Made by a program: the position numbers and the translations under genes | Source of the DNA: a virus | Taxonomy: Duplodnaviria > Caudoviricetes | DNA: 64,000 nucleotides | Reading direction: 5' to 3' (one strand) | IMG/VR virus record: IMGVR_UViG_2597489997_000001 | Location: 1 to 64,000 of that record | Notes under the pieces: model-generated | Told to the model about the DNA's origin: nothing | Database searches by the model: none | The model's input: only the letters and a program-made list of their open reading frames with translations | In this document: positions 1-64,000 of the stretch, in pieces | Layout of the letters: each line of letters begins with the position of its first letter | How positions within the stretch are numbered: position 1 is the first letter of the stretch

Positions 1-903
1 TTAACCCATGTACTTCGGATTAGCGATTGAACGCGCATCTTTGTTCATGATGTCAATCAGACCGTTATTCTGAATACCCTGGAGAGTAGCAGTCGGTTGT
101 TTGAAGCCAGCAGGTGCAGCACGACCACCTGGGTTATGCAGAGGCATACGCTTCATTACAGCACGAGCGATCTCTTTAGCTGCCATGGTATCGAACTCCA
201 TCAGGCCAGTGAATTCAGTATTGATTTCACGTACAGCACCGGAGGCGTTGTCAACATCGAAGCCGAACTCATAGTTCGCACCTTCTTTAGGCATCTGAGC
301 CAGAACGATACAAGCATGACGAACGTCCTGCCAGTTACGCGTTGGTTCAAAGTACACAGACGACATGGAGATTTCATCCAGCAGTAAGTCACCACCATAG
401 TTCAGTGTGATGATTTTCGGGTGGCGAATCACTGGGTCGTTCAGCAGGTAGCTGATCCAGGTATCCATCAGTTTGGAGAAGGATTCACCTTCTGGATCCA
501 GAGCCATGTGGCTAATGGTACCGAACTGACGGGTTGAACCAACAGGGAAGCTCAGGGTAGAACCACCTGCCCAGGTAATGTCATGGTAGTCGACCGATGT
601 ACGGACGGACAGACCCTGCCAGTTACGTGAACGAGTTTCCATGTAAGCACGCAGCAAGCCATGCAGTTCACGACCGCCTGGTAATGCCGAGAATGCCTGT
701 GGGGTTGACAGGTTCACACAGTAAGGACGCTGAGATACGTAAGGTTGTTCCTGAACATAACGGAAGTTGTTCGGAGCAAAGCCATACTCACCACCAAACG
801 CTGCGTTGATAACTGGGGTGTTACCAATATCAAACGCGCGTTTAAAGTCGGCGTTACCTGGCATCAGCGTCAGGTTATCGCGATGCGGATAGTTAGTACT
901 CAT
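1..903 (-). CDS. Tail tube protein (phiKZ gp30-like)
   Basis: 300 aa ORF directly downstream of the sheath gene; size and order match phiKZ-like tail modules (synteny inference). Confidence 0.7.
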   Translation of the reverse strand: MSTNYPHRDNLTLMPGNADFKRAFDIGNTPVINAAFGGEYGFAPNNFRYVQEQPYVSQRPYCVNLSTPQAFSALPGGRELHGLLRAYMETRSRNWQGLSVRTSVDYHDITWAGGSTLSFPVGSTRQFGTISHMALDPEGESFSKLMDTWISYLLNDPVIRHPKIITLNYGGDLLLDEISMSSVYFEPTRNWQDVRHACIVLAQMPKEGANYEFGFDVDNASGAVREINTEFTGLMEFDTMAAKEIARAVMKRMPLHNPGGRAAPAGFKQPTATLQGIQNNGLIDIMNKDARSIANPKYMG

Positions 904-915
904 TCTTTATCTTCC

Positions 916-3117
916 TTATTCTGCATTCAGGCTGTCTTCGTTGTACGCTTCCAGCACAGAGTTCAGCATGTAGATACCTTTGCCGAACCACAGACGTGTG
1001 ATAGAGTACATGACAGACTTGGAAGTTGGAGAGTCTTCGCGGAACGAAGGCACGACTTCCCAGTTGGAGATTACAGAACCGAACAGATCACGAATACGTT
1101 TTTCAGCGCCGTCTTTAACGAAGGACAGATATCCTTCTTTACCGAGCTGGGTATCGCCAGAGACCTGAATCCAGATATCCTGGAGGATCTTCTCAACGAC
1201 AACACACTTCCAAACGTTAGTCAGGTCTTTCAGCACACTGTTGATGTTACCATATACAGTAGGCAGCGCCGGACGGCAGAACTGAGATTCAGTGATTGGA
1301 GTTACAGTGATGCAACCCTGGATCAGGTTGTTGGCAGCCGGGTCATCAGCTTCGAACTCAACGAATGGATCGTGAGCGATACGGAGGATACGGTTACCTT
1401 CATGGTCAGGCATGTCAGCCGCATAAATACGACCATCAGCACCACCACCTGCTACTGCGAATGCATACATGTTCTCGATGTTCAGAGAGAAACGACCCCA
1501 GGTAGGTTCGTTGATGTAACGAGCGTCCCAAAGGTTGATAGATGCACGACACGCTTCAGACTTGTATACTTCAGATTCAGGAATCATGACGATACGAGTG
1601 TTCAGCATGGTAGCTGTGGAATACAGTTCGTCCTGAGTTTTCTTACGGAGGTACTCAGTTGCACAAGGTACGACAATAATGTCTTTACGCTTGGACAGGA
1701 ACTGGATCATGATGTCTTTGATCTTCTGATTGTAACCAACGTCCCACATGAAAGAAGAACGGTTACGGATAACGTCTTTAACATCCAGTGAAGTGATGTA
1801 AGTCGTCAGGTAAGCCTCAATCAGCATCTGGTTCATTTCCCAGGCTTGCTTGTGGCTGATTACCAGATCAGGATCGGATACGTCTGCAACCCATGGACCA
1901 TCAATAGCTGGCAGCCAGGTAGTCGGAGCTTCTGGGAACTTACCATCTTTATCAGCGAACGGGTTGATGCCGCCGTTAGATTGCAGATAGTGGTTCATAG
2001 AGAAACGAGAACCGGTTACTTTACCAGCTTGGTCAAAGTTACCACCGAAGACGATGTGTTTGTATGGTTTGCCGTTATGGTTGACCAGATCAAACATGTT
2101 CATGATAGCGTGCTTAGGCAGACGCTTGCTCAGAACGTTCGGAGGTTGGTTAGTTGGATCGTCAGTACCGTATTCAGCAGCGTACAGTTCCTTAGCAACA
2201 TCGCTCAGGTTCTGGGTGTACATGAACACGTCGTCAAACGGTGCATCCTGAACTTCTACAGGACGGTTTACGTTATTACCAGTATACTGGTCGACAGCAA
2301 CCTTCAGGCCGTAACGAGTGTTGAATTCGTTAACAGTGTCGAACATAGTAAAGGTAGTATCCGGGGTACCGTTGATGGTATTAGCCGGAACACGTAAGCC
2401 ATTATCCAGCAGAACACCCATATTAAGGATGAATGGATAAGAACCGTTGGTCTGAACGAAACGAGCTACTTCGTTCCAGTCGGTCTGGAAGTTATGACCG
2501 ATAGAAATCCAGTTAGCGTTGTAAGTGTCACCAATACCACCGATTACTTCGGCCAGCGGATAGAACTTACCGTTAGTCCCTGTAGGGATGCCTGGAGTTT
2601 CATCGGTAGAGGTAACTTCGAATGCTTTCGCTTCGCCAACTTCGCCTTCAGATTTAAGAACGCCCGTGCAGACCCACTTACCAGCGATGGTCGCAGTGGT
2701 TTCATCTACCTTAGGGTTACCAGCAGCATCCAGAACGTAATCGCCGTTACCATCGCGAAGATAGTTAGGGATATCACCGGAGAAAATGGCCAGACCAATA
2801 ATAGTACGAGATTTCGCAGTATTGTTAGTCAGACGCTTGAAGCTGAATGAGGCTTGACCAGCCTGGCCCAGTTTCTGGATCGCGTACGTGACCGGGTTGT
2901 AATAAAGACCGAACGGGTCTGTCGTGTCACCAAACTTTGAAGTAAAGGTGCCAGTCGAAACCGTAGCTCGCTTGGTAGACCCACGAGGGGTTACTGCTGC
3001 GAAGTCCGGAAAGTGAGCAGGAGAGGAGATAACTGGGACCGCAGCCGGGAATGTCTCACGACTTACAATACCTTCATTAACTACTTTACCTGGAATCACT
3101 TTGTTAAAAGTTTCCAT
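916..3117 (-). CDS. Contractile tail sheath protein (phiKZ gp29-like)
   Basis: 733 aa; N-terminal FAAVTPRG..F..KFG and C-terminal WDVGY..K..M..FL..RKD segments typical of sheath proteins; divergent from virion genes. Confidence 0.85.
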   Translation of the reverse strand: METFNKVIPGKVVNEGIVSRETFPAAVPVISSPAHFPDFAAVTPRGSTKRATVSTGTFTSKFGDTTDPFGLYYNPVTYAIQKLGQAGQASFSFKRLTNNTAKSRTIIGLAIFSGDIPNYLRDGNGDYVLDAAGNPKVDETTATIAGKWVCTGVLKSEGEVGEAKAFEVTSTDETPGIPTGTNGKFYPLAEVIGGIGDTYNANWISIGHNFQTDWNEVARFVQTNGSYPFILNMGVLLDNGLRVPANTINGTPDTTFTMFDTVNEFNTRYGLKVAVDQYTGNNVNRPVEVQDAPFDDVFMYTQNLSDVAKELYAAEYGTDDPTNQPPNVLSKRLPKHAIMNMFDLVNHNGKPYKHIVFGGNFDQAGKVTGSRFSMNHYLQSNGGINPFADKDGKFPEAPTTWLPAIDGPWVADVSDPDLVISHKQAWEMNQMLIEAYLTTYITSLDVKDVIRNRSSFMWDVGYNQKIKDIMIQFLSKRKDIIVVPCATEYLRKKTQDELYSTATMLNTRIVMIPESEVYKSEACRASINLWDARYINEPTWGRFSLNIENMYAFAVAGGGADGRIYAADMPDHEGNRILRIAHDPFVEFEADDPAANNLIQGCITVTPITESQFCRPALPTVYGNINSVLKDLTNVWKCVVVEKILQDIWIQVSGDTQLGKEGYLSFVKDGAEKRIRDLFGSVISNWEVVPSFREDSPTSKSVMYSITRLWFGKGIYMLNSVLEAYNEDSLNAE

Positions 3118-3223
3118 AGTAAAACCTCATTAATTTTTTTGATCAAAAAAATCAATCGTATGACCCAAAATTCGGGCAGATGGTTAACGTTAACACGCAT
3201 AACATTATTTCAGGACTACAGTT

Positions 3224-4099
3224 ATGATTATAAATGGTTACGACACCACAGTAGGTAGTCGATTTAAAGTAAAGGATAAGGTTTCTGAAACTCTAAAGAT
3301 CTTACAAAGCACTGATAGACTTGACAAAGTTGACAATCGCGGTGTCTTTGCAATCGATCAAAAGAATGACTTCGGTCTTCCTCCTTTTGTATTCCCAATT
3401 TCAGTTTTCAACTATGTTCGGGAACCAATCACAATCATTGACCAACGTACCTACTTTAATAGTCAGGGCCGTAATATCAATGTTCCAGAATACAACGTTA
3501 TGCTTCTTGCTGCTACTTTGCAACAGGACTTACAACGTGGTAATTTGAACCTGGTTAAATCAGTGCGCCCATACACTATCAAAGCATTCGCAAATGCGGT
3601 TGGTAATGCTATTGCTCGTGCGGTTACACTGGACATTCTTCAGAAGATCCAACTGCGCGTTATTCTGGCTCACTATTTCGTTTGCCTGGCTGAGAATCCT
3701 AACGTGGATTACATGTTCATTTCTCAGAACGCGGTTTCCCGTGCCCTCGGTTTACAACAATCACAAGTCCAGGAAGTTATCCAGGACCTGGGTTATTTGG
3801 GTTCATTGGATGATCTCCTGAAAGCTATCAAATCTCATCCTTCCCTGTTTGCTCTGAGTCGCCTTGATATGGGTGGTTTGGTTGCAGCCGGTTCTTCTGT
3901 GTTCTTCTCCACATCTGGCTTTAAGATGTTGATGGGTGCTGCGCTGGAAATGCCAACACTGTTCACCGCTATCTGCTGGGGTGCTGCTACTCAGAAAATC
4001 TATCAGAACACTGCGGTTGGTCAAGAACTGAACGTGAAGACTGATAAGAAGGTAGAAAACTTTATCGCTACTGTTGAGTACTACTTTAACGGTAAATAA
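3224..4099 (+). CDS. Virion structural protein (phiKZ gp28-like)
   Basis: 291 aa ORF with AGGA SD; synteny between sheath and terminase. Confidence 0.55.
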   Translation: MIINGYDTTVGSRFKVKDKVSETLKILQSTDRLDKVDNRGVFAIDQKNDFGLPPFVFPISVFNYVREPITIIDQRTYFNSQGRNINVPEYNVMLLAATLQQDLQRGNLNLVKSVRPYTIKAFANAVGNAIARAVTLDILQKIQLRVILAHYFVCLAENPNVDYMFISQNAVSRALGLQQSQVQEVIQDLGYLGSLDDLLKAIKSHPSLFALSRLDMGGLVAAGSSVFFSTSGFKMLMGAALEMPTLFTAICWGAATQKIYQNTAVGQELNVKTDKKVENFIATVEYYFNGK

Positions 4100-4123
4100 G
4101 TTCAATCATCTTGGGGTAGACGA

Positions 4124-6934
4124 ATGTCGACTGCATACATGCTTGAGCACACCCAAGAAAAAGCCCCACTTGTTGATTACGCAATTAAAAACATGTGGGG
4201 TAACCCTGAACTTGATTCACAGTTCCAGATTAAACTGGCGCGTGTATCTGGGCCCCAAGGTTTTGTAAACGACTTCGCATACTTAGGTAAGCAGAGATAC
4301 CTGCCTAAGACTTTAACCTTTTTTCATGTCTTCACTTTAGGTGGACTTGATGCTGGTTTCTGGAATTTCGGTAGTCGTGGCAAAAGCTGGTACCCGATGG
4401 ATCAGTGGGTTCGTGCTTCTAACATTGCCACAGATCGTGGCGTTGTAATTGATGTATATAAAGGTGATGGTTCGATGTTCCCTCGTGGTGAGACATATAT
4501 CATGCCTTGCTTCGATGGTGTCACATTAGTCTGTGTTCCTATTAACCCGAACTTCCCGTTACCATTGGATAAGAACCTTTATATCCACTGTTACAGTTCG
4601 GACATTAATACGAAGAACCTGTCTCCAGAAAACAAACGTAAATATACGGTTGCTTATTCTGGCGGTATCTATATCCAACATGAGGATATGGAAAGAGTTA
4701 AGTTAAACTATGACTCTTGGAAAGCCTATGACATGGGAATGGTTGCTTTCTTCCATAACGGTAAGATCGTACCTATCGACTCCATAAGCCTACAGCCGGG
4801 TGATTTGATTGAGGCGTTTTACGACCCTTCCATCGAAATGATCCTGAAGTACAAATACAAATCGATGCCGGACTATTTGTCTGATCTCGATAAGAAAAGA
4901 AAAATCATTCTTTTCCCTGGTTTTGATGATTTACCGAAGATGTATCGTTATTATGACGATTGCCACTTCTATATTACTAACCGTCGGAACAATCATTCTT
5001 ATTACTATCACCGTAATACGGAAGACTCAGTTAGACAGTTAACTCATCAAGACTATGGCATGACTGCCGACTACATTGAGTTCTTGGCTAATCGTCTTAT
5101 TAAGGATGACACAACCAAGAAAACCACAATGGATGATATTGATATCACTGTGGCTTACCATGCGACTCGTTGGCAGTTTAAATTGGGACCAACCTCTTCT
5201 CGCATTAACGATCTGTATTTGTTAGAAGATCATAGCAAGATACTTCAGGCGATGACAGGTTCTAATTCCAATATCACGGAATGGACTGCGATTGAATTAG
5301 AGAAGTCTCCAACTAACAAAGTTCTGAATGCCATCTGTCCTAAGCTGACCACTGAGATGGTTCGTGATGGGTTGGGTTATAATGGGTGTTCTGTTGCGAT
5401 GTCTAACAACGCACACTACATGCCTTGGAAAACTCCAGGGGATCCTGACCATGACCCTATCTATCCAACACCTCCTTATACCTCAGGGCTAGGGTACACC
5501 GTCCCTCCGACGTTTGTAGAGAGTTCTACTGCATACGAGTATGATGCTGATGGATTACTCCTGAGACTGGTTGGAATTACCAACCAAGAGTATTACGCCC
5601 CGGGTGAAGGTTGTACTTATGTGGAATACGCTTTAGGGCGAGCAACCACTTGGCTGGACTACATCATCACCAAGCGTGATGTCAAACTGAAACCTAACTA
5701 TGGCTTCAGAGTCTATAAAGCTAAATGGGCTATCGATCCTAATTGGGAACCTCTCTTCCAGGAAATCCCTGTTAGTACTGATGGTGTTATCCCAAGCCTT
5801 CCTAACGGCGAGGAGATCAGAGCGCTGATGCGTGATGAAATCCCTGAGCAAGTTGATCCTGAATTACCAGAAGGTGGACGCCCAGTCCCTCCATGGATTG
5901 ATATCACTGATGAAGTAGATCAGTGGCACATCGATGGTGACTACCTGGTATGGGATATTGACATGATCAACTGGGTTGGTTTAATTGTGTTTGACTCTGC
6001 TCATTTGTATAATGAGTTTGATCTCTCTCACATCGATAACTCTTTGACCTTTGCCATTACACACCAATGGCCAATCGGTGGTGTACTGCTTCCGATGGAA
6101 CCAGGTCAGATTGATATCTGGATGAACCGACATCCTCTAATTGAGAACGTTGACTATATCTTAGATTTCCCCAATGTCTACATCATCAACAAGATGTGGT
6201 TGGTAGAAGGGAAACAGCATATCCAGTATCGTGGTGTAGGGCTCTCCCGTAATGGGTTGGTTAATACCAGTGAGCTTGGTTTTGTTGCAGATGGTGTTAT
6301 CGGCTATAATGGTCGTTATAACCTCCGCATCGACAGACCAACTAAAACGATTATCAAAGGTCGTCTGTTCTTAACACCGACTGTTGACTGGGCTGAAGAT
6401 ATTCATCATGGTAATAACCTGGTTGGGTTAAATGGTTGGCCTTACGAGGTTAAGCATTATTACTCAGCTAACAAGTATGTAGACAAATGGAATACGTACT
6501 GGGGTTATGATGATGCACGGGCTCTCGATAAGAAGATCTCTGATTACTTAACCATTCATGCAACCTACAAGTCTAATGCTCCTCACAATCCGGTTTATCT
6601 GGATAAAGATAAGTACAGACTTTATAGTCCGTTCCTGAGTCTCATCGTGAACGAGCTATTACTTGGATTCATGACGGCTCCAGTTCCTTCTGGAACAGAG
6701 GTTCCGTATCCTCCAAGACTGGTTGATGAAATCACTCGCCCTTATCAATGGTTGTTGAAATACGATCCGATCATTCTTGGTCTGGACTTGGGATACTTCA
6801 CAGTACACCCTTACAACAACTGGGATAAAGTCACATTAACACCCGACCAACTTACTTTCGTTAAAACCGTCAATGATTTGTTCCTAGATGGGAAACTTAA
6901 GATTGAAGGTCACTTTGAGGTGAAACATGTTTGA
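4124..6934 (+). CDS. Large virion/baseplate structural protein (phiKZ gp27-like)
   Basis: 936 aa ORF; synteny. Confidence 0.6.
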   Translation: MSTAYMLEHTQEKAPLVDYAIKNMWGNPELDSQFQIKLARVSGPQGFVNDFAYLGKQRYLPKTLTFFHVFTLGGLDAGFWNFGSRGKSWYPMDQWVRASNIATDRGVVIDVYKGDGSMFPRGETYIMPCFDGVTLVCVPINPNFPLPLDKNLYIHCYSSDINTKNLSPENKRKYTVAYSGGIYIQHEDMERVKLNYDSWKAYDMGMVAFFHNGKIVPIDSISLQPGDLIEAFYDPSIEMILKYKYKSMPDYLSDLDKKRKIILFPGFDDLPKMYRYYDDCHFYITNRRNNHSYYYHRNTEDSVRQLTHQDYGMTADYIEFLANRLIKDDTTKKTTMDDIDITVAYHATRWQFKLGPTSSRINDLYLLEDHSKILQAMTGSNSNITEWTAIELEKSPTNKVLNAICPKLTTEMVRDGLGYNGCSVAMSNNAHYMPWKTPGDPDHDPIYPTPPYTSGLGYTVPPTFVESSTAYEYDADGLLLRLVGITNQEYYAPGEGCTYVEYALGRATTWLDYIITKRDVKLKPNYGFRVYKAKWAIDPNWEPLFQEIPVSTDGVIPSLPNGEEIRALMRDEIPEQVDPELPEGGRPVPPWIDITDEVDQWHIDGDYLVWDIDMINWVGLIVFDSAHLYNEFDLSHIDNSLTFAITHQWPIGGVLLPMEPGQIDIWMNRHPLIENVDYILDFPNVYIINKMWLVEGKQHIQYRGVGLSRNGLVNTSELGFVADGVIGYNGRYNLRIDRPTKTIIKGRLFLTPTVDWAEDIHHGNNLVGLNGWPYEVKHYYSANKYVDKWNTYWGYDDARALDKKISDYLTIHATYKSNAPHNPVYLDKDKYRLYSPFLSLIVNELLLGFMTAPVPSGTEVPYPPRLVDEITRPYQWLLKYDPIILGLDLGYFTVHPYNNWDKVTLTPDQLTFVKTVNDLFLDGKLKIEGHFEVKHV

Positions 6935-8666
6935 TACTAAACCAATCCCTCCTGGTTCGGGTTCCCCTATTGTTCCGGGGAATACGCCTCAACGTCCCAA
7001 TGAAGGTGACTTGAAGCGAGTATGGTATTTGGATCAGATCTTTGATCCAGACATCCACCCAGTCCAGGATATGCCTAAGTACATTGTTCCTTATGAAGGG
7101 GAACTTGTACACGACGTACCTAATAAACGTATGCTTGAAGTTAAGCACGTTGATAAGTACGCGACATGGAAAACAACGTTTGCTAACTACTTCCTGTTAC
7201 CAGAGAAGTCAGATAGCGACTACGATCTGTTTCCACAGCACGAGTACGGATTCCTGCAAGGTGAGTTGGCCCTGGCCATCGATTACTCTGTACGTCCTCC
7301 AGTTGCTCGTGTTGACGCTAACGCTGTAGCGCCTGATGCTGCTTATGCGTTACTGTATAAAGGTGCGATCATCAGTGAGAAAGGTCAGATCATTTCTGCC
7401 TCTTACTCTGGTCAAGACTTTATCGACAACAAGATTACTGTCTCTCCAGTTGTCATTGATAACTTGGAAAACAAAGTCATTGTTGGATGTAACTCATTTA
7501 GCGTCCAGCTAAACAAGGAAGAGTTAAAGAACGGTACTCGTTGCACTCTGGTTTACTATGATGCAGCAGGTCGTCCTATTCCTCCTACCTATCCGGTAGT
7601 TGTTCAGCAGTGCGCATATCTGCGTGACCATCAGTTATCGAAACGTTATGTTAAGTCTATTGAACTGGTATCACCTTGGTTCACTAATAGCACTAAACCT
7701 AACACTCTGTTCGTCCCAATCAACTTACCGTTGAAACAAGTCGAGTTCAGAGCACGTGTTCACTATAACGATGGGGGTGTTGAAGAACATCCTGTTAACT
7801 CGTTTAACGGAACAAGTGGTTTCTCCCTGCATGGTGTTGATCAATACAAACCGACTACACCAGGTCAGATATCTGATGCAGTCGTATTGACCTACGTGTT
7901 CAAGGAACATGAACAAGCTCTGATTGCCGATCCTGGTCAGCCACGCCATAAGTCCGAAGTATATGAGATTGTCGCTACTCCTTCTAAAGGTGCGTACAGT
8001 CCTCGTATCTACACTTATCCGTATTGGGATGGTGCATCCGGTTGGAAACTTAAACACTTCCTTACCGACCTGGAACGTAAGTACTGTCGTGACGTTACCG
8101 ATCTGGTAACACTGAATGAAGCATCTCCAGTGTTCGAAGGTCTGAAGTACGGTGAAGAACAGCCATTGATCTTCAACCTGAACATGCGTGATGTTTCCGC
8201 TACTTACGAACCATGGGCATTCGTCCAACACACTACCGTTACGCTTTACAACGGTGCGACCTCTGTTGGTCGTAAGTGGGATGTCCGTCACTCTTACAGT
8301 CGTCCTCCGTTCAATAACATGAACCTCGAGTTCTGGACTGAAGTAGGTGGCGTTACTAAGTCTCGCTTCGGTGATGTTACGGATGAAGCAAGCTTCCTGG
8401 ACAAAGGTTATTGGGCATTCGAACCAATGCTGGATCCTCGTGCAGAAGTTAAAGCTCCGGCTGCTACTCACTTCGACATCGTCCGTGTTGATGGCACAGC
8501 TCGTACCGCAATCCCTATCGGGGAATGGGGTAACTTGCCAATCGGAAACATGGCACTGAACAACGGTGAAGGTATCTACATCCGTTGGACTCGTCGTGAT
8601 GCAACTGGTGCTGAACTTCAGCTGGGCGTATCCGCAGCAGTTTGTAAAAAGATCACTGCACCATAA
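6927..8666 (+). CDS. Virion structural protein (phiKZ gp26-like)
   Basis: 579 aa, overlaps upstream stop, GAGG SD; synteny. Confidence 0.6.
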   Translation: MFDTKPIPPGSGSPIVPGNTPQRPNEGDLKRVWYLDQIFDPDIHPVQDMPKYIVPYEGELVHDVPNKRMLEVKHVDKYATWKTTFANYFLLPEKSDSDYDLFPQHEYGFLQGELALAIDYSVRPPVARVDANAVAPDAAYALLYKGAIISEKGQIISASYSGQDFIDNKITVSPVVIDNLENKVIVGCNSFSVQLNKEELKNGTRCTLVYYDAAGRPIPPTYPVVVQQCAYLRDHQLSKRYVKSIELVSPWFTNSTKPNTLFVPINLPLKQVEFRARVHYNDGGVEEHPVNSFNGTSGFSLHGVDQYKPTTPGQISDAVVLTYVFKEHEQALIADPGQPRHKSEVYEIVATPSKGAYSPRIYTYPYWDGASGWKLKHFLTDLERKYCRDVTDLVTLNEASPVFEGLKYGEEQPLIFNLNMRDVSATYEPWAFVQHTTVTLYNGATSVGRKWDVRHSYSRPPFNNMNLEFWTEVGGVTKSRFGDVTDEASFLDKGYWAFEPMLDPRAEVKAPAATHFDIVRVDGTARTAIPIGEWGNLPIGNMALNNGEGIYIRWTRRDATGAELQLGVSAAVCKKITAP

Positions 8667-8675
8667 GTCATATAA

Positions 8676-8705
8676 CCCTCTACTCTCCTTTCGGAGAGTA
8701 GAGGG
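8676..8705. terminator. Bidirectional intrinsic terminator hairpin
   Basis: CCCTCTACTCTCC-TTTC-GGAGAGTAGAGGG between convergent genes. Confidence 0.8.
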
Positions 8706-8722
8706 AATTATGATCTTTATTT

Positions 8723-11065
8723 TTATATCATGAATGGCGAACGACGATTCATACCAAAACGAGAACCTTTAGAACGTTTCTCAATTGCTCGTTTATTACG
8801 CTCTTGTTTGGCATTATCAATGATCTCATCGATAGTGATAGTTTTACGCATCTCTTTAGGAATCAATTCCGAAAGTTTACGTATCTCCATTTCAATACGG
8901 GTAGCGAGTGTATTATTATCGGAGGTCATCAATTCCTTCGTCAGATCGTTTATACGCCCACGTATCTTGATGAACATATCCAACTGTGCTTTGTTATACT
9001 TAGGAGCGTCACCGGTGTCCTTAAGCGTCGTAATCTCAGTTAACGTCATTCCCTGAGGAACGTCGTAGAGATGTTTATTGTATCCGAGCTTAATGAACCA
9101 GAAAGTCAGTAACCAAGCAATAACCAAGTCATCGTGTCCGCCTGACTTGTGGTCTATACGCCCATCCTTATCAATCTCCAAACCAATCAGTTCGTCAATC
9201 AATAACTTATATCGAATACCGGCACCAGTAAGCGAGATAGCTTCATGAATAAAGCCATACATCTGTCTACGTGATTCAGGTCCAGTGTGGAATCCAAACT
9301 TACCTTTATAGCGGAGGTAGAATTCCTTACTGCGATACTTAGCGTTCATCTCCATGACTTCTTTGAATTCCCGTTCATAACGAATAGGTTTATCATAGAT
9401 GTCATTAAAGATACGCTTGAATGGATCAATCCCATAAGCTGGCAACATGATCAACAAACGCTCGATCATGTGGGCTGCCCTGTTACGCTCAATGATGAGT
9501 AAGCTATTCGGTATGCGGAGTATCAATTCCTTAAGAACTTCCGTCACGTCATCCATAAAGGCTAGAGGATAACGGCCTGTTGCTATATTCTCACCTGTCC
9601 TCATTCGCCTGAGCACTAATGTCACGGCATCTCGGTTGTTCGCATCCGAGGTATCCATGCCCATCAGTATATATTCATCAGGGTGACCGATTAGAGACTC
9701 AGCCATTTCCTTGCTAATGAACCAGTCAACAAAAAGACCAGTTTCATTAATCTCTTCGCTGTGATCAAACTCCTTCTTACTATCAGCCAGTTTCTCACGG
9801 GTGAAGTCATCGAAGAGTTTGTTCATCCCCTCTTCAGTCCACATCATCAGTAAGTCAATCTTAGCCTTAGACCAAGACAGACCAAGTTTATCCATTGTCT
9901 CCTTAACCCAGGCATGACCGAAGCCGAGTTGGAGGTGGGTAAACATCATACCGATCTTTGGAGATGTGGTAGAGACAGGGGCTGCTTTAATACAACGTTG
10001 TACAAGGTGAGTTTCAGAGAAGCTATCAAAGAACGCTTCACGCCACTCAGTAGATGACATGAAGTCATCATGCATGTACTTACCTTCATCCTTGAGGATG
10101 GAGTTAGGTGTTGTAGCTTTAGCGGTAAAGTAAGGGATGCCTTTCTCACGCGCTTCTTTCTGAGCCGTCAGTGTAGCAGGGCCAGAACCGTTTATAATAC
10201 CTTCAATGTATTTAGTCCATGCTGGTTCGTCATAGAGCAATACTTCAAAGGTAGAACCACGAGATACGTTCTCTGCGCCATCTTCACCACCAGAAGGTAC
10301 ACGTACTTCAAAGGTGTTCTTCTTATCGGGACCATAAGCCTCATAAGTAAGAATGTTACCAGCATCCTTATCTTTATAAGTCATGTTGGTGAGATAAGCT
10401 GGCATAGCCGAGCGCATCTTCTTAACTGCTTCAACGAACTGCATTCGGTTCGATGCTGCAAGTGTAATCAGACCGGAACGGAAACCACGACCCATCAGGT
10501 ATTGCATTACTGTAACGAGTACCTGCATCCCAACTGTCTTACCAGACTGACGAGGCATCAGGATAGTTGTGTTGAGGTGATTCAGGCATGACCAGATGAA
10601 AGAGATTACAGCACGGTTAGCTCGGAAGCGTGAGGAACCGTTGACCTTAATAACTTCACGGATAACGTACCAGATGTTTTCATTACATTCGTTCAAGATC
10701 ATTGAACGTTGTACATCTGTTAAGTTCTCATCCCAAGGATCAAGATCTTTAATCAGCGGGTTGTTAATCTGTAATAAGAAGTAATAGTTCTTAATACCCA
10801 TCTGACGGAAAAGTTCAGCAGTACGCAAGAATGTCTTATTACTTGTCTCTAGATGGACACCGGCACGGTAGCGTTGGAAGTCCTTTAAGAAACGAACTGT
10901 TTTCAAAGTCCAGAGGGTATCTTCTTCATAGTGAGACTGAATTCGGACATCATCGTCTTCTAACTGATGTCTTTTGTTCTTGTCATCCATGAGGTACTCT
11001 GGAAGCTGTGAAGGTTTAAGTCCTAGGTGTGATAGGACCTTCTTAGCAATGTCCAATTGACTCAT
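8723..11065 (-). CDS. terL: Terminase large subunit
   Basis: Walker A MPRQSGKT, Walker B LLYDE, nuclease GMDTS and HDDLVIAW motifs; start moved to MSQLD at 11065. Confidence 0.9.
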   Translation of the reverse strand: MSQLDIAKKVLSHLGLKPSQLPEYLMDDKNKRHQLEDDDVRIQSHYEEDTLWTLKTVRFLKDFQRYRAGVHLETSNKTFLRTAELFRQMGIKNYYFLLQINNPLIKDLDPWDENLTDVQRSMILNECNENIWYVIREVIKVNGSSRFRANRAVISFIWSCLNHLNTTILMPRQSGKTVGMQVLVTVMQYLMGRGFRSGLITLAASNRMQFVEAVKKMRSAMPAYLTNMTYKDKDAGNILTYEAYGPDKKNTFEVRVPSGGEDGAENVSRGSTFEVLLYDEPAWTKYIEGIINGSGPATLTAQKEAREKGIPYFTAKATTPNSILKDEGKYMHDDFMSSTEWREAFFDSFSETHLVQRCIKAAPVSTTSPKIGMMFTHLQLGFGHAWVKETMDKLGLSWSKAKIDLLMMWTEEGMNKLFDDFTREKLADSKKEFDHSEEINETGLFVDWFISKEMAESLIGHPDEYILMGMDTSDANNRDAVTLVLRRMRTGENIATGRYPLAFMDDVTEVLKELILRIPNSLLIIERNRAAHMIERLLIMLPAYGIDPFKRIFNDIYDKPIRYEREFKEVMEMNAKYRSKEFYLRYKGKFGFHTGPESRRQMYGFIHEAISLTGAGIRYKLLIDELIGLEIDKDGRIDHKSGGHDDLVIAWLLTFWFIKLGYNKHLYDVPQGMTLTEITTLKDTGDAPKYNKAQLDMFIKIRGRINDLTKELMTSDNNTLATRIEMEIRKLSELIPKEMRKTITIDEIIDNAKQERNKRAIEKRSKGSRFGMNRRSPFMI

Positions 11066-11160
11066 AGGTAAATCTACCTTGTAATGTTGGTGAACGCTAC
11101 ATAGGGCTTTACAGGAAGCCTGATAGCTTAACAAAGGATGGGTTGTTTTAGCTGGAACAT

Positions 11161-11178
11161 ATTTCAGATAGATATTAC
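11161..11178 (+). promoter_or_regulatory. Putative phage early promoter
   Basis: ATTTCAGATAGATATTAC, member of the repeated motif resembling the phiKZ early TATATTAC element. Confidence 0.6.
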
Positions 11179-11220
11179 TAAAGTGTGTAACATAAACCTA
11201 TTCAATTAAAGGATACCATC

Positions 11221-11508
11221 ATGTCTACTTTCGAAACTAATGTAAACACCAATGACACTACCGTGGAGTGGGTGGTTGAGAGTAAAGGCGATTACCTTAA
11301 AGGTGATTGTGAAATCTCTGCTGTAATCAAGGGAACTCATGGGCATACGTCATGGGGGTGGCCAGATGATGAGAGTAAGATCATTGTGCTTAGTTGTAAC
11401 AATCAAAGATCCAAACCATTACCCATCGACCCTCGCATTATCGCTGCTGCCGAATCAGTGGCATTGGAAATTGTTAACGAAAAGAATGCTGAACAAAAAG
11501 TCAATTAA
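11221..11508 (+). CDS. Hypothetical protein
   Basis: 95 aa with AAGGA SD, own promoter and terminator. Confidence 0.7.
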   Translation: MSTFETNVNTNDTTVEWVVESKGDYLKGDCEISAVIKGTHGHTSWGWPDDESKIIVLSCNNQRSKPLPIDPRIIAAAESVALEIVNEKNAEQKVN

Positions 11509-11551
11509 CCAATGAGATAATAAGTGTCTATTTAAAATAAAATAACAAAGA

Positions 11552-11582
11552 CCCCTACCCCTCCTTTCGGAGTGGGTAGGGT
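11552..11582. terminator. Bidirectional terminator hairpin
   Basis: CCCTACCC..CTCC-TTTC-GGAG..GGGTAGGG between convergent genes. Confidence 0.75.
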
Positions 11583-11600
11583 TATCTTTAATTTATTTTT

Positions 11601-12215
11601 TTATTCTGGATCGTTCTCACCGAGTAACTCGAGGATCTCGTCTACCGAGGTATGTTCATTGATGTAATGAATTTTGGTTTTACCCTTTAACTCGACGATA
11701 GCTAAAGAACGTAGATACTTCTCACGAAGGTTATCCCAGTTCTCTTTCTTCTTAAGGAAGAGATCTTTCTCATCCACTGCTCGGTTACAGTTAGCCAGAC
11801 GTTCTAAGAAAGTAGAATGATCAATGTCCAAGAAGAAGATATGGTCAGGATAGATATCGTGGCCTGCTGTTCTCAGCATCTCTTCATTGGCACGCAATAC
11901 TGCACTTGGCGGCATGGTAGGAGTTGATTGATAAACCATCGAACTCACAACACATCGATCGGAGATTAATCCCCCTTCACGATATTTACATACTACCTCA
12001 TCAAAGCAGTCAATACGTCCTGCAATGATCATCATCATTTCATAGTGCTTAGGGAGATAGTTCGCATTGTTCATGCGTTTCACTTCCGCAGCATGTTCAT
12101 TACCAGTATAAGGTTCGTTAACTGTAGCCCAACCAAGGCGAGCAATTAACTTTTTAGTCAACTCAGACTTACCTGCAAAATCCAAACCTTCTAGGGCTAC
12201 ATATTTACCAAACAT
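11601..12215 (-). CDS. tmk: Thymidylate kinase
   Basis: P-loop LEGLDFAGKS, NEP, SDR..SS.VYQ and PD..FFLD motifs. Confidence 0.9.
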   Translation of the reverse strand: MFGKYVALEGLDFAGKSELTKKLIARLGWATVNEPYTGNEHAAEVKRMNNANYLPKHYEMMMIIAGRIDCFDEVVCKYREGGLISDRCVVSSMVYQSTPTMPPSAVLRANEEMLRTAGHDIYPDHIFFLDIDHSTFLERLANCNRAVDEKDLFLKKKENWDNLREKYLRSLAIVELKGKTKIHYINEHTSVDEILELLGENDPE

Positions 12216-13697
12216 TTATACCTTTGACTCCATGATTAATGTACGAAGAACAATATAAAGCATCAGACTGGTACGGAGCGAAGTGATCTTAATCTCGGTC
12301 TTAATACCTGTCATTGCTTTAACAATCTCATCGCCTTCAGCTCTCAGTTTGAGAAGTAACGCGTTTGAGGATTTGCTCGACGTATAAGCACCACGTATTT
12401 TAAAGAACACGTGTTTAACATCCTGGTGCTTGATTCCATTTGCACTTATATATTCAAACAAGTGCGTAGTTACGTCATCAACAAACTCACGATACTTATC
12501 GCCCTTAGCATGTGCATACTGGGCTGGGAAATCCTTAAGGATTGATTCCAACTTATCTGCATCAGTTCGGGGGATTGCTTTGGCTGCATAAGTTGCAAGT
12601 TCCTGTTTAAAGAAACTGTTCTTATCGTTCAGAACGTTTGCAATATAGTTCTTAAACCGGTTAGCAGATTTCTGAACATCCTTGATATTCAGTTCACCAT
12701 CCAGTAAAGCCAAGCCTGAGTCTGTCTCAACGAGATCAACGGAATCTTTAATCTCATAAAGCACTTTGGTGTAATCGTTAATAACACCTTTAAGACGGGA
12801 CTCCATATCGTTCACCATGTAAACGATTTTCTTGTCATTATCCATCTTAGCAAAGGCATCAAAGTGAATACCCGTACGAGGGTCGATAATAAACTCACCA
12901 CGAGCACGGAATAGATCATTCCATGAACCATAGCGCTTGATATCAAACTTCAAGGAGAGCTTGTTATAGGCCGTTATAGCGACGTTCTGTTTTACCAGAT
13001 AGCCGAAGTAGTGGTTCATGATAGACGTCATGACACGGTAGTGGAATAACATGACCAGATTGATCAATGCTTCGTTCTTCATATTGCTAGGAAGATTGGA
13101 ATTCCACACACGGTTCATTAGGTAGATAATAGACAGGTTGAAAGCTTCAGAAGAAACTTTAAAGTCTTTATTGATCCACTTGGTCTTGATCAGTTCATCA
13201 CGGAGTCTTACTTCATCCACGTCGATAATGTCGCGGAAGAAAGTAACACGGTCAGATGTTTTAAAGAGTACACGATGAGTCCCCAGATAAGGAGAGCCAA
13301 AGAACTCAGTATGATCATTGTCTTTAGTTGCGAAACCATAGACATAACGACGAAGAGTCTGTACCCAGCGAGGAGTAATCTCTAAATCTTCAACCAGGTT
13401 ATCAAAGATATCCTTAACTGCGTTGTCGCGGTTATAGTTGAAGTTGGCCGGTAGAGCTTCTAGCCCAGACCAGTATTCGGGGATATTCGCAGCGGATTCA
13501 AATCCACTAACCCAGCCTGGAGGAATTGCAGGAGCAAAGAAGTCAGTTAAAGGCTTACCCTCTAAACCAGCTAATAGCTCACGCATCTCAACGTCGGACA
13601 TGGCACGTTCGTATTTCTCTTCATCCGTTAACTCAAGGAATCGATACTTTACTAATCCGCCCATGTGACTTTTAAAACGATCAGTAGCAGCAGACAT
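12216..13697 (-). CDS. Conserved phiKZ-like hypothetical protein
   Basis: 493 aa ORF, translationally coupled on both sides. Confidence 0.7.
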   Translation of the reverse strand: MSAATDRFKSHMGGLVKYRFLELTDEEKYERAMSDVEMRELLAGLEGKPLTDFFAPAIPPGWVSGFESAANIPEYWSGLEALPANFNYNRDNAVKDIFDNLVEDLEITPRWVQTLRRYVYGFATKDNDHTEFFGSPYLGTHRVLFKTSDRVTFFRDIIDVDEVRLRDELIKTKWINKDFKVSSEAFNLSIIYLMNRVWNSNLPSNMKNEALINLVMLFHYRVMTSIMNHYFGYLVKQNVAITAYNKLSLKFDIKRYGSWNDLFRARGEFIIDPRTGIHFDAFAKMDNDKKIVYMVNDMESRLKGVINDYTKVLYEIKDSVDLVETDSGLALLDGELNIKDVQKSANRFKNYIANVLNDKNSFFKQELATYAAKAIPRTDADKLESILKDFPAQYAHAKGDKYREFVDDVTTHLFEYISANGIKHQDVKHVFFKIRGAYTSSKSSNALLLKLRAEGDEIVKAMTGIKTEIKITSLRTSLMLYIVLRTLIMESKV

Positions 13698-14545
13698 TAT
13701 CTTTTCCTCGGAACAGAGTACTTGATTTGGTCAGACTTGCCTTTAGGATCAGCGTACTGGAGACGTTTCTTAATTTCGTTCTCATAGAAGTCTTTAAACT
13801 CTCTGTGAGCATCAGCATAACCTTGGATATCATCCTGAAGGTCATCGACGGTTACACCGAAACGAGAAACGGCTTCTTGCATCCCACGGCGACAGTTCTT
13901 ATAGATATAAGTTTTGACACCAAGCTCTACAAGCTCAGCAAACTTATCATACATCTTCGGTGGAATTACAGAGAAGTGGTCGTCATAGGACAATACCACT
14001 TTGGCAATCATGTTAAAGAGAGCAGAGCCAGCATCACGAATGAGGAAGGAGTTATTCCCCGTCATGGTGAATGTAGTAAAGGTACGTTGAACGTTACCAT
14101 CATCAAGACCGTTGATCAGACGACCTAATGCGTTGTTCATTTGACCTACACCGCAGGTTGCATAGTTGCTGAAGTTATTACCGTTAGCAATAGCTCTGTT
14201 AATGTTTCCAGGGTACACTTCGATAACCTGGAGAATACGTCTACCACCTGTTAAGAAATCAGGTACGTTGACGTGGATAATCCCACCTTGGAGATTCTCA
14301 ATGTTTGCACTACTAAGATCAATGATCTCTGTAGTACCACCTGCTACGTTCAGCAGAGGAGCAACCATCTTCAGAATAACCTTCTCTCTTATACCTTGTT
14401 CAATAGAGAACTCAGTATTGACAGGTCCCCAAATACCACCATAACCGTTGTTCGGATTATCGAAGGCTAACTTGAGTAAATAGTCAGAGATATCGGTAGG
14501 ACCATTAATGACGTATTCAATAGAAAAGTCTACTGGGTTTGACAT
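13697..14545 (-). CDS. Conserved hypothetical (possibly virion) protein
   Basis: 282 aa, AAGGA SD. Confidence 0.7.
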   Translation of the reverse strand: MSNPVDFSIEYVINGPTDISDYLLKLAFDNPNNGYGGIWGPVNTEFSIEQGIREKVILKMVAPLLNVAGGTTEIIDLSSANIENLQGGIIHVNVPDFLTGGRRILQVIEVYPGNINRAIANGNNFSNYATCGVGQMNNALGRLINGLDDGNVQRTFTTFTMTGNNSFLIRDAGSALFNMIAKVVLSYDDHFSVIPPKMYDKFAELVELGVKTYIYKNCRRGMQEAVSRFGVTVDDLQDDIQGYADAHREFKDFYENEIKKRLQYADPKGKSDQIKYSVPRKR

Positions 14546-14591
14546 AATTAGTCCTTCATTTTTGTAAGCTTACAAAATATCCAAAGACAAT

Positions 14592-14627
14592 CAAAAACCC
14601 CTACCCCACCCAAAGGCGAGATAGGGG
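14592..14627 (-). terminator. Intrinsic terminator ending the RNA island transcript
   Basis: Minus strand CCCCTATCTCGCC-TTTG-GGTGGGGTAGGGG followed by TTTTT. Confidence 0.8.
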
Positions 14628-14641
14628 CAGAGGTAGTGTCA

Positions 14642-15250
14642 TTGCATACACCCTAGGGCAGACTCGATGGACTATATAGGAGCTACCCATAAATCCGACC
14701 AAATCTACCAAAGGCTGTCTACATTGATGTCAACAACTTCTCCCAGGCATGGGAGCAGACCGTTTGTAGCCTGCATCGTATAATGCCTTATACTGTCAGG
14801 TATGCTACGCTGTTTAGTCCCGTTAGTCTTTCGGGGAGTCGCTCACGGTTAAGGCGCGACTAGACATGACGGCTTCACTAATGCTGGAGACATTATCGTG
14901 AAGACCCGTTTCGTCTGCAATTTATATCCCCGTCAGACTCGTCAGATGTTCCGGGCGTTCTCTCCCACCAGAGAGTAGGTCGAGTGAAACGATGTCGCGA
15001 GGTCAACTGTAAGTTGCCGATTAATCCATCAAGTCTTTGACAAGGGATATTAAATTCGCTTTCGTTCGAATCACTCTGTTTGTTAGGGAAGCTAACCAAA
15101 GTTACTTTAACTACGGTCTGTGGATAACCTAGGGTTAAAAGATAAGTTTGACGGCTAGCTCCCTAATGGATTGCACCATCCTGTTCACTACGCTTCGAGT
15201 ACTCGGGTATGAGATATTATTACTCAGCTTGAGATCGACAGGTGATGCAA
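14642..15250 (-). ncRNA. Candidate large structured ncRNA (about 610 nt)
   Basis: No credible ORF; terminal helix 14642-14652 with 15241-15250, nested long-range helices, terminator 15 nt downstream. Confidence 0.7.
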
Positions 15251-15260
15251 AGGAAGAAGG

Positions 15261-15580
15261 TCCCGATTAGATCGTTACCTAAAAAGGGTGCGCGGGCTTG
15301 TCAGTAGGCGGCGCATACGCCACCAGTACCGGACCCGCAGCTATAGTCGCCATGCTGGCGACACCCACCAGGAACTACTACTGCGACAGGACTATGGCCT
15401 GAGTTCATTCCTGGATTTACGACCGGGAGGGTAAACCCCCGGTATTTGCCTTCCCATCGGCCACACCAGCCACGGAAGGTCTTACAATCCCAGCATGTCA
15501 ACTGGCACACCCCTCTTAACCCACATCGCTATCCGCAGGGAGTTAAGCAAGACATACACTTCTCGACATACAATCGGGAT
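15261..15580 (-). ncRNA. Candidate GC-rich structured ncRNA (about 320 nt)
   Basis: Terminal helix TCCCGATT/AATCGGGA, many strong internal hairpins, no credible ORF. Confidence 0.65.
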
Positions 15581-15584
15581 ATTG

Positions 15585-15995
15585 TCATTTCACCAGATCG
15601 TACTTAGTATCCATCTCGGCACGTTTGCTATTGCTTACGTATTCCTCAAAGGTACATTTATACCAGTCACCCTCACCGATTTCCCGGCTATAGAAGATAA
15701 CTGCTGGGTCGTAAGCTTTCTTAGAAGGCTTATCCACAGGACGGTGAAACACTTGTAATGTATGACCCAATTCTGATATCAGATAGGCTTCATGATCATT
15801 ACAGATAAACGTTGGCTGTACACCATGTCCGTGTTCCACCACAATAATGGTGTTCTTCGGCATGTCGGCATACTTACCACCGTACTCACCCATATTAGTC
15901 AAACGGTTAATCACCGAGTTATGAGTAATATGGAAGAATTTTTCCCGGTTGGCTATTTCGCCAGTTGGGTTGCTTGAAACAAGCTTCAATAACAT
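15585..15995 (-). CDS. Hypothetical protein
   Basis: 136 aa with GAGG SD. Confidence 0.7.
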   Translation of the reverse strand: MLLKLVSSNPTGEIANREKFFHITHNSVINRLTNMGEYGGKYADMPKNTIIVVEHGHGVQPTFICNDHEAYLISELGHTLQVFHRPVDKPSKKAYDPAVIFYSREIGEGDWYKCTFEEYVSNSKRAEMDTKYDLVK

Positions 15996-16039
15996 AGTAA
16001 CCTCAATTGCTTCTTATTGTTGGAGATTAAATGAAATTA

Positions 16040-16116
16040 TGGTGGCCCCGGCGTGACTTGAACACGCGACCAAGCGATTATGAGTCACCTGCTCTAACCG
16101 TCTGAGCTACGGGGCC
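16040..16116 (-). tRNA. tRNA-Ile2 (CAU, lysidine type)
   Basis: Cloverleaf GGCCCCG..GACTCATAATCG..GGGGCCACCA, closely resembling enterobacterial tRNA-Ile2 rather than tRNA-Met; encoded CCA. Confidence 0.9.
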
Positions 16117-16120
16117 GGAA

Positions 16121-16196
16121 TGGCGCGCCCTACAGGATTCGAACCTGTGACCAATAGCTTAGAAGGCTACTGCTCTATCCACTGAGCTAAGAGCGC
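16121..16196 (-). tRNA. tRNA-Arg (UCU)
   Basis: Cloverleaf, anticodon loop CTTCTAA, GGTTCGAATCC T arm, CCA. Confidence 0.95.
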
Positions 16197-16204
16197 CGAA
16201 TTAC

Positions 16205-16471
16205 TTATTCTGCTACCTTAGCCAGATTTGCTTTATGGGAAGCCACTACAGGAACTAAACCCTGGAACCCATGCTTGTTGTACTGACCGTCAACGAAGAT
16301 CTGAGGAACAGTTTGAACTTTCTCTCCACACATCTCGCTGAGTTTAGCACCATCAATACCAGCTTCCACGATATTGACATATTCGTGAGTGATGCCTTCA
16401 ACACCTTCAACCAGTGCTTTAGCGCGATCACACCATGGACAATTAGGCTTACCATAAATTACAACATTCAT
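16205..16471 (-). CDS. grx: Glutaredoxin
   Basis: CPWC active site and TVPQIFVDG motif. Confidence 0.9.
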   Translation of the reverse strand: MNVVIYGKPNCPWCDRAKALVEGVEGITHEYVNIVEAGIDGAKLSEMCGEKVQTVPQIFVDGQYNKHGFQGLVPVVASHKANLAKVAE

Positions 16472-16701
16472 TTTGGGATTCCGTTTAAAGGAGAATGATA
16501 GAACATACCTCTGGATGGCATATTCAATATACCTGCTGGTTTCGTTGCAAACACGTTGTAGGGTTTACTTTCGCGGATACCTACCTCTAACGTTAATCTG
16601 GCAATCAGTGGATTAAAGAAACTAAAACCAGTAACTGTTAAATGTGGTTGCTCAGAAACATATTTAAAATCATTGGGAACAAAACCTTCTGGCACTTCCA
16701 T
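16468..16701 (-). CDS. Hypothetical protein
   Basis: 77 aa, AAGGA SD, ATGA overlap with grx. Confidence 0.6.
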   Translation of the reverse strand: MEVPEGFVPNDFKYVSEQPHLTVTGFSFFNPLIARLTLEVGIRESKPYNVFATKPAGILNMPSRGMFYHSPLNGIPK

Positions 16702-16732
16702 AATGATTCCTTAGAAGCAGTGGTCATAAATA

Positions 16733-16821
16733 TGGCAGAGAGTATGGGATTCGAACCCATGAGCCCCGAAGGACTGCCTCCTTAGCAGGGAGGTGACTTA
16801 AACCAACTCATCCAACTCTCT
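16733..16821 (-). tRNA. tRNA-Ser (GCU)
   Basis: Long variable arm, anticodon loop CTGCTAA, G73, CCA. Confidence 0.95.
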
Positions 16822-16825
16822 AATG

Positions 16826-16901
16826 TGGCGCTCGTGACAGGGCTCGAACCTGTGACATACGGATTAACAGTCCGCCGTTCTACCGACTGAACTACACGAG
16901 C
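16826..16901 (-). tRNA. tRNA-Asn (GUU)
   Basis: Anticodon arm GCGGA-CTGTTAA-TCCGT, G73, CCA. Confidence 0.95.
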
Positions 16902-17111
16902 TAAATTCTTGCCCCTCATTAGGATTCCGCCTAATGTTTAACCGGCTGGCCGCCGGGGTACAGTCTCAACAGAGTTACTTTAGGATTATTGTCCTAAAGA
17001 CAATCATGGGGATTTTAACCCACACTTCTACTAGACCTAGTCCTCTACCAACGAGGTGGAGTCGATACCACCCTTCTTAAAGCACTATCATAATAACACT
17101 TTAAGAAAGGT

Positions 17112-17235
17112 AGGTTCCCGCTTCGGTATTTAAACCAGCACTGATTCTACTTGTAGACTGATCACTCTTTTGGTTTACCTGACACCGTGGTCAATGTATC
17201 ACCTGAATGAGGCTACTTTCGAAGGGCAGCGGGAG
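17112..17235 (-). ncRNA. tRNA-like structured element (about 120 nt)
   Basis: Closing stem CTCCCGCT/AGCGGGAA with a 3' T-arm-like GGTTTAAATACC. Confidence 0.4.
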
Positions 17236-17241
17236 TTTGTC

Positions 17242-17466
17242 TTATCCAGCATTAAAGCTGTTTAAAACGAATCCTTGAGGGTGGAGAGAGTTGTTGGACA
17301 ACAACGTTATCTTTACAGTGTCTGCTGGGATTTTATCACAGCAACAATGATTGAATAACGCAGTAGCTAACCAGACCGCTCTGCTTTCTCTAGGAGCCGA
17401 TACCACACAGGCATCGAATTCGTCATAACTGATCGAATCAGTTCTTTCAACAAGATATAGGTTCAT
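17242..17466 (-). CDS. Small hypothetical phage protein
   Basis: 74 aa; MNLYLV..YDEFD..VV.A pattern common in small phage proteins. Confidence 0.7.
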   Translation of the reverse strand: MNLYLVERTDSISYDEFDACVVSAPRESRAVWLATALFNHCCCDKIPADTVKITLLSNNSLHPQGFVLNSFNAG

Positions 17467-17693
17467 CTATTTAATCCCAATTAGTGAAATAGGAGCTAAT
17501 ATGGCTCTTTATGTTTTTCGGCTAATTGTGACTCAAACCTAACATGTTGATTGTATCTACCAGATTGTGGTCCTGCACTATACAACACTGGCTAGCTGGA
17601 ACATGTAATCACCAGTGAGATTCCTGCTCGCTGCAACGCGTCCCCAGGAAGGGGAAGTTTTGTACTGCTTAACAGAGTATAGAAACTCAGTTA

Positions 17694-18017
17694 TTAAATT
17701 ACTTCATACCAATCAAGAGCTTGCGCATCAGAGACTGATGGAACCCAGGTATTGATTGTTTTAGTTTCTTCGTTAACGATAACAAAGAAAGGCTGGATAT
17801 AAGCAAAGTTTGCATCAAGAGGATTAACTGGATCAGTACCCTCAAATTTGATATGGTTGGTCGGAATAGATCCATGAATCTGAATATATAGGTGTTTGCC
17901 ATTCCATCCTTTACGGGCAAACTTACGGGCCTTCTTATTTTCCAGACTTCTGATCATGAGATCATTAACCATCCCGTAGGATAAGAGAAGAGGGCCTTTA
18001 ACTTGTTCTTGTGTCAT
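17694..18017 (-). CDS. tad2: Tad2-like (DUF2829) cyclic-nucleotide sponge
   Basis: ARKGWNGK and W.PS.SD..A.DW signature motifs. Confidence 0.8.
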   Translation of the reverse strand: MTQEQVKGPLLLSYGMVNDLMIRSLENKKARKFARKGWNGKHLYIQIHGSIPTNHIKFEGTDPVNPLDANFAYIQPFFVIVNEETKTINTWVPSVSDAQALDWYEVI

Positions 18018-18237
18018 GTTAATTTCCGGTGGGGTAAAAAGCTCCCTTGAATGGGTTTAATCAAACAAGGGAGAATGGTTGATCTAAGGAACACAGAAAC
18101 CCTAGATCGAGGCTACACCTGCCCGGTGCGCTTTCTGATGGGGACTTGATAGATCCCATTAAAAAGCTGAGGACATCCATCCTCAGTTGGTCAAATCGAC
18201 CCAATGCGTAAGCAGTTATATGAAGTATGCGGCGCGT

Positions 18238-18830
18238 ACTTCCCTATGGTTATTCTGAAAAACAAACATAGGGTAGTGGGGTCAGAAGACCCCAGCAACC
18301 AACCTCATTCGTACCGAAAGTATCCATACCTTCTTTATAAGAACTCATTCGGTAGAGAACTTATAAAGAAAGCAAGTGGGTTGATAAGGTCCACTCACTC
18401 TCAGTATTCCTTAATCATATCGCCAAATATAATTAAGACGTGGCAACCACACGATTTTAAACTACTGTTACAAACTCGCTTTTTTGGAAAGAACACGCAT
18501 GACCATGGCTTTCTTTATAGTGACTCATTCTAATAGAGATACCATAAAGAAAGCGAAGAGGGTGGAGGAAAAGTGAGACCAACCCTCTCAGCTTTAATTA
18601 CGAGACATGAGAGTTATGCAATGAAAGTTAGCAAGCAAGCAGTACCTTTCTTTATAAACACTCATTCAAGTGGAGTAATTATAAAGAAAGAGGAAGGTGA
18701 CTAGTCTTCCGCTTTGAGTATAGAGAGTTTTAATAATGATTGAATCATGGCAGCGAAACCGGATTCATTAAAGTACGATGGCGCGCACTTCTTAATAGGC
18801 ACTAATCCATTCAATACTTATTAAGAAGTG
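18238..18830. repeat. Array of repeated long hairpins (TTCTTTAT..ACTCATTC..ATAAAGAA)
   Basis: Near-identical copies at 18331-18370, 18508-18554, 18646-18690; divergent copies at 18238-18277, 18786-18830 and 17072-17110. Confidence 0.85.
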
Positions 18831-18951
18831 GACATGTTTAATTTTACATAACATATCCATCGCCAGTAGAAGTTTACTGGAAAAGCAAATGAGCAATGGA
18901 ATCTGGAAAGGGTCGCCGAAGATCCATTTAGCGTATACCTCTCTTTCTTCA

Positions 18952-18977
18952 CATAATATAAATCACTGCACTAAAAA
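18952..18977 (-). promoter_or_regulatory. Putative leftward promoter of the RNA island
   Basis: Minus strand TTTTAGTGCAGTGATTTATATTATG, similar to TTTTACTGATAGATTGTATATTATG upstream of chimallin. Confidence 0.5.
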
Positions 18978-18995
18978 TTAACAGACAGATATTAT
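18975..18995 (+). promoter_or_regulatory. Putative phage early promoter
   Basis: AAATTAACAGACAGATATTAT. Confidence 0.65.
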
Positions 18996-19039
18996 TAGAT
19001 TGAAACCATACATAGTTTTTATTATAGAGGAATTACCCC

Positions 19040-19645
19040 ATGCAAGTTGAACAATATCGCTCCCTGTTATCCGCCCAACTGTCCAAAACTTTCAAGGTCG
19101 ACCAGATCCGTGCATCTGTTGTCCCACCTTCTCAGTTAAATGGTCCACTGCTTCGCAGCATGACTGTTTACTGCTACGAATTCTTTATCAATAGCTGTGA
19201 ACGTTATTTCACATTCGCTGTTGAGTTGGACGGGAAAGTATTCTTTACACGACCTAAAGAAGGCATTCGTGAATATCTGACCCCATTGATCCGCAATAAG
19301 GATTTCGGGTTTGCTTTGACTGGTGAAATCCATAATCACAAAGACGTGGTTGGGAAGTTCATCGAGAGCAAAATCAACCGTGATGCCTGGACTATAATGG
19401 GAAATACACTGGCCGATGAATTAGGTGATGAGTCCATGATCAGTTTCGACTACTGGTTCGGGTTCAAAGTGACACGTCACCACAAAGAAGCTTTGAGCTT
19501 TGACAGTGATGTCGAATTAATGATTCGTCGCAAAGACAGCCCCGACATTGAAGTATATCGCGGTAACTTCGTCGATGGCAATATTGGAACGTTCCGTAAT
19601 AAGTACAACGAAACTGTTACCATGAGGGAAGTTGCACGGAGGTAA
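19040..19645 (+). CDS. Hypothetical protein
   Basis: 201 aa, GAGG SD. Confidence 0.75.
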   Translation: MQVEQYRSLLSAQLSKTFKVDQIRASVVPPSQLNGPLLRSMTVYCYEFFINSCERYFTFAVELDGKVFFTRPKEGIREYLTPLIRNKDFGFALTGEIHNHKDVVGKFIESKINRDAWTIMGNTLADELGDESMISFDYWFGFKVTRHHKEALSFDSDVELMIRRKDSPDIEVYRGNFVDGNIGTFRNKYNETVTMREVARR

Positions 19646-19646
19646 T

Positions 19647-19769
19647 ATGAATATATATCTCTGGATCCTTGTATTATTCTGTATCGGTCCGATCCTAGCC
19701 TTGGTAATCCACTGGCGTTGGGCCAAATGTAATCACTGTCGTCATGAAAATCATGACGAACCACACTGA
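19647..19769 (+). CDS. Small membrane protein (40 aa, absent from the ORF track)
   Basis: GGAGG SD; MNIYLWILVLFCIGPILALVIHWRWAKCNHCRHENHDEPH. Confidence 0.7.
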   Translation: MNIYLWILVLFCIGPILALVIHWRWAKCNHCRHENHDEPH

Positions 19770-19782
19770 AGAGGAAATATCC

Positions 19783-20142
19783 ATGTCTCGTAATAAAGCC
19801 ACGAAACCTGCTAAGAAAGTAAAACAAAACGTTGAACGTGTAAACCGCCGTGAAATGATCCATATGGATTTTCTCGATGTTTATAACGAAGTCCTGAAGT
19901 ACGAAGAAGTCATCGACCTGGATATTGATCTTATTCTCGACGTCACCAAATCGGTATTCGCCCGTGAACTGTCATTGTCCAAACTGGCCAGTTCTCCAAC
20001 TCCGGAAGAACTGCACGATATGGCTACGAAGATCATCGATGAAATTCGTGGTCTGAAAGCTGTGGGCACTGTACTGGCTGAAGTATTCGCCAAAGGCAAT
20101 GGTATCGCTCCAGAAGACATTGTTCTGAAACCAGCAGCATAA
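19783..20142 (+). CDS. Hypothetical protein
   Basis: GAGG SD before MSRNKATK; followed by terminator. Confidence 0.75.
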   Translation: MSRNKATKPAKKVKQNVERVNRREMIHMDFLDVYNEVLKYEEVIDLDIDLILDVTKSVFARELSLSKLASSPTPEELHDMATKIIDEIRGLKAVGTVLAEVFAKGNGIAPEDIVLKPAA

Positions 20143-20146
20143 CACG

Positions 20147-20174
20147 CACTCTCAGGGCTTCGGCTCTGGGAGTG
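20147..20174 (+). terminator. Terminator hairpin
   Basis: CACTCTCAGGGC-TTCG-GCTCTGGGAGTG. Confidence 0.7.
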
Positions 20175-20206
20175 TTCCCTATGTCTTTTAATTTAAGGAA
20201 TTTCGT

Positions 20207-21073
20207 ATGTGTGGTAACTGCAAGAAAGAAGATGTGAAATTAGGTAATCCCAAGAAAATTAAAACTGGGATCATCGAGCGCATCGATATGAAACTAACGC
20301 AGGGTGACGATGGAACTGATTTAAACGCTCTGTGTGATGTCATTCAGATGTTAAAGTCAGATGAGGGGACTCTGGATGCTAAACTCCCGGAACCTTATGA
20401 ACTCAATACCTCAATTAAACTTTTTGATGGTTGTTATGCTAAGTTGATTCGTGGCACGACCATTGGGATATTAAGCGTCAGACTGGTTGATGATGAAGGC
20501 GTCATGTATGGTTATATCAACTATAACCCTGGGACAGATAACTTCACCGTTGGTGTCGTGTGGACTAAATATGAGAAAATCTATTCCACCACTGTGAGTA
20601 ATAATGCTCATACCCTGAAGTACGTTCATCGTTTCTTAACCAATGAAAGCGAACGTGCCACAATGGCGATGGACGCCGTTCCCTACAAACGGAAGGAAGT
20701 GACTCCGCCTTCTAAGGTACATCACACCTTCCAAGAGGTCATGAAACAAATCCATGATTCTCGTTTAGCTTCTTGTGATCCACTCACCGTGGACTATGGA
20801 TCAAAAGCTAACGAATGGACTTGTGTGTCTGACGGAATGTTTTTGGAACTGACATCTCACATCTGTGGGGTGGATGAGTGTCGTTATGAAAAGGTCTTCA
20901 TTCGCCAGCGTGATAATGAGCTCGGTGCTGTCTGGTTCGAACCTAGCGGGGCTTTGTCTATTGAGACTAAGTTCTACAAAGGTAAGTTCCATCTGGTCCA
21001 TCACACTACCTGGGAACCCGATTATGATCTGATCGAGACCCATATCAAACACTTCATTTTGAGAACGATATGA
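20207..21073 (+). CDS. Hypothetical protein
   Basis: 288 aa, AAGGA SD. Confidence 0.75.
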   Translation: MCGNCKKEDVKLGNPKKIKTGIIERIDMKLTQGDDGTDLNALCDVIQMLKSDEGTLDAKLPEPYELNTSIKLFDGCYAKLIRGTTIGILSVRLVDDEGVMYGYINYNPGTDNFTVGVVWTKYEKIYSTTVSNNAHTLKYVHRFLTNESERATMAMDAVPYKRKEVTPPSKVHHTFQEVMKQIHDSRLASCDPLTVDYGSKANEWTCVSDGMFLELTSHICGVDECRYEKVFIRQRDNELGAVWFEPSGALSIETKFYKGKFHLVHHTTWEPDYDLIETHIKHFILRTI

Positions 21074-21486
21074 ATATAACACCGCTGTCTAAAAAGAAGC
21101 TGGAAACGGCTTGTCTCATGCTGAAGTCCAAACGGGAGAAAGCTGTTAAATCAGTTACTCTCGGCACTGCTGGCGCACAGTCAGTAATGTGCGGCTTCAG
21201 GAACCTCGCCAAGGCGTTGGAAACGTCCACCTTACGTTTGGATGCCGATGATGGTAAACCTATCCTACTCGACGTTGACTACGTTATGGGTGGCGAAGGT
21301 TGTGATATCTGGGCCGTAATGATGATAGGAGTCAATGATGAAGCTCCTCTTATTAAAACCTGGTTTGATCAATCTGGCCATGCTCATATCCAATGTAATT
21401 ATGGTAACTATTCGACCATGATTAAATACGCTACGGCGGAAGATGTATCTGACTGGATTGTGGATTATCTCCGACTTCAGGTTTAA
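21070..21486 (+). CDS. Hypothetical protein
   Basis: ATGA-coupled ORF. Confidence 0.7.
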   Translation: MNITPLSKKKLETACLMLKSKREKAVKSVTLGTAGAQSVMCGFRNLAKALETSTLRLDADDGKPILLDVDYVMGGEGCDIWAVMMIGVNDEAPLIKTWFDQSGHAHIQCNYGNYSTMIKYATAEDVSDWIVDYLRLQV

Positions 21487-21488
21487 TT

Positions 21489-21830
21489 ATGAAAGGCAAG
21501 CAGGGTACCATCGAAGAGTATTCTGACAAGGCTGTCGTTCTGCGTGAACTCATTGACAAATTGAGAGATTTCGATCATCCAAGTTTTACTGAACGGGTAG
21601 TGCTTAACCATCTAGCATTCCTGGTCATTAAAACTCCTGATTCATCTTTCATTGAAGTAACTTGGGTGGGGAGATTAATGGCAAGGATTAACGTGGGTAA
21701 TTTAATCCTGCGTTGCCCTAGCGTTAGGATAAAAGGTAAAGTGGCTGAGTATTATCTCGACCCTACTATATCCACTCCCTTGCCCGTAGTCATTGATATC
21801 ATTTCAGAATACGTTACTGGAGGGAAGTAA
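21489..21830 (+). CDS. Hypothetical protein
   Basis: 113 aa in operon. Confidence 0.7.
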   Translation: MKGKQGTIEEYSDKAVVLRELIDKLRDFDHPSFTERVVLNHLAFLVIKTPDSSFIEVTWVGRLMARINVGNLILRCPSVRIKGKVAEYYLDPTISTPLPVVIDIISEYVTGGK

Positions 21831-22038
21831 TGTCCAGGATACTCACTTCAATTAAGTTATTTTCTTACTCTCATTCTTATATATTGCCATAGTGTAAAAG
21901 GGGAGGGGGTTTATCCGGTTAGGATAATTACAGGTAAACTACTGAACGAAGTGAAGTATCCTCTTCCAGGGATTACGTAAGTAATCATCACATGTTCTTT
22001 TAACCGAAGGTATTTACAGTCGGAAGGAATAGAGAATA

Positions 22039-22407
22039 ATGGTTAATGAATTTTACAAGGGATTTATTCTAGGTATTGCATTATTGGTACTTGGAAGGAT
22101 TCTTTATAACTGGGCTTTGAAACAACTAGGTCCAGAACCAAGGCCGGGAATAGATATATCTCATCTGGTACAGTTACCCAAGATGAATAGTCGTGACCTG
22201 GGTTTTTGTTTGAATCAAATCCTGTTGGATCCAGTACTAAGTTATACCATCAACACGGTTACCCCTAAAGACAAAGACGACATTGTCACCATCTGGTTTA
22301 ATATTCATGATGAAGAAGGGAAAGTAACTGGGACTACGACAGTACGTTGTAAGGTAGACGAAGAACTTCCCGATACGTATCCATTAGGGTACAGAAAGAA
22401 GAAATAA
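22039..22407 (+). CDS. Hypothetical membrane-anchored protein
   Basis: N-terminal hydrophobic helix GFILGIALLVLG. Confidence 0.7.
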   Translation: MVNEFYKGFILGIALLVLGRILYNWALKQLGPEPRPGIDISHLVQLPKMNSRDLGFCLNQILLDPVLSYTINTVTPKDKDDIVTIWFNIHDEEGKVTGTTTVRCKVDEELPDTYPLGYRKKK

Positions 22408-22497
22408 ATCAATACTCTGATAAATGAAACTGTCCTTCGGGATGGTTTCATCTCTCGTTAGTTGTTATTCCATCCATCACACCAATAAGGCAAAGTA

Positions 22498-23166
22498 ATG
22501 TTCAACTATAAACACCTCCATGCAATTGCACTGCGTATGTTCGTAACCTTCCTGGCTGCCAACATTGCCAAAGTCAATGAATTGATCATCGCTGGTTTCT
22601 CAGATCCTAAGGTACTTCGTATCTCACTATTTGAGCTTAACAGCGTTGTCGTTTCTATTGTGCGGGTGGAAGGTAAACTTACTCTGAACATCGTAGTTCC
22701 TGGTTATGATACTCATCGTGTCAAACTGGGTAATCTCAAAGCGCCGATCAGTAAACGTGTGGTAACTGATCTGCAAGTTTATTTCCATCGTGAGTATCGC
22801 CTGATCCATGAAGACGCATTGAAACAACTTGCTGAATCAATTGATCTGGCTGACGTTAAGTACAAAGCACGGAACATTCCAGTTGTCGCTCGTTTGTTCA
22901 ACAAGGTGAATGAATTCAATATTCGCCTGGACAACCAGCTGATGTCTGAACTGTTGAAGGTTACTGTCTTTATCCGTCGTTCCATCTTCAACAAACTGAC
23001 CGTGGTTGTGGTAACTCACACTCCTGAACCAGCTGGACTGATCCGTGAAGTGATGCCGGTACATGTAGGCGTTACCAATACGTATTTGGCTGATGGACAA
23101 TCCGACCCGGTTAACCAGTGGTTCCGTCAAGTACTGACTGATCACGTTGATACTTTCGCTAAGTAA
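22498..23166 (+). CDS. Hypothetical protein
   Basis: 222 aa flanked by terminator hairpins. Confidence 0.7.
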   Translation: MFNYKHLHAIALRMFVTFLAANIAKVNELIIAGFSDPKVLRISLFELNSVVVSIVRVEGKLTLNIVVPGYDTHRVKLGNLKAPISKRVVTDLQVYFHREYRLIHEDALKQLAESIDLADVKYKARNIPVVARLFNKVNEFNIRLDNQLMSELLKVTVFIRRSIFNKLTVVVVTHTPEPAGLIREVMPVHVGVTNTYLADGQSDPVNQWFRQVLTDHVDTFAK

Positions 23167-23241
23167 ACACATCGAGTGGGTGTCCTAACGGGCGCTCACT
23201 CTTTTATGTTTATTTTATTTTTCTAACAAAGTGAGGTAGTT

Positions 23242-23613
23242 ATGTGGGTTTTATTTGTAGTAGTGGTTTGTGTGTTAACCGTATGGGGGATCTATTCGGT
23301 GGAAAGAGGTCGTCGTATTCGTTTTGAAGACATCGCAAAACTGGAAAAGATCAAAACAACGCTTTCCAATAATTTAGCATTTGACATGCTACGGGATACG
23401 CCGACAATCGCATATCAGGATCTTGTGACCTTCTGTACTAAGAAAGCACTGGAGCATAACGTCGATATCGTCCTACTGGCGTATAAAACTAAATTCACCA
23501 TCCTTATCAAATATCAGGGTAACTCCGAACGTATCAACATCTCAGCATCAGCCATAACAGGTTTCGATGGTGAGTATGAAAGAGAAGCCCCTCCACTCCG
23601 GCGATATAAGTAA
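23242..23613 (+). CDS. Hypothetical membrane-anchored protein
   Basis: GAGG SD, N-terminal TM helix. Confidence 0.7.
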   Translation: MWVLFVVVVCVLTVWGIYSVERGRRIRFEDIAKLEKIKTTLSNNLAFDMLRDTPTIAYQDLVTFCTKKALEHNVDIVLLAYKTKFTILIKYQGNSERINISASAITGFDGEYEREAPPLRRYK

Positions 23614-23664
23614 CCAACCCAATATGGTGATTGGATAGTTCAATCGGCATTTAAGGAAATACGA

Positions 23665-24069
23665 ATGAATTACTTCGAATACAAAATCTACGGGATAGTT
23701 TTACTGACAATAGTTTCATTGTTGGCGATTTCAGCTATCTGGTTATGCGGTGTTCTCTTAAAGGAAGCTCAAGATATCAAAGCAGCCTCTAAGAACGTTC
23801 AGTCCGCATTCACACTACTTGATGTGGAAGTCACTAAGAAGCTTAAAAACAATAACGCAATCCACTTCTATGATCTCATGAGGATCGTGGAAATGGTGAC
23901 TCGGCGAATGCCGATGGTTAAGATAACAGTGGATAAGAAGTTCGAACGTAACCAAGTGAAGATTAGCATTGAGAAAGGGGATGTCAAAGCTAGCTACACA
24001 TTCTTGGCGACCATAGTCGAAGCTCCTTACCACAATCAAGGTAAACAACCCGATCCTGTAAAAGAATAG
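23665..24069 (+). CDS. Hypothetical membrane-anchored protein
   Basis: AAGGA SD, N-terminal TM helix. Confidence 0.7.
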   Translation: MNYFEYKIYGIVLLTIVSLLAISAIWLCGVLLKEAQDIKAASKNVQSAFTLLDVEVTKKLKNNNAIHFYDLMRIVEMVTRRMPMVKITVDKKFERNQVKISIEKGDVKASYTFLATIVEAPYHNQGKQPDPVKE

Positions 24070-24219
24070 TAGGGTTCTATTGTATGTAGTCTATGACTTC
24101 ATCTTATCCTCACCCCAGGGATAAGAATGGGGTTATAGATTTTCTCTTCTTTTCTTTTACGTTTTGGGGATAATAGGGGCTTTTCTTCTTCTAGTTCTTC
24201 TCTTCCAGGTTTACCTGAA

Positions 24220-24263
24220 TATATACTTATTATATATTAGTTATATATATATATATATATATA
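24220..24263. repeat. (TA)n tract in an AT-rich intergenic region
   Basis: About 11 consecutive TA units at 24242-24263. Confidence 0.9.
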
Positions 24264-24388
24264 GAGTAAGTAGAGAAACCCTTTGACTCCGAAAAGAAAA
24301 TCAATTAAATCTTATCCTGGTTACCTTCGGGTAGCTAGGGTAGGGTAATATGTCTTAAAACTGAAATCTTAATATATGGGTTATTAAC

Positions 24389-25090
24389 ATGAAGATGGTA
24401 GAACTGTTAATCGGGTACGACATGGAGAAAGTCTACTCTGGTGATATCTCTATTGGAAGTACCGATATGGTCACTGATATCCATGTTAAAAGTGATGATG
24501 AACTTACATCAAGTGAACGTCGTCAGTTTGAAACAGAATTATCGGAATTAATTTGCAAACACTTCGTTAATAATAAACGTATTAACGAACATGATCTTTT
24601 AAAGAGGCAATACCTCGTCAAGGATGTTTTAGAGTACGCTGTTAACTATTCGGGCATGTTAACAGAGGAAGAGGTTTACACTAACCTGTCGGGTGGAGAT
24701 CCTAAATTACTTAAGAAATTTATGACAGGGGAAATACCAACAGTATCTCGCACTTATCTATTTAGCTATTGTGGATTTAGTTATAGTTGGTTAGATAAGT
24801 TTGAATCGAGCCTGAATACTGTTAAAAGCAATTTGGTCATTAAGGAAGAACAAGTTAGTTCCGCTGCCATCAGACACGTTTTTATGGATATCCTGGGGAT
24901 GAGTTCAGACGAATGTCTTTCTATGTTAAAGAGACACAATCGTTGGAGTAGTCATGACATATTCATCGAAGATTATGATTACCTTGTCCCACTAAGTGAA
25001 ATCCAGAACATGTTCTACGGGCTAGACCGCTCAAGAGACCAACTCGTAGCCTTAATGGTTAATTATACCAAAGATCATCCTATCGGGTAG
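24389..25090 (+). CDS. Hypothetical protein
   Basis: 233 aa ORF. Confidence 0.7.
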   Translation: MKMVELLIGYDMEKVYSGDISIGSTDMVTDIHVKSDDELTSSERRQFETELSELICKHFVNNKRINEHDLLKRQYLVKDVLEYAVNYSGMLTEEEVYTNLSGGDPKLLKKFMTGEIPTVSRTYLFSYCGFSYSWLDKFESSLNTVKSNLVIKEEQVSSAAIRHVFMDILGMSSDECLSMLKRHNRWSSHDIFIEDYDYLVPLSEIQNMFYGLDRSRDQLVALMVNYTKDHPIG

Positions 25091-25130
25091 TAAACATGAA
25101 AGCCAAAAAGATATTAAGCCGAGGTGAAAA

Positions 25131-25580
25131 ATGCGCTGGTTAAAACGACTTATTCGTGTATTGGCAACACCGGCCAAGATCGAAGCAAATAAAGTAAAAG
25201 TAGCGTCAGAGTTAGATAAGGCGTTTAACTTACTTGTAACTGATTACCCTAAACAAAGCTCACACCGTGGTCATATGGGTTTCGACATAGGTCACTATAC
25301 TTTCCAGGGTGGTTGGCTAAAAGACGAATTCTACTTTGACGTCTATGATCTCGATTATGAGTTCAGACTAAACAAAGAAGGTCGGATCTATGTTGGATAC
25401 CACAAGTTCCCAGATATGGGCGTCAGGTGGTCAGTTCATAAATGCGGAGATAAAAACAAGGTTGTCGATTCATTGACTTTACATTCCCCCGATAATCTTT
25501 ATAAAGGCGACTTCATCAAAAGCCTTAACTTTATCATTCCCGGTTTAGTAGAGGAAGTTGTAAATGAATCCGAGTCGTAA
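25131..25580 (+). CDS. Hypothetical protein
   Basis: GAGG SD. Confidence 0.7.
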   Translation: MRWLKRLIRVLATPAKIEANKVKVASELDKAFNLLVTDYPKQSSHRGHMGFDIGHYTFQGGWLKDEFYFDVYDLDYEFRLNKEGRIYVGYHKFPDMGVRWSVHKCGDKNKVVDSLTLHSPDNLYKGDFIKSLNFIIPGLVEEVVNESES

Positions 25581-25977
25581 ATTTAGTCTATCGATTGCTT
25601 TATTTTGCTTTTTCTGTATATGGGGCATTGGCCAGATAAATCCCTATATGGAATTCAAAACTCACAGAGTTGAGGTCTTTCAACTCTACAGTGGGACAAG
25701 TACGGGAAAATACTCTAAGCTGGAATTCATTGCCGTATATAAAAACCCAGAAGGCACTGTGTTTGATCAACGCGTATCACCATCTGAGTTCTCTCAACTC
25801 CATGTGGGAGATAAGGTAGATATCAGTGTTCGTCAATTTGACATCGAACAAACCACTCTTGACAATGTAGTTTGGTTCTTTGGGGCATTATTGTTCCAAG
25901 CAACCTTATTCACAGGAGGAGTGAGTTTCCTCTTATACGGTCTTAGTGCAAAATTCAGAAAGTGGATACGATCATGA
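25564..25977 (+). CDS. Hypothetical membrane protein (two TM helices)
   Basis: Hydrophobic N- and C-terminal segments around a beta-rich domain. Confidence 0.7.
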   Translation: MNPSRKFSLSIALFCFFCIWGIGQINPYMEFKTHRVEVFQLYSGTSTGKYSKLEFIAVYKNPEGTVFDQRVSPSEFSQLHVGDKVDISVRQFDIEQTTLDNVVWFFGALLFQATLFTGGVSFLLYGLSAKFRKWIRS

Positions 25978-26972
25978 AAGTTGGAAAATACTTGTTAGAA
26001 AAACATAACTTTGGCGATCCTGAAGTTAAAGCTCGATTCCTTGATCAGTTTGGTTACTCTGAAAAGATCCTTGAGAGTATCCTGGCTGACCGATATCCTT
26101 CATTGTTAGGTTGTCATATTCACGACATTGCGATCTTTACTGGGGAGGATCCTGGGTTCCTTCAAAGTCTGGAAGAATATGAGCAGTTGTCTGACTTTGA
26201 GAAACAAACACTGTCTTCCCCACCTATGGGTAAACCATACGTTTCTGATCCACCGGTGGCTAAGATCGAGTTAATGGGCGTTCCTTCTCAGGAGTCTGTT
26301 AATAAGGTCAATGAAATGGCAAATGAAATTATTGACGATATCAAAGCAGGTAACTCTTTAAAAGGGCCTATTCTCAATATTGCCGCCATCGCGGCAGGTA
26401 GTAGACCTTTCAATACTCGCCCTGTGAAAACAGAAGTCGGTATTAAAGATCTTGTAAGTGATGATTGGGACAAAATGAAAGAACCCGTTGATGGTGTAAT
26501 GATTAAGCTGAATCTCTCATCTGGCGAACCTGTTGAACTAGTGGGTGTGGATGAAGACGGTATCCGTCGCTATGAAGAAGCGATCAATAAACTCCGAGCC
26601 TCCATGGATTATCCAGGCTTTGGTTGCTTAGTGGGCGATGATCCAGAAATGGAGTCTTTGATTACACGTCTAAGAGAGTACACCAAAGACAAGTCATTTA
26701 AGCTGATTACCCCTAAAGCTGATCTTGCTATCAGTGAAATGCAGTGCAAGTCACGTATCCATCGCGATCCAAGTGAAGTCGAGTATGTGGTAACCACATA
26801 TCCTATTACTGGGCCCGAGTCTGTTAAGGTGGTTAAGGGTCGTGACCTGGGGATCGGTACTGGTGATAAGTATGTTTTCTCTAACCAGTTAAAACACACC
26901 ATCAATAAACTTGGTTTGGATCCTATTGAAGGATCGGGCCCTTCAACTAACCATAAAGAAGGTGACCAATGA
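25974..26972 (+). CDS. Hypothetical protein
   Basis: ATGA-coupled start at 25974. Confidence 0.7.
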   Translation: MKVGKYLLEKHNFGDPEVKARFLDQFGYSEKILESILADRYPSLLGCHIHDIAIFTGEDPGFLQSLEEYEQLSDFEKQTLSSPPMGKPYVSDPPVAKIELMGVPSQESVNKVNEMANEIIDDIKAGNSLKGPILNIAAIAAGSRPFNTRPVKTEVGIKDLVSDDWDKMKEPVDGVMIKLNLSSGEPVELVGVDEDGIRRYEEAINKLRASMDYPGFGCLVGDDPEMESLITRLREYTKDKSFKLITPKADLAISEMQCKSRIHRDPSEVEYVVTTYPITGPESVKVVKGRDLGIGTGDKYVFSNQLKHTINKLGLDPIEGSGPSTNHKEGDQ

Positions 26973-27511
26973 GTCGTTACGAAAACTTTGCCAACGAATT
27001 TGAACAGAATTTCATTAAATACCATACCGATGAAATCGTGATGGCTATCCATACTAGCGATACCCCAGATCCGATCACCACCGTCTTCGGTGAACTAGTA
27101 ATCGGTGGTTATGACGACCATAACCATGTTTACCCCGTCCTGTTCAAAAATGAAATCGTCTTTAGCGTGCATAGCTCACGTACCTATTTTAAAGATGACA
27201 TCTCTGGTGTTGCCCTTAGGCTTGCCTCAGTGATAGAGAACTCGGGATTTGTCAAAAAGCAACTTGATGAGATCCCCGTTAACTATGGCCCTGTCAATAT
27301 TGGTGTCGATGTGGAAGATATCATTTCCATTGTCTTATTGTCAGAAGCGGTTTGTCCAGGCAAGTTACCGGCGTATGTAACTAAGCTGAGAAATGACACT
27401 TACCAGTTGTTATGTAGGAAGATCTCCGAAGTTGCCCAAACTCCCGGATTGATAACTGATCAAGTAAGTATGATCAAGAATCTGGAAAGTAAATTAGCAA
27501 AATTAAGTTAA
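26969..27511 (+). CDS. Hypothetical protein
   Basis: ATGA-coupled ORF. Confidence 0.7.
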   Translation: MSRYENFANEFEQNFIKYHTDEIVMAIHTSDTPDPITTVFGELVIGGYDDHNHVYPVLFKNEIVFSVHSSRTYFKDDISGVALRLASVIENSGFVKKQLDEIPVNYGPVNIGVDVEDIISIVLLSEAVCPGKLPAYVTKLRNDTYQLLCRKISEVAQTPGLITDQVSMIKNLESKLAKLS

Positions 27512-27565
27512 TCCATTCCCTACCTACTCAGATGAGTAGGTAGGTTTTACGGAGTATAGAGAGTA

Positions 27566-27889
27566 ATGAAATCGAAGCACGTTAAGAAAGAGTTAGTTGA
27601 AATCATGTTCCCAATCATGCAGAACCTGAGCAAGTACGGAACTGAAGAATTCGAGTTGGAATTTAAATTCCAACATAACGGTGTTCCCTATAAAGTGGAA
27701 CACGTCGTACAGTCAGAGCATAATCGCCTCGAAGTTAAAATTTGTGACTACTATGGGATCTATCCAATGTTCCACGTACCTATTCAGGTCACCAAGGACA
27801 TTGAACCAAAATCAGCAGCTCGTGCTTTTGTGCATGAGAACCCACATCTCCCACAGACAGCTTATCGCATTCTTAAGAAGGTCCACTGA
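27566..27889 (+). CDS. Hypothetical protein
   Basis: 107 aa after hairpin 27518-27544. Confidence 0.7.
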   Translation: MKSKHVKKELVEIMFPIMQNLSKYGTEEFELEFKFQHNGVPYKVEHVVQSEHNRLEVKICDYYGIYPMFHVPIQVTKDIEPKSAARAFVHENPHLPQTAYRILKKVH

Positions 27890-27890
27890 T

Positions 27891-28706
27891 ATGAATATAA
27901 AGGACGTTGTACTTGTTAATGAACGGTTTGGGGGAATTCTCAAAGACCGATTGAACCGTATTAACATGACCGTTAAGTTGTTTGCTTCCAATTTGAATAT
28001 CGATAGATTGACTGCGGAGAATATCTTAACTGGAAACGAAGCCTTCACTTATCCCCACTCCTTCAAAGATCTTGATCGTCTCTTTGGAACATCTGAAGGT
28101 TATTGGTACCAAGTTTATAACAACGTGGTTAAATACGTCTCAGAAGGTATCGACCCTAATCGTCCAGATGTGAAGCTGAAAGAAGTCATTCCACACTTCC
28201 CAGGTTTTACGCTCAATATGACTCCTGCGCCAGTTGATCTGGATAACTTCGAAGTCCCTAAAACTCAAGCCTATTTTGGTGATCCAACATCAGGATTAGA
28301 TTACATGGTTCAAGGACACGAGTATTTTGAATTGGTCGATACCGCCATTACTATTAGCGGTCTCCAACAAGGGATCATTGGTATCTCATTATCCAATCTG
28401 GGTACACGAGAGGAGATGGATTTTTACACTGGGTTGGTTTATCTACAAAAGAAATTACCCCATCTCAATTTCGCTGTTCTCCCAACACCTACCTTCGACA
28501 TGGACAATAGCACCGATGTTGAATCATTGTCGCGTCGAGTGGAACGTGATGGGCTTGATGGTATTCGTTATAACCGTATCTTCTTCGCAGTTTACCAAGA
28601 CTATGAAGTTCCCGACTTGGTGAGAAAGTCCCATGACCTGTTTATGGATGTTGAAGAACTCCATGGCCGTTATCAAGCTAACGTATCCGTAAAGGAAAAG
28701 AAATGA
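27891..28706 (+). CDS. Protein with N-terminal HigA/XRE-like HTH domain
   Basis: G.ILKD.L....MT...FA..L.I......NILTG.....LDRLFGTSEGYW pattern; start reassigned to 27891. Confidence 0.6.
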   Translation: MNIKDVVLVNERFGGILKDRLNRINMTVKLFASNLNIDRLTAENILTGNEAFTYPHSFKDLDRLFGTSEGYWYQVYNNVVKYVSEGIDPNRPDVKLKEVIPHFPGFTLNMTPAPVDLDNFEVPKTQAYFGDPTSGLDYMVQGHEYFELVDTAITISGLQQGIIGISLSNLGTREEMDFYTGLVYLQKKLPHLNFAVLPTPTFDMDNSTDVESLSRRVERDGLDGIRYNRIFFAVYQDYEVPDLVRKSHDLFMDVEELHGRYQANVSVKEKK

Positions 28707-29392
28707 AACTCCCTTTATTTGTAAAGTCAGTATCTCTAAGCTTCTGTACTCCAGAACTTACTAATTCATTCAAAGCCCAAGCTAGAGATTGGGTAAGTTC
28801 AAATAAGTTAGGATATTCCAATGCGTTAAGTTTAGCTTTAAACTACCTGGATAAGTGGGATGGTCTCGAACCTGTAATGCCAGCTCTCGATGACGGGTCG
28901 TACGTTCGCATTCAATTTATCACGGGTCCGGATGGCCGTGGTTTTAAAATGGATACTTTTGGTATTCGTTTCGTAGTGTTCCCTGGCTCACCATCAGATG
29001 AATTTTCTCACTATCCGTCTCTACCAGGTAAGCTTGTAGATTTGTTGGTAACAATGCTGACCCCGGATATTAAGTTCTCGGTATTTGATAAAGAACTAAC
29101 GGTATCGAATAACGTCAGCACTAGCCCTTACGATCTCTATAACCCGATCAAGATTTCTCAATCGGAACTCCCGCATATTGGATCTCTTCCAACCACCCAT
29201 ACGCTGAAATTTATCAAGAACCGTGAGGGGATCGAAATTGGGATATCGTCTGGTTCTCTCAAATACATGATGGTCCCACTCGAGTTGTTTGAGAATATGA
29301 CCAGCAAGCTTGCTGAAGACAATAGTTATAATCCAGATGTTAACGTCGGATTAACCTTAATCAAAGATTTTAAAGAGGCTATCGATGAGTAA
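28703..29392 (+). CDS. Hypothetical protein
   Basis: Coupled ORF. Confidence 0.7.
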   Translation: MKLPLFVKSVSLSFCTPELTNSFKAQARDWVSSNKLGYSNALSLALNYLDKWDGLEPVMPALDDGSYVRIQFITGPDGRGFKMDTFGIRFVVFPGSPSDEFSHYPSLPGKLVDLLVTMLTPDIKFSVFDKELTVSNNVSTSPYDLYNPIKISQSELPHIGSLPTTHTLKFIKNREGIEIGISSGSLKYMMVPLELFENMTSKLAEDNSYNPDVNVGLTLIKDFKEAIDE

Positions 29393-29855
29393 TTCAATTC
29401 TCGAAATTAACCTGATCCATGACCAGTCAATTGAAAAGGAAGTTGCCAAACAGGCACTTGCTAATCGTGACTTCTCCGTAGTTAAAGATATCATCGTTAA
29501 CAGTGACACTGTCATACTTAACTTTGAACAGAGTAATGAACTGAAGCGTTTGGTGCTGGAAGCTCTCCGTAAAGTTACTGCACCTAAAGAGGAAGATCCT
29601 TTTCTTCTTGCTGACCAGGTCTACCATTATCTCCTGACTCTTTACTCTGTTCGTGAGAACCCGGACAAAACCGAAATCAAATTTTCCAGTTGGTTGGCGA
29701 TTCAATATCCGGAGATTGGTGGACTTGCAGAAGTTATTGCAAGTAATAACATCCAAAGCTATAGCAATTTCGCTTTAGATGCCATGGCCAAAGTAGAAGG
29801 ACTTACCCGTGATCGTTGGTTACAAAAAGTGAGGGAAACCTGGGGTGGGAAATAA
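29385..29855 (+). CDS. Hypothetical protein
   Basis: GAGG SD, coupled. Confidence 0.7.
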   Translation: MSNSILEINLIHDQSIEKEVAKQALANRDFSVVKDIIVNSDTVILNFEQSNELKRLVLEALRKVTAPKEEDPFLLADQVYHYLLTLYSVRENPDKTEIKFSSWLAIQYPEIGGLAEVIASNNIQSYSNFALDAMAKVEGLTRDRWLQKVRETWGGK

Positions 29856-30318
29856 AACTAACGGCCACTATGAGGTGATAGACGAATCCAACATAGATGA
29901 GTTCTATTACAAACACTTCGGCGAAACCCATAGACGTTTCTATTGGCGATGGTGGATGGTTATCAAGTGGTTCTTTCAGGACCTACCTGATAAACTCCCT
30001 AAGCGTAATAAAGAAACTATGCAGTTTCTCCATCTCGATATCCAGCAACTGAAATACTATACCAAACAGTTTACATTTACCCGGCGTAGTTTGCGGTATG
30101 TTGGTAAAGATGGTCAGCTCTGGGAACGCAAGTTTAAGATATGGATTGGGTACTCCGATATTGAGCTAATGGAATTACCCAACTCACCTCCCAAGCTTGT
30201 TAAAGGACCTAAGGGACCAAGGACTTATAAACTCGCTGTCCACCATGGTAGTCACTATACCTGGTTCGGTTTAAAGCGAAGTAAGACCTGGAGACTCAGG
30301 TTAGGATTTATATTCTAA
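29845..30318 (+). CDS. Hypothetical basic, Trp-rich protein
   Basis: GTG start, coupled; ends before terminator. Confidence 0.65.
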   Translation: MGNKTNGHYEVIDESNIDEFYYKHFGETHRRFYWRWWMVIKWFFQDLPDKLPKRNKETMQFLHLDIQQLKYYTKQFTFTRRSLRYVGKDGQLWERKFKIWIGYSDIELMELPNSPPKLVKGPKGPRTYKLAVHHGSHYTWFGLKRSKTWRLRLGFIF

Positions 30319-30322
30319 CATT

Positions 30323-30354
30323 ACCCTACTCTACCCATGTGGGTAGAGTAGGGT
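30323..30354 (+). terminator. Terminator hairpin
   Basis: ACCCTACTCTACCCA-TG-TGGGTAGAGTAGGGT. Confidence 0.75.
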
Positions 30355-30382
30355 TTATCATTATTAACTTTTTTATCTGTAT

Positions 30383-30403
30383 AAATTAACAAACCGATAT
30401 TAT
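30383..30403 (+). promoter_or_regulatory. Putative phage early promoter
   Basis: AAATTAACAAACCGATATTAT. Confidence 0.6.
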
Positions 30404-30411
30404 CCTAGTGT

Positions 30412-31095
30412 ATGACAAACATAAATTTTATTAAGGAATCTAGTATGATGAAGTTATGTGGTAAAACTATTCCTGAGTTTGCGGAACAGATTAAGAAATT
30501 CCTGGTTGAGGCTGTGGATAAGCCAAACGGGGAACATGCCTGGACCATTGGTGATGATTCCACATTGCCTATCTATATCGATGTTCAGCGCAACGAAGCA
30601 TCTCGCATGGCTCACATCTATATTAAGATCGGGTTAGTCCATTTGGCTAGCGGCTCAGCACATTTCTCTACTGATAAAGGTAAACATAAAAACCTTCCAT
30701 CTCAGTTGAAAGTAATTGGAGAAATGATCGACGATAATATCTGGAAAACCGTCAACATCATCCTCTTTGCTGACTCTGGTTTGTCTAACGGACTTCGTGA
30801 GTTGTTCGAATCAGGTGATGTCGATCACGTCGAATCTTCTTTGTACGGGATCCGTCTGAAGTATAACAAAGAAGAAGACTCTCAACGTTTGCTGATTAGT
30901 AATCTTGATGATCAGCCAATCTATGCCATTGAAGAAGCCATCGTCCCTAACTTGGGTATCGGGTTGACTAGCCAGAATGATCTAAAGGATAAAATCTTTT
31001 ATACCTGCCTGGGTATGATCCAACAACCGACATTCGAATTTGACGGGGAGTTGTACAGTGCCCATTCCAAAGAAACATCACGAGCGGATTCATAA
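30412..31095 (+). CDS. Hypothetical protein
   Basis: ORF; true start probably the MMKL after the AAGGA SD. Confidence 0.7.
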   Translation: MTNINFIKESSMMKLCGKTIPEFAEQIKKFLVEAVDKPNGEHAWTIGDDSTLPIYIDVQRNEASRMAHIYIKIGLVHLASGSAHFSTDKGKHKNLPSQLKVIGEMIDDNIWKTVNIILFADSGLSNGLRELFESGDVDHVESSLYGIRLKYNKEEDSQRLLISNLDDQPIYAIEEAIVPNLGIGLTSQNDLKDKIFYTCLGMIQQPTFEFDGELYSAHSKETSRADS

Positions 31096-31378
31096 GTTTA
31101 CTGAAATCTGCTTAGGTAAAGTAACTCGGGAAGAAACAGAACGTGTATTCTTCCTAAGAGGTAGGTTAGATAATAATTACACCATTGCTTTATATAGCAC
31201 TGGTTTATTACCCCAAGGTAATGATGACACTATTGAAATATCCGGTGACTGTAACGACAAGTCCATAGGGAAATTCTACATTACCGGTGAATCATTAGCC
31301 TCCCATAAACTCGATGACAAACTTGTTAAAGATGTAGCCCAAGCTTTCATCAAACTCAAGATCAAGGAAATAAAATGA
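31040..31378 (+). CDS. Hypothetical protein
   Basis: ORF in operon, start uncertain. Confidence 0.6.
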   Translation: MTGSCTVPIPKKHHERIHKFTEICLGKVTREETERVFFLRGRLDNNYTIALYSTGLLPQGNDDTIEISGDCNDKSIGKFYITGESLASHKLDDKLVKDVAQAFIKLKIKEIK

Positions 31379-32061
31379 AGCCAGTTCATTATACCGTCGG
31401 TGCTATCAATAAACTCCAGCCACAGTTCCGGGCGATGTTGGGTAAGCTCATGATTCATATGGTTCAGCTGGATCCAATTACCCACACTGAGCAAGACTGG
31501 AATTATGACATCGATGGTAATACGTTTACCTGGAAAATTAGAAAGAACCCAGCGCGGACCATTCTTAAACATTTGGATGAAGCTATTCCAGGAAGTACAA
31601 CTGCCTTGACAGCAGTCATCTATCTTAATGGTAGCCATTACGTGATGAGTACCGATTTTACCGATCATGAAGATCCTGGTACAACTATCACAGTAGAGAT
31701 CTTGGATAAGATCACTGAGCTGTTCACCAGCTATGTTATTACCCGCATGGTCCGTCGTTGGTATGTTGAGGAAGGTATGCAGGAACGCATACATGACCGC
31801 GCCGATGCTGGTGACTGGTCGTATATCCATGAACACTGTGAAGGGCATATCACTGGGTTCTACGACACCAAAGGTTATAGCGTGATCGTCGAGTCAGAAG
31901 GACAGACCATCGCCGAAGATACTCACTACAACCAGTTTGGTAAAGAAAATCCAACTAACACCAATAAAGAAATTTATAAACGTTATCTGAATGAAGCGAT
32001 CTGCTTCTTACTGGCTGGCGAGTATATCTTTAAAGGTCGCATCTCGGCGCCCATCATCTAA
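31375..32061 (+). CDS. Hypothetical protein
   Basis: AAGGA SD, ATGA coupling. Confidence 0.7.
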   Translation: MKPVHYTVGAINKLQPQFRAMLGKLMIHMVQLDPITHTEQDWNYDIDGNTFTWKIRKNPARTILKHLDEAIPGSTTALTAVIYLNGSHYVMSTDFTDHEDPGTTITVEILDKITELFTSYVITRMVRRWYVEEGMQERIHDRADAGDWSYIHEHCEGHITGFYDTKGYSVIVESEGQTIAEDTHYNQFGKENPTNTNKEIYKRYLNEAICFLLAGEYIFKGRISAPII

Positions 32062-32096
32062 TTTTCATTTAACCACTTTGTAACAGGACTATAGAA

Positions 32097-32423
32097 ATGA
32101 CTACCGCTATTGCATTAAGCGCACAACTGAATGACAACAAAATCTCCCGTCTGGTTTCCAAAGCTTGTAAGTTGTTGACAGACACCGAAGGTAAAGTCGG
32201 TTCCTCAATTAACTTCATTGCCAACGATGCCAATGTCACTACCACTCTCTGGGGATTCAACTCCTCTCGTACCAACCTGGTGGTGGAAGTAGCGATCAAT
32301 AAAGTTGTTATTGAGAAGTTGCATTTCGTTCGGCCACATGGCGGGGACATGTTCTCTCAGAAACATAAGTGCGGGTTTGCTTTCCTTTACAAATTAAAGA
32401 CTGGTCAGCAATTCGCTAAATGA
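32097..32423 (+). CDS. Hypothetical protein
   Basis: AGGA SD. Confidence 0.7.
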   Translation: MTTAIALSAQLNDNKISRLVSKACKLLTDTEGKVGSSINFIANDANVTTTLWGFNSSRTNLVVEVAINKVVIEKLHFVRPHGGDMFSQKHKCGFAFLYKLKTGQQFAK

Positions 32424-32444
32424 TAAACCCTACAGCCAGAGCTC

Positions 32445-32762
32445 GTGCTCACCGTCACTCCGAAAAACTATGTAAGGGATAACGGAATGTTATCCCCACA
32501 TCCTCGGAGAAACCTTATGCAACGTACTCGTGCTTATCGTCGTTACAAACTGCAAGTGAAGAAAGTGAAAGTATCCCGTTACTGGAATGCCGGTGTATGG
32601 AGGATTGGCGGATGCCAAAGGCAAACAGATAAGGCGGTGATTGGCCGAGTGGCGAATACACCAAAAGCCTGTGGTTGCTGGATGTGCGCTAATGCCCGCC
32701 AAGTTTTCGGTGAACCATTTGCAGACGTACGTCGTAAACAACTTTACGTAGATCAGGAGTAA
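32445..32762 (+). CDS. Small basic protein with CxCxxC motif
   Basis: TPKACGCWMCAN.R; likely start at MQRTRAYRR after GGAG. Confidence 0.65.
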   Translation: MLTVTPKNYVRDNGMLSPHPRRNLMQRTRAYRRYKLQVKKVKVSRYWNAGVWRIGGCQRQTDKAVIGRVANTPKACGCWMCANARQVFGEPFADVRRKQLYVDQE

Positions 32763-32767
32763 TAAAT

Positions 32768-33223
32768 ATGCAGCGATTCGAATTTACTGTTAAAAAGAAT
32801 GTCCTTGTCATTGACGACCTGGAAACAGGCGGGTCGCTGCGTATTAACTGTCGCCCACTGAGTAAACCATCTATCTCCCCGGTACTCGAAGCGTGGAATG
32901 ATTTAGAACATGCAATTGAACACAACGAGTTATTCCTGTCACTTCACGGGATTAACACAATTACCGAAAGACGTGGGTTCAATCTGAAAGGGTCCGTGAC
33001 ACTTAAGTCATCACACCTTTATGATCCCACAGTCTATGACAGCTCTATCACAATGACTTCGATAAGAGCTAAGTCAACTATTCTCAACTCTGAGTTAAGT
33101 TCATTAGGTCTTACCCACTTCGGTAATGTCACCTTTAATGAATGCAATCTCAAGAGCACACCTATTGTTATACCTCGCAAGGGAAACCAAAGCGTGGTGT
33201 ATTATCAGAATGAACTAATATAG
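32768..33223 (+). CDS. Hypothetical protein (paralog of next gene)
   Basis: AGGAG SD; shared motifs with 33234-33740. Confidence 0.7.
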   Translation: MQRFEFTVKKNVLVIDDLETGGSLRINCRPLSKPSISPVLEAWNDLEHAIEHNELFLSLHGINTITERRGFNLKGSVTLKSSHLYDPTVYDSSITMTSIRAKSTILNSELSSLGLTHFGNVTFNECNLKSTPIVIPRKGNQSVVYYQNELI

Positions 33224-33233
33224 AGGATTCATT

Positions 33234-33740
33234 ATGTCACGTTTTAAAACCGAATTAGACACTGTTAAACGTACAATCACTATCACTGGTGATGAAAACG
33301 ACGGAACCTTGGTTATCCGTCAGCAATGTTATCCTGGTTACTTCGATAACGAAAGTGAATGTGATCGATTAGTCGAATATGCGAACGATCTTCAGGGAGA
33401 TTTGAATGAAGGTCGTATTGCGTTACAACTGGTTGGCGAAAACAGTATCGTGTTCACTGACAATAATTTCCCAGTGATGGACAGCGGTATCTATCTTAAG
33501 TCATCTGATCTTTCAAATCCAAGACTCAGTAACGTTCACCTTACTTTCTTTGATGCGGTGTGTTCTGAAGAATGTATCGTTACTAATTCCACCATATCTG
33601 ATTTTGAATGGCCCCATGGTAACAAGATCCATCTGTCTCACTGCTTCATTAACCAAAAGTATAATGAAGTGACTTCTCGTATGAGTTACTCTCTGAACGA
33701 ATGGCATTTGAATCAACGTGTCGATGGCGAGATGTGGTAA
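33234..33740 (+). CDS. Hypothetical protein (paralog of previous gene)
   Basis: GAGG SD. Confidence 0.7.
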   Translation: MSRFKTELDTVKRTITITGDENDGTLVIRQQCYPGYFDNESECDRLVEYANDLQGDLNEGRIALQLVGENSIVFTDNNFPVMDSGIYLKSSDLSNPRLSNVHLTFFDAVCSEECIVTNSTISDFEWPHGNKIHLSHCFINQKYNEVTSRMSYSLNEWHLNQRVDGEMW

Positions 33741-34126
33741 TGAACCTCATTCCTAAAACAAACTACATTCCAGAGTGTTCAGCAGAATTGCTGAACGCCT
33801 GGATTAAATACGACGGATTAGCCGAACCTTATACTCCCACCAAAATGATGATGGCTAGAGAGTTCTACGCTTATCCTGATCCAGGGTATGTTGTCCCTAT
33901 GGAGAAGAAGCCAAATCGCCGGTTATCTAATCCTAAAACACTGACCATGCATTTCTTAAACTTCCTTGATGAAAACTTACTCCAGTTAGGGTATCCGTAT
34001 TTCTTCATGGAAGATTTCCCATACAAGTGCTTGAACATGGTTCAGGTACTCCACGAAATGAATCTCATCGTTGGTTATGATATCGACGAGAATGGATTCG
34101 TAACTTATGATGAAGAAGGTATCTAA
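33740..34126 (+). CDS. Hypothetical protein
   Basis: TAATG coupling, start MNLIPK. Confidence 0.65.
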   Translation: MNLIPKTNYIPECSAELLNAWIKYDGLAEPYTPTKMMMAREFYAYPDPGYVVPMEKKPNRRLSNPKTLTMHFLNFLDENLLQLGYPYFFMEDFPYKCLNMVQVLHEMNLIVGYDIDENGFVTYDEEGI

Positions 34127-36280
34127 ATGAAGATCTTTAATGTGGAAACACTGACCAAAGAAATTATCGGTAAACTGGTTACTCGTGATGATTCCAAAGA
34201 CTGGCAGGATCATGGCGGTAAGGATGGGGAATTACTCCAGCGTATTACCCGTAACTTCAAAATGGTTGAAACTGCATACATGCAAGACCAGACTGACGAA
34301 GAACGTTACAATGCAATCCATAAAGCATTCCGTCTGGGGATGTATGGGGTTCTGGTGGATATGTGGAAAGAGTTAGCTCTCATGGCTAACGGTGATTTCA
34401 ATATCCTGCGCAAATGGGCGCTTGCCTATTATGTAAATGCCGCTGCGGTAGGCGTTTGTTTAAATGGGACTGAACCTTTCCTGCAATTCCCAGAAGAACT
34501 TAAACTGAGCGCCCAGCACCACCTGTCCAAAAATGCTCAGACACTTACCAAATGTCTTGAAGCTCTGCGCCGTTCATTTGCGAGTATGACTCGTGAAACC
34601 AATTGCCTGGTCACCAAAGAACGTGCCCAAGTAGAAATCTTCAAACTACTGAAAGCCAACCCTCTGATCCAGGAAACCTTCCTCAGTGAAGTATTGATCG
34701 AATCTGTATTTAATAAGATCAAAGAAGGTAATAGTGCGGTTATTCGTACTAGCCTGATGACCAACATCTTTAACCTGTTAATTGCAGGTGAGAATATAGA
34801 ACCACTGACAGAAAAAGAACGCTTCAATTTCATTAAGTCAGAAATTCATCGGACTGGTTTCTTCATTTTTAAAAATGAAGATGAATTGAATGCATTCGCT
34901 AAATGGGCTGACGAAAATAACGTCTATCCTGATAATATCGAAATGGTTGTACACGCATCGGAAATCGATCCGACAAAACAGAACATCATGTTCGTACCTG
35001 GTAGCATAACCATTCCTACTAAAACCGAAATTAGGGTTCTGTTAGAAGAAGAGTTGGATTATTCCGGATTACAAGCATTGGGCGCGAGTGCAGATATTCT
35101 CCGTGTCATCGACCCTAACTTTAAACAAAAGGAAGAAGCTGTGAAACAAGAATCATATATTCAGTTCATGGGTACAGATCACCTGGTTGGCGGTGTTGAG
35201 CGCCATGGTTCTGAACAAGAAGAAGTTAATGTCATTCTTCAAGCCATGCAACCTGAGGCACGTAAAGATCGCAAGTTCTTTGTTTCATACATCCACCGTT
35301 CTGAACATCAGCGCACACTTACTGCGATGTTCTTAACCGCAGAGAACATGAAGACTATGGATACCCTTGATCCTCGTCATCGTTCTCTGGTCCTGGACCG
35401 TGCGATTGATATGCGCTTGGGTACATTGTCCCAACTCGAAAGCATCTTTGATGTCATGGGTGCTAAAGGTAAAGCCATTCCGCCGTCAGCTAATTCCATT
35501 TACAAGGGTACTGAACCTACCCGCAATGTAGCCGACAACATTATCGGTATTAACCCAATTAAAACAGAAGAACCTACCACGATGAAACAACCTAAATCCC
35601 GTATTGAAAATCTTCAGAAAGCGCTGGAAGAAATTCTGACAGTGCGTGCTAAAGCTCAGTTCCCTGGTGCCCCAGAAGACACCATCAGAAAAATTGTTTC
35701 TGAATCGAGCAAGGTACTTGGTGTAGGAACAACAATTGAGAAATTGCTATCCGATAACATGATCAAACCCCAGAATGCAGAAGGGGTTGATTACTCCAAG
35801 TTAGATTTCGCTTCACTGTTCTCTAACCTTACCCAAGCCGGATCCCCATCTTCAATGGATCCATTTACCCCAGCTCTAGGTACGCTTTACAACACACCTA
35901 TTAACTTCCATACAGGTAGTCCTACCCCAACAGGCGCAAGCATGTACGCTAAGGAACAAGCTCGCCCAGCTAAAATTAGTCGGGTTCTGACTAATGAAGA
36001 AATTACCGTAGAAGGTCATGGTGTCTTCAAGATCTCTCGTGAAATTCCGACTAACCAGCTGAGCATCATCTTTGTAGACACTAACGGTAACTACGGCACC
36101 CAGTTAGTACAGGGCTGTTATAACGATATCGATACCAACTACATCATCGAAATGTTGTACGCGGGTATTGAAGCTGGACATCCTCACAAATCAGTTCTGT
36201 TGGCTGTACAGCGTCTTACTCCGCCAACCTTTAATGGCGGATACGGATTCGGTACTCAACCTGGTTACTCTTCTTATTAA
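34127..36280 (+). CDS. Large hypothetical protein
   Basis: 717 aa ORF, no recognised motif. Confidence 0.75.
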   Translation: MKIFNVETLTKEIIGKLVTRDDSKDWQDHGGKDGELLQRITRNFKMVETAYMQDQTDEERYNAIHKAFRLGMYGVLVDMWKELALMANGDFNILRKWALAYYVNAAAVGVCLNGTEPFLQFPEELKLSAQHHLSKNAQTLTKCLEALRRSFASMTRETNCLVTKERAQVEIFKLLKANPLIQETFLSEVLIESVFNKIKEGNSAVIRTSLMTNIFNLLIAGENIEPLTEKERFNFIKSEIHRTGFFIFKNEDELNAFAKWADENNVYPDNIEMVVHASEIDPTKQNIMFVPGSITIPTKTEIRVLLEEELDYSGLQALGASADILRVIDPNFKQKEEAVKQESYIQFMGTDHLVGGVERHGSEQEEVNVILQAMQPEARKDRKFFVSYIHRSEHQRTLTAMFLTAENMKTMDTLDPRHRSLVLDRAIDMRLGTLSQLESIFDVMGAKGKAIPPSANSIYKGTEPTRNVADNIIGINPIKTEEPTTMKQPKSRIENLQKALEEILTVRAKAQFPGAPEDTIRKIVSESSKVLGVGTTIEKLLSDNMIKPQNAEGVDYSKLDFASLFSNLTQAGSPSSMDPFTPALGTLYNTPINFHTGSPTPTGASMYAKEQARPAKISRVLTNEEITVEGHGVFKISREIPTNQLSIIFVDTNGNYGTQLVQGCYNDIDTNYIIEMLYAGIEAGHPHKSVLLAVQRLTPPTFNGGYGFGTQPGYSSY

Positions 36281-36300
36281 TAGCGTATAAACATTAAGTA

Positions 36301-36332
36301 AACTCTAGGTACCCAATTGGGTACCTAGAGTT
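36301..36332 (+). terminator. Perfect 32-bp palindrome/terminator
   Basis: AACTCTAGGTACCCAATTGGGTACCTAGAGTT followed by a T-rich tract. Confidence 0.75.
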
Positions 36333-36360
36333 CTTATTCTTTTATTTTCTTTTGGGTATA

Positions 36361-36380
36361 AATTTTCAGACAAATATTAT
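36361..36380 (+). promoter_or_regulatory. Putative phage early promoter
   Basis: AATTTTCAGACAAATATTAT. Confidence 0.6.
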
Positions 36381-36407
36381 CGGCATGTATAAGTATAGGA
36401 GTTTAAC

Positions 36408-36854
36408 ATGAACGAAAGGGTTAACTATTTAGTATACCTATTGGCTGGGATGTTTGAACAGGTAGTTAAAGCCAAACTGAATCAGCATCGTAGATTGTAC
36501 AAAGATGGTCGTTGGCATGAACATCCGATGTTCCCATACTTCACCTTGGGTATCCAGCAAATAGAGGCTACAGATTACACCGGCAATCTGGAACATTACT
36601 ATACGGTTTGTGCTCGTACCAGAACTACCAAATATCCAGTCGATGTCATGGACTTCGTTGTTTGTGATGAACTAATCCAAGTCAGATACAGCGGGATTGA
36701 ATTACCAATCTGTGCAGTGGATGGTACAATGATCATCAGTCCTGAGCAGTTTAATAGAATTTTCACTGTGGCAATTGAGTCCAACCTAGATTTGATGGAA
36801 GCACTCAAGAATCACAAAGGGGGTCCACATGAAGCTAAGTCGACTGGTAAGTGA
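36408..36854 (+). CDS. Hypothetical protein
   Basis: AGGAG SD. Confidence 0.7.
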   Translation: MNERVNYLVYLLAGMFEQVVKAKLNQHRRLYKDGRWHEHPMFPYFTLGIQQIEATDYTGNLEHYYTVCARTRTTKYPVDVMDFVVCDELIQVRYSGIELPICAVDGTMIISPEQFNRIFTVAIESNLDLMEALKNHKGGPHEAKSTGK

Positions 36855-37215
36855 GATCCTTAATGACGCAGCATTCCAAAGGCAACCAAAACCTTATAAG
36901 AATGTTTACTTCATAAAGGCACTCAATCCCGGCGACGGAAAAAGCATGTTTGTCAGTTTCCGTTTCAAGACGAGCAAGAATGAAGTTCTCGTTGCTCATG
37001 CAGAAATCGATCTTGATAAACCAAGTAAGAATGTTTCCGTTGGTGTAAGTTACTTGTGGCCGATAAAAAGAGAATCGATAACGTTCTTCCGTAAACGTCA
37101 ACAAGTATTACACAAGTCAATCCCAGAGATACTACAACAAGTAGTGGCTCCATTAATCATAGCAACAATCGAAAAGGTAGAAAATTATTATGTCACAGAC
37201 TCAAGCAATCATTGA
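36829..37215 (+). CDS. Hypothetical protein
   Basis: Overlapping operon ORF. Confidence 0.65.
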   Translation: MKLSRLVSEILNDAAFQRQPKPYKNVYFIKALNPGDGKSMFVSFRFKTSKNEVLVAHAEIDLDKPSKNVSVGVSYLWPIKRESITFFRKRQQVLHKSIPEILQQVVAPLIIATIEKVENYYVTDSSNH

Positions 37216-37585
37216 TTTCGCTACCCTGAAAGTAACAGGCATCTGTACCGAGCTGAAAGGCAAGCAGATTCCTAACTGGTGGAAAATGGGTGATGTTCAA
37301 GGATTCGGATTCAAAGTAACTGAAGGTGAACTGAATTTCCAAATCGGTGCGGCGATCTACCCAGTAGAAGAAGCGGGCGAAGGCAACTTCTTGATCAAGA
37401 TGAATTCGTGCTTCCTTTCTAACCCTGTACGTAAACAAGGTTACGAATTGCTTCAAGTTCCTCTCGGTGCTGTGCTGGAATTAGATTTCCCGATTTACGC
37501 TGAACACGAACAAGAGCTCATGGATGGCGTACTTCAACTTATTTCCGACGAAGCAGAGAACATTCTGTGTCGGATACTCCAATAA
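37190..37585 (+). CDS. Hypothetical protein
   Basis: Overlapping operon ORF. Confidence 0.7.
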   Translation: MSQTQAIIDFATLKVTGICTELKGKQIPNWWKMGDVQGFGFKVTEGELNFQIGAAIYPVEEAGEGNFLIKMNSCFLSNPVRKQGYELLQVPLGAVLELDFPIYAEHEQELMDGVLQLISDEAENILCRILQ

Positions 37586-37727
37586 GCTCACAGAAACGAT
37601 TCTACTGAGTTTAATTAAGTAATACTAAGATGTGTATCATGTAGGTACATAAAGACCATAGAGATCGTTTAAAGGGCTTTATGGTTTAACCGACGTTTTC
37701 AATCAATCTCAATCAAGGATATTTGTA

Positions 37728-38684
37728 ATGAAAGATTTTAACATCTATGCAGTTGGCGGTGCAGGTATCAACGTAGTTAACCGTTTCCTGGGTGAAGGTA
37801 AAAATGGCAAGTTTGTTAAGCAGGTAGTTGGTATCGATACTTCTGATGCTAACCCTGTCGAAGAAGGTCTGTATCCGCTGGAGCGTTTGGAAGGTGCAGA
37901 AGGCTCCGGTGGTAACAAGAAAACCCACGGTGACAAATTCCCTGACTTCGCAAAACAACTGCTGGCCAAATACGAGCCAAACAAACTGAACATCGTCATC
38001 TTCTCCACCGGCGGTGGTACTGGTGCAGGTCTGGGCCCATATCTGGTTCGTAACATGCTCCAACGCAAAATCCCAGTTCTGACTCTGGTAGTTGGTGACA
38101 TCTCAACCATTAACGAACAGAACAACACAGTGAGTACTCTGGGTTCTCTGTTCAACCAGACCAAGCTCGGTTCTTCAGTACTGTTCTCTTATCTGGAAAA
38201 CCGTCCTGAACTGTCTCAGGGTCAGGTTAACCAATCAGCAGTTGGGCGTCTGGATAATGCGATCATGTTCTTCAACCTGTTGAACGAACGTATCGACTAT
38301 GCCGACATCATCAACTTCTTCTTCTACAACCACATCGTGGATGCTGATCCAATTCTGACTCAGTTGACCTTCCTGACTGAAACTGAACTGCCTCAGTACG
38401 ATCGTAAAGCTGTAGCGGCAATCAGCCTGTATCCGAACATCGACGATATCAAAGTCCCGTTCGAAAACATGTTGTATCGTAAGGCTGGTCTGTTCGGTTC
38501 TGATTTCCATGGTTTCACTACTGCCGTTCATGCAGTTCTGGATCACGGTAACACGATCGACAGCCTGAAAGAAATGATCGCTGATAAAGATAAGAAAGCA
38601 AATCAGCTGTCTGGGCAATTCCGTAACAAGGACACTAACCTGTTCGAAACTACTGGTGCAGCAGACGACGACGGCATGATGTAA
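37728..38684 (+). CDS. phuZ: Phage tubulin PhuZ
   Basis: VGGAGIN, GIDTS and tubulin signature GGGTGAG; acidic C-terminal tail. Confidence 0.92.
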   Translation: MKDFNIYAVGGAGINVVNRFLGEGKNGKFVKQVVGIDTSDANPVEEGLYPLERLEGAEGSGGNKKTHGDKFPDFAKQLLAKYEPNKLNIVIFSTGGGTGAGLGPYLVRNMLQRKIPVLTLVVGDISTINEQNNTVSTLGSLFNQTKLGSSVLFSYLENRPELSQGQVNQSAVGRLDNAIMFFNLLNERIDYADIINFFFYNHIVDADPILTQLTFLTETELPQYDRKAVAAISLYPNIDDIKVPFENMLYRKAGLFGSDFHGFTTAVHAVLDHGNTIDSLKEMIADKDKKANQLSGQFRNKDTNLFETTGAADDDGMM

Positions 38685-38727
38685 TAACCGGAGGCCCTAG
38701 GGAATTCCCTAGGGCTTTAAAGGGCTT

Positions 38728-39015
38728 ATGCGAATTTTATTTAATCTAGCAAGCTACCGCACTACTTTCAATGTCCTATCTCAAAATGATGTAGGCGTTG
38801 CAGAATCTATTCTTACTAAGGTATGTTTGGATAACGGGTTCCCAGTAAAACCTGGGTTCTTTGACCGTAATCTATCTTTCAATCACACAGCAGTTTATGA
38901 ACAAATTCGCGAATGTGTAGAAGAGAGACTGTTCCTTATCCCCACACCGGATATCGCGGAACTGAACCATCTTGGTAACCTTCAATTTTCACTCACTTTA
39001 CAAAATCGGGAATGA
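38728..39015 (+). CDS. Hypothetical protein
   Basis: 95 aa after palindrome 38694-38715. Confidence 0.6.
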   Translation: MRILFNLASYRTTFNVLSQNDVGVAESILTKVCLDNGFPVKPGFFDRNLSFNHTAVYEQIRECVEERLFLIPTPDIAELNHLGNLQFSLTLQNRE

Positions 39016-39018
39016 CAC

Positions 39019-39486
39019 ATGTACAGTATCGATAAGCGCGGTCTTACTTCGGCTATCGCTATCGCCCTAATACCTCAGTTCAAAAATGAAAATCCTGAAG
39101 AGGATCTTCTCACCTATAACTTTCACTTAGTGTTAGATATGGTGCTCGGGGTGATGAACAGCGATACCCGAAACATCGACGATGCTATTGACGACCAGTA
39201 CCGGTTGTATCCAGAGGAAAGGAACCTTGCATTTTTAGCTGAGGTCATCCGACTAGAAGTCATTGACATCAAAAAGCAATTTATGCAAGCTGGATTCGAT
39301 CGTCGATTGAAGTATAAGTTAGTGACACGGAATGTCGGTGCTCATAAGTTCTACGGGATTGCAATGGACCTCGATGCGACAACTATCGCATTAACCGAAG
39401 CGGAACCGGTAGTAGAAACTGACAATGCATTCGCCGTATCTCAGGAGCCATCGATCGATGAACTTGAAGCAGCTTTCAATTGGTAG
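39019..39486 (+). CDS. Hypothetical protein (core block)
   Basis: 155 aa in operon. Confidence 0.7.
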   Translation: MYSIDKRGLTSAIAIALIPQFKNENPEEDLLTYNFHLVLDMVLGVMNSDTRNIDDAIDDQYRLYPEERNLAFLAEVIRLEVIDIKKQFMQAGFDRRLKYKLVTRNVGAHKFYGIAMDLDATTIALTEAEPVVETDNAFAVSQEPSIDELEAAFNW

Positions 39487-40060
39487 GGAATTAATCAACT
39501 TCGTATCTTTCGATTCTCACATCATCGAAGCTGTTAATGAAAAGGCGATGTTTGCTCATCGTCTGGTTCGTCAGGAAGATATCCCCAGTATCGTGGATGG
39601 GTTAAGAGAATGGCTGATTCGTTCTGTTGGTATCTTTACGACGGTTGGATATTACCGCTCTCCTGATCTAAAGTTGTGGTTTGATGGTGAAACAATAATC
39701 GAAGAGTTTGATGAACTCCTTCTTAAGTTCAAAACCTTTCTTGAAGCTGAGAGAGGAATCGACTTAAAGGGTGAGTACAGCTTACTCCGTTATCGTGATA
39801 ACCTGAACTTCATCATGTTCGCCGGTAAGCCAATTGGTGACGTGACCAACGATCTAGGGATGCCGGTTTTTTCTGGTTTCTTAACAGAAGAAGAAGAAAT
39901 CAGGTTTGGTTATGCTCTGGAAGAAGCGAATCATTTCATCGAAGATCTTATCAGTCGGATGAATGATAAATTCGACGCTCTTGATAACGCAGAAGCATTT
40001 GTCAAAGAGTTGATTGGTGATAGACTTCCTGAAGTACTCAAACGCCACCTTTCCCAATGA
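39458..40060 (+). CDS. Hypothetical protein (core block)
   Basis: AGGAG SD before MNLKQLS. Confidence 0.65.
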   Translation: MNLKQLSIGRELINFVSFDSHIIEAVNEKAMFAHRLVRQEDIPSIVDGLREWLIRSVGIFTTVGYYRSPDLKLWFDGETIIEEFDELLLKFKTFLEAERGIDLKGEYSLLRYRDNLNFIMFAGKPIGDVTNDLGMPVFSGFLTEEEEIRFGYALEEANHFIEDLISRMNDKFDALDNAEAFVKELIGDRLPEVLKRHLSQ

Positions 40061-40068
40061 GGTAATAA

Positions 40069-40392
40069 ATGAGGAAGCCGGAACTTTATAGTTTCAACAT
40101 CTTCCCATTACTTCGAATAATCGATAGATACAAGCTGGATAGTACTCTCTTCTTTAAAATCATTCTGAATTTCCTCTCTCATCGCCGGGAGGAAATTCTT
40201 AATGTAGAACTGTCCAAATGGTTTAGCCCACATGACGTTCGTATTAAATTAGAGATGAAGCCTATTTTATACCAACTCATGCATGAGTTGAATCATTCGG
40301 ATAATGTGGAAGATTACTTCGTCTTAAACAAACGTTTCTATATTAAGGATCACCCTTATGACCCAACAGATGAGTTCGATGAATACACCTAA
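40069..40392 (+). CDS. Hypothetical protein
   Basis: GAGG SD. Confidence 0.65.
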   Translation: MRKPELYSFNIFPLLRIIDRYKLDSTLFFKIILNFLSHRREEILNVELSKWFSPHDVRIKLEMKPILYQLMHELNHSDNVEDYFVLNKRFYIKDHPYDPTDEFDEYT

Positions 40393-40681
40393 AGCGGTTT
40401 ATTCTCACTCGATACAATTTCCAGGTGTGGCTTTCACCACCCTGTTGAATTCCTGCATCCTGTTACTCAACGTCTATGGTATCAAGCACACGGCTCAGTA
40501 CGACCCAAGCTTCGATACCTCGGCCCTCACATCGGGCAACCCGACAGCAGACGCCAGATTCCAGAATGACTACATGAACTTCAAAATGATGTTGGATGGG
40601 CTACAGAGTCAATATTCCGATATTAGTTGCGACCTTCAGTCCAATGGATCTGTCCTGTACATGAAGTTTACCTGCAACTAG
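40358..40681 (+). CDS. Hypothetical protein
   Basis: AAGGA SD. Confidence 0.65.
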   Translation: MTQQMSSMNTPKAVYSHSIQFPGVAFTTLLNSCILLLNVYGIKHTAQYDPSFDTSALTSGNPTADARFQNDYMNFKMMLDGLQSQYSDISCDLQSNGSVLYMKFTCN

Positions 40682-40689
40682 GAAAACGT

Positions 40690-41316
40690 ATGTATGTTAA
40701 TCTGAATTGCTTCGACTACAACAAACTGTTATCGGGAATAGTCGAGCATTACAACTTGCAAGACGATTTAACAGATGAGACCATTGCACAGGTGTTCCGT
40801 AATCTGTCGAATCTGTATAGTTCCCGTGGTGATCTAGGAATCACTGAAGAAGAAGTCAAGATGGTTGAAAGCTTCCTTGGATTAACTGTATCGTACATCT
40901 CTTTCGAAGGCGAAGATTTTATCGCCATACAGGAACAGATCGATGACGGTCTTGATTCATTAGAAGCCCACTTAACACAGCAGGTCGATCAAGTTCCATA
41001 TGGGAGCTTTATTGAAAAATGGGTTATCGGTAAGTTTCTTAATGACGTGGATGTTGAGTCCTGCGAGTACTTTGAACAGGTCGCTCATTTCATAGAGTGT
41101 TTCGACAACATGATCCACCGATACATCACTGCGAAATCCATACCTGATTTTGGTCCTGGTGAGTTATTCGTTTTGGGCGAGATTGAGAAATACACTCATC
41201 CCTGTGAAGTAGTCACCAATATTAATGTGATCGACGTTCCTGGTACCAAAGTTCGCTATGGGAATTCTTTGATTACCTTCCCTCTCATTTTGGTGAATGT
41301 AACCGAAACCCATTAA
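40690..41316 (+). CDS. Acidic hypothetical protein
   Basis: AGGA SD before MYVNLNC. Confidence 0.65.
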   Translation: MYVNLNCFDYNKLLSGIVEHYNLQDDLTDETIAQVFRNLSNLYSSRGDLGITEEEVKMVESFLGLTVSYISFEGEDFIAIQEQIDDGLDSLEAHLTQQVDQVPYGSFIEKWVIGKFLNDVDVESCEYFEQVAHFIECFDNMIHRYITAKSIPDFGPGELFVLGEIEKYTHPCEVVTNINVIDVPGTKVRYGNSLITFPLILVNVTETH

Positions 41317-41325
41317 GGAGATCTC

Positions 41326-41748
41326 ATGGCCAGCTTAAAAACTCTGAAGAAGGACGATATTGTCAACTTTGACATGCTTCGTCCTGGTATCTTCGGAGAC
41401 CAATATAAGGGCGCGGTAATCGCGTCCATTGGTGATTTCAACGTAGCCCGTCTGGTCGATCCAGATGTCGCTCAAAAACACGCCAGCTTTTATCCTTTCT
41501 TCAAGGATAAAGTTGACAACGTCGATAACCCCGCTATCTATGATTACCTGATTCTTCAGTTGGATAAAACCAAGCCCAACTTGATTGCAATCGGGTTCCC
41601 ATGGATTAATGAAGGGTCTCTGAAAACAATCACCACCAGACAAGCTGTTGTCATCATTCGTGAATTCCAAGAATATCATCGCGCTGCGCTGACCGATTTC
41701 CTGGAAGGAATGAACGTTGATTACACTTTGACCATCGACGATCAGTAA
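41326..41748 (+). CDS. Conserved phiKZ-like hypothetical protein
   Basis: AAGGAG SD; directly upstream of the polymerase gene. Confidence 0.7.
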   Translation: MASLKTLKKDDIVNFDMLRPGIFGDQYKGAVIASIGDFNVARLVDPDVAQKHASFYPFFKDKVDNVDNPAIYDYLILQLDKTKPNLIAIGFPWINEGSLKTITTRQAVVIIREFQEYHRAALTDFLEGMNVDYTLTIDDQ

Positions 41749-41841
41749 GAAAAATAATATCCTATTACTGGACCTACCATAAGGTAGGTCTGGTAATATT
41801 AAGATTACCCAATTATTTTTTTTCTCCGTTGAGGAAAGTGT

Positions 41842-43920
41842 ATGTCTGGAGTAGGTCCTTTTCTCTCTGAAAACTATGAGAGCGATCGCAATCTGTTAAA
41901 ACACGCGATCAGTCAGTACAGCATGATGGTTAGCCGTAGCCAAGGTTTAGATGAAGACGAAGTTAAACGAAACTTTGTTGAGTTCTTTAAAGGTAACAAA
42001 GATAAGTTCAAATCACTGAGAGCTAAGGTTATCGTTAAGAACAAGATGGAAGACCGTGAGATGAAAATCTTACCTTTGTCATCTGTCTTTAAATATGTTC
42101 AGGAAAAGAACTATCACTTATCTCCATCAATGGTGGCTTACACTCACTCTGATGAAGAAGAATGTGTTAACTCGATTGGTACCCGTCTATTCATCGATAA
42201 CCGATCCTACTATAAACAGTTGATGCAGAAAGCCCGCGACGCCGGTGACAACGAAAACCGTGATAAGTATAAAGAAATCCAGAACGCCTTTAAGATCTTT
42301 AACAACGCCCAATCCGGTGCCATGTCATCCGAAGGTACACCAATTAACAATAAGACGGGTCATACATCATTGACCTCTACTTGTCGTTGCTTAACATCTA
42401 CAGCTAACCTGATCAACGAACAGTTCATTGCCGGTAACCACTTCTATAACACACCAGAGAACACGTTACAGTCAATCATGGCTCGTCTACAGGTAACGGA
42501 TTACAAGCTGTTAGAAAGCGTTATGGAGAAGTACAAGCTGCATTATGCAACAACCGAAGACTTGATGGAATCCATTCATTATTGTTCACGTCGTTATTGG
42601 ACGTCAGCAAAACACATGGCGATCATCGAACACTTCTTAATGCACATTTCTCCGCTGGAACGTTCTGCGCTTCTTTATACCCTTGACCTGGTATCTTTGT
42701 TCAAACATAACAAAGAGTTCGTTAGTGGATTCTTCGATGAGTGGGTTTCTATGAATCCGCCTGAAGAAGGGAAAACAGAGAAAGATTACCTGGCTCCGGA
42801 TAACGGTGACAAGTACGTACTCTGTGTATCCAAACTCCACCGTAAACCAAGTAAGGTAGAGGTCAACGCACTGAACACTCGACATATGGAAGTTGAGGCT
42901 AAGTACTCAGACTTCATGAAGATCTTCTTCAACTCCCCAATTCCACCGTCTGGTCTGTTCGATGTAACTTCCTCTATCCGTGACTGTGTATTGACTTCCG
43001 ATACTGACTCCTCCATTTATACAGTGGACGAAATGATCGAAGCATATACTCATGACCGTGAGAAAGGTGTTAACCTGAACGGCGTTCTGACTTACTTCAT
43101 CCGCATGATCTCTGTTGACCAACACCAACAGCTCTCAGCTAACTTAAACGTGGCTAAGAAGAACCTGCGTATGCTGGGTATGAAGAACGAATACTATTTC
43201 GGTGCTTATGTTACCACGCTGATGTCCAAACACTATTATGCTAGCCAGCAGATGGTTGAAGGTGTTCGTAACTCAGAACCTGAAATGGAAATCAAAGGGG
43301 TTCACCTTAAATCTTCTAAGATCGCATCGAACATTAAAGACTTCGCTCAGAAACTCATGGGTGATACTTTAGATGCTATCGAGCACAAGAAGAAACTCAG
43401 CCCAGCTGAAACGCTGAAAGAGATTGGTGACCTGGAACGTACCATCGTTGATGACATTCAAGCTGGTGATTGGAAATGGTTATCTCGTCAGGGTGTTAAG
43501 GGTTCTGCTTCTTACTCTAAACCTATGGCATCGGTATACTTCTATCACGAACTGTGGGAGAATGTATTCGCTGAGAAATATGGTCCGGCTCCAGAACTTC
43601 CATACACTGGCGTTAAGATGTCAGTTGATTTGGGTAGTAAGACCAAGGTTAAGGAATTCATAGAACGTCTGGAAGATAAAGCATTAGCTGACCGCTTCTT
43701 GAAGTTCATGGAATCCACTGGTCGTACTGATTTGGGTAACTTGGTTGTTCCTATGGAACGTATGCAGTTCCTTGCCGACATTCCAATTGAGATCAAACAA
43801 GCTATCGATTATCGTACAGTAATCAAACAAAACCTGAAGTGTGTTTATGAAGTTCTGAACTCCACAGGCTTGTACTTTATGAATGATTCAATCAGTCGTC
43901 TGGTTAGTGACGAACACTAA
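41842..43920 (+). CDS. Family B DNA polymerase, polymerase-domain subunit (phiKZ gp50-like split polymerase)
   Basis: KIFNNAQSG (motif B), SDTDSS (motif C), KHYYA and EIKGVHL. Confidence 0.85.
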   Translation: MSGVGPFLSENYESDRNLLKHAISQYSMMVSRSQGLDEDEVKRNFVEFFKGNKDKFKSLRAKVIVKNKMEDREMKILPLSSVFKYVQEKNYHLSPSMVAYTHSDEEECVNSIGTRLFIDNRSYYKQLMQKARDAGDNENRDKYKEIQNAFKIFNNAQSGAMSSEGTPINNKTGHTSLTSTCRCLTSTANLINEQFIAGNHFYNTPENTLQSIMARLQVTDYKLLESVMEKYKLHYATTEDLMESIHYCSRRYWTSAKHMAIIEHFLMHISPLERSALLYTLDLVSLFKHNKEFVSGFFDEWVSMNPPEEGKTEKDYLAPDNGDKYVLCVSKLHRKPSKVEVNALNTRHMEVEAKYSDFMKIFFNSPIPPSGLFDVTSSIRDCVLTSDTDSSIYTVDEMIEAYTHDREKGVNLNGVLTYFIRMISVDQHQQLSANLNVAKKNLRMLGMKNEYYFGAYVTTLMSKHYYASQQMVEGVRNSEPEMEIKGVHLKSSKIASNIKDFAQKLMGDTLDAIEHKKKLSPAETLKEIGDLERTIVDDIQAGDWKWLSRQGVKGSASYSKPMASVYFYHELWENVFAEKYGPAPELPYTGVKMSVDLGSKTKVKEFIERLEDKALADRFLKFMESTGRTDLGNLVVPMERMQFLADIPIEIKQAIDYRTVIKQNLKCVYEVLNSTGLYFMNDSISRLVSDEH

Positions 43921-43942
43921 TAATCTTATGAAAACAATTTGA

Positions 43943-43971
43943 AACTCTACCCGGGATCACCGGGTAGAGTT
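43943..43971. terminator. Bidirectional terminator hairpin
   Basis: AACTCTACCCGG-GATCA-CCGGGTAGAGTT between convergent genes. Confidence 0.75.
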
Positions 43972-43987
43972 CCTGTTGTATGTGTGT

Positions 43988-45085
43988 TTATGAAACTTTT
44001 GCTTTAACGGTGTTCCAGAGATTGGTGAAGTGATCTGCCCAAACTTTATCCTTGATCTGTCCAACCTGAGTCTGTAATGGGAACTTATCGAAATAGATCC
44101 TCAGTTCAGAGTTCAGCTGACCATCAATAGTCCCAAGGAATACGTTATAGTCCAAATACTTCCTCACAAGCCCCAGAGAGCCCATTGTCCATATCCAGGA
44201 CATCTGCATAAAGAAGATGGATTTAAACGCCTCAGGGAAGTAGAAGCGGTTCTTATCCACTATTGGGTTGGTGACTTCATTAACCAGATAGAAGTTAGTA
44301 AATGACTTCATCTGAGTGCCCATGAATACCTTCTTCTTGAAGTTAACGTAATCCGCTAACTTACTTTCAAAAGCCTCATAGTTCCAGCTACCTTTAATAG
44401 CCTGGATCTTACCTTCATACTGATTTAAGTAATTGAGGTTAACCAGTTCGTTATGGTAGATGTAACAGTTCATTAACGGATAACCAGCAAGATACCCATG
44501 AGGGGAATTACCCCAAGCTTTCCCTTCCTTCAATGTTCTCCAGAACCCAATGATCAACGCATAAGGGTCAATCTGGACAATGGTGTATAAAGGACGGCTA
44601 GCACTGTAGTTCTGGGTATTGAGGAGTTGCATGATATCTAACCGCTGTAATGTATCAGTGGTATAGATCGGAACCAAAGGAACCAATTCATGTAAACTCT
44701 TACTGAGGTATTCATTAATTTGTACACGGTCGGGTTTGCCGAACGGAACAACCAGAAGAGTGTTGTGATTGTCTTCTGGGTATATGGACTTGATGTGGTT
44801 CTTTCCTCTATTATACAGGCTGGTCAAATCAGACAAGCTCGCATACTGTTGGAGTTTATTATCGATCACATTAATTAAGTATTCCGGAGACCATTCTAGG
44901 TTAACCGAAAAACTCAACAAGAACTGAACTAATGGATGTTGGTTAGGGAGTGTCCGATTGCCAAGGTCAATATAGTCTTTAAAACTATTATTGTTCCTCT
45001 GCATGATTCTGCGAAGGTTTCCTAATTCGCCATAATTCTGTATCGGATTGCTCACCCCATTATTGGACAATGTGAAATATGACAT
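43988..45085 (-). CDS. Conserved hypothetical protein, divergent from chimallin
   Basis: 365 aa ORF. Confidence 0.7.
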   Translation of the reverse strand: MSYFTLSNNGVSNPIQNYGELGNLRRIMQRNNNSFKDYIDLGNRTLPNQHPLVQFLLSFSVNLEWSPEYLINVIDNKLQQYASLSDLTSLYNRGKNHIKSIYPEDNHNTLLVVPFGKPDRVQINEYLSKSLHELVPLVPIYTTDTLQRLDIMQLLNTQNYSASRPLYTIVQIDPYALIIGFWRTLKEGKAWGNSPHGYLAGYPLMNCYIYHNELVNLNYLNQYEGKIQAIKGSWNYEAFESKLADYVNFKKKVFMGTQMKSFTNFYLVNEVTNPIVDKNRFYFPEAFKSIFFMQMSWIWTMGSLGLVRKYLDYNVFLGTIDGQLNSELRIYFDKFPLQTQVGQIKDKVWADHFTNLWNTVKAKVS

Positions 45086-45241
45086 TGATGGGAGCCCCAG
45101 AAAGCTATCAGTAATTTTTTACTGATAGATTGTATATTATGTAAACTAACATTCAAGCCACGTGCTTGAGTGTAAGACGGGAGTCGTACGTTTATTTGGC
45201 AAGTATACATACGATCAACTGTCAAATTTTTATGCGCCTAT

Positions 45242-45262
45242 AATATTTGAAGTCTATATTAT
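45242..45262 (+). promoter_or_regulatory. Putative early promoter of the chimallin operon
   Basis: AATATTTGAAGTCTATATTAT followed by TATGGTGTA. Confidence 0.5.
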
Positions 45263-45348
45263 TATGGTGTATAAGGAAACAAATGTTTTCTATATTTCTC
45301 CCACTAGTGTAAATTAACGTTAATTCATATATTAAGTAAGGAATAATT

Positions 45349-47256
45349 ATGTCCCTCGATACCATCAACAACGGCAACAACAACTCTTCTTCTAACAACG
45401 CTGGTAACTCTCAAATGAAAAGTTCCGAAAATGCTCTGTTCGCTCTGCTGGGTCAATCTAACCTGATCTCCTCTACTCACAACATCACCGAAGTTTCTGA
45501 TGTTGTTAAGTCCCTGGAAGAAATGGTTAAACACCTGGATAAGAACACCGCAAGCCAGGCGCAGAAACTGTCTCTGCCACGCAACATCCGTAACGTCACT
45601 TCCGACATCAGCCCGCAGCTGCCAGGTATCATCCTGTCTACCGTTGTTAACGCGACTGCATACGTTCAGCCGGTTCTGTTCTTCAAAGTGGGTGTAACTG
45701 AAGTTACCGAAACTATCGTTCTGGCTAACGAAGCAATGCCACGTGGTATCGCTAAAGTTCCAACTTCCTTCATGACTCAGGAAGTAATGGAAAAAGTGAA
45801 ATCCGCATACGCATTCGTTGACAGCAAACAAATGGACAAAGTTGTTATCCTGTCTCCAATGGTTCTGAACCTGGAGAAGTTCATCAAGAACTCTCTGAAG
45901 TACGAAGACATGATCGCCGACGTTCGCAACGTTCTGCTGAAAGAGTGGAACACTGGTCTGTACAACACCGTAGTTCTGGATGTTGCCAAAGCTGGTGCTG
46001 AATTCCCTAACCCGTTCAAAGACGGTAAACTGTTCGGTAAAGACGATGCAGCAGTAGCTCGTATCGAACCTATCAACAAACAGTCTATCGACGGCGTACC
46101 GGTTCCGTACAACCTGGCAGTTAAACTGGCTACCACCAACAAAAACAACACTCAGAACATGAACAGCAACAACACTAAGTCTGTTGCAACTTCTTACCTG
46201 ACTGTTAGCCTGGAAGCGATGTCTCAGCAGCAGTTCATGGCTGCGAAGATGGCTCGTCCTGGCGCAAACGTTGGACCTCTGGTTCCAGTGATCTCTACCG
46301 GCGTAACCGTACCAGGCGAAACCCTGAACAACAACAACTCCATGTTGACCGCAGCACTGGGTCTGTACGCATCTATCGGTGCAAACCAGATGCAGTTCTT
46401 CTCTGAAGCATTCCGTGGTAAAGAAGTGGGTCACCGTGGTAACCTGTCTAACTTCAACTACTACCTGTCTCAGATCCTTCAGGGCGCGTACAGCACTCCT
46501 CAGTTCATCACTGATAAGAACATCACCAACGCCAACGCAGTTAACGACTGGCTGCAACGCTATGTAGCTCCGAACGCAGTATACGTTCTGGATCTGGGTA
46601 GCTTCGGTGAAGATGTTTCTAACTCTGATTTCTGGTGGAACGTGATCGTTAAGCCTTCTGGCTCTACTTATCACCGTGCGCTGGTTAACCTGCTGGACGT
46701 TCTGTCTGGTGGCGCATTCAGCAAAATCGCTGCTGAGAACGCATCTAAGCCAAACCGTGATCCACGTAAAGACTGGGCACCTGGCGATGCAATCCTGAAA
46801 CCAACCAACATCATCATGCCTTCTGGTATTGCACAGGGTAAAGATGGTAAGTGGTTCGACCTGGCAGAAGTTGACGGCATGTTCCTGCGTCAGGACAACT
46901 ACTACGGTCAGAACGAAATCGCTGTAAACGAATACCTGGGTCTGGTATGTGGTTCAATGGGCGGCGATGCGAAAGTTCGTCAGTTCAACATCTACAACCG
47001 TCTGAACCAGCTGTTCGGCACCAACGTAATCGTTGATGGTTGGAAACGTCGTTTCGTGTGGGAAGATTCCTTCTTCAACACCTTCGCTAAAGCGATGGCT
47101 TCTGCTGGTATGCTGTCTATGTCTGCATCTAACCTGGGTGCAATGTGGACTCACCAGTTCAGCAACGACTACCTGACCAGCACCATGACTGCAATGCTGT
47201 CTCAGAACTTCGGTTCAGGCGCAATGGCATTCAACGGCGGTTACTCCCACTACTAA
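45349..47256 (+). CDS. chmA: Chimallin, phage nuclear shell protein (phiKZ gp54-like)
   Basis: 635 aa, strong high-expression codon bias, low-complexity termini, directly upstream of the nvRNAP beta' gene as in phiKZ-like phages. Confidence 0.85.
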   Translation: MSLDTINNGNNNSSSNNAGNSQMKSSENALFALLGQSNLISSTHNITEVSDVVKSLEEMVKHLDKNTASQAQKLSLPRNIRNVTSDISPQLPGIILSTVVNATAYVQPVLFFKVGVTEVTETIVLANEAMPRGIAKVPTSFMTQEVMEKVKSAYAFVDSKQMDKVVILSPMVLNLEKFIKNSLKYEDMIADVRNVLLKEWNTGLYNTVVLDVAKAGAEFPNPFKDGKLFGKDDAAVARIEPINKQSIDGVPVPYNLAVKLATTNKNNTQNMNSNNTKSVATSYLTVSLEAMSQQQFMAAKMARPGANVGPLVPVISTGVTVPGETLNNNNSMLTAALGLYASIGANQMQFFSEAFRGKEVGHRGNLSNFNYYLSQILQGAYSTPQFITDKNITNANAVNDWLQRYVAPNAVYVLDLGSFGEDVSNSDFWWNVIVKPSGSTYHRALVNLLDVLSGGAFSKIAAENASKPNRDPRKDWAPGDAILKPTNIIMPSGIAQGKDGKWFDLAEVDGMFLRQDNYYGQNEIAVNEYLGLVCGSMGGDAKVRQFNIYNRLNQLFGTNVIVDGWKRRFVWEDSFFNTFAKAMASAGMLSMSASNLGAMWTHQFSNDYLTSTMTAMLSQNFGSGAMAFNGGYSHY

Positions 47257-47317
47257 TACGTAGTGTGTAAGTTGTAAAGTGTAAACGACAAGGAGAGCGG
47301 GTGCAAGCCTGTTCTCC

Positions 47318-48940
47318 TTGTTTTACTTTAGAGAGGTTTATTTTTTAATGACTAATACCGTAGCCGACATTCTGAACAAGTTCTCTGATGAGAATATGAT
47401 TCCTTCTATCTTGTTCGATACAATGTTGAAAGACACCGGCATTAAACATCCTGGCGACGACGAAAGTTTCTATTCACCACTGTATCCTGACTTCGAAGAC
47501 TTCGATCTCAAACACGATACATCTATAGTTGCTCCGGTATATCTGAATGACTTCGACTTTAACATCGAAGAAGACCGCGAAGCAATCATCGAACTTCTGC
47601 GTACCGAATTCGAAGGTAACAACTTTGACACCGTAGCGAGCTGTCAATGTAAGAAGTATCGTTGGAATGGTTATCTGGGTTCTGAGTTCGTTTGTGATAA
47701 CTGTGGGCATAAGGTCACCAAACCCCTTACTGCTCGTATTGAAACCAAAGTCTGGTTAAAACGTCCAGCTTATGTATCTGGATTTGTTAGTCCAGCCATG
47801 TATGCTGTATTCTTTAGTAAGCTCAATACCAAATCTCCGAAAGTAAACTTAGTTGACTACTGGGTGAACTCTCAGATTCGTAATGAGAAACGTTTTAAAG
47901 ATCCAGCCAACAATGCGTTTAAGATTGCGGCTAAACTGGAAGCCTTCCGCAATACACTGGGAATTGAATTCGGGTATAACAGTTTCATCGACAACATCGA
48001 CCTGATCATCCGTGGTGCAGTTGAACACGATGTGAGTAAGGTACTGGACCTGACTGAAAATGACCGTCGTCATTATGCGTTGTTCTGGGAACGTTATCGT
48101 ACCAAAGCTGTATTTAAGTATCTCCCACTCCCTAACAAAATCACCACAGTCGTTGAATCGGATCAACGTGACCGCTATGTAAACAAAGAGCAAACAGATC
48201 TGGATAAGATCTACTTTACTCTGGCTGACACCTATCCGATCGATGATGTTCGAGCTGATGAGAACGAAGACTTAATGGGCCAGAACCTGAAACCATTAGT
48301 CGATGCATTAGCTGAAGTACAGAAGAACATTCTGTTCGGTAAGAAAGGTATGATTCGCTATCATGCTGGCGCAGGTAAGTTGCCATTTACTGGTCGTTCT
48401 ATTATTACCGGTGAATCTGGCGTCTGTCGTTCTGATACAATCATTCTTCCTTGGTTGTATGGTCTGACTTGTCTGGATAAACATCTTACGAACTGGTTGT
48501 ATCGTAAGGGTTATACTCCGATGAAGATCAAGGAGATTATCCGAACAGCTGCTCACACCCGACATCCTGTAATCGAAGAGTTCTATAACTGGATCGAAAC
48601 CAATCGCTATGCGATGGCTACGGCTGGTCGAAATCCATCGATTCAATATCTGTCTGCTCGTGGGTTCTTCGTTAAGTTCAACCGTGATCTTGACGATAAG
48701 TCCATCCGTATTCCAATCACCACCGTTAAGGAGTTTGGTGCGGACTTCGATGGCGACCAGATGTACGTTATCTTCATCCCGGATATGATTTCTAAAGCGG
48801 AAGCATATTCTAGCTGGGGTCACCATCAGATGTTGGACCCGAATAAGCCATTTAAGGTTTCTCGTTTCGGTACCCATACCAAAACTAACTTATTAAATAT
48901 CAACTCGTTGTTACTTAACGAACCAATTGAGGAGAGTTGA
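47318..48940 (+). CDS. Non-virion RNA polymerase beta' N-terminal/catalytic subunit (phiKZ gp55-like)
   Basis: Zn ribbon SCQC..CDNC, GKKGMIR, FTGRSIIT, RNPS, ADFDGD; true start probably MTNTVAD. Confidence 0.92.
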   Translation: MFYFREVYFLMTNTVADILNKFSDENMIPSILFDTMLKDTGIKHPGDDESFYSPLYPDFEDFDLKHDTSIVAPVYLNDFDFNIEEDREAIIELLRTEFEGNNFDTVASCQCKKYRWNGYLGSEFVCDNCGHKVTKPLTARIETKVWLKRPAYVSGFVSPAMYAVFFSKLNTKSPKVNLVDYWVNSQIRNEKRFKDPANNAFKIAAKLEAFRNTLGIEFGYNSFIDNIDLIIRGAVEHDVSKVLDLTENDRRHYALFWERYRTKAVFKYLPLPNKITTVVESDQRDRYVNKEQTDLDKIYFTLADTYPIDDVRADENEDLMGQNLKPLVDALAEVQKNILFGKKGMIRYHAGAGKLPFTGRSIITGESGVCRSDTIILPWLYGLTCLDKHLTNWLYRKGYTPMKIKEIIRTAAHTRHPVIEEFYNWIETNRYAMATAGRNPSIQYLSARGFFVKFNRDLDDKSIRIPITTVKEFGADFDGDQMYVIFIPDMISKAEAYSSWGHHQMLDPNKPFKVSRFGTHTKTNLLNINSLLLNEPIEES

Positions 48941-49611
48941 TGAACGCAACAAGTGCATTCACTCGAGCTTGTAGTGGATCCATGACGGAAGCTTCTGCTG
49001 GAGCATTCAATAACTTTATGAATGGCTTCTATGAGAAGTATGACAATCTGTCGGGCTGGCTTGGTGAAACACTGACTTCCGTTAAAGACGCTCATAATAA
49101 CTTTATGAGTAGCCGTATGTGGGAATTCAGTAACCGAGTCAATGGTAAAGATGGTACATATGTAGGTCGTTTCGAAATCGGCTATCTGTCTGAAGTTAAG
49201 TATCAACAACAGGCGACTGGTTTCATGCGAGATTACATTATGGCCAACCCACTGTTGATGGGTCTTTATGAAGAAGATCGTGTATCTGGTTATGACGGTG
49301 ATTTCAATGCCCTCTGTTCTGGCATTGGACGTGATAACTATTTCTTCAATAAGGCTAACGACGGTAAGGTCATCTTCGATGCAGAGAAAGAAACTCTGAA
49401 CAGAACTGTCTATACCAGCTCACGTGATCAACTGACTCACCTCGGATTCTCTGAGCGTGTTGACATCCACCGTACTTGGCAGGCTACCAATCTCCATATC
49501 GCTAAAGGTCTATTTGACCCAACTAGCATCACTGGTGGGAATATCCTGTCTCTGGAAGAAGTTGAAGAACTGCGTCAGCAACGTGAGGAGCGATCGAGCT
49601 CTGAAGAATAA
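48937..49611 (+). CDS. Conserved hypothetical protein
   Basis: Coupled to the RNAP gene, GAGG SD. Confidence 0.7.
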
Positions 49612-49688
49612 CTAGAATTGTAATAGGGTGGAAACACCCTATTACTTTTCACACATCGCTTATTTTTTTTTGTTTCAAACGGAGAGTT

Positions 49689-50114
49689 ATGGACCTCGTA
49701 ACTAACACCCACCTTAAAGTGCCAAACATTAAGCGTTCTGATGTAGAGCGTTTAATCCTTGAAAATAAAATAGATGACGAGGGTAGAATGCTTGTACATA
49801 AGGACGACCTGGTTAATGTAAAACGCCCAGCCGATAACCCAAACCGCTTTAAAGCTTATAATGCCAAAGGTACCAAATTGGGTGTTATTGAATTTCAGCA
49901 AGGTTTTGTGGATGAAGAGAAAGGTGCCAATGGTTTGACTAATGAAGCAGTCATTGCAATTGCATTAGACCGTATCAAGTCACAAAACCAAGGCAAGTTC
50001 AAATCCCCACAGAACGATGCTGCCATCGAATGTCTTCAGGGTGCATTAGTTGCCCTGCGCCATCGTAATGATGACCGCAAAGAACGTGGTGTATCTAACA
50101 CGGATCAAAAATAA
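49689..50114 (+). CDS. tad1: Tad1-like anti-Thoeris/anti-CBASS sponge
   Basis: IEFQQG..EE...NG......I..DR......GKF.S..N..A......AL..L..R..DR.ERGV matches the Tad1 pattern. Confidence 0.8.
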
Positions 50115-50123
50115 GGTATATAA

Positions 50124-50585
50124 ATGAAAGGCCAAGGTTACTGCGAGTTGCAGGTTGATCTTTCCAGCGGACTTAAAATCTCCAAAGCTATCGGCAATAT
50201 CGCCGATGATTGTGGTGGAGCTATTCCCGCCAATAAACTTCATGCAACGATTATGTACGACGTCCGTAATCCTGATATCTTTCCGCCGAAATCCAATGCG
50301 GTTTATAACGCTAAAGTTATCGGGATTAAGACACTGGGTAAACCAGGTGACAAATGGTACGCCTGTGCTCTGGAATTAAATTGTCCAGAAATACATGCCC
50401 GCCATAAAGAACTGGTTAAAGCCGGTTACGTTCATTCATACGACGACCTCCTTCTTCATGTCTCTTTGTCTTACGGAGAAGCCACTTCTGTAATTGCACC
50501 ACAACTGGAGCAGATGTTTGCAGAAGGTAAACTCCCAGAGACTATTACGTTATGTAATGAGACATGGGATACGTTGGAAGATTGA
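50124..50585 (+). CDS. acb1: Acb1-like 2H phosphoesterase (anti-CBASS nuclease)
   Basis: KLHATIMY and H.YDD..LHVSLSY (two HxT/S motifs) as in T4 gp57B/Acb1. Confidence 0.8.
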   Translation: MKGQGYCELQVDLSSGLKISKAIGNIADDCGGAIPANKLHATIMYDVRNPDIFPPKSNAVYNAKVIGIKTLGKPGDKWYACALELNCPEIHARHKELVKAGYVHSYDDLLLHVSLSYGEATSVIAPQLEQMFAEGKLPETITLCNETWDTLED

Positions 50586-50742
50586 TGGATGTAGGAGGGT
50601 ATGGATACTCTTCTTTAATAAAAGGAGTTACCCAGGGAAGTGAATAGGTTTCCGATTTCACTTGGATGATTTCTCAGACCTATATTACCTAAGTGATAAA
50701 CCTAAACAGTTTAAACCTTATTTCAATATAGAGAGAAAACTT

Positions 50743-50904
50743 ATGTTCTTTAATAGCCCAGATGACCTCGTTGTAATGGCCTCAGCATTCTTCACCGGTA
50801 TCGGTGCGTTAGTTTTCGGATGTGCCGGATACTACGGTATCAAAGGCGCTATCCGCAACATGCTGCATCCTCAGAATGTTCAAGCTGTACGCAACAAGCA
50901 TTAA
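50743..50904 (+). CDS. Small membrane protein
   Basis: 53 aa from MFFNSPD with one hydrophobic Gly-rich helix. Confidence 0.55.
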   Translation: MFFNSPDDLVVMASAFFTGIGALVFGCAGYYGIKGAIRNMLHPQNVQAVRNKH

Positions 50905-50977
50905 TCCAGGTACAGCATCCTCCGTTAGGGGGATGCTGACCTATATCATATGTTTATTTTTTTTTGTCATCTTTTGA

Positions 50978-51415
50978 TTGATTATCTTTGATGAGGAAGA
51001 GACAATGCCAAAGGGTGTCGTTGCCACAATGGATACCGTCGGGTTTATACAAGAACCCGGTATCAAAATAGACCGTGCCATCGCGTACTGGTTTGCTAAC
51101 CGTATTGACCAATGTATCATATTGAGGAATGTTAAGTCCTATCAGTATGTTGTCGCTAAGCACCAAGATGACAAGAAAGGGGAAGAAAGATTCCTCGAAG
51201 ATATACAAAAGAACTTGCGCGAGTATCTCTTGCAAATCTTTGATGCTGTCTCTGTCAATGCCTGGGCTAAACGAGAACAAGAGGGGGACAAGATGTTCTC
51301 ACTTATTCTCTCTGGGATAGTTGAGCAAGATGGTAAGAAATATGACCTTGCCCACGCAGTATCTGTGAATGGCGAGACTTATAAACTAATTGATATTGGA
51401 AGAGGTTTACGTTAA
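50978..51415 (+). CDS. Conserved hypothetical protein
   Basis: ORF; likely start MPKGVV after GAGGA. Confidence 0.7.
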   Translation: MIIFDEEETMPKGVVATMDTVGFIQEPGIKIDRAIAYWFANRIDQCIILRNVKSYQYVVAKHQDDKKGEERFLEDIQKNLREYLLQIFDAVSVNAWAKREQEGDKMFSLILSGIVEQDGKKYDLAHAVSVNGETYKLIDIGRGLR

Positions 51416-52215
51416 TGGCTTCAAAAGAAGAATTCGCTGGGATTGATAAGATTAAGCACGGTAAGCTTATCGAGTTTATGACCAATAACTTCCGTAATGT
51501 GGAAATTGCAGGTAAGCAAGTCATCCAGACCCCTGATGGTGAGTTTATCGAATACGTTCTGATGGAAGAATCCTACTTCGTAGAGAACTGGCTCGTTCAG
51601 TTTGCTATCGGGCACGTCGGTGAGAAGAACTACTTCAACCACCAGGAATGGTCTCGCCTGACCGATGGGTTCACCAAAGGTGCTATTATCTTAAACGAAG
51701 ATAAGCAACCTGTATGCCTGATCCGTAAATTCATTGATATGGACCTGGGCGGTGAATTACAACACCACATGGACCACTTTGCCCGTATGGCCTCTCAGGC
51801 TGCTCACGTTCCTGATAAGAATGAAGCTGATGAGATCATCGGTGCATTTGCTAACGCAGTAGAGCAGATCGCTTCTCAGAACCCAGACTACGATACTCTT
51901 ACGGCAATGATTCCATATGAGTATTACCTGCGCCATGGTATCGACCCAACTGTAGTCAAGCAGTGTATCTGGATCCGTGATAACTACACCTTAGGTGGTG
52001 AGCCTATTGACGCTGACAGCGACATCATGAAGGCAGTTGAGATTGTTCTCTATAAACACGCTCGTGGTGAACCTACCACTGAGAAAGAACGTAATCTCGT
52101 ATTCCATCTGACTAACGGTGATTTTAATTTTGACGGGAAGATGAATGAGGTAGACACCCAAAATTCTCCCGCCATTGAAAAGCCGGATGACAAATTCGAT
52201 CCATTAGCTGACTAA
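51415..52215 (+). CDS. Conserved hypothetical protein
   Basis: TAATG coupling. Confidence 0.7.
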   Translation: MASKEEFAGIDKIKHGKLIEFMTNNFRNVEIAGKQVIQTPDGEFIEYVLMEESYFVENWLVQFAIGHVGEKNYFNHQEWSRLTDGFTKGAIILNEDKQPVCLIRKFIDMDLGGELQHHMDHFARMASQAAHVPDKNEADEIIGAFANAVEQIASQNPDYDTLTAMIPYEYYLRHGIDPTVVKQCIWIRDNYTLGGEPIDADSDIMKAVEIVLYKHARGEPTTEKERNLVFHLTNGDFNFDGKMNEVDTQNSPAIEKPDDKFDPLAD

Positions 52216-52223
52216 CAGGTCTA

Positions 52224-53375
52224 GTGGGTCTAAGGAATACAATGAAAAAGTTTAAAGGTCTGTTAACCACTGACCACCATTGCTTAAACCCACGAACACC
52301 TACTCGTCACATTTTGGGGAACCTGGACACATTCTACTATAAAGAAAATAACTTAGCTGATATTGACTTTAGTGTGATGTGTGGTGACTTCTTCGATGAC
52401 TTAGCTCCGGCTAACGATCCGAACATGATGATCTGCCAGCGCTGGATTAAAAAGCATTTACAGATCTGCCATGAAAAGAAAGTACACGTTCGTATTTTGG
52501 AAGGGACGTCGTCGCATGACTGGGGACAACCAGAAATCTTTGATATCCTTAAACCAAAAGACACCCCATATATAAAGTACATTAATACCTTATCCATTGA
52601 GTATATTCCTGAGCTGGATATCAACGTAATGTATGTACCGGATAACTTCGGTCATATATCCACCGATACCATTTACGAACAAGCTCTGAAATTAATGGCT
52701 GAGCATAATGTTTCTCAACTTGACTTTATCTTCTTGCACGGTGGGTTTGATTATCAGCTCCCTCCAATAGCAAACAAGAAAGGAACTCTTTACGATTCTG
52801 TCAAGTGGAGTGCATTAGCCAAGCACGCCATATTCAGTGGACATATTCATAAGCCATCTCAGAAGTTAAAGATTCACTGTGGTGGTTCGTTTGACCGTAT
52901 CTCATTTGGTGAGATGCACCCGAAAGGTGGTTATCGTTTCCAGTTCAACAAGGATGAGTTCAGCGCGTCGTTCTGGGAGAATAAGAACGCACTTATCTAT
53001 GATAAGATTCTGATCAATAAGGAAATGGATGCTAAACAAGTTTCTAAGGAACTTAATAACTACTTGTCTAAACGTCCACCGACTAATACCCACATTCGTT
53101 TAGTAGGTGGATTGTCGTCAGTTACCAACCCTCTGATTAATGAGTACAAGGAACAGTACCCGCAATACATCTTTGATTTGGATAACGTAAAAGAAGATAA
53201 CATCGAAGTAGATGATACTCTTTACACACCTGAGATGTATAAGGGTGTTGCGTTAACCAGACATAACCTCAAGGATAGTTTGTTCAACTTTATGGAATCC
53301 ACTTTTGTGCAAAATGACACGATCGATATGTCATTGATCCACGAAATAATGGATGAGGCTATGGGTACAGAATGA
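52224..53375 (+). CDS. SbcD/Mre11-like metallophosphoesterase nuclease
   Basis: TDHH, GDFFD, EGTSSHD, FLHG and GHIH motifs. Confidence 0.85.
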   Translation: MGLRNTMKKFKGLLTTDHHCLNPRTPTRHILGNLDTFYYKENNLADIDFSVMCGDFFDDLAPANDPNMMICQRWIKKHLQICHEKKVHVRILEGTSSHDWGQPEIFDILKPKDTPYIKYINTLSIEYIPELDINVMYVPDNFGHISTDTIYEQALKLMAEHNVSQLDFIFLHGGFDYQLPPIANKKGTLYDSVKWSALAKHAIFSGHIHKPSQKLKIHCGGSFDRISFGEMHPKGGYRFQFNKDEFSASFWENKNALIYDKILINKEMDAKQVSKELNNYLSKRPPTNTHIRLVGGLSSVTNPLINEYKEQYPQYIFDLDNVKEDNIEVDDTLYTPEMYKGVALTRHNLKDSLFNFMESTFVQNDTIDMSLIHEIMDEAMGTE

Positions 53376-54172
53376 TAGTGAGGACTAAGGGTACGCTTCC
53401 CATAAGCGTCGGTACGGCACTTGCCATTGAAACACTACCCAGTGTTAAGATGTACAAGTATCACGCCATCCTGTTCAATCTGAGAACGATTATCCGTAAT
53501 GCCAGACAAGCGTTTGAAGGCGACGTCCTTCCTTCTGTTAGCGAGTTGTTTGATGCTTGCAAAGAAGACATTGTCGGTATTGCGGAAGCCATAATTGCGA
53601 TGAAGATTCGCACCGTGTTGGAATTAAAGATTTACTACCCCAGCTATCGGTCGTTAGAGTCAACATTTCCATTAGGTAAAGTTATCGATGTTCAGAAGAA
53701 CGGTACCGATAAACAGAAGGCCATTTATAAACTCGATAAAGAAGTAGCTGATAAAGTACTTGCTGAATTTGGGAAAGGAATAACCCAAGTTGATTCGAGA
53801 GTTCCACAGTTTTCTGGTGATGCGTTGATCATGACTCATCATCCAGTCGATTTGGTTACAACAGAATCTTACTCCAGACTCTATCTATTAGAGTCACACA
53901 CTGGAACAATCAAAAACTACACTTTGACTTATTCCAAGTTGACAGGTTCTGATAAGTTTAACAACATACCGTTAAACAAGATTACGATACAAGTATTCGG
54001 GGACAAGTCCTCTAACTTCTATTCGCAGTCTATAGGTTTAAAGAACACCCTTAAACAGTTAGCAGACTCGGCGCATTGGTCAACAGCCTCTACACCAAGT
54101 ATGGTAGCAAGATCTATTCGTTCTCTGCCGGAATCCCCAGAGAAAGATATCCTCATTCAAATGTCTAAATAA
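53372..54172 (+). CDS. Conserved hypothetical protein
   Basis: ATGA coupling; synteny. Confidence 0.7.
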   Translation: MIVRTKGTLPISVGTALAIETLPSVKMYKYHAILFNLRTIIRNARQAFEGDVLPSVSELFDACKEDIVGIAEAIIAMKIRTVLELKIYYPSYRSLESTFPLGKVIDVQKNGTDKQKAIYKLDKEVADKVLAEFGKGITQVDSRVPQFSGDALIMTHHPVDLVTTESYSRLYLLESHTGTIKNYTLTYSKLTGSDKFNNIPLNKITIQVFGDKSSNFYSQSIGLKNTLKQLADSAHWSTASTPSMVARSIRSLPESPEKDILIQMSK

Positions 54173-54184
54173 GAGAGTAATAAC

Positions 54185-54973
54185 ATGAGCCAGCAAAATA
54201 ACGGTACTTTCGTTCGTCGTCCACAGACCATGTTCAACGACTTCCGCTATCCGATGCCTAAGTCTGACAAACCTGTTGAGGGCGCTAAGTACCCTGCTAC
54301 CTGGACCTGGGAACTGGGCCTGTCCGGTCAGATCTTTATGAAGATCAATGACGGCGTCTGGGGTAAAGACGACAAGAACGCTAAGTCTAAAGAAGTCGAA
54401 TTGTCCTGGGCTGACCGTAACGCTCTGTTGAACCTGATGGAAGAAGCGTGTAACAACCCTAACTTCGGTAAGGCTCAGTACGTTGTTCGTAAAGTTACTT
54501 TCGGTAACGGCGGTCGTATGAATGACCACCCATCCACCATGGGTACATTCACCGTAATCCGTGACGGTCAAGGTAAGATCCACGTAGGTTACACCAAAGG
54601 TACTTACAAAGTAATGTTCCCATTCACCTCTCCTTACGACTCCATCATCCTGGTTTCTAAAGACGGTGAATCCGTAGAAGACAACGGCCTGATGTCACGT
54701 GTTTACTGTAAGGCATTCATCAACTTCTCTCGTAAGTATCTCGACCAGTACGAGTGGGATAACTTCAAACCACGTGAGAAGAAAGGTGGTGATAATAACG
54801 GTAACAACAATAACCGTGGTGGCGGTAATAACAGCTGGGGTGGTAACAATAACTCTGGTGGTAATGGTGGTGGTAACAGCGGTTGGGGTGGTAATAACTC
54901 CAATAGCGGTGGTGGTCAACAGACCCAGCAACGCCAAGCACCAGCAGATTTCGATGACGACATTGATTTCTAA
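54185..54973 (+). CDS. ChmC-like nucleic-acid-binding protein (phiKZ gp67-like)
   Basis: Folded N domain plus Gly/Asn-rich disordered tail ending DFDDDIDF; located just before the gp68/gp69-like genes. Confidence 0.65.
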   Translation: MSQQNNGTFVRRPQTMFNDFRYPMPKSDKPVEGAKYPATWTWELGLSGQIFMKINDGVWGKDDKNAKSKEVELSWADRNALLNLMEEACNNPNFGKAQYVVRKVTFGNGGRMNDHPSTMGTFTVIRDGQGKIHVGYTKGTYKVMFPFTSPYDSIILVSKDGESVEDNGLMSRVYCKAFINFSRKYLDQYEWDNFKPREKKGGDNNGNNNNRGGGNNSWGGNNNSGGNGGGNSGWGGNNSNSGGGQQTQQRQAPADFDDDIDF

Positions 54974-54993
54974 GGACTAGCATAGTTGATTAA

Positions 54994-55019
54994 CCTAGCT
55001 CGGGATGTCCCGAGCTAGG
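54994..55019 (+). terminator. Terminator hairpin
   Basis: CCTAGCTCGGGA-TG-TCCCGAGCTAGG plus T tract. Confidence 0.75.
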
Positions 55020-55040
55020 CTTTCTTTTATGTTTGTCTAA

Positions 55041-55061
55041 AAATTAACAGGCAGATATTAT
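55041..55061 (+). promoter_or_regulatory. Putative phage early promoter
   Basis: AAATTAACAGGCAGATATTAT. Confidence 0.65.
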
Positions 55062-55091
55062 TAGCTTGTATATGACAGAGAGGATTAACCT

Positions 55092-56723
55092 ATGCGTTAT
55101 GACAACCGAATGTCTGGTAAGAAGGCAATCGATGCAATAATCGTGACTCACAATGGTGAAGAGATTATCTTCCGTGGGGCACAGAAAGTAAATGGCGGTG
55201 ATGCTGACCAGGAACTGTTTGAATTTCTGAACGAATACTTCCAGAGTTGCTCTGAAGCTACTTTGGATAAACTGTGGGCTTTGATCAAAGCCGGTAAGCG
55301 AATCCTGGAACCAGGTTATTTCGAAGAGGTGGATACTCCAGAGATTCAGGAACTTCGTAAGCGTAATCAGGACTATAAGTTCTTGACTGAAAAGTTAGAG
55401 CCTATCATCCGTGAAATGTATACCGTTATCACACCTGCTGAAATCGGTTATGCTGCTCAGGTTACTGGACGTTGTGAAGCACCGAAAGATTTGATGGCAA
55501 TGTCTCAACTGGGCGACTATCCAGAAGAAACAACTATCGACGCATTTAAATATGCCGAACTGGTTAAGCAAGCATTCGCCGTTCAATTATCCTTCCCAGT
55601 GGTAAACCAACTACTGGACCATGTGTCTAGCATTACCGGTAAAGATTACAAAGATGTACCAGCCGGTACGATGATGGCGAACATCACAGCTTTAACCGAT
55701 ATGCCAGGTTGGCGTATTCTGGACGTATATGTCCGAGCATCATGCCTCCGTCAGGAAGCACGACGCAATAGTATCGGTGTGGTCAGTGATGTGAAGTACA
55801 TTGACTATATCGTATATAAAGGACTGTTCAATAAACTGTGTCTGACATTCTTACCGAGCAAGATCAATGGTAAGAACTTGTCTAAAGAACTGAACTCTCT
55901 GGTAGAGGGTGAAATCCGTGGCGGAGCCGATATTAAGTTTAAGACTTATAAGGATCCAAAACCAGGTTCTGATGACCAGTCTATTCCAGAATCATATCGT
56001 ATCGCTCAAGCAGTCAACGGTACCGATGAAATTGCGCAGGCCGAGTACTTTACTTTTGGCATGTATAATGAAGTCAGAGGGGAAGATCAATGGGGTAACC
56101 CTACTGTACGCTTAGAGAAGAAACATAAAGACTTCTTCTATTATCAGTGTATGGGTCTGGGTATTAAGAACCAAGCTCTCGCAGAACGTTTGTTCAACAC
56201 TCTGCCACGGCTCTGGGACTTCCGTCTGACCACGGTACATATAAAGTTACTGCAACTTGTATTTAGCGGCAACATAAACTACTATCTGATTCCGGTACTG
56301 AATTACGACCAGTTAATGGCCGCAATTGTATTGGCTCAGGTTAAGCTTTATGAGATGGGCTTTGAGAATCTGGCGACTCTGTGCGCTATCGTTCGCAACC
56401 CTTCTTATCATGTCGTTTATCTGGATGACGATTTTAAACTCACCACCAAAGATCGTGAAGTATTGACCGAGATGTGTGATATCTATTCCGGTCAGTCGAC
56501 ATCGACTACAGAAAACATTCTGGTTAAGTCGGTATCTGATCTCCTCGATGAACTTGCTACCTCAGGTTGGGATTCGAATATCGAAGCCGGGCTGTTGGGT
56601 AATGAAAAGTTCGTCAACGCTATGAGTTCCGGTCAAATGTATCAAGTGGACTTGATACCTGAGATGAAACGTGAACTGTTAGCATTAATCAAATTAAATA
56701 ACTCTACTGTAGACGAGGAATAA
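55092..56723 (+). CDS. nvRNAP promoter-specificity subunit (phiKZ gp68-like)
   Basis: 543 aa; position in the gp67-gp74 block (synteny inference). Confidence 0.6.
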   Translation: MRYDNRMSGKKAIDAIIVTHNGEEIIFRGAQKVNGGDADQELFEFLNEYFQSCSEATLDKLWALIKAGKRILEPGYFEEVDTPEIQELRKRNQDYKFLTEKLEPIIREMYTVITPAEIGYAAQVTGRCEAPKDLMAMSQLGDYPEETTIDAFKYAELVKQAFAVQLSFPVVNQLLDHVSSITGKDYKDVPAGTMMANITALTDMPGWRILDVYVRASCLRQEARRNSIGVVSDVKYIDYIVYKGLFNKLCLTFLPSKINGKNLSKELNSLVEGEIRGGADIKFKTYKDPKPGSDDQSIPESYRIAQAVNGTDEIAQAEYFTFGMYNEVRGEDQWGNPTVRLEKKHKDFFYYQCMGLGIKNQALAERLFNTLPRLWDFRLTTVHIKLLQLVFSGNINYYLIPVLNYDQLMAAIVLAQVKLYEMGFENLATLCAIVRNPSYHVVYLDDDFKLTTKDREVLTEMCDIYSGQSTSTTENILVKSVSDLLDELATSGWDSNIEAGLLGNEKFVNAMSSGQMYQVDLIPEMKRELLALIKLNNSTVDEE

Positions 56724-56728
56724 GAATA

Positions 56729-58273
56729 ATGAGCATGAATCTGGTAAAAGCACGTTGTGGTCTGACTAACTACTATCACCAACAAGTTATCCGTAACCCT
56801 GTTCTGAATCTGGAAACGACATTGATCGACCAGCTTACAGAAGAAAACATGATGGGTGGGGTGAATGGTTCCACTCTGAAGATGGCTGCTGTAATGGGTG
56901 GTGGTCTGAATGCTCAGGCTTCTGGCTTTGCAAACATCATGGATGGTTGGAATGACTCCAAAGGTCTGATGATGTTGGATTTCTGTTCCAGTGATTCCCC
57001 TGTAGCTGTTGAGTACATGCACGTTATCGGGTATGTAACAAACAACGGTGCTGAACAGGGCCTGACTATGGATGCTCTCTTTACTCCGGTAATGAGTTGG
57101 AAATCCCATGAGTCTATCACTGCATCGGGTATGCTGGATAGCCCAACATCTGTACGTCGTAAAATGGGTGGTCGTACTGACTATATCCTGAACGATGGTT
57201 CTCAAATGGGTTCTGTCGTATCCCTTCGTCCTTCTGACATTATCGATTATTCTATCGAGAAAGCGTCTTCTGACGATATCCTGGAGCGGATGCAGGATGA
57301 AGGTATGGACGGAATGGTTCCTCAAACTACCGTGGCTGCTTCTGACATCAGTCGTGTCGGCGTTGTTACATCAAAACGTGGTAACCTGAACCCAACCAAC
57401 TATGCGACAGATATGCTTGTTGCCGGTACTGGTTATCAGCGTAATCAACAACTCCAGTCCAACATGATGGACAGCATGGGTGAGAACACTACTCAGTTTG
57501 ACGGGATGTTTAATGACCTGTCTCAGCTGGCGTATCAATCTCGTAACAAAGAACCTGAATTACTGCGTGATGACTTCTTCCGTGAAATGATGGAAATGAT
57601 GGGGCAAGCTCAAATGCGTGGCTTCCGTGGCTATACCATCGGTGATCTGGAAATGGCATTCCCGAACATCAACGAAGTTCTGGATTTAACCTTCATGGAT
57701 AAATCTGAATTCGTGGTTAACGATTTTACTGCTGATACAGAAAGCATGGGTACTTCCCAGCTGGAAGAATTCGTATCTCAGGAAATCACCATGAACATCA
57801 TGGACCTGATGATCAAGTACGGTCTGTCTGAAATCAACTTCCGTGGTTCAAACTGCGATAACTACGGTGGTGATGGTGCATTGTCTAACGTCGTTGTTCT
57901 TCCATATGGTTCTTTCTCTCTGGATGCCGATGACTATCAACTGGGCCAAAAGACCGAAGCATTCGTAGATGATCTGACCAATCAGATCTTTGCGAAACTG
58001 AATGGTCTTCGTCCGGCAGATATGACGCCAATTCGTTTTGATGTCAGTGCTGAACTGTTCGGTACTTTGATCGTTAACATGGTGCGTGTGGACGATAGCA
58101 ACATCGGCGGCGGTTTCGATATGTCAGCAGGCGGCGTACCAGCAGGTATGGGTTCTCGCGTATATCCAACTTACGCAATTAACAACTTCGGTACGGTTAC
58201 TGGTGATAAAGAACAAGCTCAAGTAGCGGGTTCCAACTTCTTCTCTAACCTGTCCTCTTATTTCCAATCTTAA
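56729..58273 (+). CDS. Nuclear import factor PicA/Imp1-like (phiKZ gp69-like)
   Basis: 514 aa; synteny inference. Confidence 0.55.
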   Translation: MSMNLVKARCGLTNYYHQQVIRNPVLNLETTLIDQLTEENMMGGVNGSTLKMAAVMGGGLNAQASGFANIMDGWNDSKGLMMLDFCSSDSPVAVEYMHVIGYVTNNGAEQGLTMDALFTPVMSWKSHESITASGMLDSPTSVRRKMGGRTDYILNDGSQMGSVVSLRPSDIIDYSIEKASSDDILERMQDEGMDGMVPQTTVAASDISRVGVVTSKRGNLNPTNYATDMLVAGTGYQRNQQLQSNMMDSMGENTTQFDGMFNDLSQLAYQSRNKEPELLRDDFFREMMEMMGQAQMRGFRGYTIGDLEMAFPNINEVLDLTFMDKSEFVVNDFTADTESMGTSQLEEFVSQEITMNIMDLMIKYGLSEINFRGSNCDNYGGDGALSNVVVLPYGSFSLDADDYQLGQKTEAFVDDLTNQIFAKLNGLRPADMTPIRFDVSAELFGTLIVNMVRVDDSNIGGGFDMSAGGVPAGMGSRVYPTYAINNFGTVTGDKEQAQVAGSNFFSNLSSYFQS

Positions 58274-58289
58274 TCTGGAGCTGTAACAA

Positions 58290-59801
58290 ATGAACAAGCT
58301 TAATAAACTGTACGAAGCCATGCTGAAATCTTGGGGCTGTACTCTGTCTGCCGACGCAGCAATCAGCCTCAACTTCAGCGGCACCGTCGTACCAGTTACA
58401 GTAGAAGAGAAACAGGTATATCTGGCTACATCTGAAAACCTGAACGGCGTGACCATTGGTAAGGTATTCTTCCACCCGGCATGTGAATCCATCATGTCTA
58501 AAGAAACCGAAATCTTTAAGGTCATCCGTAAACTGTCTACTGCCAAGATCTATGCCGTATTCCAGCCTATCTGCGAAGTTCTGTTTGCGGTAGCAGGTAA
58601 GAAATCCGGTAAGACCCTGACTGGTAAAATGATGGAAATGCTGGAACCGTTCAAAACGGTAACCAAAGCGGTTAAGCAGGAAGTACTTGATATCATCAAG
58701 ACTATCTCCGTAACCATCGAAGATCAAAACGTGGATACTCGTCTGATCAGTTTTAACCTGATGAAAGGTGGAAAGACTGAAAACGACGAACCTATCTATT
58801 ATACCGCAACTCCGAGCTTCCCGTTCTATACTGAACTGTATCGTACCGCAGCACAGAACGAACATCTGAAAGCTGCTGACCGTCTGAGCTTTAATGGGCT
58901 GAGTGTTTCTATGCAGGCGATGCGTGTTGTTATCGCTCTGTTCGAAATTGCAATCCCAGCGGTTATCGATCCAGCTCGTCATAAGTATGCAGCGACTACT
59001 CAGGACGCAGCGCGTCTGACAGCATATCTGCATTCCTATGGTCTGGTTGTATCTGACATGAACAGTCTGATCGGTAAGTTCCGTAAAGAGTTCGATGCTA
59101 TCGGCATTTACGGTATTGATATTGACTGGTTGTCCGAACTGGACGAAATCAGCGAAATCAAGAAACTGATCCCGGCCCTGGATTATAACAACTACAACAT
59201 GGGTTCTGCTCCAGAAGCACCAGCGGCTAATAGCGGCGCTCGTATTTCCAGCTATAACCCAGTTGCAGGTATGTTTAATTCTTCCAGTCAGTCCAACATC
59301 AATCAGGGTTCTGCAAACACAATTGCGTCTGCTCCGAAGATCCCTGATGCGATGCCAGGTGAGAACTACATCGGTTGTGATTATTCTCAGGCTAATGGTA
59401 TTTATGAATATAAATTCCAGTGTAACAATGGCTTGGTTCGTGTACGTCGTCTGGCTGAAGATGGCCGCTTCATTTCTGAAGACTTCCAGAACCCGATGAT
59501 GACTAACATGAACGGTATGAACAACAATGGCGTTCCTCCACTGGGTATGGGTATGCCAAACATGATGATGCCTGGTATGGCTAACCCAATGATGATGAAC
59601 ATGATGGGATCTGGTATTCCAATGTTCGGCATGGGACAGCCTGGGATGGGTGCAATGGTTCGTGACCCATATACCGGTCAAATGGTAATGGCAGGTAACA
59701 ACCAAGCTCAGAACAACGGTTTCCAACAGCCACAGAACAATGGCATTCAGTGGAACACCGGTATTGATCTCGGTTCAACTGCTGGCATCAACGACTACTA
59801 A
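58290..59801 (+). CDS. Conserved protein (phiKZ gp70-like) with Met/Gly/Asn-rich tail
   Basis: FHPACESI motif; synteny. Confidence 0.6.
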   Translation: MNKLNKLYEAMLKSWGCTLSADAAISLNFSGTVVPVTVEEKQVYLATSENLNGVTIGKVFFHPACESIMSKETEIFKVIRKLSTAKIYAVFQPICEVLFAVAGKKSGKTLTGKMMEMLEPFKTVTKAVKQEVLDIIKTISVTIEDQNVDTRLISFNLMKGGKTENDEPIYYTATPSFPFYTELYRTAAQNEHLKAADRLSFNGLSVSMQAMRVVIALFEIAIPAVIDPARHKYAATTQDAARLTAYLHSYGLVVSDMNSLIGKFRKEFDAIGIYGIDIDWLSELDEISEIKKLIPALDYNNYNMGSAPEAPAANSGARISSYNPVAGMFNSSSQSNINQGSANTIASAPKIPDAMPGENYIGCDYSQANGIYEYKFQCNNGLVRVRRLAEDGRFISEDFQNPMMTNMNGMNNNGVPPLGMGMPNMMMPGMANPMMMNMMGSGIPMFGMGQPGMGAMVRDPYTGQMVMAGNNQAQNNGFQQPQNNGIQWNTGIDLGSTAGINDY

Positions 59802-59823
59802 GTCATAATTAAAAAGTAAATAC

Positions 59824-59852
59824 CTACCTCCTACTGCATAGTAGGAGGTAGT
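59824..59852. terminator. Bidirectional terminator hairpin
   Basis: CTACCTCCTA..TAGGAGGTAG between convergent genes. Confidence 0.7.
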
Positions 59853-59874
59853 ATTCTTTTATTCACTTTTTCTT

Positions 59875-60210
59875 TTATTCTCTTCTTACTCGAGTAACCT
59901 GTATTACCGAATCGACTTGTTCTTTAGTTACCGTAAAGAGACCCGGTATCTTAGTAAAGTCGGCGTTAGGGTTTTCCATATTGTTAATAAAGGAAGTGAC
60001 CCAAATGAGTTCTTCTGGAATAGTAGGATTATCCCCACCAAGGTTACGTAAGAACTTATGGAAGTTATACTTATAAGCAAACTTTATACTGTCATCTGCA
60101 AATGCAGAAAACGCTGCTTGTGATAATAAGATTTCTTTACAGGAACGAATAATCGTTTTGAATTCGTCTGTATAATAGTAGGAGTTTCCATACGGGATAG
60201 CTACGGGCAT
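59875..60210 (-). CDS. Hypothetical protein
   Basis: 111 aa, AGGTG SD. Confidence 0.65.
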   Translation of the reverse strand: MPVAIPYGNSYYYTDEFKTIIRSCKEILLSQAAFSAFADDSIKFAYKYNFHKFLRNLGGDNPTIPEELIWVTSFINNMENPNADFTKIPGLFTVTKEQVDSVIQVTRVRRE

Positions 60211-60240
60211 TTTATCACCTAATAAAAGGATGGGCCAAAG

Positions 60241-60259
60241 ATAATCAGGCAGATATTAT
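60241..60259 (+). promoter_or_regulatory. Putative phage early promoter
   Basis: ATAATCAGGCAGATATTAT. Confidence 0.6.
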
Positions 60260-60287
60260 CTATACGTAATGACAGAGAGGAATTACA

Positions 60288-62408
60288 ATGAGCAAGCAAA
60301 CTAAACAAGTTAACCAAATCAAACCGAATACCGCAGGTGTGGCTATCGGGATGAACGCAAACCGAGTGACTAACTCGTCAGCACGTCTGTACATGCTGGG
60401 TAAGAACCAGGGCAAGGCCGCTGTGATTTGGGGAAGTACTAACCGCAAATACAGTTCCGGTGATGAACAAGAGTATGCGGCAACTGCTCGTAAAGTAGAG
60501 GTCGACTCTGATGTAGAAGTCGAAGAGATCTTCTTTGTTAAGAACGTTCTTAACGATAAGGAACCAAACCTCTGGGGAACATATCAAGTCGTTGTTAAAG
60601 ACCTTGAGACGGGTTATTACGACGTGATTGAAATGCCTAAGTTCAACGCTCAAAATATGGACCTCGGTTTCGAGTACCATTATGACAATGACCTTATGCG
60701 TAAGCTGGTGAAAGGAGCAAGATTCTCCCGTGGTACGATCTTTGCAACATCTGCTCGTATCAGTGAGAGTAATGAATGGTGTCCTGGGGTTCAGACTATG
60801 GTCGCGGCAATGTCGCATGCCTATACTGAAGAGGACGCCGTCGTTATCTTTGACCATTATGCCAAGAAGATCGGTGTAACGTTCAAACGTAGTTTTGATC
60901 ACCAGTGGAATGAAGACGAATACGTTCCTCTTAACTTGTATAGTGACGATCCTGATAATCCACAGATGTGTCCGTTGTCTGGACAACGTGTGCGAGATGA
61001 CGGTATCGTAATGGGCTTCCGCCGTAAAGATGCAGATGCAGCTATGGCGAGTATGACCAAGAAAGCACTTATGACCCCAGATCCAATTTATGATACTCTC
61101 TTCTATGCAGCTCCCGGCTGTATCGTGGCAGACATCTTAGTTGAGACTGAACGTTATAAGAACCTGTCCAACAACAAGCGTGCTGAAAAGCGTTCACAAC
61201 CTCATACACGTATTCTGGAGCGTTTAGAGGAAGAACAGAACGCCTTCGCTAACTCCATTGTGAAATGGTATCGCGATAAGCAGCGTCAGTATCTGGATAA
61301 ACGCCCACCACTGACCAAGGCATTATGGAACCTTATTATGTTCCAGGGTCAAGGTGCGATCACCCGTGACTTTACCACACCAAGCAGCAACGGTAAGTTC
61401 ACCAAGATCAAACGTAAGATGGGTAACATCCAGCTGAAAGACTGGCGCGTTCAGATCTTCCTTAAAGAAGATGTGGAAGGCAAAGTTCGTTTCAAGAACA
61501 CTGGTATGGACGGTAACAAATCTGTAATCATGAAGATCCTCCCAAGCTCTATGGCACCGGTAGATGATCATGGTAATATGGCGGATATGATCGTGGGTAA
61601 CACCCCTGGATTCCGTCGTCAGATTTATAGTTCGTTTATCGAACTGGATGTGAACTTTATCAACATCCACCTTTATCCTAAGATCGTTGAAGCATACGAG
61701 AAAAAGGAATACGACAAGGCATTCAAAATTGCTCGTGACTTCTATGACACCGTCTCCCCTGAACAAGCGGCGATGCTGGACGAGTTGGACGAGAAAGGAC
61801 GAATGAGTCACCTTCATTGGATCATGAAGGATGAAAACGAATTTGCAGCACTGGGTAACAATACCAATGACCTGCAAGGCGTTAAGATTGTCGAACGTTT
61901 GGTCGATAACTATCCTGAGATCCAACCAACACCTGTAACTTATATGAACGAGTTCGGAGAACAAATCCGTACCCGTCACCCAATCGTGATTAGTTCCGTC
62001 TATTATATCATGTTGGATAAGTTCGGTGATGATATCTCTTGTCAGTCCACTCCGAAACTGAACATCTTCGGCTTACCGACCTCGTTGTCGAAACATGAGC
62101 GAGCCCGTGATTTCTATCGTGCAACTCTGAACCGAAATGTGGGTGAAACTGAAGGTCGTCTGTATATCAACCAGAAAGGCGGCGCAGCTGCTGTTCGTAT
62201 CCTGGCTCTGGCTAACTCCGCTGAGTTACTGGAGGAATCGGTTAAGCGCTTAATCCGTGCAGATAACCCATTCACTATCGAGCGTCTGGTTTATCCTGGT
62301 GAAGAGAAGAACAACCACTCTCTCCAGGTTATCGATAGCATGTTGTCCGACTTTGGCTTAGTATTAAGGAAAGAAAGTGAAGAAGATAAAACTCCGGGAA
62401 TTTGCTAA
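60288..62408 (+). CDS. Non-virion RNA polymerase beta C-terminal subunit (phiKZ gp71-73-like)
   Basis: SSAR..M, EEDAVVI, K..GMDGNKSVI, APVD..G..AD, YYIMLDK and VGETEGR motifs. Confidence 0.9.
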   Translation: MSKQTKQVNQIKPNTAGVAIGMNANRVTNSSARLYMLGKNQGKAAVIWGSTNRKYSSGDEQEYAATARKVEVDSDVEVEEIFFVKNVLNDKEPNLWGTYQVVVKDLETGYYDVIEMPKFNAQNMDLGFEYHYDNDLMRKLVKGARFSRGTIFATSARISESNEWCPGVQTMVAAMSHAYTEEDAVVIFDHYAKKIGVTFKRSFDHQWNEDEYVPLNLYSDDPDNPQMCPLSGQRVRDDGIVMGFRRKDADAAMASMTKKALMTPDPIYDTLFYAAPGCIVADILVETERYKNLSNNKRAEKRSQPHTRILERLEEEQNAFANSIVKWYRDKQRQYLDKRPPLTKALWNLIMFQGQGAITRDFTTPSSNGKFTKIKRKMGNIQLKDWRVQIFLKEDVEGKVRFKNTGMDGNKSVIMKILPSSMAPVDDHGNMADMIVGNTPGFRRQIYSSFIELDVNFINIHLYPKIVEAYEKKEYDKAFKIARDFYDTVSPEQAAMLDELDEKGRMSHLHWIMKDENEFAALGNNTNDLQGVKIVERLVDNYPEIQPTPVTYMNEFGEQIRTRHPIVISSVYYIMLDKFGDDISCQSTPKLNIFGLPTSLSKHERARDFYRATLNRNVGETEGRLYINQKGGAAAVRILALANSAELLEESVKRLIRADNPFTIERLVYPGEEKNNHSLQVIDSMLSDFGLVLRKESEEDKTPGIC

Positions 62409-64000
62409 TCTCTCTTGTCTCTCCATGCTTCAGTTCACTGAACGTCGAGTGAAGATTGAGGTTATGGACGATCAGGAACAAACGGTTGTCACCGATACAT
62501 GGATGATGGCCCTAACCTGGTTCAGTCTCGTAGTACATCGTCACTTCAATAAAGAACCGTATCATATCGATGAGGTTGCAATACTTAAGTCGGAGAAAGG
62601 TCGTCAGGCATTTGTTGATGACAACTTACTTAAGAAACCAATCGATAACTTCCTGGGTCGTTTAATGCCCCAGTATGATGATCCGGTCTTCTATGACTTT
62701 GTTAAACAATTGGTGTTTACTTGGCACAACCAGGTTCACAACTATATGTGTATCAAGTCTGAAGATGCAGTAGTGTCTGCACGTGCAGTTGATATCGTTC
62801 ACGTATATCGTCATCCTAAGGTTGCTGACCTGAAGAAGCGAGTGCGTGAGCGTACAACGAATCTGGCTGATGCAGGTAAAGAGTTCGAGCAGATCATGAT
62901 GACGGAACCGGAATTCGATAAATCCGTATTTGGTCTCCTGTATCGTACTCGTTCGGTATCTTCTATTCAGTCGTTCCAGTTGGTGATTGCTCGAGGTGAC
63001 GTATTCGACCTGAACAACGTTATCTTACCAAACACCGTAATGACGTCTTATGCTGATGGTATCACAAACCTGGCTGACTCATTAGGGGACTCCAAAGGTG
63101 CTGGGTTCTCACTTATCAGTAACGGCTCTGCACTACAGGACTCCGAGTGGTTCCATAAAAAGATCCACAACGTTTCCCAAGTTGTTCAATCTGTTCAGTA
63201 TCAGACGGACTGTGGTTCTCAAATAGGACCTATCCTGAAGATTATCAGCAAGGAGTTTAAGAAGTCCCTGGCTGGTCGTTGGCGTATATTAGAAGACGGC
63301 TCCAATGAGCTTCTGATTGGTCCAGCACTGGATAAGATCGAAACCGGTGACGTAATCCAGATTCGTGATGTGGCTTGGTGTCATCTTTCTCATAAAGGTA
63401 AACCATGTTCTAAGTGTTTCGGTAAAATGGAATCAGCTTTACCATATAACCCGTACACGAAGAAATCAGCAGTTCCAGGTTTGTTCTATGGTTCAACATT
63501 TGCTGAACCTATCGGACAGTCTATCCTGAAAACTAAGCACCGTATCGGATCCGCAACATCCGTAGGGTTCAAGGTGCAACGTCAGGATATGGATTATATT
63601 ACCACGGATGAAGCAGGTGACTTCATTTACTTCAAGAAGGATATCTTGAACGAAGATGCCGATCCATACATTATCCTGGATAAAGAAACTCAACAGGACT
63701 TCTCTGACTTCCAATTCATGGATAGCTTAGATGACCTGGACACAACTCGTCTGCGTACTTATGAGACGATTAAGTTGCGCGTCAATATCGTTAACCCAAT
63801 GTTCGATGACAGAAAGGCAACACACTTCCCGATTCTTACCACAACGGTCGCATCTCGTGATGCTCGTATGACTAAGACACTGGTTGAGTATCTGCTTTCT
63901 AAGAACATGGAAGAAGAAGGTCGTACCTTTAAGATCAGTCTGAAAGACTATGATTTCAAAGAGCCTGCTTTTGAACTTCCTCAGGTTAACGAAGATCTGG
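62377..64000 (+). CDS. Non-virion RNA polymerase beta' C-terminal subunit (phiKZ gp74-like), truncated by the window end
   Basis: GTG start after AAGGA; open frame MKKIKLREFAN...; TDCGS, CH....PCSKCFG zinc site and AEPIGQSILKTKH trigger-loop-like motif; absent from the ORF track. Confidence 0.85.
   Translation, partial: MKKIKLREFANLSCLSMLQFTERRVKIEVMDDQEQTVVTDTWMMALTWFSLVVHRHFNKEPYHIDEVAILKSEKGRQAFVDDNLLKKPIDNFLGRLMPQYDDPVFYDFVKQLVFTWHNQVHNYMCIKSEDAVVSARAVDIVHVYRHPKVADLKKRVRERTTNLADAGKEFEQIMMTEPEFDKSVFGLLYRTRSVSSIQSFQLVIARGDVFDLNNVILPNTVMTSYADGITNLADSLGDSKGAGFSLISNGSALQDSEWFHKKIHNVSQVVQSVQYQTDCGSQIGPILKIISKEFKKSLAGRWRILEDGSNELLIGPALDKIETGDVIQIRDVAWCHLSHKGKPCSKCFGKMESALPYNPYTKKSAVPGLFYGSTFAEPIGQSILKTKHRIGSATSVGFKVQRQDMDYITTDEAGDFIYFKKDILNEDADPYIILDKETQQDFSDFQFMDSLDDLDTTRLRTYETIKLRVNIVNPMFDDRKATHFPILTTTVASRDARMTKTLVEYLLSKNMEEEGRTFKISLKDYDFKEPAFELPQVNEDL

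Follow-up and report, generated by a model that had tools for sequence, protein, structure and literature searches.

A leftward RNA-rich island in a chimallin-encoding jumbo phage, with a ~985-nt RNA that appears to cut itself through a built-in hammerhead ribozyme

The window analysed here, a stretch of 64,000 nt, belongs to a phage genome of 284,757 bp and contains an island that is rich in predicted helices. We were interested in what this island encodes and in whether its RNAs are made as one transcript or as several. A preliminary description had proposed a single processed polycistronic transcript that delivers a set of functional RNAs. Our results support an island rich in conserved structured RNAs that also has tRNAs and a gene of the Tad2 family. 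Its RNA genes and small accessory genes are probably arranged in several transcription units, with a ~985-nt RNA, predicted to cleave itself, as the centrepiece. Our literature searches turned up no account of such a unit in chimalliviruses, in agreement with the earlier statement.

Layout of the island

Between 14546 and 19039, the ORFs supported by a family or by relatives and the four tRNAs all lie on the minus strand. By arithmetic from these calls, 1457 nt are ORF and 318 nt are tRNA, and 2719 of the 4494 nt (60%) are neither. The genes comprise four tRNAs, a glutaredoxin gene (grx), a Tad2-like gene and three small ORFs, and at least five conserved structured RNA elements were found. Downstream of a hairpin array, the features in order of transcription are:

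17694-18017, minus strand: Tad2-like (DUF2829) gene, 107 aa, PF11195
17560-17653, minus strand: block C, conserved RNA element of ~95 nt between tad2 and the 74-aa ORF
17242-17466, minus strand: 74-aa ORF, phrog_5444 (function unknown), protein kept in 6 relatives
17117-17233, minus strand: element B2, ~117 nt, multi-hairpin closed by CCCGCUG/.../CGGG
16912-17114, minus strand: element B1, ~203 nt, starting with a long hairpin that has array-like arms
16826-16901, minus strand: tRNA-Asn (ARAGORN)
16733-16821, minus strand: tRNA-Ser (ARAGORN)
16468-16701, minus strand: 77-aa ORF, protein 57% identical in related locus L005
16205-16471, minus strand: grx, PF00462, E 2.2e-12
16121-16196, minus strand: tRNA-Arg (ARAGORN)
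16040-16116, minus strand: tRNA-Met (ARAGORN)
15585-15995, minus strand: 136-aa ORF without family match

The leftward, mostly non-coding character of the island and the order of its parts, from the array through the Tad2-like gene, the 74-aa ORF, a structured spacer, tRNA-Asn/Ser, the 77-aa ORF, grx, tRNA-Arg/Met and the 136-aa ORF to a long non-coding stretch, were as the preliminary description had given them. The phage had also been taken to be nucleus-forming, and it does encode a chimallin homologue (phrog_4795, E 3.4e-163) together with phiKZ-type split RNA polymerase subunits. The tRNA block (16040-16901, minus strand) gave Rfam tRNA matches at 52-74 bits. The proposed tRNA-like element corresponds to B1 and was called a tRNA by neither ARAGORN nor Rfam.

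The Tad2-like protein matched PF11195 with an E value of 1.3e-13 and 51.7 bits (cut-off 25). Its PDB relatives were ModTad2 (9eib), Tad2 (8v3e), SptTad2 (8wjd) and SPO1 Gp34.65 (8sme), with AcrIIA7 (9kzr) also among the matches. Block C was 83-84% identical to its counterparts in Sureiya, Yubaba and N1M2, the flanking proteins being ~40% identical, and RNAalifold on 5 sequences gave 15 pairs, 5 changed on both sides. For B2, 52 pairs were predicted from 4 genomes, 11 of them changed on both sides, a count that includes the first hairpin of B1. Element B1 was 75-78% identical to locus L006 and Shewanella phage SXP01, with 58 pairs from 3 sequences (10 changed on both sides). The minimum free energy (MFE) z of the whole spacer showed no strand preference (-3.35 vs -4.60). 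The stretch was also sought among the listed public runs on record as RNA, and no run holds it.

The ~985-nt RNA and its hammerhead

The long non-coding stretch at the left end of the island was resolved into the following features:

15573-14589, minus strand: large structured RNA, ~985 nt (nhmmer profile, RNAalifold covariation)
14868-15573, minus strand: 5' module, ~706 nt, ending 3' in the hammerhead
15486-15478, minus strand: UGUAAGACC, invariant motif of the 5' module
15419-15413, minus strand: UAAAUCC, invariant motif of the 5' module
15067-15059, minus strand: GAACGAAAG, invariant motif of the 5' module
14629-14867, minus strand: 3' module, ~278 nt including the terminator
14855-14842, minus strand: hairpin with conserved loop GCCUUAACCGUGAG, 3' module
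14765-14758, minus strand: AAACGGUC, 3' module
14755-14740, minus strand: hairpin, 3' module
14742-14730, minus strand: GAGAAGUUGUUGA, 3' module
14590-14628, minus strand: intrinsic terminator of the large RNA (hairpin 14597-14628 of 14 pairs, including 8 G-C pairs, followed by a T run)

Structural conservation in relatives was observed: an nhmmer profile matched the covarying large RNA at all 13 of the clade's related jumbo-phage loci, 10 of which have it full-length. RNAalifold on 12 sequences gave 103 pairs with 92.4% of cells paired, and 56 pairs were changed on both sides. These values were reached by 0 of 500 shuffles, with slid controls 43-51% paired; the family is small and closely related, and shared ancestry is corrected by the slid-partner control only, not by the shuffle control. 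The density of helices was above chance on the minus strand, both for 14590-15584 (MFE z -5.77, vs -1.99 on the plus strand) and for the array at 18160-18960 (-8.98 vs -5.50). ORFs within the large RNA are not conserved as protein, and Rfam gave no family match, including no GOLLD or ROOL hit. The window copy lacks several central-region motifs common to the other members.

Covarying helices of the 5' module include 15479-15472/15456-15449, 15414-15407/15375-15368 and 15076-15066/14992-14982, and its GC content rises to 0.54-0.585 against a background of ~0.42. The 3' module, whose helices 15-18 covary, is present in 10 of 13 loci. It is missing from L004, L137 and L139, where the terminator directly follows the cleavage site. 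Its motifs are shared by Aeromonas phages PS1 and D6 and partly by ZPAH34, all without the hammerhead. The strong terminator previously noted was confirmed and covaries among 12 sequences (helix 19; 12 pairs, 6 changed on both sides). Its motif repeats at other sites of the genome and resembles a conserved phiKZ terminator motif quoted in PMC10914365. The proposed 320-nt and 610-nt RNAs were replaced by one conserved ~985-nt RNA, divided at 14868/14867. A split near 15275 was rejected, as the U-run suggesting it is window-specific.

The conserved sequence of the large RNA starts ~20 nt past tRNA-Met in Sureiya, Yubaba and N1M2. In the window, the two are separated by the 136-aa ORF, for which only partial protein matches were found, in L003 and L004. 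What lies upstream varies from relative to relative and may be tRNA-Met, grx, another ORF or a promoter motif; the large RNA itself is constant.

The boundary between the modules coincides with a hammerhead:

14955-14864, minus strand: type I hammerhead ribozyme, complete
14955-14952, minus strand: pseudoknot, 5' strand
14949-14946 with 14867-14864, minus strand: stem I
14945-14939, minus strand: CUGACGA
14938-14934 with 14917-14913, minus strand: stem II
14932-14929, minus strand: pseudoknot, loop strand
14912-14910, minus strand: GAA
14909-14869, minus strand: stem III
Between C14868 and A14867, minus strand: predicted cleavage site

One copy is present per genome, and 13 of 13 loci keep CUGANGA, G10.1-C11.1, GAA, A15.1-U16.1 and C17 unchanged. 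Over the hammerhead helices, pairing holds in 91.1% of cells, and 16 of 23 pairs have compensatory changes on both sides; 0 of 500 shuffles reached these values (slid controls 30-44% paired). The loop II pseudoknot, of 4-7 bp, was found in all 12 distinct sequences (CAUCG/CGAUG, UGUCG/CGACA, CGUCG/CGACG, GUUCG/CGAAC and CCCG/CGGG) and is helix 11 of the 12-sequence alignment. Pseudoknots of this kind are described in PMC3088659 as required for fast cleavage and as present in ~40% of hammerheads. Stem I is very short, its outermost pair being unpaired in 6 of 12 sequences, and stem III, of ~40 nt, is long and capped by a conserved CUCCA loop. The Rfam model RF00163 scored 16.6 bits against a gathering score of 34, at chance level for the search sizes used (E 5, 1 and 0.07). 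A covariance model was built from the same 13 sequences, so its high scores are circular.

As judged from its sequence, the ~1-kb RNA appears to cut itself in two through the built-in hammerhead. It would be transcribed toward the conserved terminator, and pairing of loop II with the sequence 5' of stem I would aid folding of the ribozyme, which would cleave its own backbone between C14868 and A14867. The products would be a ~706-nt 5' RNA that retains the ribozyme and ends in a 2',3'-cyclic phosphate, and a ~278-nt 3' RNA with a 5'-OH that bears the terminator. With only 3-4 pairs in stem I, the products should part and not religate. Since cleavage falls between the modules, the ribozyme would serve to mature the 3' end of the 5' module; where the 3' module is missing, as in three relatives, it would simply take off the terminator. 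We infer transcription and early timing of the island RNAs, and cleavage in vivo. The hammerhead, as the predicted processing agent, was absent from the preliminary description.

Transcription units and alternative readings

The right end of the island and the region beyond the terminator contain:

18951-18990, minus strand: promoter-like motif, an AT-rich box followed by TATATTATGT, putative start of the hairpin-array RNA
18036-18950, minus strand: hairpin-array RNA, forming a long structured leader ahead of tad2
18830-18786 (degenerate), 18691-18645, 18554-18508 and 18374-18328, minus strand: array hairpins
18186-18167 and 18071-18036, minus strand: terminator-like hairpins with U runs, between array and tad2
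14570-14581, minus strand: promoter-like motif GATATTTTGTAA, flanked by the terminator and the DUF7484 virion gene
13697-14545: DUF7484 virion gene, beyond the terminator and the GATATTTTGTAA motif

The 10-mer of the 18951-18990 motif has exactly two copies in the genome. The second, at 45133(+), lies 207 nt upstream of the chimallin gene, and the preceding 30 nt are similar. All 11 loci that span the intergenic region have the motif in the corresponding position, with at most one mismatch. A 12-mer with at most 2 mismatches gave 20 matches genome-wide, 13 of them outside ORFs of at least 120 aa, which leave only 11% of the genome uncovered. At the candidate promoter formerly placed at 18952-18977, a sigma-70 promoter was not confirmed, but a conserved phage-specific motif lies at 18951-18960. 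The 18951-18990 motif likely marks the start of the hairpin-array RNA. Strings similar to GATATTTTGTAA were seen by eye upstream of the homologous gene in Kc263, SXP01, PS1, D6 and ZPAH34.

The array holds repeat families D1-D3 and inverted repeats I1, I3 and I8. In a search of the whole genome the strong form of its motif was found only in the array, and homologous hairpins occur in the corresponding intergenic region of 9 relatives. A hairpin with a U run just before the tad2 RBS recurs in relatives with different stem sequences (by eye). A promoter of the chimallin-gene type would drive a ~0.9-kb structured RNA with 3-4 hairpins that have conserved AU-rich stems. This RNA would stop at the terminator-like hairpins right before tad2, which would be reached by read-through alone.

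On the other hand, a single leftward transcript could run from ~18960 to the terminator at 14597, be processed by host RNases (RNase P, Z, E and III) into all RNAs and mRNAs, and serve counter-defence or translation. All features share a strand, 14597-14628 is the sole strong intrinsic terminator of the canonical genome-wide type, the tRNAs embedded among ORFs require processing anyway, and the hammerhead is built-in processing. However, two hairpin-plus-U-run elements precede tad2. In relatives, further promoter-like motifs are found ~100 nt past the first copy and again behind tad2, and 5 of 13 have one that abuts the 5' edge of the large RNA. In the window, no clear promoter motif was seen upstream of the large RNA (7 of 10 positions match, by eye). 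We regard a single transcript as possible but unlikely; the earlier interpretation is supported for the RNA island with tRNAs and a Tad2-family gene and not supported for its one polycistronic transcript.

The hammerhead could also be a prophage-like processing site of an mRNA or operon, set in a structured 3' UTR or spacer that does not act in trans and protects or times the upstream messages (the 136-aa ORF and the tRNAs). For prophage hammerheads that flank genes, a role in dividing long transcripts into shorter ones has been proposed (PMC3088659), and in the window the large RNA comes straight after an ORF. Nevertheless, a stabilising UTR would need far less than ~1 kb of RNA with 103 predicted pairs and internal-loop motifs that do not vary, and the large RNA stays constant while its neighbour varies, which makes this reading improbable.

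Function of the array (18036-18950) as DNA, for example as a replication origin or as protein-binding palindromes, is very unlikely. The array sits between divergent gene blocks, its palindromic arms are conserved in sequence and can fold on either strand (z -5.50 on the plus strand), and a shallow cumulative GC skew minimum lies at 17-19 kb. That minimum also coincides with the leftward gene block, however, and the arm distance varies from 13 to 25 nt, so the array is unsuited as a dimeric DNA-binding site. Moreover, in 27 hairpins from 10 genomes the sense strand was more stable in 25, with 58 G·U pairs in the sense vs 8 in the antisense strand, indicating at the sequence level that the array is an RNA-level feature.

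That the non-coding stretches are decayed genes or mobile-intron remnants with an inactive relic hammerhead is hardly credible: N1M2 and Kc263 have annotated hypothetical ORFs inside the homologous region, and introns and homing endonucleases are reported in jumbo phages (PMC13282480), but every catalytic nucleotide is kept in 13 of 13 copies, the stems covary, the small ORFs are not conserved as protein, the Rfam search detected no intron family and the element is always at the same locus.

Comparison with known systems

The Tad2-like protein probably belongs with the Tad2/DUF2829 anti-defence proteins, given a whole-domain Pfam match above cut-off and homology to solved Tad2 proteins; the DUF2829 family includes AcrIIA7 too. 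Protein-sponge RNAs of the CsrB/RsmZ type carry several copies of one hairpin per ncRNA. The array RNA likewise repeats one hairpin on a single ncRNA, but a loop GGA is present in only 1 of 4 window hairpins and the conserved part is an AU-rich stem with a GAGU loop element.

The array RNA can also be compared with the phiKZ ncRNAs derived from 5'UTRs by premature termination (Putzeys et al. 2024; PMC10914365). In that chimallivirus, a structured leader follows a promoter and stops ahead of a gene at an intrinsic terminator, a layout that fits the array RNA before tad2. The phiKZ ncRNAs measure 71-196 nt, whereas the array leader would be ~0.9 kb, with a repeated conserved-arm hairpin whose motif is found nowhere else in the genome.

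Hammerheads are common in prophage transcripts (PMC3088659). The bacterial and prophage type I hammerheads described there (Perreault et al. 2011) share with the jumbo-phage ribozyme the core CUGANGA and GAAA, the GUC cleavage site, a three-helix junction in which stem I is open, a pseudoknot of 4-7 bp from loop II to the stem I side, and the phage-transcript setting. In contrast to them, the jumbo-phage hammerhead is a constant part of a conserved ~1-kb ncRNA and parts two RNA modules, not genes. It also has a long stem III (~40 nt, CUCCA loop), scores below the Rfam type I threshold and resides in a chimallin-encoding phage; literature searches found no hammerhead reported in chimallin-encoding jumbo phages.

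GOLLD and ROOL are large phage RNAs near tRNA islands, one GOLLD lying downstream of tRNA-Met (bioRxiv 10.1101/2024.12.08.627333 and PMC5737381). The large RNA resembles them in size (0.6-1 kb), in its complex conserved fold, in being phage-encoded next to tRNA genes and in its two modules, the 3' module being more widespread. On the other hand, no sequence or structure match to the GOLLD/ROOL Rfam models was detected. The large RNA also carries a predicted self-cleaving ribozyme, and the word 'hammerhead' occurs 0 times in the text of the GOLLD/ROOL cryo-EM preprint (bioRxiv 10.1101/2024.12.08.627333). By analogy, and as the least certain part of our reading, both modules may be stable trans-acting RNAs of the GOLLD/ROOL kind, kept beside tRNA genes; they might target translation or tRNA, or serve RNA-directed host defence as decoys.

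Gene content of the island and identity of the phage

The genes of the leftward island were called by ORF listing, ARAGORN and Rfam. Between 14546 and 19039 all supported genes were on the minus strand, and 2719 of the 4494 nt (60%, calculated from the gene calls) fell in neither an ORF nor a tRNA, in agreement with the preliminary description, which had presented a mostly non-coding stretch. Its inventory and order of elements were also correct, because the ORF, tRNA and Rfam calls gave the same genes, all on the minus strand.

Genes of the island in order of transcription, with its two borders
From 19040: divergently transcribed genes, right border
17694-18017 (-): Tad2-like gene tad2 (PF11195, E 1.3e-13)
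After tad2 (-): 74-aa ORF (phrog_5444)
Downstream of the 74-aa ORF (-): tRNA-Asn and tRNA-Ser (ARAGORN, Rfam)
After tRNA-Asn and tRNA-Ser (-): 77-aa ORF
After the 77-aa ORF (-): glutaredoxin gene (PF00462)
After the glutaredoxin gene (-): tRNA-Arg and tRNA-Met (ARAGORN, Rfam)
After tRNA-Met (-): 136-aa ORF without a family
13697-14545: DUF7484 virion gene, left border

The product of tad2 scored 51.7 bits against PF11195 (cut-off 25) and was homologous to the solved Tad2 structures 9eib and 8v3e (E 4.8e-06 for both), 8wjd (2.9e-05) and 8sme (2.1e-03). By domain and homology it belongs to the Tad2 (anti-Thoeris sponge) family, with a putative ability to bind the signal molecule. The cumulative GC skew of the 285-kb record reached its global minimum, a shallow one, at about 17-19 kb (window 17000-19000), coinciding with the divergent intergenic region and the leftward gene block.

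The preliminary description had also assigned the virus to the nucleus-forming phages. The virus record is 284,757 bp long, and the window covers its first 64 kb. A 635-aa ORF at 45349-47256 (+) matched phrog_4795, annotated as 'nuclear shell protein', with E 3.4e-163, and phiKZ gp054 matched the same profile with E 1e-230. The link to gp054 came only through this shared PHROG profile: no pairwise similarity between the two proteins was found by genome similarity search, tblastn or BLASTP, and the ORF had no Pfam match. The ORF is flanked by genes for a divergent family B DNA polymerase and an RNA polymerase subunit, an arrangement shared with gp054 in phiKZ; the DNA polymerase gene and the split RNA polymerase subunit genes around it are at 41842-43920, 47318-48940, 60348-61136 and 61557-62366. 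Matches of tblastn to phiKZ gp055 (2.3e-26), gp071 (3e-19) and gp073 (1.5e-14) were obtained for the split RNA polymerase. Because of the chimallin-family match, the synteny and the phiKZ-type RNA polymerase homologues, the virus can fairly be taken for a nucleus-forming phage with Chimalliviridae features, and the earlier assignment held.

The preliminary description had proposed comparing the locus among related jumbo phages; this comparison showed that the island is syntenic and that the structure of a large RNA in it is conserved. The conserved order is tmk, two virion genes, a long gap, tRNAs with grx, small ORFs, tad2, a gap and the divergent genes. It was found in the cultivated phages Sureiya and Yubaba (Serratia), N1M2 (Klebsiella), Kc263 (Kosakonia), AH04 (Erwinia), Survivor (Pantoea) and SXP01 (Shewanella), and in five IMG/VR contigs. 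A search with the DUF7484 protein returned no relatives beyond these five contigs. All relatives carry, ahead of the DUF7484 gene, about 0.8-1.1 kb that is unannotated or holds short hypothetical ORFs only. The large RNA encloses two such annotated hypothetical ORFs, N1M2_252 (on the opposite strand) and QYN80068. The hypothetical ORFs over the large RNA in N1M2 and Kc263 are probably spurious (spots at 3373-3885 of the N1M2 locus, L002, and at 3325-3516 of the Kc263 locus, L003). For the DUF7484 gene of N1M2 (spot at 1913-2590 of L002) the annotated start seems to be placed too late, since the tblastn match runs on to about 2755.

A large structured RNA with a hammerhead ribozyme

The long gap upstream of the DUF7484 gene is occupied in the window by the following elements.

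Parts of the large RNA
15573-14589 (-): large RNA, about 985 nt
15573-14868 (-): 5' module, about 706 nt, with the ribozyme as its 3' end
14955-14864 (-): hammerhead ribozyme
C14868/A14867 (-): predicted cleavage site, followed by a 3' module of about 278 nt that ends in the terminator
14628-14590 (-): terminator

A profile of the large RNA was built from nine of the relatives' gaps. It matched 13 of 13 loci, ten of them over model positions 3-1008 and three only to positions 726-794; the window match, 15573-14589 (-), was the sole copy in the genome. The GC content over the RNA was 0.54-0.585 against a background of about 0.42. The helix density noted in the preliminary description was borne out by comparison with shuffled sequence, which gave a fold z-score of -5.77 for the minus strand and -1.99 for the plus strand. 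In a 12-sequence alignment, RNAalifold predicted 103 pairs, with 92.4% of cells paired and two-sided changes in 56 pairs. The observed pairing, covariation score and number of such changes were each reached in 0 of 500 column shuffles, in a control that ignores relatedness and on a family of 12 distinct sequences from one clade. When the 3' partners were slid by 1-3 columns, pairing fell to 43-51%. The ORFs within the region showed no conservation as protein. An earlier division into RNAs of 320 and 610 nt was abandoned, for it rests on a U-run near 15275 that is present in the window only.

Known families were then considered. Rfam searches of the window RNA (E up to 10) and of six relatives' loci (E up to 1) gave only chance-level matches, and scans by gathering threshold and E-value of the window, the island, the 1-kb stretch and the six loci returned only tRNAs and chance-level matches. 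RNase P, tmRNA, group I and II introns, GOLLD, ROOL and other ribozyme families were therefore rejected as identities. None of the motifs of Rfam 15 matched; the 224-motif files of PMC5737381 and the hammerhead lists of PMC3088659 may hold members. An association of the 'drum' RNA motif with hammerheads found no support in the available portion of PMC5737381 and was dropped. The large RNA is thus described here, from its conserved and covarying sequence, as a structured RNA gene of an undescribed family that is presumably transcribed. None of the public runs listed as RNA contained the stretch; the entries offered were DNA contigs sharing small parts of it.

The one weak Rfam match of the region, Hammerhead_1 with 16.6 bits, prompted inspection of 14960-14850. 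The core strand CUGANGA (C3-A9) was present in 13 of 13 sequences, N7 alone varying (C, U or A), and the G10.1-C11.1 pair, CGAAAC and CCGUC were invariant in all 13, with C17 present. The A15.1-U16.1 pair (pair 55-99) was A-U in 12 of 12. Three helices with an open stem I were supported by 91.1% paired cells and by two-sided changes in 16 of 23 pairs, in an alignment made with a model built from the same sequences. Observed values were reached in 0 of 500 shuffles, and slid controls were 30-44% paired. Because that model was trained on these sequences, its scores on them (82-108 bits) are circular and carry no weight; the evidence consists of the core, which does not vary, and of the compensatory changes. 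In all 12 distinct sequences the 4-7 nt ahead of stem I pair with loop II, the two sides changing together, and the same pseudoknot was found independently by RNAalifold (helix 11, 97.2% paired, 4 of 6 pairs changed on both sides). According to the available part of Perreault et al. (PMC3088659), such pseudoknots occur in about 40% of hammerheads and are required for fast cleavage, and prophage transcripts often carry hammerheads. The score of 16.6 bits is below the RF00163 gathering threshold of 34 because the Rfam model has a 4-bp stem III; here stem III is about 40 nt long and carries a conserved CUCCA loop. These features place the element as a new member of the known hammerhead class, with self-cleavage predicted between C14868 and A14867. 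With no more than 3-4 bp in stem I, product release should be favoured.

The hammerhead model was also run on Aeromonas phages D6, PS1 and ZPAH34, Klebsiella phage phiKp_32 and Pseudomonas phage EL, with no credible match in any of the five (best 10.2 bits, inside a coding region). A metagenome scan with the hammerhead pattern returned at least 120 stretches; at E up to 1e-3 the large-RNA profile matched 0 of the 120 matches listed, with one weak match at E 0.05, and by this profile test the listed matches were set aside as unrelated hammerhead-like strings. An IMG/VR scan with a loose 5'-module pattern returned at least 116 stretches, and 0 of the 115 new loci listed matched the large-RNA profile.

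The two modules differ in distribution. In the IMG/VR contig L004, Survivor and SXP01 the terminator directly follows the cleavage site, and in these three the ribozyme would do no more than take off the terminator. Aeromonas phages PS1 and D6, and in part ZPAH34, have motifs of the 3' module ahead of their DUF7484 gene; all three are without the hammerhead. The motifs common to the Aeromonas phages are a hairpin with the loop GCCYUAACNGUGAG, AAACNGUC, a further hairpin and GAAGUUG. In phiKp_32 and EL neither the hammerhead nor the 3'-module motifs were found. The simplest history suggested by these sequences would be an older 3' RNA, ahead of which a 5' RNA with its own ribozyme was placed. 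tRNA-like sequences with T-arm GGUUCGAWUCC motifs were also seen in these Aeromonas phages, in gaps without tRNA annotation (D6, about 2400-2470 of L260; ZPAH34, about 3390-3470 of L262; PS1, about 3040-3125 of L261, ending in CCA); they may be unannotated or unusual tRNAs.

The terminator hairpin covaries (RNAalifold helix 19), and its type, CCCCUAC...GGGGUAGGGGUUUAU, recurs at many sites of the genome: window 8668-8713 (+) and genome 77501, 78823, 109645, 141057, 229806-229855, 236458-236513 and 248430-248486. It looks like a genome-wide conserved intrinsic terminator motif, and it resembles the conserved phiKZ terminator motif as given in the available part of PMC10914365.

Promoter-like motifs, the hairpin array and other structured elements

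A leftward promoter had been proposed at 18952-18977, at the head of one polycistronic transcript. A sigma-70 scan found no site there (overall 4 sites against 14.6 by chance), and that part of the proposal was dropped; what stood was a conserved sequence at 18960-18951, TATATTATGT. The genome has just one further exact copy, located 207 nt ahead of the chimallin gene and itself preceded by similar sequence. With up to one mismatch, TATATTATGT was found at the same position in 11 of the 11 loci that cover this intergenic region. In 5 of 13 loci the large RNA has an exact copy at its 5' edge, and several relatives have weaker copies both about 100 nt downstream and behind tad2. Of the matches with up to two mismatches, 13 of 20 were outside long ORFs, against 11% of the genome. 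As a frequent motif of the window TATATTATGT was rejected (5 found against 6.0 expected at up to one mismatch); its signal is the rarity of the exact copies and their placement. These observations support a phage-specific promoter, and the presence of the motif ahead of the chimallin gene as well provides the clade with a candidate class of promoters. The distribution of copies over several island positions argues against a single transcription unit. Early timing would follow only by analogy with the chimallin gene.

Other promoter-like strings were observed. Between the terminator and the DUF7484 gene, 14570-14581 (-) reads GATATTTTGTAA, a candidate promoter for the virion-gene block; similar strings lie upstream of the homologous gene in Kc263, SXP01 and the three Aeromonas phages. 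Just past the tad2 stop, UUUCUAUACUCUGUUAAGCAG at 17665-17690 (-) resembles TATATTCTGTTAAGAAC, found at the same place after tad2 in Sureiya, Yubaba, L004 and AH04, and may serve block C and the 74-aa ORF as a promoter. A second class, distinct from that of TATATTATGT, consists of TATATTACCTAA preceded by TTTCA...TCAGACC, with three intergenic copies on the plus strand (window 50681, genome 116476 and 220763).

Further structured elements of the island
18830-18328 (-): hairpin array, three strong and one degenerate copy of a 41-47-nt hairpin
18186-18167 and 18071-18036: two hairpins, each with a U run behind it, in the array-tad2 interval
17653-17560: block C, two conserved hairpins
17233-17117: B2, conserved multi-hairpin element of the spacer 16902-17241
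17114-16912: B1, second such element of this spacer

The arms of the array hairpins are CUUUCUUUAUAA and UUAUAAAGAAAG. Within the 285-kb genome the strong form was found only in the array, whose region folds with a z-score of -8.98, and the corresponding intergenic region of relatives carries one to five of these hairpins. The leftward strand was the more stable one in 25 of 27 hairpins from 10 genomes, and these 27 contained 58 G·U pairs on the leftward strand against 8 on the other. This asymmetry indicates that selection has acted on the hairpins in RNA, or in single strands, with the polarity of the island. The arms keep their sequence and do not covary; the inner stem and loop vary, the GAGU element being kept. 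Targets complementary to the loop element GAAUGAGU numbered 8 per strand against about 4.3 expected and, beyond the array's own copies, were scattered; no excess of complementary targets for the array loop was found.

Relatives have a counterpart of the 18071-18036 hairpin, built from other stem sequences, immediately ahead of the tad2 ribosome-binding site. Block C is 83-84% identical to three relatives, with flanking proteins at only about 40%. The MFE z-scores of the spacer 16902-17241 showed no strand preference. A tRNA-like element had been described in the island; it is not a tRNA, for ARAGORN and Rfam (E up to 5) found no cloverleaf in 16902-17241 and only the four annotated tRNAs overall. 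A long hairpin, CCUUUCUUAAAG...CUUUAAGAAGGG at 17110-17071 (-), opens B1, about 1.3 kb from the array upstream of it. The array family may extend beyond the array, because the arms of this hairpin resemble those of the array.

Significance and comparison with known systems

New families of large structured RNAs are rarely found. To our knowledge, every such family so far has pointed to unusual biochemistry. The RNA described here is about 1 kb long, covaries throughout and has no Rfam family, and its hammerhead gives a testable prediction of cleavage at a single nucleotide. A ribozyme dedicated to the maturation of a non-coding RNA, not to mRNAs or replicons, would be unusual. Because cultivated relatives carry the large RNA, cleavage, expression timing and knock-down phenotypes are directly testable in them.

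A wider proposal, which we consider unlikely, is that the 5' module represents a new class of large functional RNA in phages, one that is catalytic or that assembles with itself as GOLLD and ROOL do, and whose activity would need the 2',3'-cyclic-phosphate end made by the hammerhead. With the 3' module, the array RNA and Tad2 it would then form an early, largely RNA-based cassette for counter-defence or host takeover under chimallin-type promoters. If true, such a cassette would suit nucleus-forming phages, in which the DNA is shielded and the RNAs are exposed to host immunity.

The literature search found no report of a self-cleaving ribozyme in chimallin-encoding jumbo phages, full-text matches being limited to CRISPR papers on other subjects, and this one is possibly the first. 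In the available portion of a 2026 jumbo-phage review the word 'ribozyme' occurs 0 times, and only the expression of non-coding RNAs by phiKZ is noted. The known phiKZ non-coding RNAs, as given in the available part of PMC10914365, are 71-196 nt long, in contrast to the large RNA. Neither GOLLD nor ROOL gave a covariance-model match in the large RNA (14560-15600, E up to 10) or in six relatives' loci (E up to 1). The likeness to them lies in about 985 nt, 103 predicted pairs, phage origin and a place beside tRNA genes; in Sureiya, Yubaba and N1M2 the large RNA has tRNA-Met directly upstream, and in the window the distance to tRNA-Met is 467 nt. The comparison is thus one of size, ornate fold, phage origin and tRNA neighbourhood, not of homology, and an oligomeric cage is putative. 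A large phage RNA beside tRNAs with a built-in, predicted self-cleaving ribozyme is a new combination.

Follow-up and report, generated by a model that had tools for sequence, protein, structure and literature searches.

The window, a stretch of 64,000 nucleotides from a 284,757-bp virus record (G000) of a phiKZ-like jumbo phage (chimallivirus), contains between positions 14546 and 15584 a gap with no open reading frame of at least 70 amino acids on either strand. The region is GC-enriched, folds strongly and adjoins phage tRNA genes, four of which lie upstream at a distance of 0.5-1.3 kb and on the same strand, all flanking genes and tRNAs being encoded on the minus strand. Downstream follows a DUF7484 gene, relatives of which are found in 183 phage records, EL and RisingSun included. 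It is likely that the gap harbours a conserved, highly folded non-coding RNA of about 975 nt, read from the minus strand of the jumbo-phage genome, in the following setting:

16040 to 16901, minus strand: upstream context, with tRNA-Met, tRNA-Arg, tRNA-Ser and tRNA-Asn and, among them, a glutaredoxin gene (16205-16471)
14590 to 15564, minus strand: whole candidate RNA (about 975 nt), delineated from the ORF-free gap, syntenic gaps, alignment and a non-coding substitution pattern
13697 to 14545, minus strand: downstream context, the DUF7484 gene, a virion structural protein according to the annotation of relatives

The 5′ end (15564) was placed where conservation sets in, and the 3′ end (14590) is the U-run of a terminator. 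A sigma-70 promoter scan, which does not represent the phages' own polymerases, recovered 2 candidates, no more than the 3.3 expected from shuffled sequences. The RNA is common to 14 homologous loci, i.e. the window and 13 syntenic gaps elsewhere. The element is missing from three Aeromonas relatives that share the flanking gene, and it is therefore dispensable for such phages. The 5′-domain model R2 returned nothing significant either in three Aeromonas phages or, among more distant chimalliviruses, in the three searched. The strand is indicated by many conserved G-U pairs (UG:12 and GU:11 in the 5′ domain, GU:9 in the 3′ domain, UG:7 in the hammerhead alignment), since the plus strand would present these as A-C. 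The folding z is −4.6 for the minus and −2.7 for the plus strand (20 shuffles each).

From its 5′ end towards the ribozyme described below, the RNA comprises the following elements:

15547 to 15564, minus strand: conserved 5′ block (GAGAAGUGUAUGUCUUGC), from the alignment
15449 to 15485, minus strand: invariant GUAAGACC motif and helix a (15479-15474 with 15454-15449), from the alignment
15423 to 15442, minus strand: hairpin b (CCGGG/CCCGG), by eye, with compensatory variants
15368 to 15414, minus strand: helix c (CCAGGAA/UUCCUGG), which encloses hairpin c′ (15401-15398 with 15390-15387), from covariation
15286 to 15366, minus strand: helix d, in which GGGUG (15366-15362) pairs with CACCC (15290-15286) to close a variable subdomain, by eye
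15083 to 15250, minus strand: two long local hairpins (15171-15250 and 15083-15166), a lineage-specific insertion, from the minimum free energy fold and without counterpart in 13 relatives
14982 to 15076, minus strand: helix e (15076-15066 paired to 14992-14982), which closes a three-way junction, from covariation
14960 to 14975, minus strand: hairpin f (CUCUC/GAGAG) with a UGGUGG-type loop, directly 5′ of the ribozyme, by eye

The GUAAGACC motif is present in 13/13 loci and additionally in L093, and six of the eight pairs of helix a have changed on both sides. For helices c and c′, 92% and 90% of the cells are paired, with five and three pairs, respectively, changed on both sides. Helices b, d and f were assigned through inspection by eye, with variants such as CUCGG/CCGAG, CCUGG/CCAGG, CUGAG/CUCAG and CCAGC/GCUGG for b, and GGGUG/UACCC, GGAUG/CAUCC (L085), GGGCG/UGCCC (L006) and GGGCA/UGCCC (L018) for d. 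The subdomain closed by helix d spans about 70 nt in the window and about 190 nt in L002, while the three-way junction holds a conserved GAACGAAAGC and GCGAYAUC. All pairing statistics in this work derive from a plain MAFFT alignment, not fitted to structure, of 14 loci that amount to about 8 lineages, and from a shuffle control that ignores phylogeny. For structures predicted from those same sequences, the 27 pairs of the 5′ domain are 90.7% paired compared to 80.5% in shuffles (0/500 reaching the observed value; 15 pairs compensatory), the 11 pairs of helix e and the junction 92.3% compared to 67.5% (0/500; nine changed on both sides), and the 45 pairs of the 3′ domain introduced below 95.1% compared to 84.8% (0/500; 20 changed on both sides). 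A measure of further pair types was not significant for the 5′ domain (95/500), the junction (206/500) or the 3′ domain (43/500).

Next in the 3′ direction, a complete type I hammerhead ribozyme is predicted in the middle of the region:

14864 to 14955, minus strand: complete type I hammerhead ribozyme, from the conserved core and covarying stems
14955-14952 with 14932-14929, minus strand: pseudoknot joining the stem II loop to the 5′ flank of stem I
14949-14946 with 14867-14864, minus strand: stem I
14945-14939, minus strand: core CUGACGA
14938-14934 with 14917-14913, minus strand: stem II
14912-14909, minus strand: GAAA
14909-14869, minus strand: stem III
14868, minus strand: C17, with the predicted cut between 14868 and 14867

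The topology is that of type I, stem I being open and the other two stems capped: the 5′ strand of stem I leads into the core, then come the hairpin of stem II, GAAA, the hairpin of stem III and GUC, and finally the 3′ strand of stem I. The core nucleotides (C3-U4-G5-A6-N7-G8-A9 and G12-A13-A14) are found in 14/14 loci, and CUGANGA, GAAA, the GUC site (CCGUC) and the A15.1-U16.1 and C15.2-G16.2 pairs are invariant across all of these; GUC conforms to the NUH cleavage triplet in every locus. Watson-Crick pairs flank the core in all three helices (1.1-2.1, 10.1-11.1 and 15.1-16.1). In the 13 distinct alignment rows, columns 23 and 109 pair in 13/13 (UA:10, CG:2, GC:1), as do columns 31 and 59 (GC, 13/13) and columns 63 and 107 (AU, 13/13). 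Both sides have changed in four pairs of stem I, two of stem II and five of stem III. The tertiary contact linking stem I with stem II takes the form of a pseudoknot of 4-6 bp, 97.4% paired, with compensatory change in 4/6 pairs; in the window, stem I and the pseudoknot are 4 bp each. Altogether, the 34 pairs of the hammerhead alignment are 83.7% paired compared to 72.0% in shuffles (0/500), 22 of them having changed on both sides, and slid controls reach 28-52%.

With model R1, the 14 loci reach 89-139 bits, compared to 33 bits at most for ordinary phage hammerheads, and a single copy per genome is identified both in G000 and in the record behind L001. Two weaker matches to this model were rejected, one in EL (18 bits), which is without a hammerhead core, and one in the record behind L088 (17 bits), where an H3a-like hairpin alone was matched. 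The Rfam hammerhead model RF00163 yields 16.6 bits for the window and 23.7 bits for L005, below the gathering threshold of 34. The long loops of stems II and III cost score, and gathering thresholds are a convention of the curators rather than a biochemical criterion. When the ribozyme segment is folded as a single sequence, stems I and II are not recovered, the stability is unremarkable (z −0.9), and CAGAC competes by pairing with a GUCU located immediately 3′ of the cut site. The preliminary description of this locus had missed the hammerhead, the most informative part of the region.

The part of the RNA beyond the predicted cut consists of three elements:

14629 to 14867, minus strand: 3′ domain, a predicted post-cleavage fragment, from covariation
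14838 to 14860, minus strand: hairpin H3a (GUCGC/GCGAC), whose 13-nt loop, GCCYUAACYGUGA, is conserved, 98.4% of cells paired
14590 to 14628, minus strand: intrinsic terminator, a 14-bp GC-rich stem followed by UUUUUGAUUG, from prediction and covariation

The 3′ domain was found in 10/13 complete homologues and is missing from L004, L086 and L085. The terminator is retained with covariation in 13/13 and is the only one in the window; as a Rho-independent terminator, at 14628-14597 on the minus strand (also delimited as 14627-14598), it has 14 pairs, 8 of them GC, and the tail TTTTTGATTG. A possible long-range tertiary pairing of a 5′ GGUUAAG with the loop GCCYUAACYGUGA had looked compensatory by eye between the window and L002, but was dropped as the L005 group has no counterpart.

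With conservation, non-coding character, strand, compensatory helices, an intact ribozyme core and the terminator established here, we consider it probable that the locus encodes a structured minus-strand ncRNA of about 0.97 kb with an internal type I hammerhead, the 5′ product of which likely represents the conserved unit. The RNA, presumably transcribed as one unit, would start downstream of the tRNA/glutaredoxin cluster and stop at the terminator just before the DUF7484 structural-gene operon. The pseudoknot linking the 5′ flank of stem I with the stem II loop would keep the hammerhead in its active shape, and self-cleavage is predicted from the sequence between 14868 and 14867, presumably also in vivo. 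This would yield a 5′ product of about 700 nt, comprising the 5′ domain, the three-way junction and the ribozyme and ending in a 2′,3′-cyclic phosphate, as well as a 3′ product of about 280 nt, with the 3′ domain and the terminator hairpin, starting with a 5′-OH. The cut would most likely free the 5′ product from the terminator or the 3′ domain. The 5′ domain and the ribozyme are present in 14/14 homologues, whereas in three homologues the predicted 3′ product is the terminator hairpin alone; the most likely candidate for the conserved working unit is therefore the 5′ product. In a search relevant to a cut-and-ligate scheme, RtcB RNA ligase was absent from G000, with the controls detected.

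Overall, we regard the locus as likely to encode a large phage RNA of a new class, whose maturation would rely on its own hammerhead. One may guess that this RNA acts in trans, akin to GOLLD and ROOL, and is connected with the tRNA island. More tentatively, the RNA may constitute an undescribed ornate class (0.7-1.0 kb) restricted to a clade of nucleus-forming enteric jumbo phages and the first large structured ncRNA with its own hammerhead. Cleavage would then either be an obligatory maturation, releasing a particle-forming or tRNA/translation-directed RNA of about 700 nt with a protected 2′,3′-cyclic-phosphate end, or be gated by the large domain as in a natural allosteric hammerhead; we regard this fuller proposal as possible, albeit rather doubtful. 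Among the matches listed in literature searches for hammerheads, ribozymes or ncRNA in jumbo or nucleus-forming phages and Chimalliviridae, the RNA was not described, although the supplementary hammerhead lists of PMC3088659 may include this subtype.

It is also conceivable, yet unlikely, that the hammerhead is an ordinary processing site of phage transcripts and that the surrounding structure is a long 3′ UTR or leader, acting on the tRNA/glutaredoxin transcript or on the structural operon by setting its stability or expression, with no trans-acting RNA involved. Gene-flanking hammerheads are indeed common in phage and prophage genomes and thought to cut long transcripts (PMC3088659), dozens of hammerheads lie upstream of genes in IMG/VR contigs, and the predicted cut in the three homologues mentioned above merely takes off the terminator hairpin. 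The roughly 600 nt of 5′ domain with its many covarying helices, however, far exceed the needs of a processing site, and the terminator lies between the RNA and the downstream operon. Moreover, the upstream neighbour changes among relatives, which have tRNA-Met or else a thioredoxin-like or hypothetical ORF in this place, while the RNA is retained, and the RNA is better conserved than the adjacent gene (90.3% versus 85.4%, L002 against L003).

Gating of the ribozyme by the large 5′ domain in its own right, where a ligand, protein or tRNA would control the pseudoknot and hence cleavage as in a natural allosteric hammerhead, appears quite improbable. Hairpin f and the three-way junction directly abut the pseudoknot strand, and for the window a competing fold is predicted in which stem II is blocked, but this alternative fold stems from one sequence and is not significant.

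The preliminary description had proposed a plus-strand RNA of about 610 nt (14642-15250), ROOL/GOLLD-like, closed by long-range helices and followed by a terminator, which we now consider highly improbable. Its segments are truly complementary, the 8-mer and 7-mer matches, taken singly, are seldom reached when the segments concerned are shuffled (4/200 and 7/200 shuffles), and the locus does lie near tRNA genes. Inverted repeats nevertheless occur at chance level throughout 14642-15250, with 8 inverted 7-mers versus 9.9 ± 4.1 in 300 dinucleotide shuffles (207/300 reach 8) and 2 inverted 8-mers versus 2.7 (194/300); at a span of at least 300 nt, 5 inverted 7-mers versus 2.9 (65/300) and 2 inverted 8-mers versus 0.7 (48/300) were counted. 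On the full minus-strand RNA, the ensemble pair probability is 0 for the terminal helix (14642-52/15241-50) despite its Watson-Crick complementarity, likewise 0 for 14679-85/15156-62, about 0.22 for 14756-63/15113-20, and 0.1-0.2 for 14919-30/15044-56, the latter not being conserved in relatives. A pseudoknot drawn at 14669-74/14815-20 is complementary as well, but has a probability of 0, with 63% of cells paired versus 56.5% in shuffles (49/500). The three long-range helices have no counterpart in 8 other distinct long-form homologues, where the best runs of 4-7 nt equal those of shuffles, and the stronger local hairpins (15171-15250 and 15083-15166) take up their 5′ partners.

No terminator was found right after 15250; the plus strand offers a single, weak candidate at 15561-15579, at a distance of 310 nt. 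The G-U pairs, terminator, folding z and hammerhead core all read from the minus strand, the conserved G-U pairs and the core on that strand only, and the limits become about 15564-14590. What holds of the proposed ROOL/GOLLD-like or new class of large RNA is a large, conserved, structured ncRNA next to a tRNA cluster, without an Rfam family at gathering score. Covariance models of ROOL, GOLLD, OLE, raiA, group I/II introns and the remaining Rfam large RNAs matched nowhere in the whole window at gathering score, and with permissive cut-offs neither 14300-17100 (E ≤ 10) nor six homologous loci (E ≤ 1) yielded a match to them. The search returned tRNAs and the sub-threshold hammerhead only, and the RNA is therefore not ROOL or GOLLD.

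A missed or decayed protein-coding gene can be set aside with near certainty: hypothetical proteins are annotated in L001 (a 63-aa CDS over the ribozyme) and L002 (a 170-aa CDS on the opposite strand), but these ORFs are not common to relatives, the gap has no ORF of at least 70 aa, its ORFs match no Pfam or PHROG families, mismatches between L002 and L003 are flat over codon positions (33/29/31, versus 11/2/110 in the adjacent gene), and 9/9 gap runs in the RNA alignment are not multiples of three, the adjacent gene being without gaps.

To our knowledge, very few bacterial or phage RNA classes of at least 0.6 kb with complex conserved folds are known, and only recently were GOLLD, ROOL and OLE shown to be RNA-only assemblies. 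The locus adds a candidate class of large RNA from culturable jumbo phages with tractable hosts, which appears modular, with an optional 3′ domain and a variable subdomain, and whose built-in predicted ribozyme offers an immediate biochemical read-out and a defined end. For annotation, the data illustrate that spurious small ORFs are currently placed over the element, and that long loops in stems II and III let hammerheads slip below Rfam thresholds.

GOLLD and ROOL are phage-encoded near tRNA islands, with one GOLLD example downstream of a Met-tRNA (Kretsch et al. 2025, PMC12286853). The RNA described here shares the phage or prophage location near a tRNA island, the very large size (0.7-1 kb), the intricate fold and a variable subdomain within a conserved frame. 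As for GOLLD, it directly follows tRNA-Met in three relatives (L002, L003 and L091), the conserved 5′ block starting about 16 nt past the tRNA. Unlike GOLLD and ROOL, it matches neither Rfam model, even at E ≤ 10, it contains a predicted self-cleaving ribozyme, which neither class is reported to have, and it is carried by nucleus-forming jumbo phages with Gram-negative enteric hosts.

With the type I hammerheads of phages and prophages (PMC3088659; Rfam clan CL00010), the ribozyme has in common the full core, three stems, GUC, a stem I/II pseudoknot and the phage genome; a pseudoknot tying stems I and II occurs in about 40% of hammerheads according to the same source (Perreault et al. 2011). 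It differs from these in a long stem II loop (16-19 nt) that supplies the pseudoknot strand, in a long, two-tiered stem III with a conserved UCCAG/UCCAA loop, in a stem I of only about 4 bp and a score below Rfam gathering, and in being part of a conserved structured RNA of about 1 kb instead of lying just upstream of a gene.

The group of Klebsiella phage phiKp_32, more distant chimalliviruses, carries a hammerhead at about 1510-1590 of LC768500.1 in a 989-nt ORF-free gap. There, the gap has no match to the 5′-domain model R2, the ribozyme is reached after about 250 nt of the gap, compared to about 700 nt here, and its orientation relative to the DUF7484 gene is opposite. Both hammerheads are nevertheless located in a non-coding chimallivirus gap of about 1 kb, in phiKp_32 with a DUF7484 gene within about 2 kb, and both belong to the same subtype; in phiKp_32, a CGUCG located 5′ of stem I pairs with CGACG in the stem II loop, and GUC is followed by A at the cut site.

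The minus strand carries all ORFs and the four tRNA genes around the RNA, and the ~975-nt candidate (~15564 to 14590) is assigned to the same strand because the hammerhead core reads there, a strong terminator lies there, many conserved G-U pairs become A-C on the plus strand, and the minus-strand fold is the better one (z -4.6 vs -2.7). The virus record measures 284,757 bp in all, of which the window covers the initial 64 kb; the gap at 14546-15584 holds no ORF of at least 70 aa on either strand, with a GC content of 0.48-0.56 against ~0.42 in the flanks. The relevant features are as follows.

Features of the RNA and its surroundings
16205-16471, minus: glutaredoxin gene
16040-16901, minus: tRNA genes Met, Arg, Ser and Asn, near the RNA
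15585-15995, minus: 136-aa ORF separating tRNA-Met from the RNA, matching neither Pfam nor PHROG families
14949-14946, minus: hammerhead stem I 5' strand, ACAU
14945-14939, minus: hammerhead core, CUGACGA
minus: stem II, GUCUG...CAGAC
14912-14909, minus: GAAA
minus: stem III, a long helix with A-U and C-G closing pairs
14868, minus: C17 of the predicted cleavage triplet GUC
14867-14864, minus: stem I 3' strand, AUGU
14628-14597, minus: strong terminator, 14 pairs, then TTTTTGATTG
13697-14545, minus: DUF7484/phrog_3179 gene, 849 nt, adjoining the RNA gap
11601-12215: thymidylate kinase gene

The ribozyme is a new member of the known hammerhead class that scores below the Rfam threshold: RF00163 matches weakly, at homologous positions, in the window (16.6 bits) and in the IMG/VR contig L005 (23.7 bits). 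In a 14-sequence MAFFT alignment, CUGANGA, GAAA, ACGGG and CCGUC are invariant, and the three core-adjacent pairs, the acceptance rule for hammerheads in passages of Perreault et al. (PMC3088659), are formed in every homologue. A hand-written pseudoknotted structure, counted on this unfitted alignment, has 83.7% of cells paired vs 72.0% in shuffles (0/500) and 28-52% in slid controls, with changes on both sides in 22 of 34 pairs. The pseudoknot, a type ascribed to ~40% of hammerheads in the same passages, pairs the sequence flanking stem I on its 5' side with the loop of stem II (CCCG with CGGG in the window); it is replaced by CGUCGA/UCGACG, UGUCG/CGACA, CAUCGC/GCGAUG and GUUCG/CGAAC in homologues, reaching 97.4% pairing with four of six pairs compensatory. 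Folded as a single sequence, the ribozyme segment of the window shows no unusual stability (z -0.9) and favours a competing pairing. A covariance model of the segment scores 89-139 bits at the 14 loci vs at most 33 bits for ordinary phage hammerheads, finding one copy each in the full virus record and in the parent record of the Kosakonia phage locus.

Homologues were collected with a protein-anchored scan together with blastn and tblastn. Upstream of the DUF7484 gene, syntenic gaps poor in ORFs and 0.76-1.56 kb long occur in Kosakonia phage Kc263 (L001), Klebsiella phage N1M2 (L002), Serratia phages Sureiya and Yubaba (L003, L091), Shewanella phage SXP01 (L085), Pantoea phage Survivor (L086), Erwinia phage AH04 (L087) and the IMG/VR contigs L004-L006. 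IMG/VR was further scanned with a hammerhead-based pattern, which matched 81 times in 76 stretches; only five of the 81 matches, all on contigs of 260-277 kb, fit a family-specific extended pattern, and L018 and L067 were added through such matches. The extended pattern found four stretches in a metagenome collection: two unrelated hammerheads, an exact copy of L006 and one new, partial member (L093). The set thus comprises 14 loci, 13 of them complete, from roughly eight lineages. By tblastn, the DUF7484 protein matches 183 phage records, with 68-84% identity in the close clade and ~42-43% in Pseudomonas phage EL and Erwinia phage RisingSun; nearly all are jumbo phages. The source phage is therefore classed as phiKZ-like (chimallivirus).

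The conserved 5' block begins 21 nt past the 136-aa ORF in the window and ~16 nt past tRNA-Met in N1M2 and both Serratia phages; in Kc263 an annotated thioredoxin-domain protein occupies the place of the ORF. In L005 (~2410-2990), L018 and L067, ~560 nt with an opposite-strand ORF form an insertion that separates the terminator from the DUF7484 gene. This insertion is followed downstream by a conserved block, …GAUCAUAUGAGCUCGUUCCAUAU…CCUAGGAUGG…CUAUUUCGAAAUAG, common to several other relatives, which may be a promoter or leader of the operon. The terminator-hairpin motif occurs once within the window, and a 41-nt stretch outside it (G000:C1:109663-109703, minus strand, in the full record) is 85% identical to the hairpin.

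The region does not evolve as a coding sequence would: mismatches are flat across codon positions (33/29/31 for L002 vs L003, 54/55/57 for L006 vs L087) and gap runs are not multiples of three in 9/9 and 12/14 cases, whereas the adjacent gene in the same pairs shows 11/2/110 and 26/16/130 with zero gaps. Conservation is 90.3% in the RNA vs 85.4% in that gene. Small 'hypothetical protein' CDSs deposited over the ribozyme or 5' domain (L001 3277-3468; L002 3373-3885; Klebsiella phage Miami), one on the opposite strand, are not kept among relatives and are probably spurious.

Further domains were predicted from MAFFT alignments with RNAalifold, and their pairs were then counted; few lineages are independent, the shuffles ignore phylogeny and the structures derive from the same sequences, which qualifies the following values. 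The 5' domain, in which an invariant GUAAGACC precedes helix a and helix c encloses an inner hairpin, has 27 pairs, 15 compensatory (90.7% paired vs 80.5% in shuffles, 0/500). Immediately 5' of the ribozyme, the helix that closes a three-way junction has 11, nine compensatory (92.3% vs 67.5%, 0/500), and the 3' domain with terminator 45, 20 compensatory (95.1% vs 84.8%, 0/500). The 'pair types' measure is non-significant for all three (95/500, 206/500 and 43/500, respectively). Covariation is seen by eye in hairpin b, hairpin f and helix d (GGGUG/CACCC, with variants GGAUG/CAUCC and GGGCG/UGCCC); the subdomain closed by helix d measures ~70 nt in the window and ~190 nt in L002, and is reduced in L005 and L067.

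The preliminary description had instead proposed a ~610-nt plus-strand RNA at 14642-15250 with five helices. All five are indeed complementary, yet inverted repeats are no more frequent there than in dinucleotide shuffles (7-mers 8 vs 9.9, 8-mers 2 vs 2.7), long-range ones lie near chance (5 vs 2.9, 65/300 shuffles; 2 vs 0.7, 48/300), and the helices have pair probabilities of 0, 0, ~0.22, 0.1-0.2 and 0 in the ensemble of the full RNA. Two long local hairpins, at 15171-15250 and 15083-15166, contain the 5' strands of the three long-range helices and are an insertion peculiar to the window phage; the 3' segments of eight other distinct long-form homologues find 5' complements of chance length only. 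Helix 4 (14919-14930/15044-15056) is not conserved among homologues, the supposed pseudoknot (14669-74/14815-20) pairs in 63% of cells vs 56.5% in shuffles (49/500), and the plus-strand terminator expected after 15250 was not found.

All 14 loci have the 5' domain, junction and ribozyme; of the 13 complete ones, 10 also have the 3' domain (~270 nt). In L004, L086 and L085 the terminator hairpin comes within ~15 nt after the predicted cut site, leaving a predicted 3' product of 56-59 nt. The transcript would run on from the tRNA cluster, or begin just past it, and end at the terminator; self-cleavage would split it into a 5' product of ~700 nt, presumably the conserved functional unit, which would end in a cyclic phosphate, and a 3' product of ~280 nt that would start with a 5'-OH. 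The phage genome lacks RtcB, and any religation would therefore depend on a host enzyme.

Beyond the family, the ribozyme model finds a match in Klebsiella phage phiKp_32 (LC768500.1, ~1510-1590, plus strand): a hammerhead that belongs to the same subtype and scores below Rfam thresholds (RF00008, 24.2 bits vs 48.5). Its stem I is AUUAU/AUAAU, an upstream CGUCG pairs with CGACG in the loop of stem II, and the predicted cut site is GUC, then A. This hammerhead lies inside a 989-nt ORF-free gap (1261-2249), 94-100% identical across seven records (six phages: phiKp_32 and five others). The 5'-domain model has no match at this locus, and no relationship is apparent between the flanking RNA and the 5' domain of the window RNA. 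The element is absent from the Aeromonas relatives L088-L090 by blastn and both covariance models. At L088 (Aeromonas phage pAEv1810, ~1990-2130), a hairpin GGAAC-GCCCUAACAGUGA-GUUCC carries the conserved 13-nt loop of the family beside an inserted HNH endonuclease gene; the GUAAGACC motif is also there and the hammerhead core absent, and the locus may represent a relative of the RNA that has decayed or has no ribozyme.

Dozens of classic type I hammerheads, with a stem II loop UGAAAAUU or similar, were also observed in unrelated IMG/VR phage contigs (L009-L084, e.g. L040, L043, L059 and L065), 20-60 nt before start codons and at some loci in two or three copies. Their position is consistent with the view, in passages of Perreault et al. 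(PMC3088659), that phage hammerheads are probably processors of long transcripts.

The main texts of open-access papers and preprints yielded no account of these phages carrying a hammerhead or a large structured RNA. On a tentative reading that we hold to be rather unlikely, this ornate phage RNA would constitute a genuinely new functional class and need its own hammerhead for maturation or activity. Membership of ROOL or GOLLD, one of the preliminary suggestions, is not supported: the RNA is akin to both in size, phage origin and tRNA-island position, as portrayed in excerpts of PMC12286853, but it matches neither Rfam model and, unlike GOLLD and ROOL, carries a predicted ribozyme.

What the first reader, a model, noticed from the sequence alone, without database searches (positions are those of the whole stretch)
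15261..15580. Second GC-rich structured RNA of about 320 nt with probable pseudoknots
Seen: begins a few nt after the stop of ORF 15585-15995 and is closed by TCCCGATT 15261-15268 / AATCGGGA 15572-15579. Internal stems include GGGTGCGC/GCACACCC, GGCGGCG-CATA-CGCCACC, GTCGCCA-TGC-TGGCGAC, CCAGGAA/TTCCTGG, ACCGGGAGGGT-AAAC-CCCCGGT, CCTTCC/GGAAGG and CTTAAC/GTTAAG. Alternative or crossing pairs: CATGCTGG 15351-15358 / CCAGCATG 15490-15497 and CTATAGTC 15341-15348 / GACTATGG 15390-15397. Only a 10-nt linker separates it from the 610-nt RNA. It lacks RNase P, tmRNA and SRP signatures. Inference: a separate processed ncRNA, switch or ribozyme.
Basis: partly seen in the sequence, partly recalled or inferred. 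Interest (0 to 1): 0.78.

Follow-up and report, generated by a model that had tools for sequence, protein, structure and literature searches.

The report
Conserved folded RNA in jumbo phage
This gene-free stretch of a giant phage encodes an intricately folded RNA that related phages keep, that matches no catalogued RNA family, and that sits behind the phage's tRNA genes, where a self-cutting hammerhead ribozyme further downstream probably trims it; its job is unknown.

Summary
The flagged 320 nt are real structured RNA, read from the window's minus strand. They form the 5' domain ("domain A", about 15568-15286) of a 1-kb ORF-free unit. That unit lies between a tRNA cluster plus ORF136 and a DUF7484 virion gene, in a phiKZ-related (Chimalliviridae-type) jumbo phage.

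- **Fold:** a covariance model of the core hits 13 of 13 clade sequences. On that alignment 90.1% of cells pair, against 74.5% in shuffles (0/500), and 23 of 32 pairs show compensatory changes.
five of the nested stems are confirmed and three further helices (Pg, Pj, Pk) were found. The closing helix and one GC hairpin occur only in this window and cannot be tested. One long-range stem is displaced by Pk. Comparison does not support the two "crossing" pairings.
- **Known families:** Rfam gives nothing but tRNAs. GOLLD, ROOL, RNase P, tmRNA and intron models do not match.
- **Downstream ribozyme:** about 350 nt downstream, outside the flagged span, all 13 sequences carry a canonical type I hammerhead with a covarying loop II pseudoknot. 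The predicted cut is at 14868|14867. A terminator follows at 14628-14597.

Best reading: domain A belongs to a roughly 0.7-kb tRNA-operon-linked ncRNA whose 3' end the hammerhead makes. It is a new family analogous to GOLLD/ROOL. No expression data were found and the function is unknown.

The parts
15286..15568 (-). Domain A: the comparatively supported fold, from helix Pa through the 3' strand of closing helix Pk. This is the real content of the finding.
   Evidence: nhmmer profile hit at 15581-15121 (225.6 bits). The core model R1 hits 15334-15488 at 118.1 bits. Covariation is shown; helix coordinates come.
15497..15567 (-). 5' hairpin arm: Pa (15563-15567 / 15497-15501), Pb (15551-15557 / 15505-15511) and Pc (15542-15547 / 15515-15520).
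   Evidence: RNAalifold on 9 sequences finds compensatory changes in all three helices. The AH04-group rows (2 of 9) do not fit Pa or Pb in that alignment.
15478..15485 (-). Invariant junction motif GUAAGACC, whose last two bases open helix Pd.
   Evidence: Invariant in 13 of 13 sequences.
15449..15479 (-).
   Evidence: helix 1: 8 pairs, 6 with changes on both sides, 94.1% of cells paired.
15422..15443 (-).
   Evidence: helices 2 and 3: 6 pairs, all 6 with changes on both sides.
15368..15414 (-). It encloses the conserved GUGAAC, hairpin Pg (15398-15402 / 15387-15390) and a conserved purine-rich strand. The invariant UGGUGG follows it.
   Evidence: helix 4 (7 pairs, 4 compensatory) and helix 5 (5 pairs, 3 compensatory).
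15286..15366 (-). Pj encloses a window-specific GC hairpin (15307-15324) where relatives carry a subdomain of about 125 nt.
   Evidence: Pi is helix 6 (6 pairs, 4 compensatory). Pj and Pk are supported (94.4% paired; slid controls 57% or less). The relatives' subdomain motifs are absent from this genome's locus.
15261..15268 (-).
   Evidence: Present as 8 perfect pairs and predicted in the MFE fold. Reading the relatives' alignment shows no counterpart, so covariation can neither support nor refute it.
14960..15285 (-). Poorly conserved linker, followed by three accessory hairpins next to the hammerhead.
   Evidence: blastn finds no similarity to relatives for RNA positions of about 138-630. 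The conserved hairpins upstream of the ribozyme are seen in the alignment.
14856..14959 (-). Type I hammerhead ribozyme. The core runs 14945-14908, the loop II / 5'-flank pseudoknot pairs 14952-14955 with 14929-14932, and the predicted cut lies between 14868 and 14867.
   Evidence: The core is present in 13 of 13 sequences. Model R2 scores 77.4 bits here. Counting gives 89.5% of cells paired against 76.2% shuffled (0/500), with the pseudoknot helix 97.4% paired and 4 of 6 of its pairs compensatory. Rfam Hammerhead_1 gives only 16.6 bits against a threshold of 34.
14629..14867 (-). Second conserved RNA, the 3' product of hammerhead cleavage. It belongs to the neighbouring finding.
   Evidence: An nhmmer profile finds it in 10 of 13 clade sequences; 9 score 166-209 bits and L039, whose contig ends inside it, scores 37.3. 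pEt-SU, Survivor and SXP01 lack it.
14597..14628 (-). Intrinsic terminator hairpin followed by a U-run. It ends the non-coding unit about 50 nt before the DUF7484 start codon.
   Evidence: 14 pairs, 8 of them G-C, then TTTTGATTGT. RNAfold gives -23.9 kcal/mol, and homologous hairpins occur in relatives.
15585..15995 (-). ORF136, of unknown function, lying between tRNA-Met and the RNA.
   Evidence: Listed. It has no Pfam family and only a weak PHROG hit (E 0.0088).
16040..16901 (-). Upstream tRNA cluster on the same strand: Asn, Ser, Arg and Met.
   Evidence: These are the only four tRNAs in the 285-kb genome.

Best explanation
The flagged stretch is the conserved 5' structured domain (domain A, window 15568-15286, minus strand) of a phage-encoded non-coding RNA. 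It lies directly downstream of the phage's tRNA cluster and ORF136.

The RNA is probably made by read-through transcription from that cluster, because no terminator is called upstream of it. About 430 nt past the end of domain A, a type I hammerhead ribozyme cuts the transcript at 14868|14867. The 5' product would be about 0.7 kb: domain A, a variable linker, accessory hairpins and the ribozyme, ending in a 2',3'-cyclic phosphate. In relatives where tRNA-Met abuts domain A, tRNA 3' processing would set the 5' end.

Domain A is a multi-helix fold. It has a 5' hairpin arm, hairpins Pd and Pe, the Pf/Pg junction, and a Pk-closed junction whose interior differs between lineages. Invariant single-stranded junction motifs join these helices. 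This is the pattern of an RNA that works through its tertiary structure, as an RNA-only or protein-bound particle acting in trans. It resembles GOLLD and ROOL in setting and scale but is not related to them.

Shown by computation:
- the fold
- the coding strand
- conservation across the clade
- the ribozyme motif
- the terminator
- synteny

Inferred: transcription, cleavage in vivo, stability of the product, and action in trans. The function itself is unknown.
For: **Synteny.** An ORF-poor gap of 0.76-1.6 kb lies upstream of the DUF7484 gene in the window and the 10 Enterobacterales/Shewanella-type relatives or uncultured contigs examined.

**Fold.**
- RNAalifold on 9 sequences predicts 61 pairs, 33 of them with compensatory changes.
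- Model R1 hits 13 of 13 clade sequences at 75.9-154.9 bits.
- On the R1 alignment 90.1% of cells pair, against 74.5% in shuffles (0/500). 23 of 32 pairs change on both sides. Slid controls give 38.6-55.4%.
- Pj and Pk pair in 94.4% of cells, with slid controls at 57% or less. Further compensated variants appear.

**Strand.** 42 G-U cells give 90.1% pairing on the minus strand against 81.8% on the plus strand. All flanking genes and tRNAs are also on the minus strand.

**Not coding.**
- The 69-aa ORF inside the region has no PHROG family.
- The antisense CDS annotated in N1M2 is not kept in Sureiya, which is 89.7% identical in this region.

**Hammerhead.**
- The core is invariant in 13 of 13 sequences.
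- Stems I-III and the loop II pseudoknot covary.
- R2 scores 75-101 bits in all 13.
- This is the pseudoknotted class described by Perreault et al. 2011 (PMC3088659, passages read).

**Link between ribozyme and upstream RNA.** In pEt-SU, Survivor and SXP01 the cleavage site is followed after 18-22 nt by the terminator-type hairpin, with no downstream RNA, yet domain A and the hammerhead are both kept.

**Unit boundaries.** The terminator lies at 14628-14597.

**tRNA context.** tRNA-Met immediately abuts domain A in N1M2, Sureiya and L039. GOLLD and ROOL are phage RNAs "often near tRNA islands", and GOLLD env-38 lies downstream of a Met-tRNA (PMC12286853, passages read).
Against: - There is no expression evidence at all for this phage or any relative.
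- The linker between domain A and the ribozyme (about 15285-15030) is not conserved in sequence. Domain A could therefore be a separate RNA, or could be separated by host RNases.
- A U-run follows Pk in the window, and a weaker U-rich tract follows it in many relatives (read). This could end a shorter species.
- tRNA linkage is not universal. No tRNA was found in the fetched upstream flanks of 5 of 13 sequences (AH04, IMG5, IMG6, L015, L020), though those flanks are only 0.5-2.6 kb.
- The window's domain lacks the ~125-nt 3' subdomain that most relatives conserve. IMG5 and L020 carry yet another insert. Part of the RNA is therefore dispensable or lineage-specific.
- The simple terminator scan did not call the hairpins of pEt-SU, Survivor or SXP01 (0 of 3), because their U-tracts are short.
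- The alignment behind one search was fitted to the model's structure, which favours that structure.
- The analogy with GOLLD and ROOL rests on context and size only.
Confidence: 0.6

Rival explanations
1. One reading: domain A is a separate, discrete RNA of about 300 nt. It would be ended at or just after helix Pk, by weak termination at the following U-run or by host RNase cuts in the unconserved linker. The hammerhead would then serve only the downstream RNA.
For: - Domain A is a self-contained, closed fold. The single-sequence MFE reproduces Pb-Pk and adds a closing helix.
- The linker after it is unconserved.
- CACCC followed by UUUUU comes after Pj/Pk in the window, and U-rich tracts follow Pk in many relatives.
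- In 10 of 13 sequences the hammerhead is followed by a second conserved RNA that it would release.
Against: - The scan calls no terminator on the minus strand between 15584 and 14628.
- Three lineages keep domain A and the hammerhead without any downstream RNA.
- The closing helix that defines the 320-nt boundaries is not conserved.
Confidence: 0.2
2. A cis-acting processing or insulation cassette with no function in trans. Here a structured 3' region stabilises or punctuates the tRNA, glutaredoxin and ORF transcripts and separates them from the virion-gene unit. The hammerhead would merely cut the transcript.
For: - The cassette always lies between an upstream gene or tRNA and the DUF7484 virion operon.
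- The terminator lies immediately before the virion gene.
- Hammerheads between genes of phage and prophage operons are documented (PMC3088659).
Against: - Simple stabilisers do not need about 280 nt of multi-junction fold with invariant single-stranded motifs kept across four genera.
- The upstream neighbour varies between phages (tRNA-Met, ORF136, ORF122, glutaredoxin, a 201-aa ORF), while the RNA stays constant.
Confidence: 0.13
3. A decayed mobile element, such as a remnant of a group I or II intron or a homing-endonuclease cassette, or a stretch that encodes a small protein.
For: - Aeromonas phage pAEv1810 carries an HNH endonuclease gene in the syntenic gap.
- A 69-aa ORF (15301-15510, minus strand) lies inside the finding.
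Against: - No intron family matches at E up to 10 in the window, N1M2 or Survivor.
- The ORF has no PHROG family, and ORFs in the gap differ between relatives.
- Substitutions are compensatory in helices, which is not the pattern of coding sequence or of decay.
Confidence: 0.04
4. A DNA-level element, such as a replication origin or packaging site near the terminase gene, whose inverted repeats only look like RNA stems.
For: The locus lies within a few kb of the terminase gene in relatives.
Against: - 42 G-U cells are tolerated on one strand only, giving 90.1% against 81.8% pairing.
- A strand-specific hammerhead core lies in the same unit.
- Helices covary while their sequences drift, which protein-binding DNA repeats would not do.
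Confidence: 0.03

Closest known systems
GOLLD RNA (Rfam RF01998)
   Same: It is a large, multi-domain RNA of unknown function encoded by phages and prophages, often near tRNA islands. GOLLD env-38 lies downstream of a Met-tRNA, and GOLLD has conserved and variable halves (PMC12286853, passages read). Here too the RNA follows tRNA-Met, directly in 3 of 13 sequences, and it has a constant core with lineage-specific subdomains.
   Different: The GOLLD model does not match even at E up to 10. The conserved part here is at the 5' end. A hammerhead is built into the unit. The hosts are phiKZ-related jumbo phages of Gram-negative bacteria. Oligomerisation has not been tested.
ROOL RNA (Rfam RF03087)
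   Same: It is a phage and prophage RNA of roughly 0.6 kb near tRNA islands, with a complex fold, no known protein partner and no known function (PMC12286853).
   Different: The Rfam model does not match (same calls as for GOLLD), there is no sequence similarity, and the processing differs.
Type I hammerhead ribozymes with a stem I / loop II pseudoknot (Rfam RF00163; Perreault et al. 2011, PMC3088659)
   Same: The ribozyme downstream of the finding has the full catalytic core, a GUC cleavage triplet, an open stem I, covarying stems, and a covarying pseudoknot between loop II and the 5' flank. Phage intergenic settings are described in that paper.
   Different: This describes the neighbouring processing element, not the flagged 320 nt. 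It scores below Rfam's threshold (16.6 against 34 bits) because stem III is a long bulged hairpin and loop II is large. Cleavage has not been tested.
Stable RNAs of the phage T4 tRNA gene cluster (species 1 and 2)
   Same: These are non-tRNA structured RNAs of unknown function, co-transcribed and processed with phage tRNAs. This comparison is recalled from memory and was not checked in any call.
   Different: As recalled, the T4 RNAs are much smaller (about 120-140 nt), are processed by host RNases, and have no known ribozyme attached. No sequence comparison was made here.

Membership tests
GOLLD (RF01998) | A match to the family covariance model at or above the gathering score | tested here: not met
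   The model produced no match at the gathering threshold in the window or in 11 relatives' loci. It also produced none at E up to 10 in the window, N1M2 or Survivor gaps.
GOLLD (RF01998) | Encoded by a phage or prophage near tRNA genes | tested here: met
   The tRNA cluster lies at 16040-16901 on the same strand. tRNA-Met abuts the RNA in N1M2, Sureiya and L039. This is context only and does not define membership by itself.
ROOL (RF03087) | A match to the family covariance model | tested here: not met
   No match appeared.
GOLLD / ROOL | Homo-oligomeric nanocage assembly | not testable with these tools
   This needs native gels, SEC-MALS or cryo-EM of the transcript.
Hammerhead ribozyme, type I (RF00163), for the element at 14959-14856 and not for the flagged span | Catalytic core CUGAnGA...GAAA with an A15.1-U16.1 pair and a non-G residue at the cleavage site | tested here: met
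   The core is invariant in 13 of 13 sequences and the cleavage triplet is GUC.
Hammerhead ribozyme, type I (RF00163) | Three helices around the core with stem I open, supported by covariation | tested here: met
   One search gives 89.5% of cells paired against 76.2% shuffled (0/500). 15 of 26 pairs change on both sides, and the pseudoknot helix is 97.4% paired.
Hammerhead ribozyme, type I (RF00163) | Reaches the Rfam gathering score | tested here: not met
   Hammerhead_1 scores 16.6 bits against a threshold of 34. Hammerhead_3 scores 15.5 against 48.5 in Survivor.
Hammerhead ribozyme, type I (RF00163) | Self-cleavage activity | not testable with these tools
   This needs an in vitro transcription and cleavage assay.
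Bacterial RNase P RNA (RF00010 / RF00011) | A match to the covariance model, including the P4 pseudoknot and conserved regions CR-I to CR-V | tested here: not met
   No match appeared at E up to 10. A resemblance recalled for two motifs in the relatives' 3' subdomain was only a lead. That subdomain is absent from the window, and the proposed P4-like pairing did not covary when the alignment was read.
Group I / group II introns (RF00028, RF00029) | A match to the covariance model | tested here: not met
   No match appeared at E up to 10.
tmRNA | A tRNA-like domain plus a tag reading frame | tested here: not met
   ARAGORN finds 4 tRNAs and no tmRNA in the window.

The most novel reading that the evidence does not exclude
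Domain A is the core of a previously undescribed class of large (about 0.7 kb) ornate RNA. The class would be specific to one clade of Chimalliviridae (nucleus-forming-type jumbo phages). The RNA would be carved out of the tRNA operon by tRNA processing at its 5' end and by its own hammerhead at its 3' end, and would act in trans as an RNA machine or scaffold. One possibility is that it forms higher-order assemblies as GOLLD and ROOL do. Another is that it engages tRNAs: its invariant single-stranded UGGUGG is complementary to the CCACCA 3' end of the co-encoded tRNA-Met. That complementarity is an untested inference from reading the sequence.
Probability: 0.2. Interest if true: 0.8.

Novelty: new variant of a known kind. 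Interest (0 to 1): 0.62.

Why it matters
Large, intricately folded RNAs of phages such as GOLLD and ROOL are among the least understood RNAs in biology. Only a handful of classes are known, and their recently solved cage-like structures have not revealed a function.

This element adds an unrelated family with the same genomic habit, next to phage tRNA genes. It occurs in cultured, genetically approachable jumbo phages of Klebsiella, Kosakonia, Erwinia, Pantoea, Serratia, Edwardsiella and Shewanella. Its built-in hammerhead gives a precise, testable 3' end.

The family has a constant core and swappable peripheral subdomains, with three versions seen in the region enclosed by helix Pk. That gives natural variants for working out which parts matter.

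It also corrects annotation. At least one deposited CDS (N1M2_252) overlaps the RNA on the opposite strand and is probably spurious.

Tried and rejected
- **RNA runs:** no RNA holder was listed for the 1039-nt stretch. The 5 holders are DNA or unknown and hold a share of 0.20 or less.
- **Earlier notes of this scan:** look-ups by place and by sequence found nothing for this genome or for IMG6.
- **Literature:** four searches found no description of this RNA. The searches were jumbo phage + structured RNA, hammerhead + jumbo phage (2 irrelevant papers), GOLLD/ROOL and phiKZ ncRNA.
  - PMC10690425 has no occurrence of hammerhead, jumbo, GOLLD, ROOL or phiKZ.
  - The phiKZ Grad-seq paper reports two ncRNA candidates, the first about 100 nt and from a different locus (PMC8545117, passages read).
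- **Wider homology:**
  - nhmmer profiles found nothing in the Aeromonas phage loci L013 and L014.
  - R1 found nothing significant in the whole records of pAEv1810 and D6 (best E 0.34).
  - R1 found nothing in phiKp_32, EL, RisingSun or phiKT1028 (0 of 4).
- **Loose three-motif DNA pattern:**
  - It gave 68 viral stretches. R1 confirmed only 3, all already known, plus one marginal hit of 15.8 bits.
  - It gave more than 120 bacterial stretches. 80 were scored and 0 were confirmed. Those pattern matches are chance.
- **Hammerhead pattern in metagenomes:** 21 stretches, of which 2 belong to the clade.
- **RNase P lead:** rejected; see the membership test.
- **Alternative pairing of the Pa 3' strand with the Pi 5' strand:** duplexes of -17 to -28 kcal/mol form in 5 of 11 sequences. 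The pairing is not kept in Kc263, Survivor, SXP01 or the AH04 group.
- **Loop-to-5'-region pseudoknot:** 1 of 11 sequences reached 5% or better.
- **Automatic column-pair helix search on a MAFFT alignment:** too noisy to use.
- **Terminator scan in pEt-SU, Survivor and SXP01:** it called none of the homologous hairpins.
- **The D6 motif resembling a hammerhead core:** R2 did not recognise it.
Full report
**Setting.** The window is the first 64 kb of a 284,757-bp virus record. The finding lies in a 1039-nt stretch, 14546-15584, that has no ORF of note. All neighbouring genes run on the minus strand.
- Upstream lie four tRNAs (Asn, Ser, Arg and Met, at 16040-16901), a glutaredoxin gene and ORF136 (15585-15995).
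- Downstream lie a DUF7484 gene (13697-14545), a 493-aa ORF and a thymidylate kinase.
- The DUF7484 protein matches 183 phage records. The closest matches, at 75-84% identity, are Klebsiella phage N1M2, Shewanella phage SXP01, Serratia phages Sureiya and Yubaba, Kosakonia phage Kc263, Pantoea phage Survivor, Edwardsiella phage pEt-SU and Erwinia phage AH04. Distant matches include EL and RisingSun.
- The genera of four of these relatives (Nimduovirus, Petsuvirus, Branisovskavirus and Meadowvirus) are listed under Chimalliviridae.

**The observation.** On its own the sequence is not compelling.
- MFE z-scores are -2.99 on the minus strand and -2.79 on the plus strand.
- The two perfect 8-bp stems are matched or exceeded in 31 of 200 dinucleotide shuffles.
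- Rfam finds only the four tRNAs at gathering thresholds. At E up to 10 it finds only a 16.6-bit Hammerhead_1 hit and a microRNA chance hit, both outside the flagged span.

**Comparison with relatives.**
- The window and ten relatives examined (Kc263, N1M2, Sureiya, SXP01, Survivor, pEt-SU, AH04, Aeromonas phage D6 and two uncultured contigs) have a gap of 0.76-1.6 kb upstream of the DUF7484 gene with no conserved ORF.
- blastn links the window's flagged span only to Kc263 (RNA positions 5-137, 77%) and weakly to pEt-SU.
- A multiple alignment nevertheless shows clear homology, with invariant motifs (GUAAGACC, AAAUCC, GUGAAC, UGGUGG) separated by helices whose sequences differ.
- RNAalifold on nine sequences predicts 61 pairs, 33 of them with compensatory changes.
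- A hammerhead-pattern scan added L015, L020 and L039, giving 13 distinct sequences.
- I built a covariance model of the core (R1: 173 positions, 32 pairs). It hits all 13, with the window at 118.1 bits over 15334-15488 on the minus strand.
- On the resulting alignment 90.1% of cells pair, against 74.5% in shuffles (0/500). 23 of 32 pairs change on both sides, and sliding the partners drops pairing to 38.6-55.4%. That alignment is fitted to the model, which favours the model's structure. The slid controls and the independent MAFFT/RNAalifold result argue that the signal is real.
- Strand: 42 G-U cells make the minus strand 90.1% paired against 81.8% for the plus strand.

**Anatomy of domain A in the window**.
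- A 5' hairpin arm of Pa, Pb and Pc spans 15567-15497.
- The junction motif GUAAGACC comes next.
- Hairpin Pd spans 15479-15449 and hairpin Pe spans 15443-15422.
- Helix Pf (15414-15408 with 15374-15368) follows the AAAUCC motif and encloses GUGAAC and hairpin Pg.
- UGGUGG comes after Pf.
- Helix Pk (15366-15362 with 15290-15286) then closes a junction that holds hairpin Pi (15362-15346) and helix Pj (15339-15334 with 15296-15291).

Pj and Pk covary in relatives. Examples for Pk are GGGUG/UACCC, GGAUG/CAUCC, GGGCG/CGCCC and GGGCA/UGCCC. Examples for Pj are CAACG/CGUUG, CAGCG/CGCUG and UAGC/GCUA.

The contents of Pj differ between lineages.
- Most relatives enclose a conserved subdomain of about 125 nt.
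- IMG5 and L020 have a third arrangement inside Pk.

The relatives' subdomain motifs are absent from the window's locus, and the window's genome holds only one copy of the family. The core is therefore constant and the interior of Pk is a variable expansion.

- Five nested stems are confirmed (Pc, Pd, Pe, Pf, Pi).
- The closing helix (15261-15268 with 15572-15579) and the GGCGGCG hairpin are specific to this window and cannot be tested.
- GGGTGCGC/GCACACCC competes with Pk, which covaries.
- The two crossing pairings are not conserved. The 15351-15358/15490-15497 pairing would have to open Pi, and a loop-complementarity test reached 5% or better in 1 of 11 sequences.

**The rest of the unit.** Reading outside the flagged span changed the picture.
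- All 13 sequences carry CUGAnGAG, then stem II, then GACGAAAC, then a long stem III, then CCGUC. This is a type I hammerhead.
- Model R2 scores 75-101 bits in all 13, and 20-35 bits in six unrelated metagenomic hammerheads.
- With the loop II / 5'-flank pseudoknot added, 89.5% of cells pair against 76.2% in shuffles (0/500). The pseudoknot helix is 97.4% paired with 4 of 6 pairs compensated, and stem I has 4 of 4 pairs compensated.
- This is the pseudoknotted architecture described by Perreault et al. (PMC3088659; passages read).
- In the window the cut would fall between 14868 and 14867, checked against the sequence.
- An intrinsic terminator lies at 14628-14597, 50 nt before the virion gene's start codon.
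- No terminator is called between the tRNAs and that point.
- Between the cut and the terminator lies a second RNA of about 240 nt, conserved in 10 of 13 sequences.
- pEt-SU, Survivor and SXP01 lack that second RNA. In them the conserved hairpin starts 18-22 nt after the cut, although the simple scan does not call it a terminator. These three lineages keep domain A together with the hammerhead. This is the main reason I tie the ribozyme to the 3' end of the upstream RNA.

**Context and distribution.**
- tRNA-Met abuts domain A in N1M2, Sureiya and L039.
- One ORF lies between a tRNA and the RNA in the window and in Kc263, pEt-SU, Survivor and SXP01.
- No tRNA was found in the short fetched flanks of the AH04 group.
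- The family was not found outside the clade. It was absent from Aeromonas phages pAEv1810 and D6, from phiKp_32, EL, RisingSun and phiKT1028, and from pattern-selected viral and bacterial contigs.
- phiKp_32 does carry an R2-type hammerhead in a gene-free gap of its own.

**Comparison with what is known.**
- GOLLD and ROOL are the nearest kind. They are large phage RNAs near tRNA islands, and one GOLLD lies behind a Met-tRNA (PMC12286853; passages read). Their models do not match, so this is an analogue and not a member.
- Earlier notes of this scan describe hammerhead-linked structured RNAs in other phages. I used them only as a pointer to the ribozyme subtype, which I then tested here.
- My four literature searches found no description of this RNA. 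Supplementary files were not examined.

**Verdict.** This is a real, conserved, structured non-coding RNA domain of a new family. It is most likely the 5' part of a roughly 0.7-kb tRNA-operon-linked RNA that ends at its own hammerhead. Expression, the ends of the RNA and its function all remain to be shown.

Noticed in passing
window 14856-14959 (minus strand): A canonical type I hammerhead ribozyme with a loop II / 5'-flank pseudoknot, conserved in 13 of 13 clade sequences. It scores below Rfam's threshold (16.6 bits), and the predicted cut lies between 14868 and 14867.
   Followed up: yes
window 14629-14867 (minus strand): A second conserved RNA of about 240 nt lies between the hammerhead cut and the terminator. 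An nhmmer profile finds it in 10 of 13 clade sequences, and it contains a hairpin with a conserved loop and a covarying stem. It is missing in pEt-SU, Survivor and SXP01.
   Followed up: partly
L241 (Klebsiella phage phiKp_32, LC768500.1) 1261-2249: A different jumbo-phage lineage has a hammerhead of the same subtype (R2: 43.3 bits, E 2.6e-10, at 1509-1591) inside an unannotated gap of about 990 nt. That gap has no tRNA and no domain A, which suggests that hammerhead-plus-RNA cassettes recur in these phages.
   Followed up: partly
L002 (Klebsiella phage N1M2) 3373-3885: The annotated CDS N1M2_252 lies antisense to domain A. It is not kept in Sureiya, which is 89.7% identical in nucleotide sequence here, so it is probably a spurious call.
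   Followed up: partly
L005 about 2148-2270 and L020 about 860-1000: Two uncultured relatives replace the Pi/Pj interior of helix Pk with unrelated hairpins. This is a third version of the variable subdomain.
   Followed up: partly
L013 (Aeromonas phage pAEv1810) 1384-2436: The syntenic gap upstream of the DUF7484 gene holds an HNH homing-endonuclease gene on the opposite strand, and no domain A.
   Followed up: no
window 14585-14625 and G000:C1:109663-109703: The terminator hairpin of this unit has an 85%-identical 41-nt copy elsewhere in the phage genome. This is probably a shared terminator type.
   Followed up: no
L014 (Aeromonas phage D6) about 886-1935: D6 also has a long gene-poor stretch behind its tRNAs, with a CUGAUGA...CGAAA motif. 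Neither R1 nor R2 recognises it, so any relation remains unresolved.
   Followed up: partly
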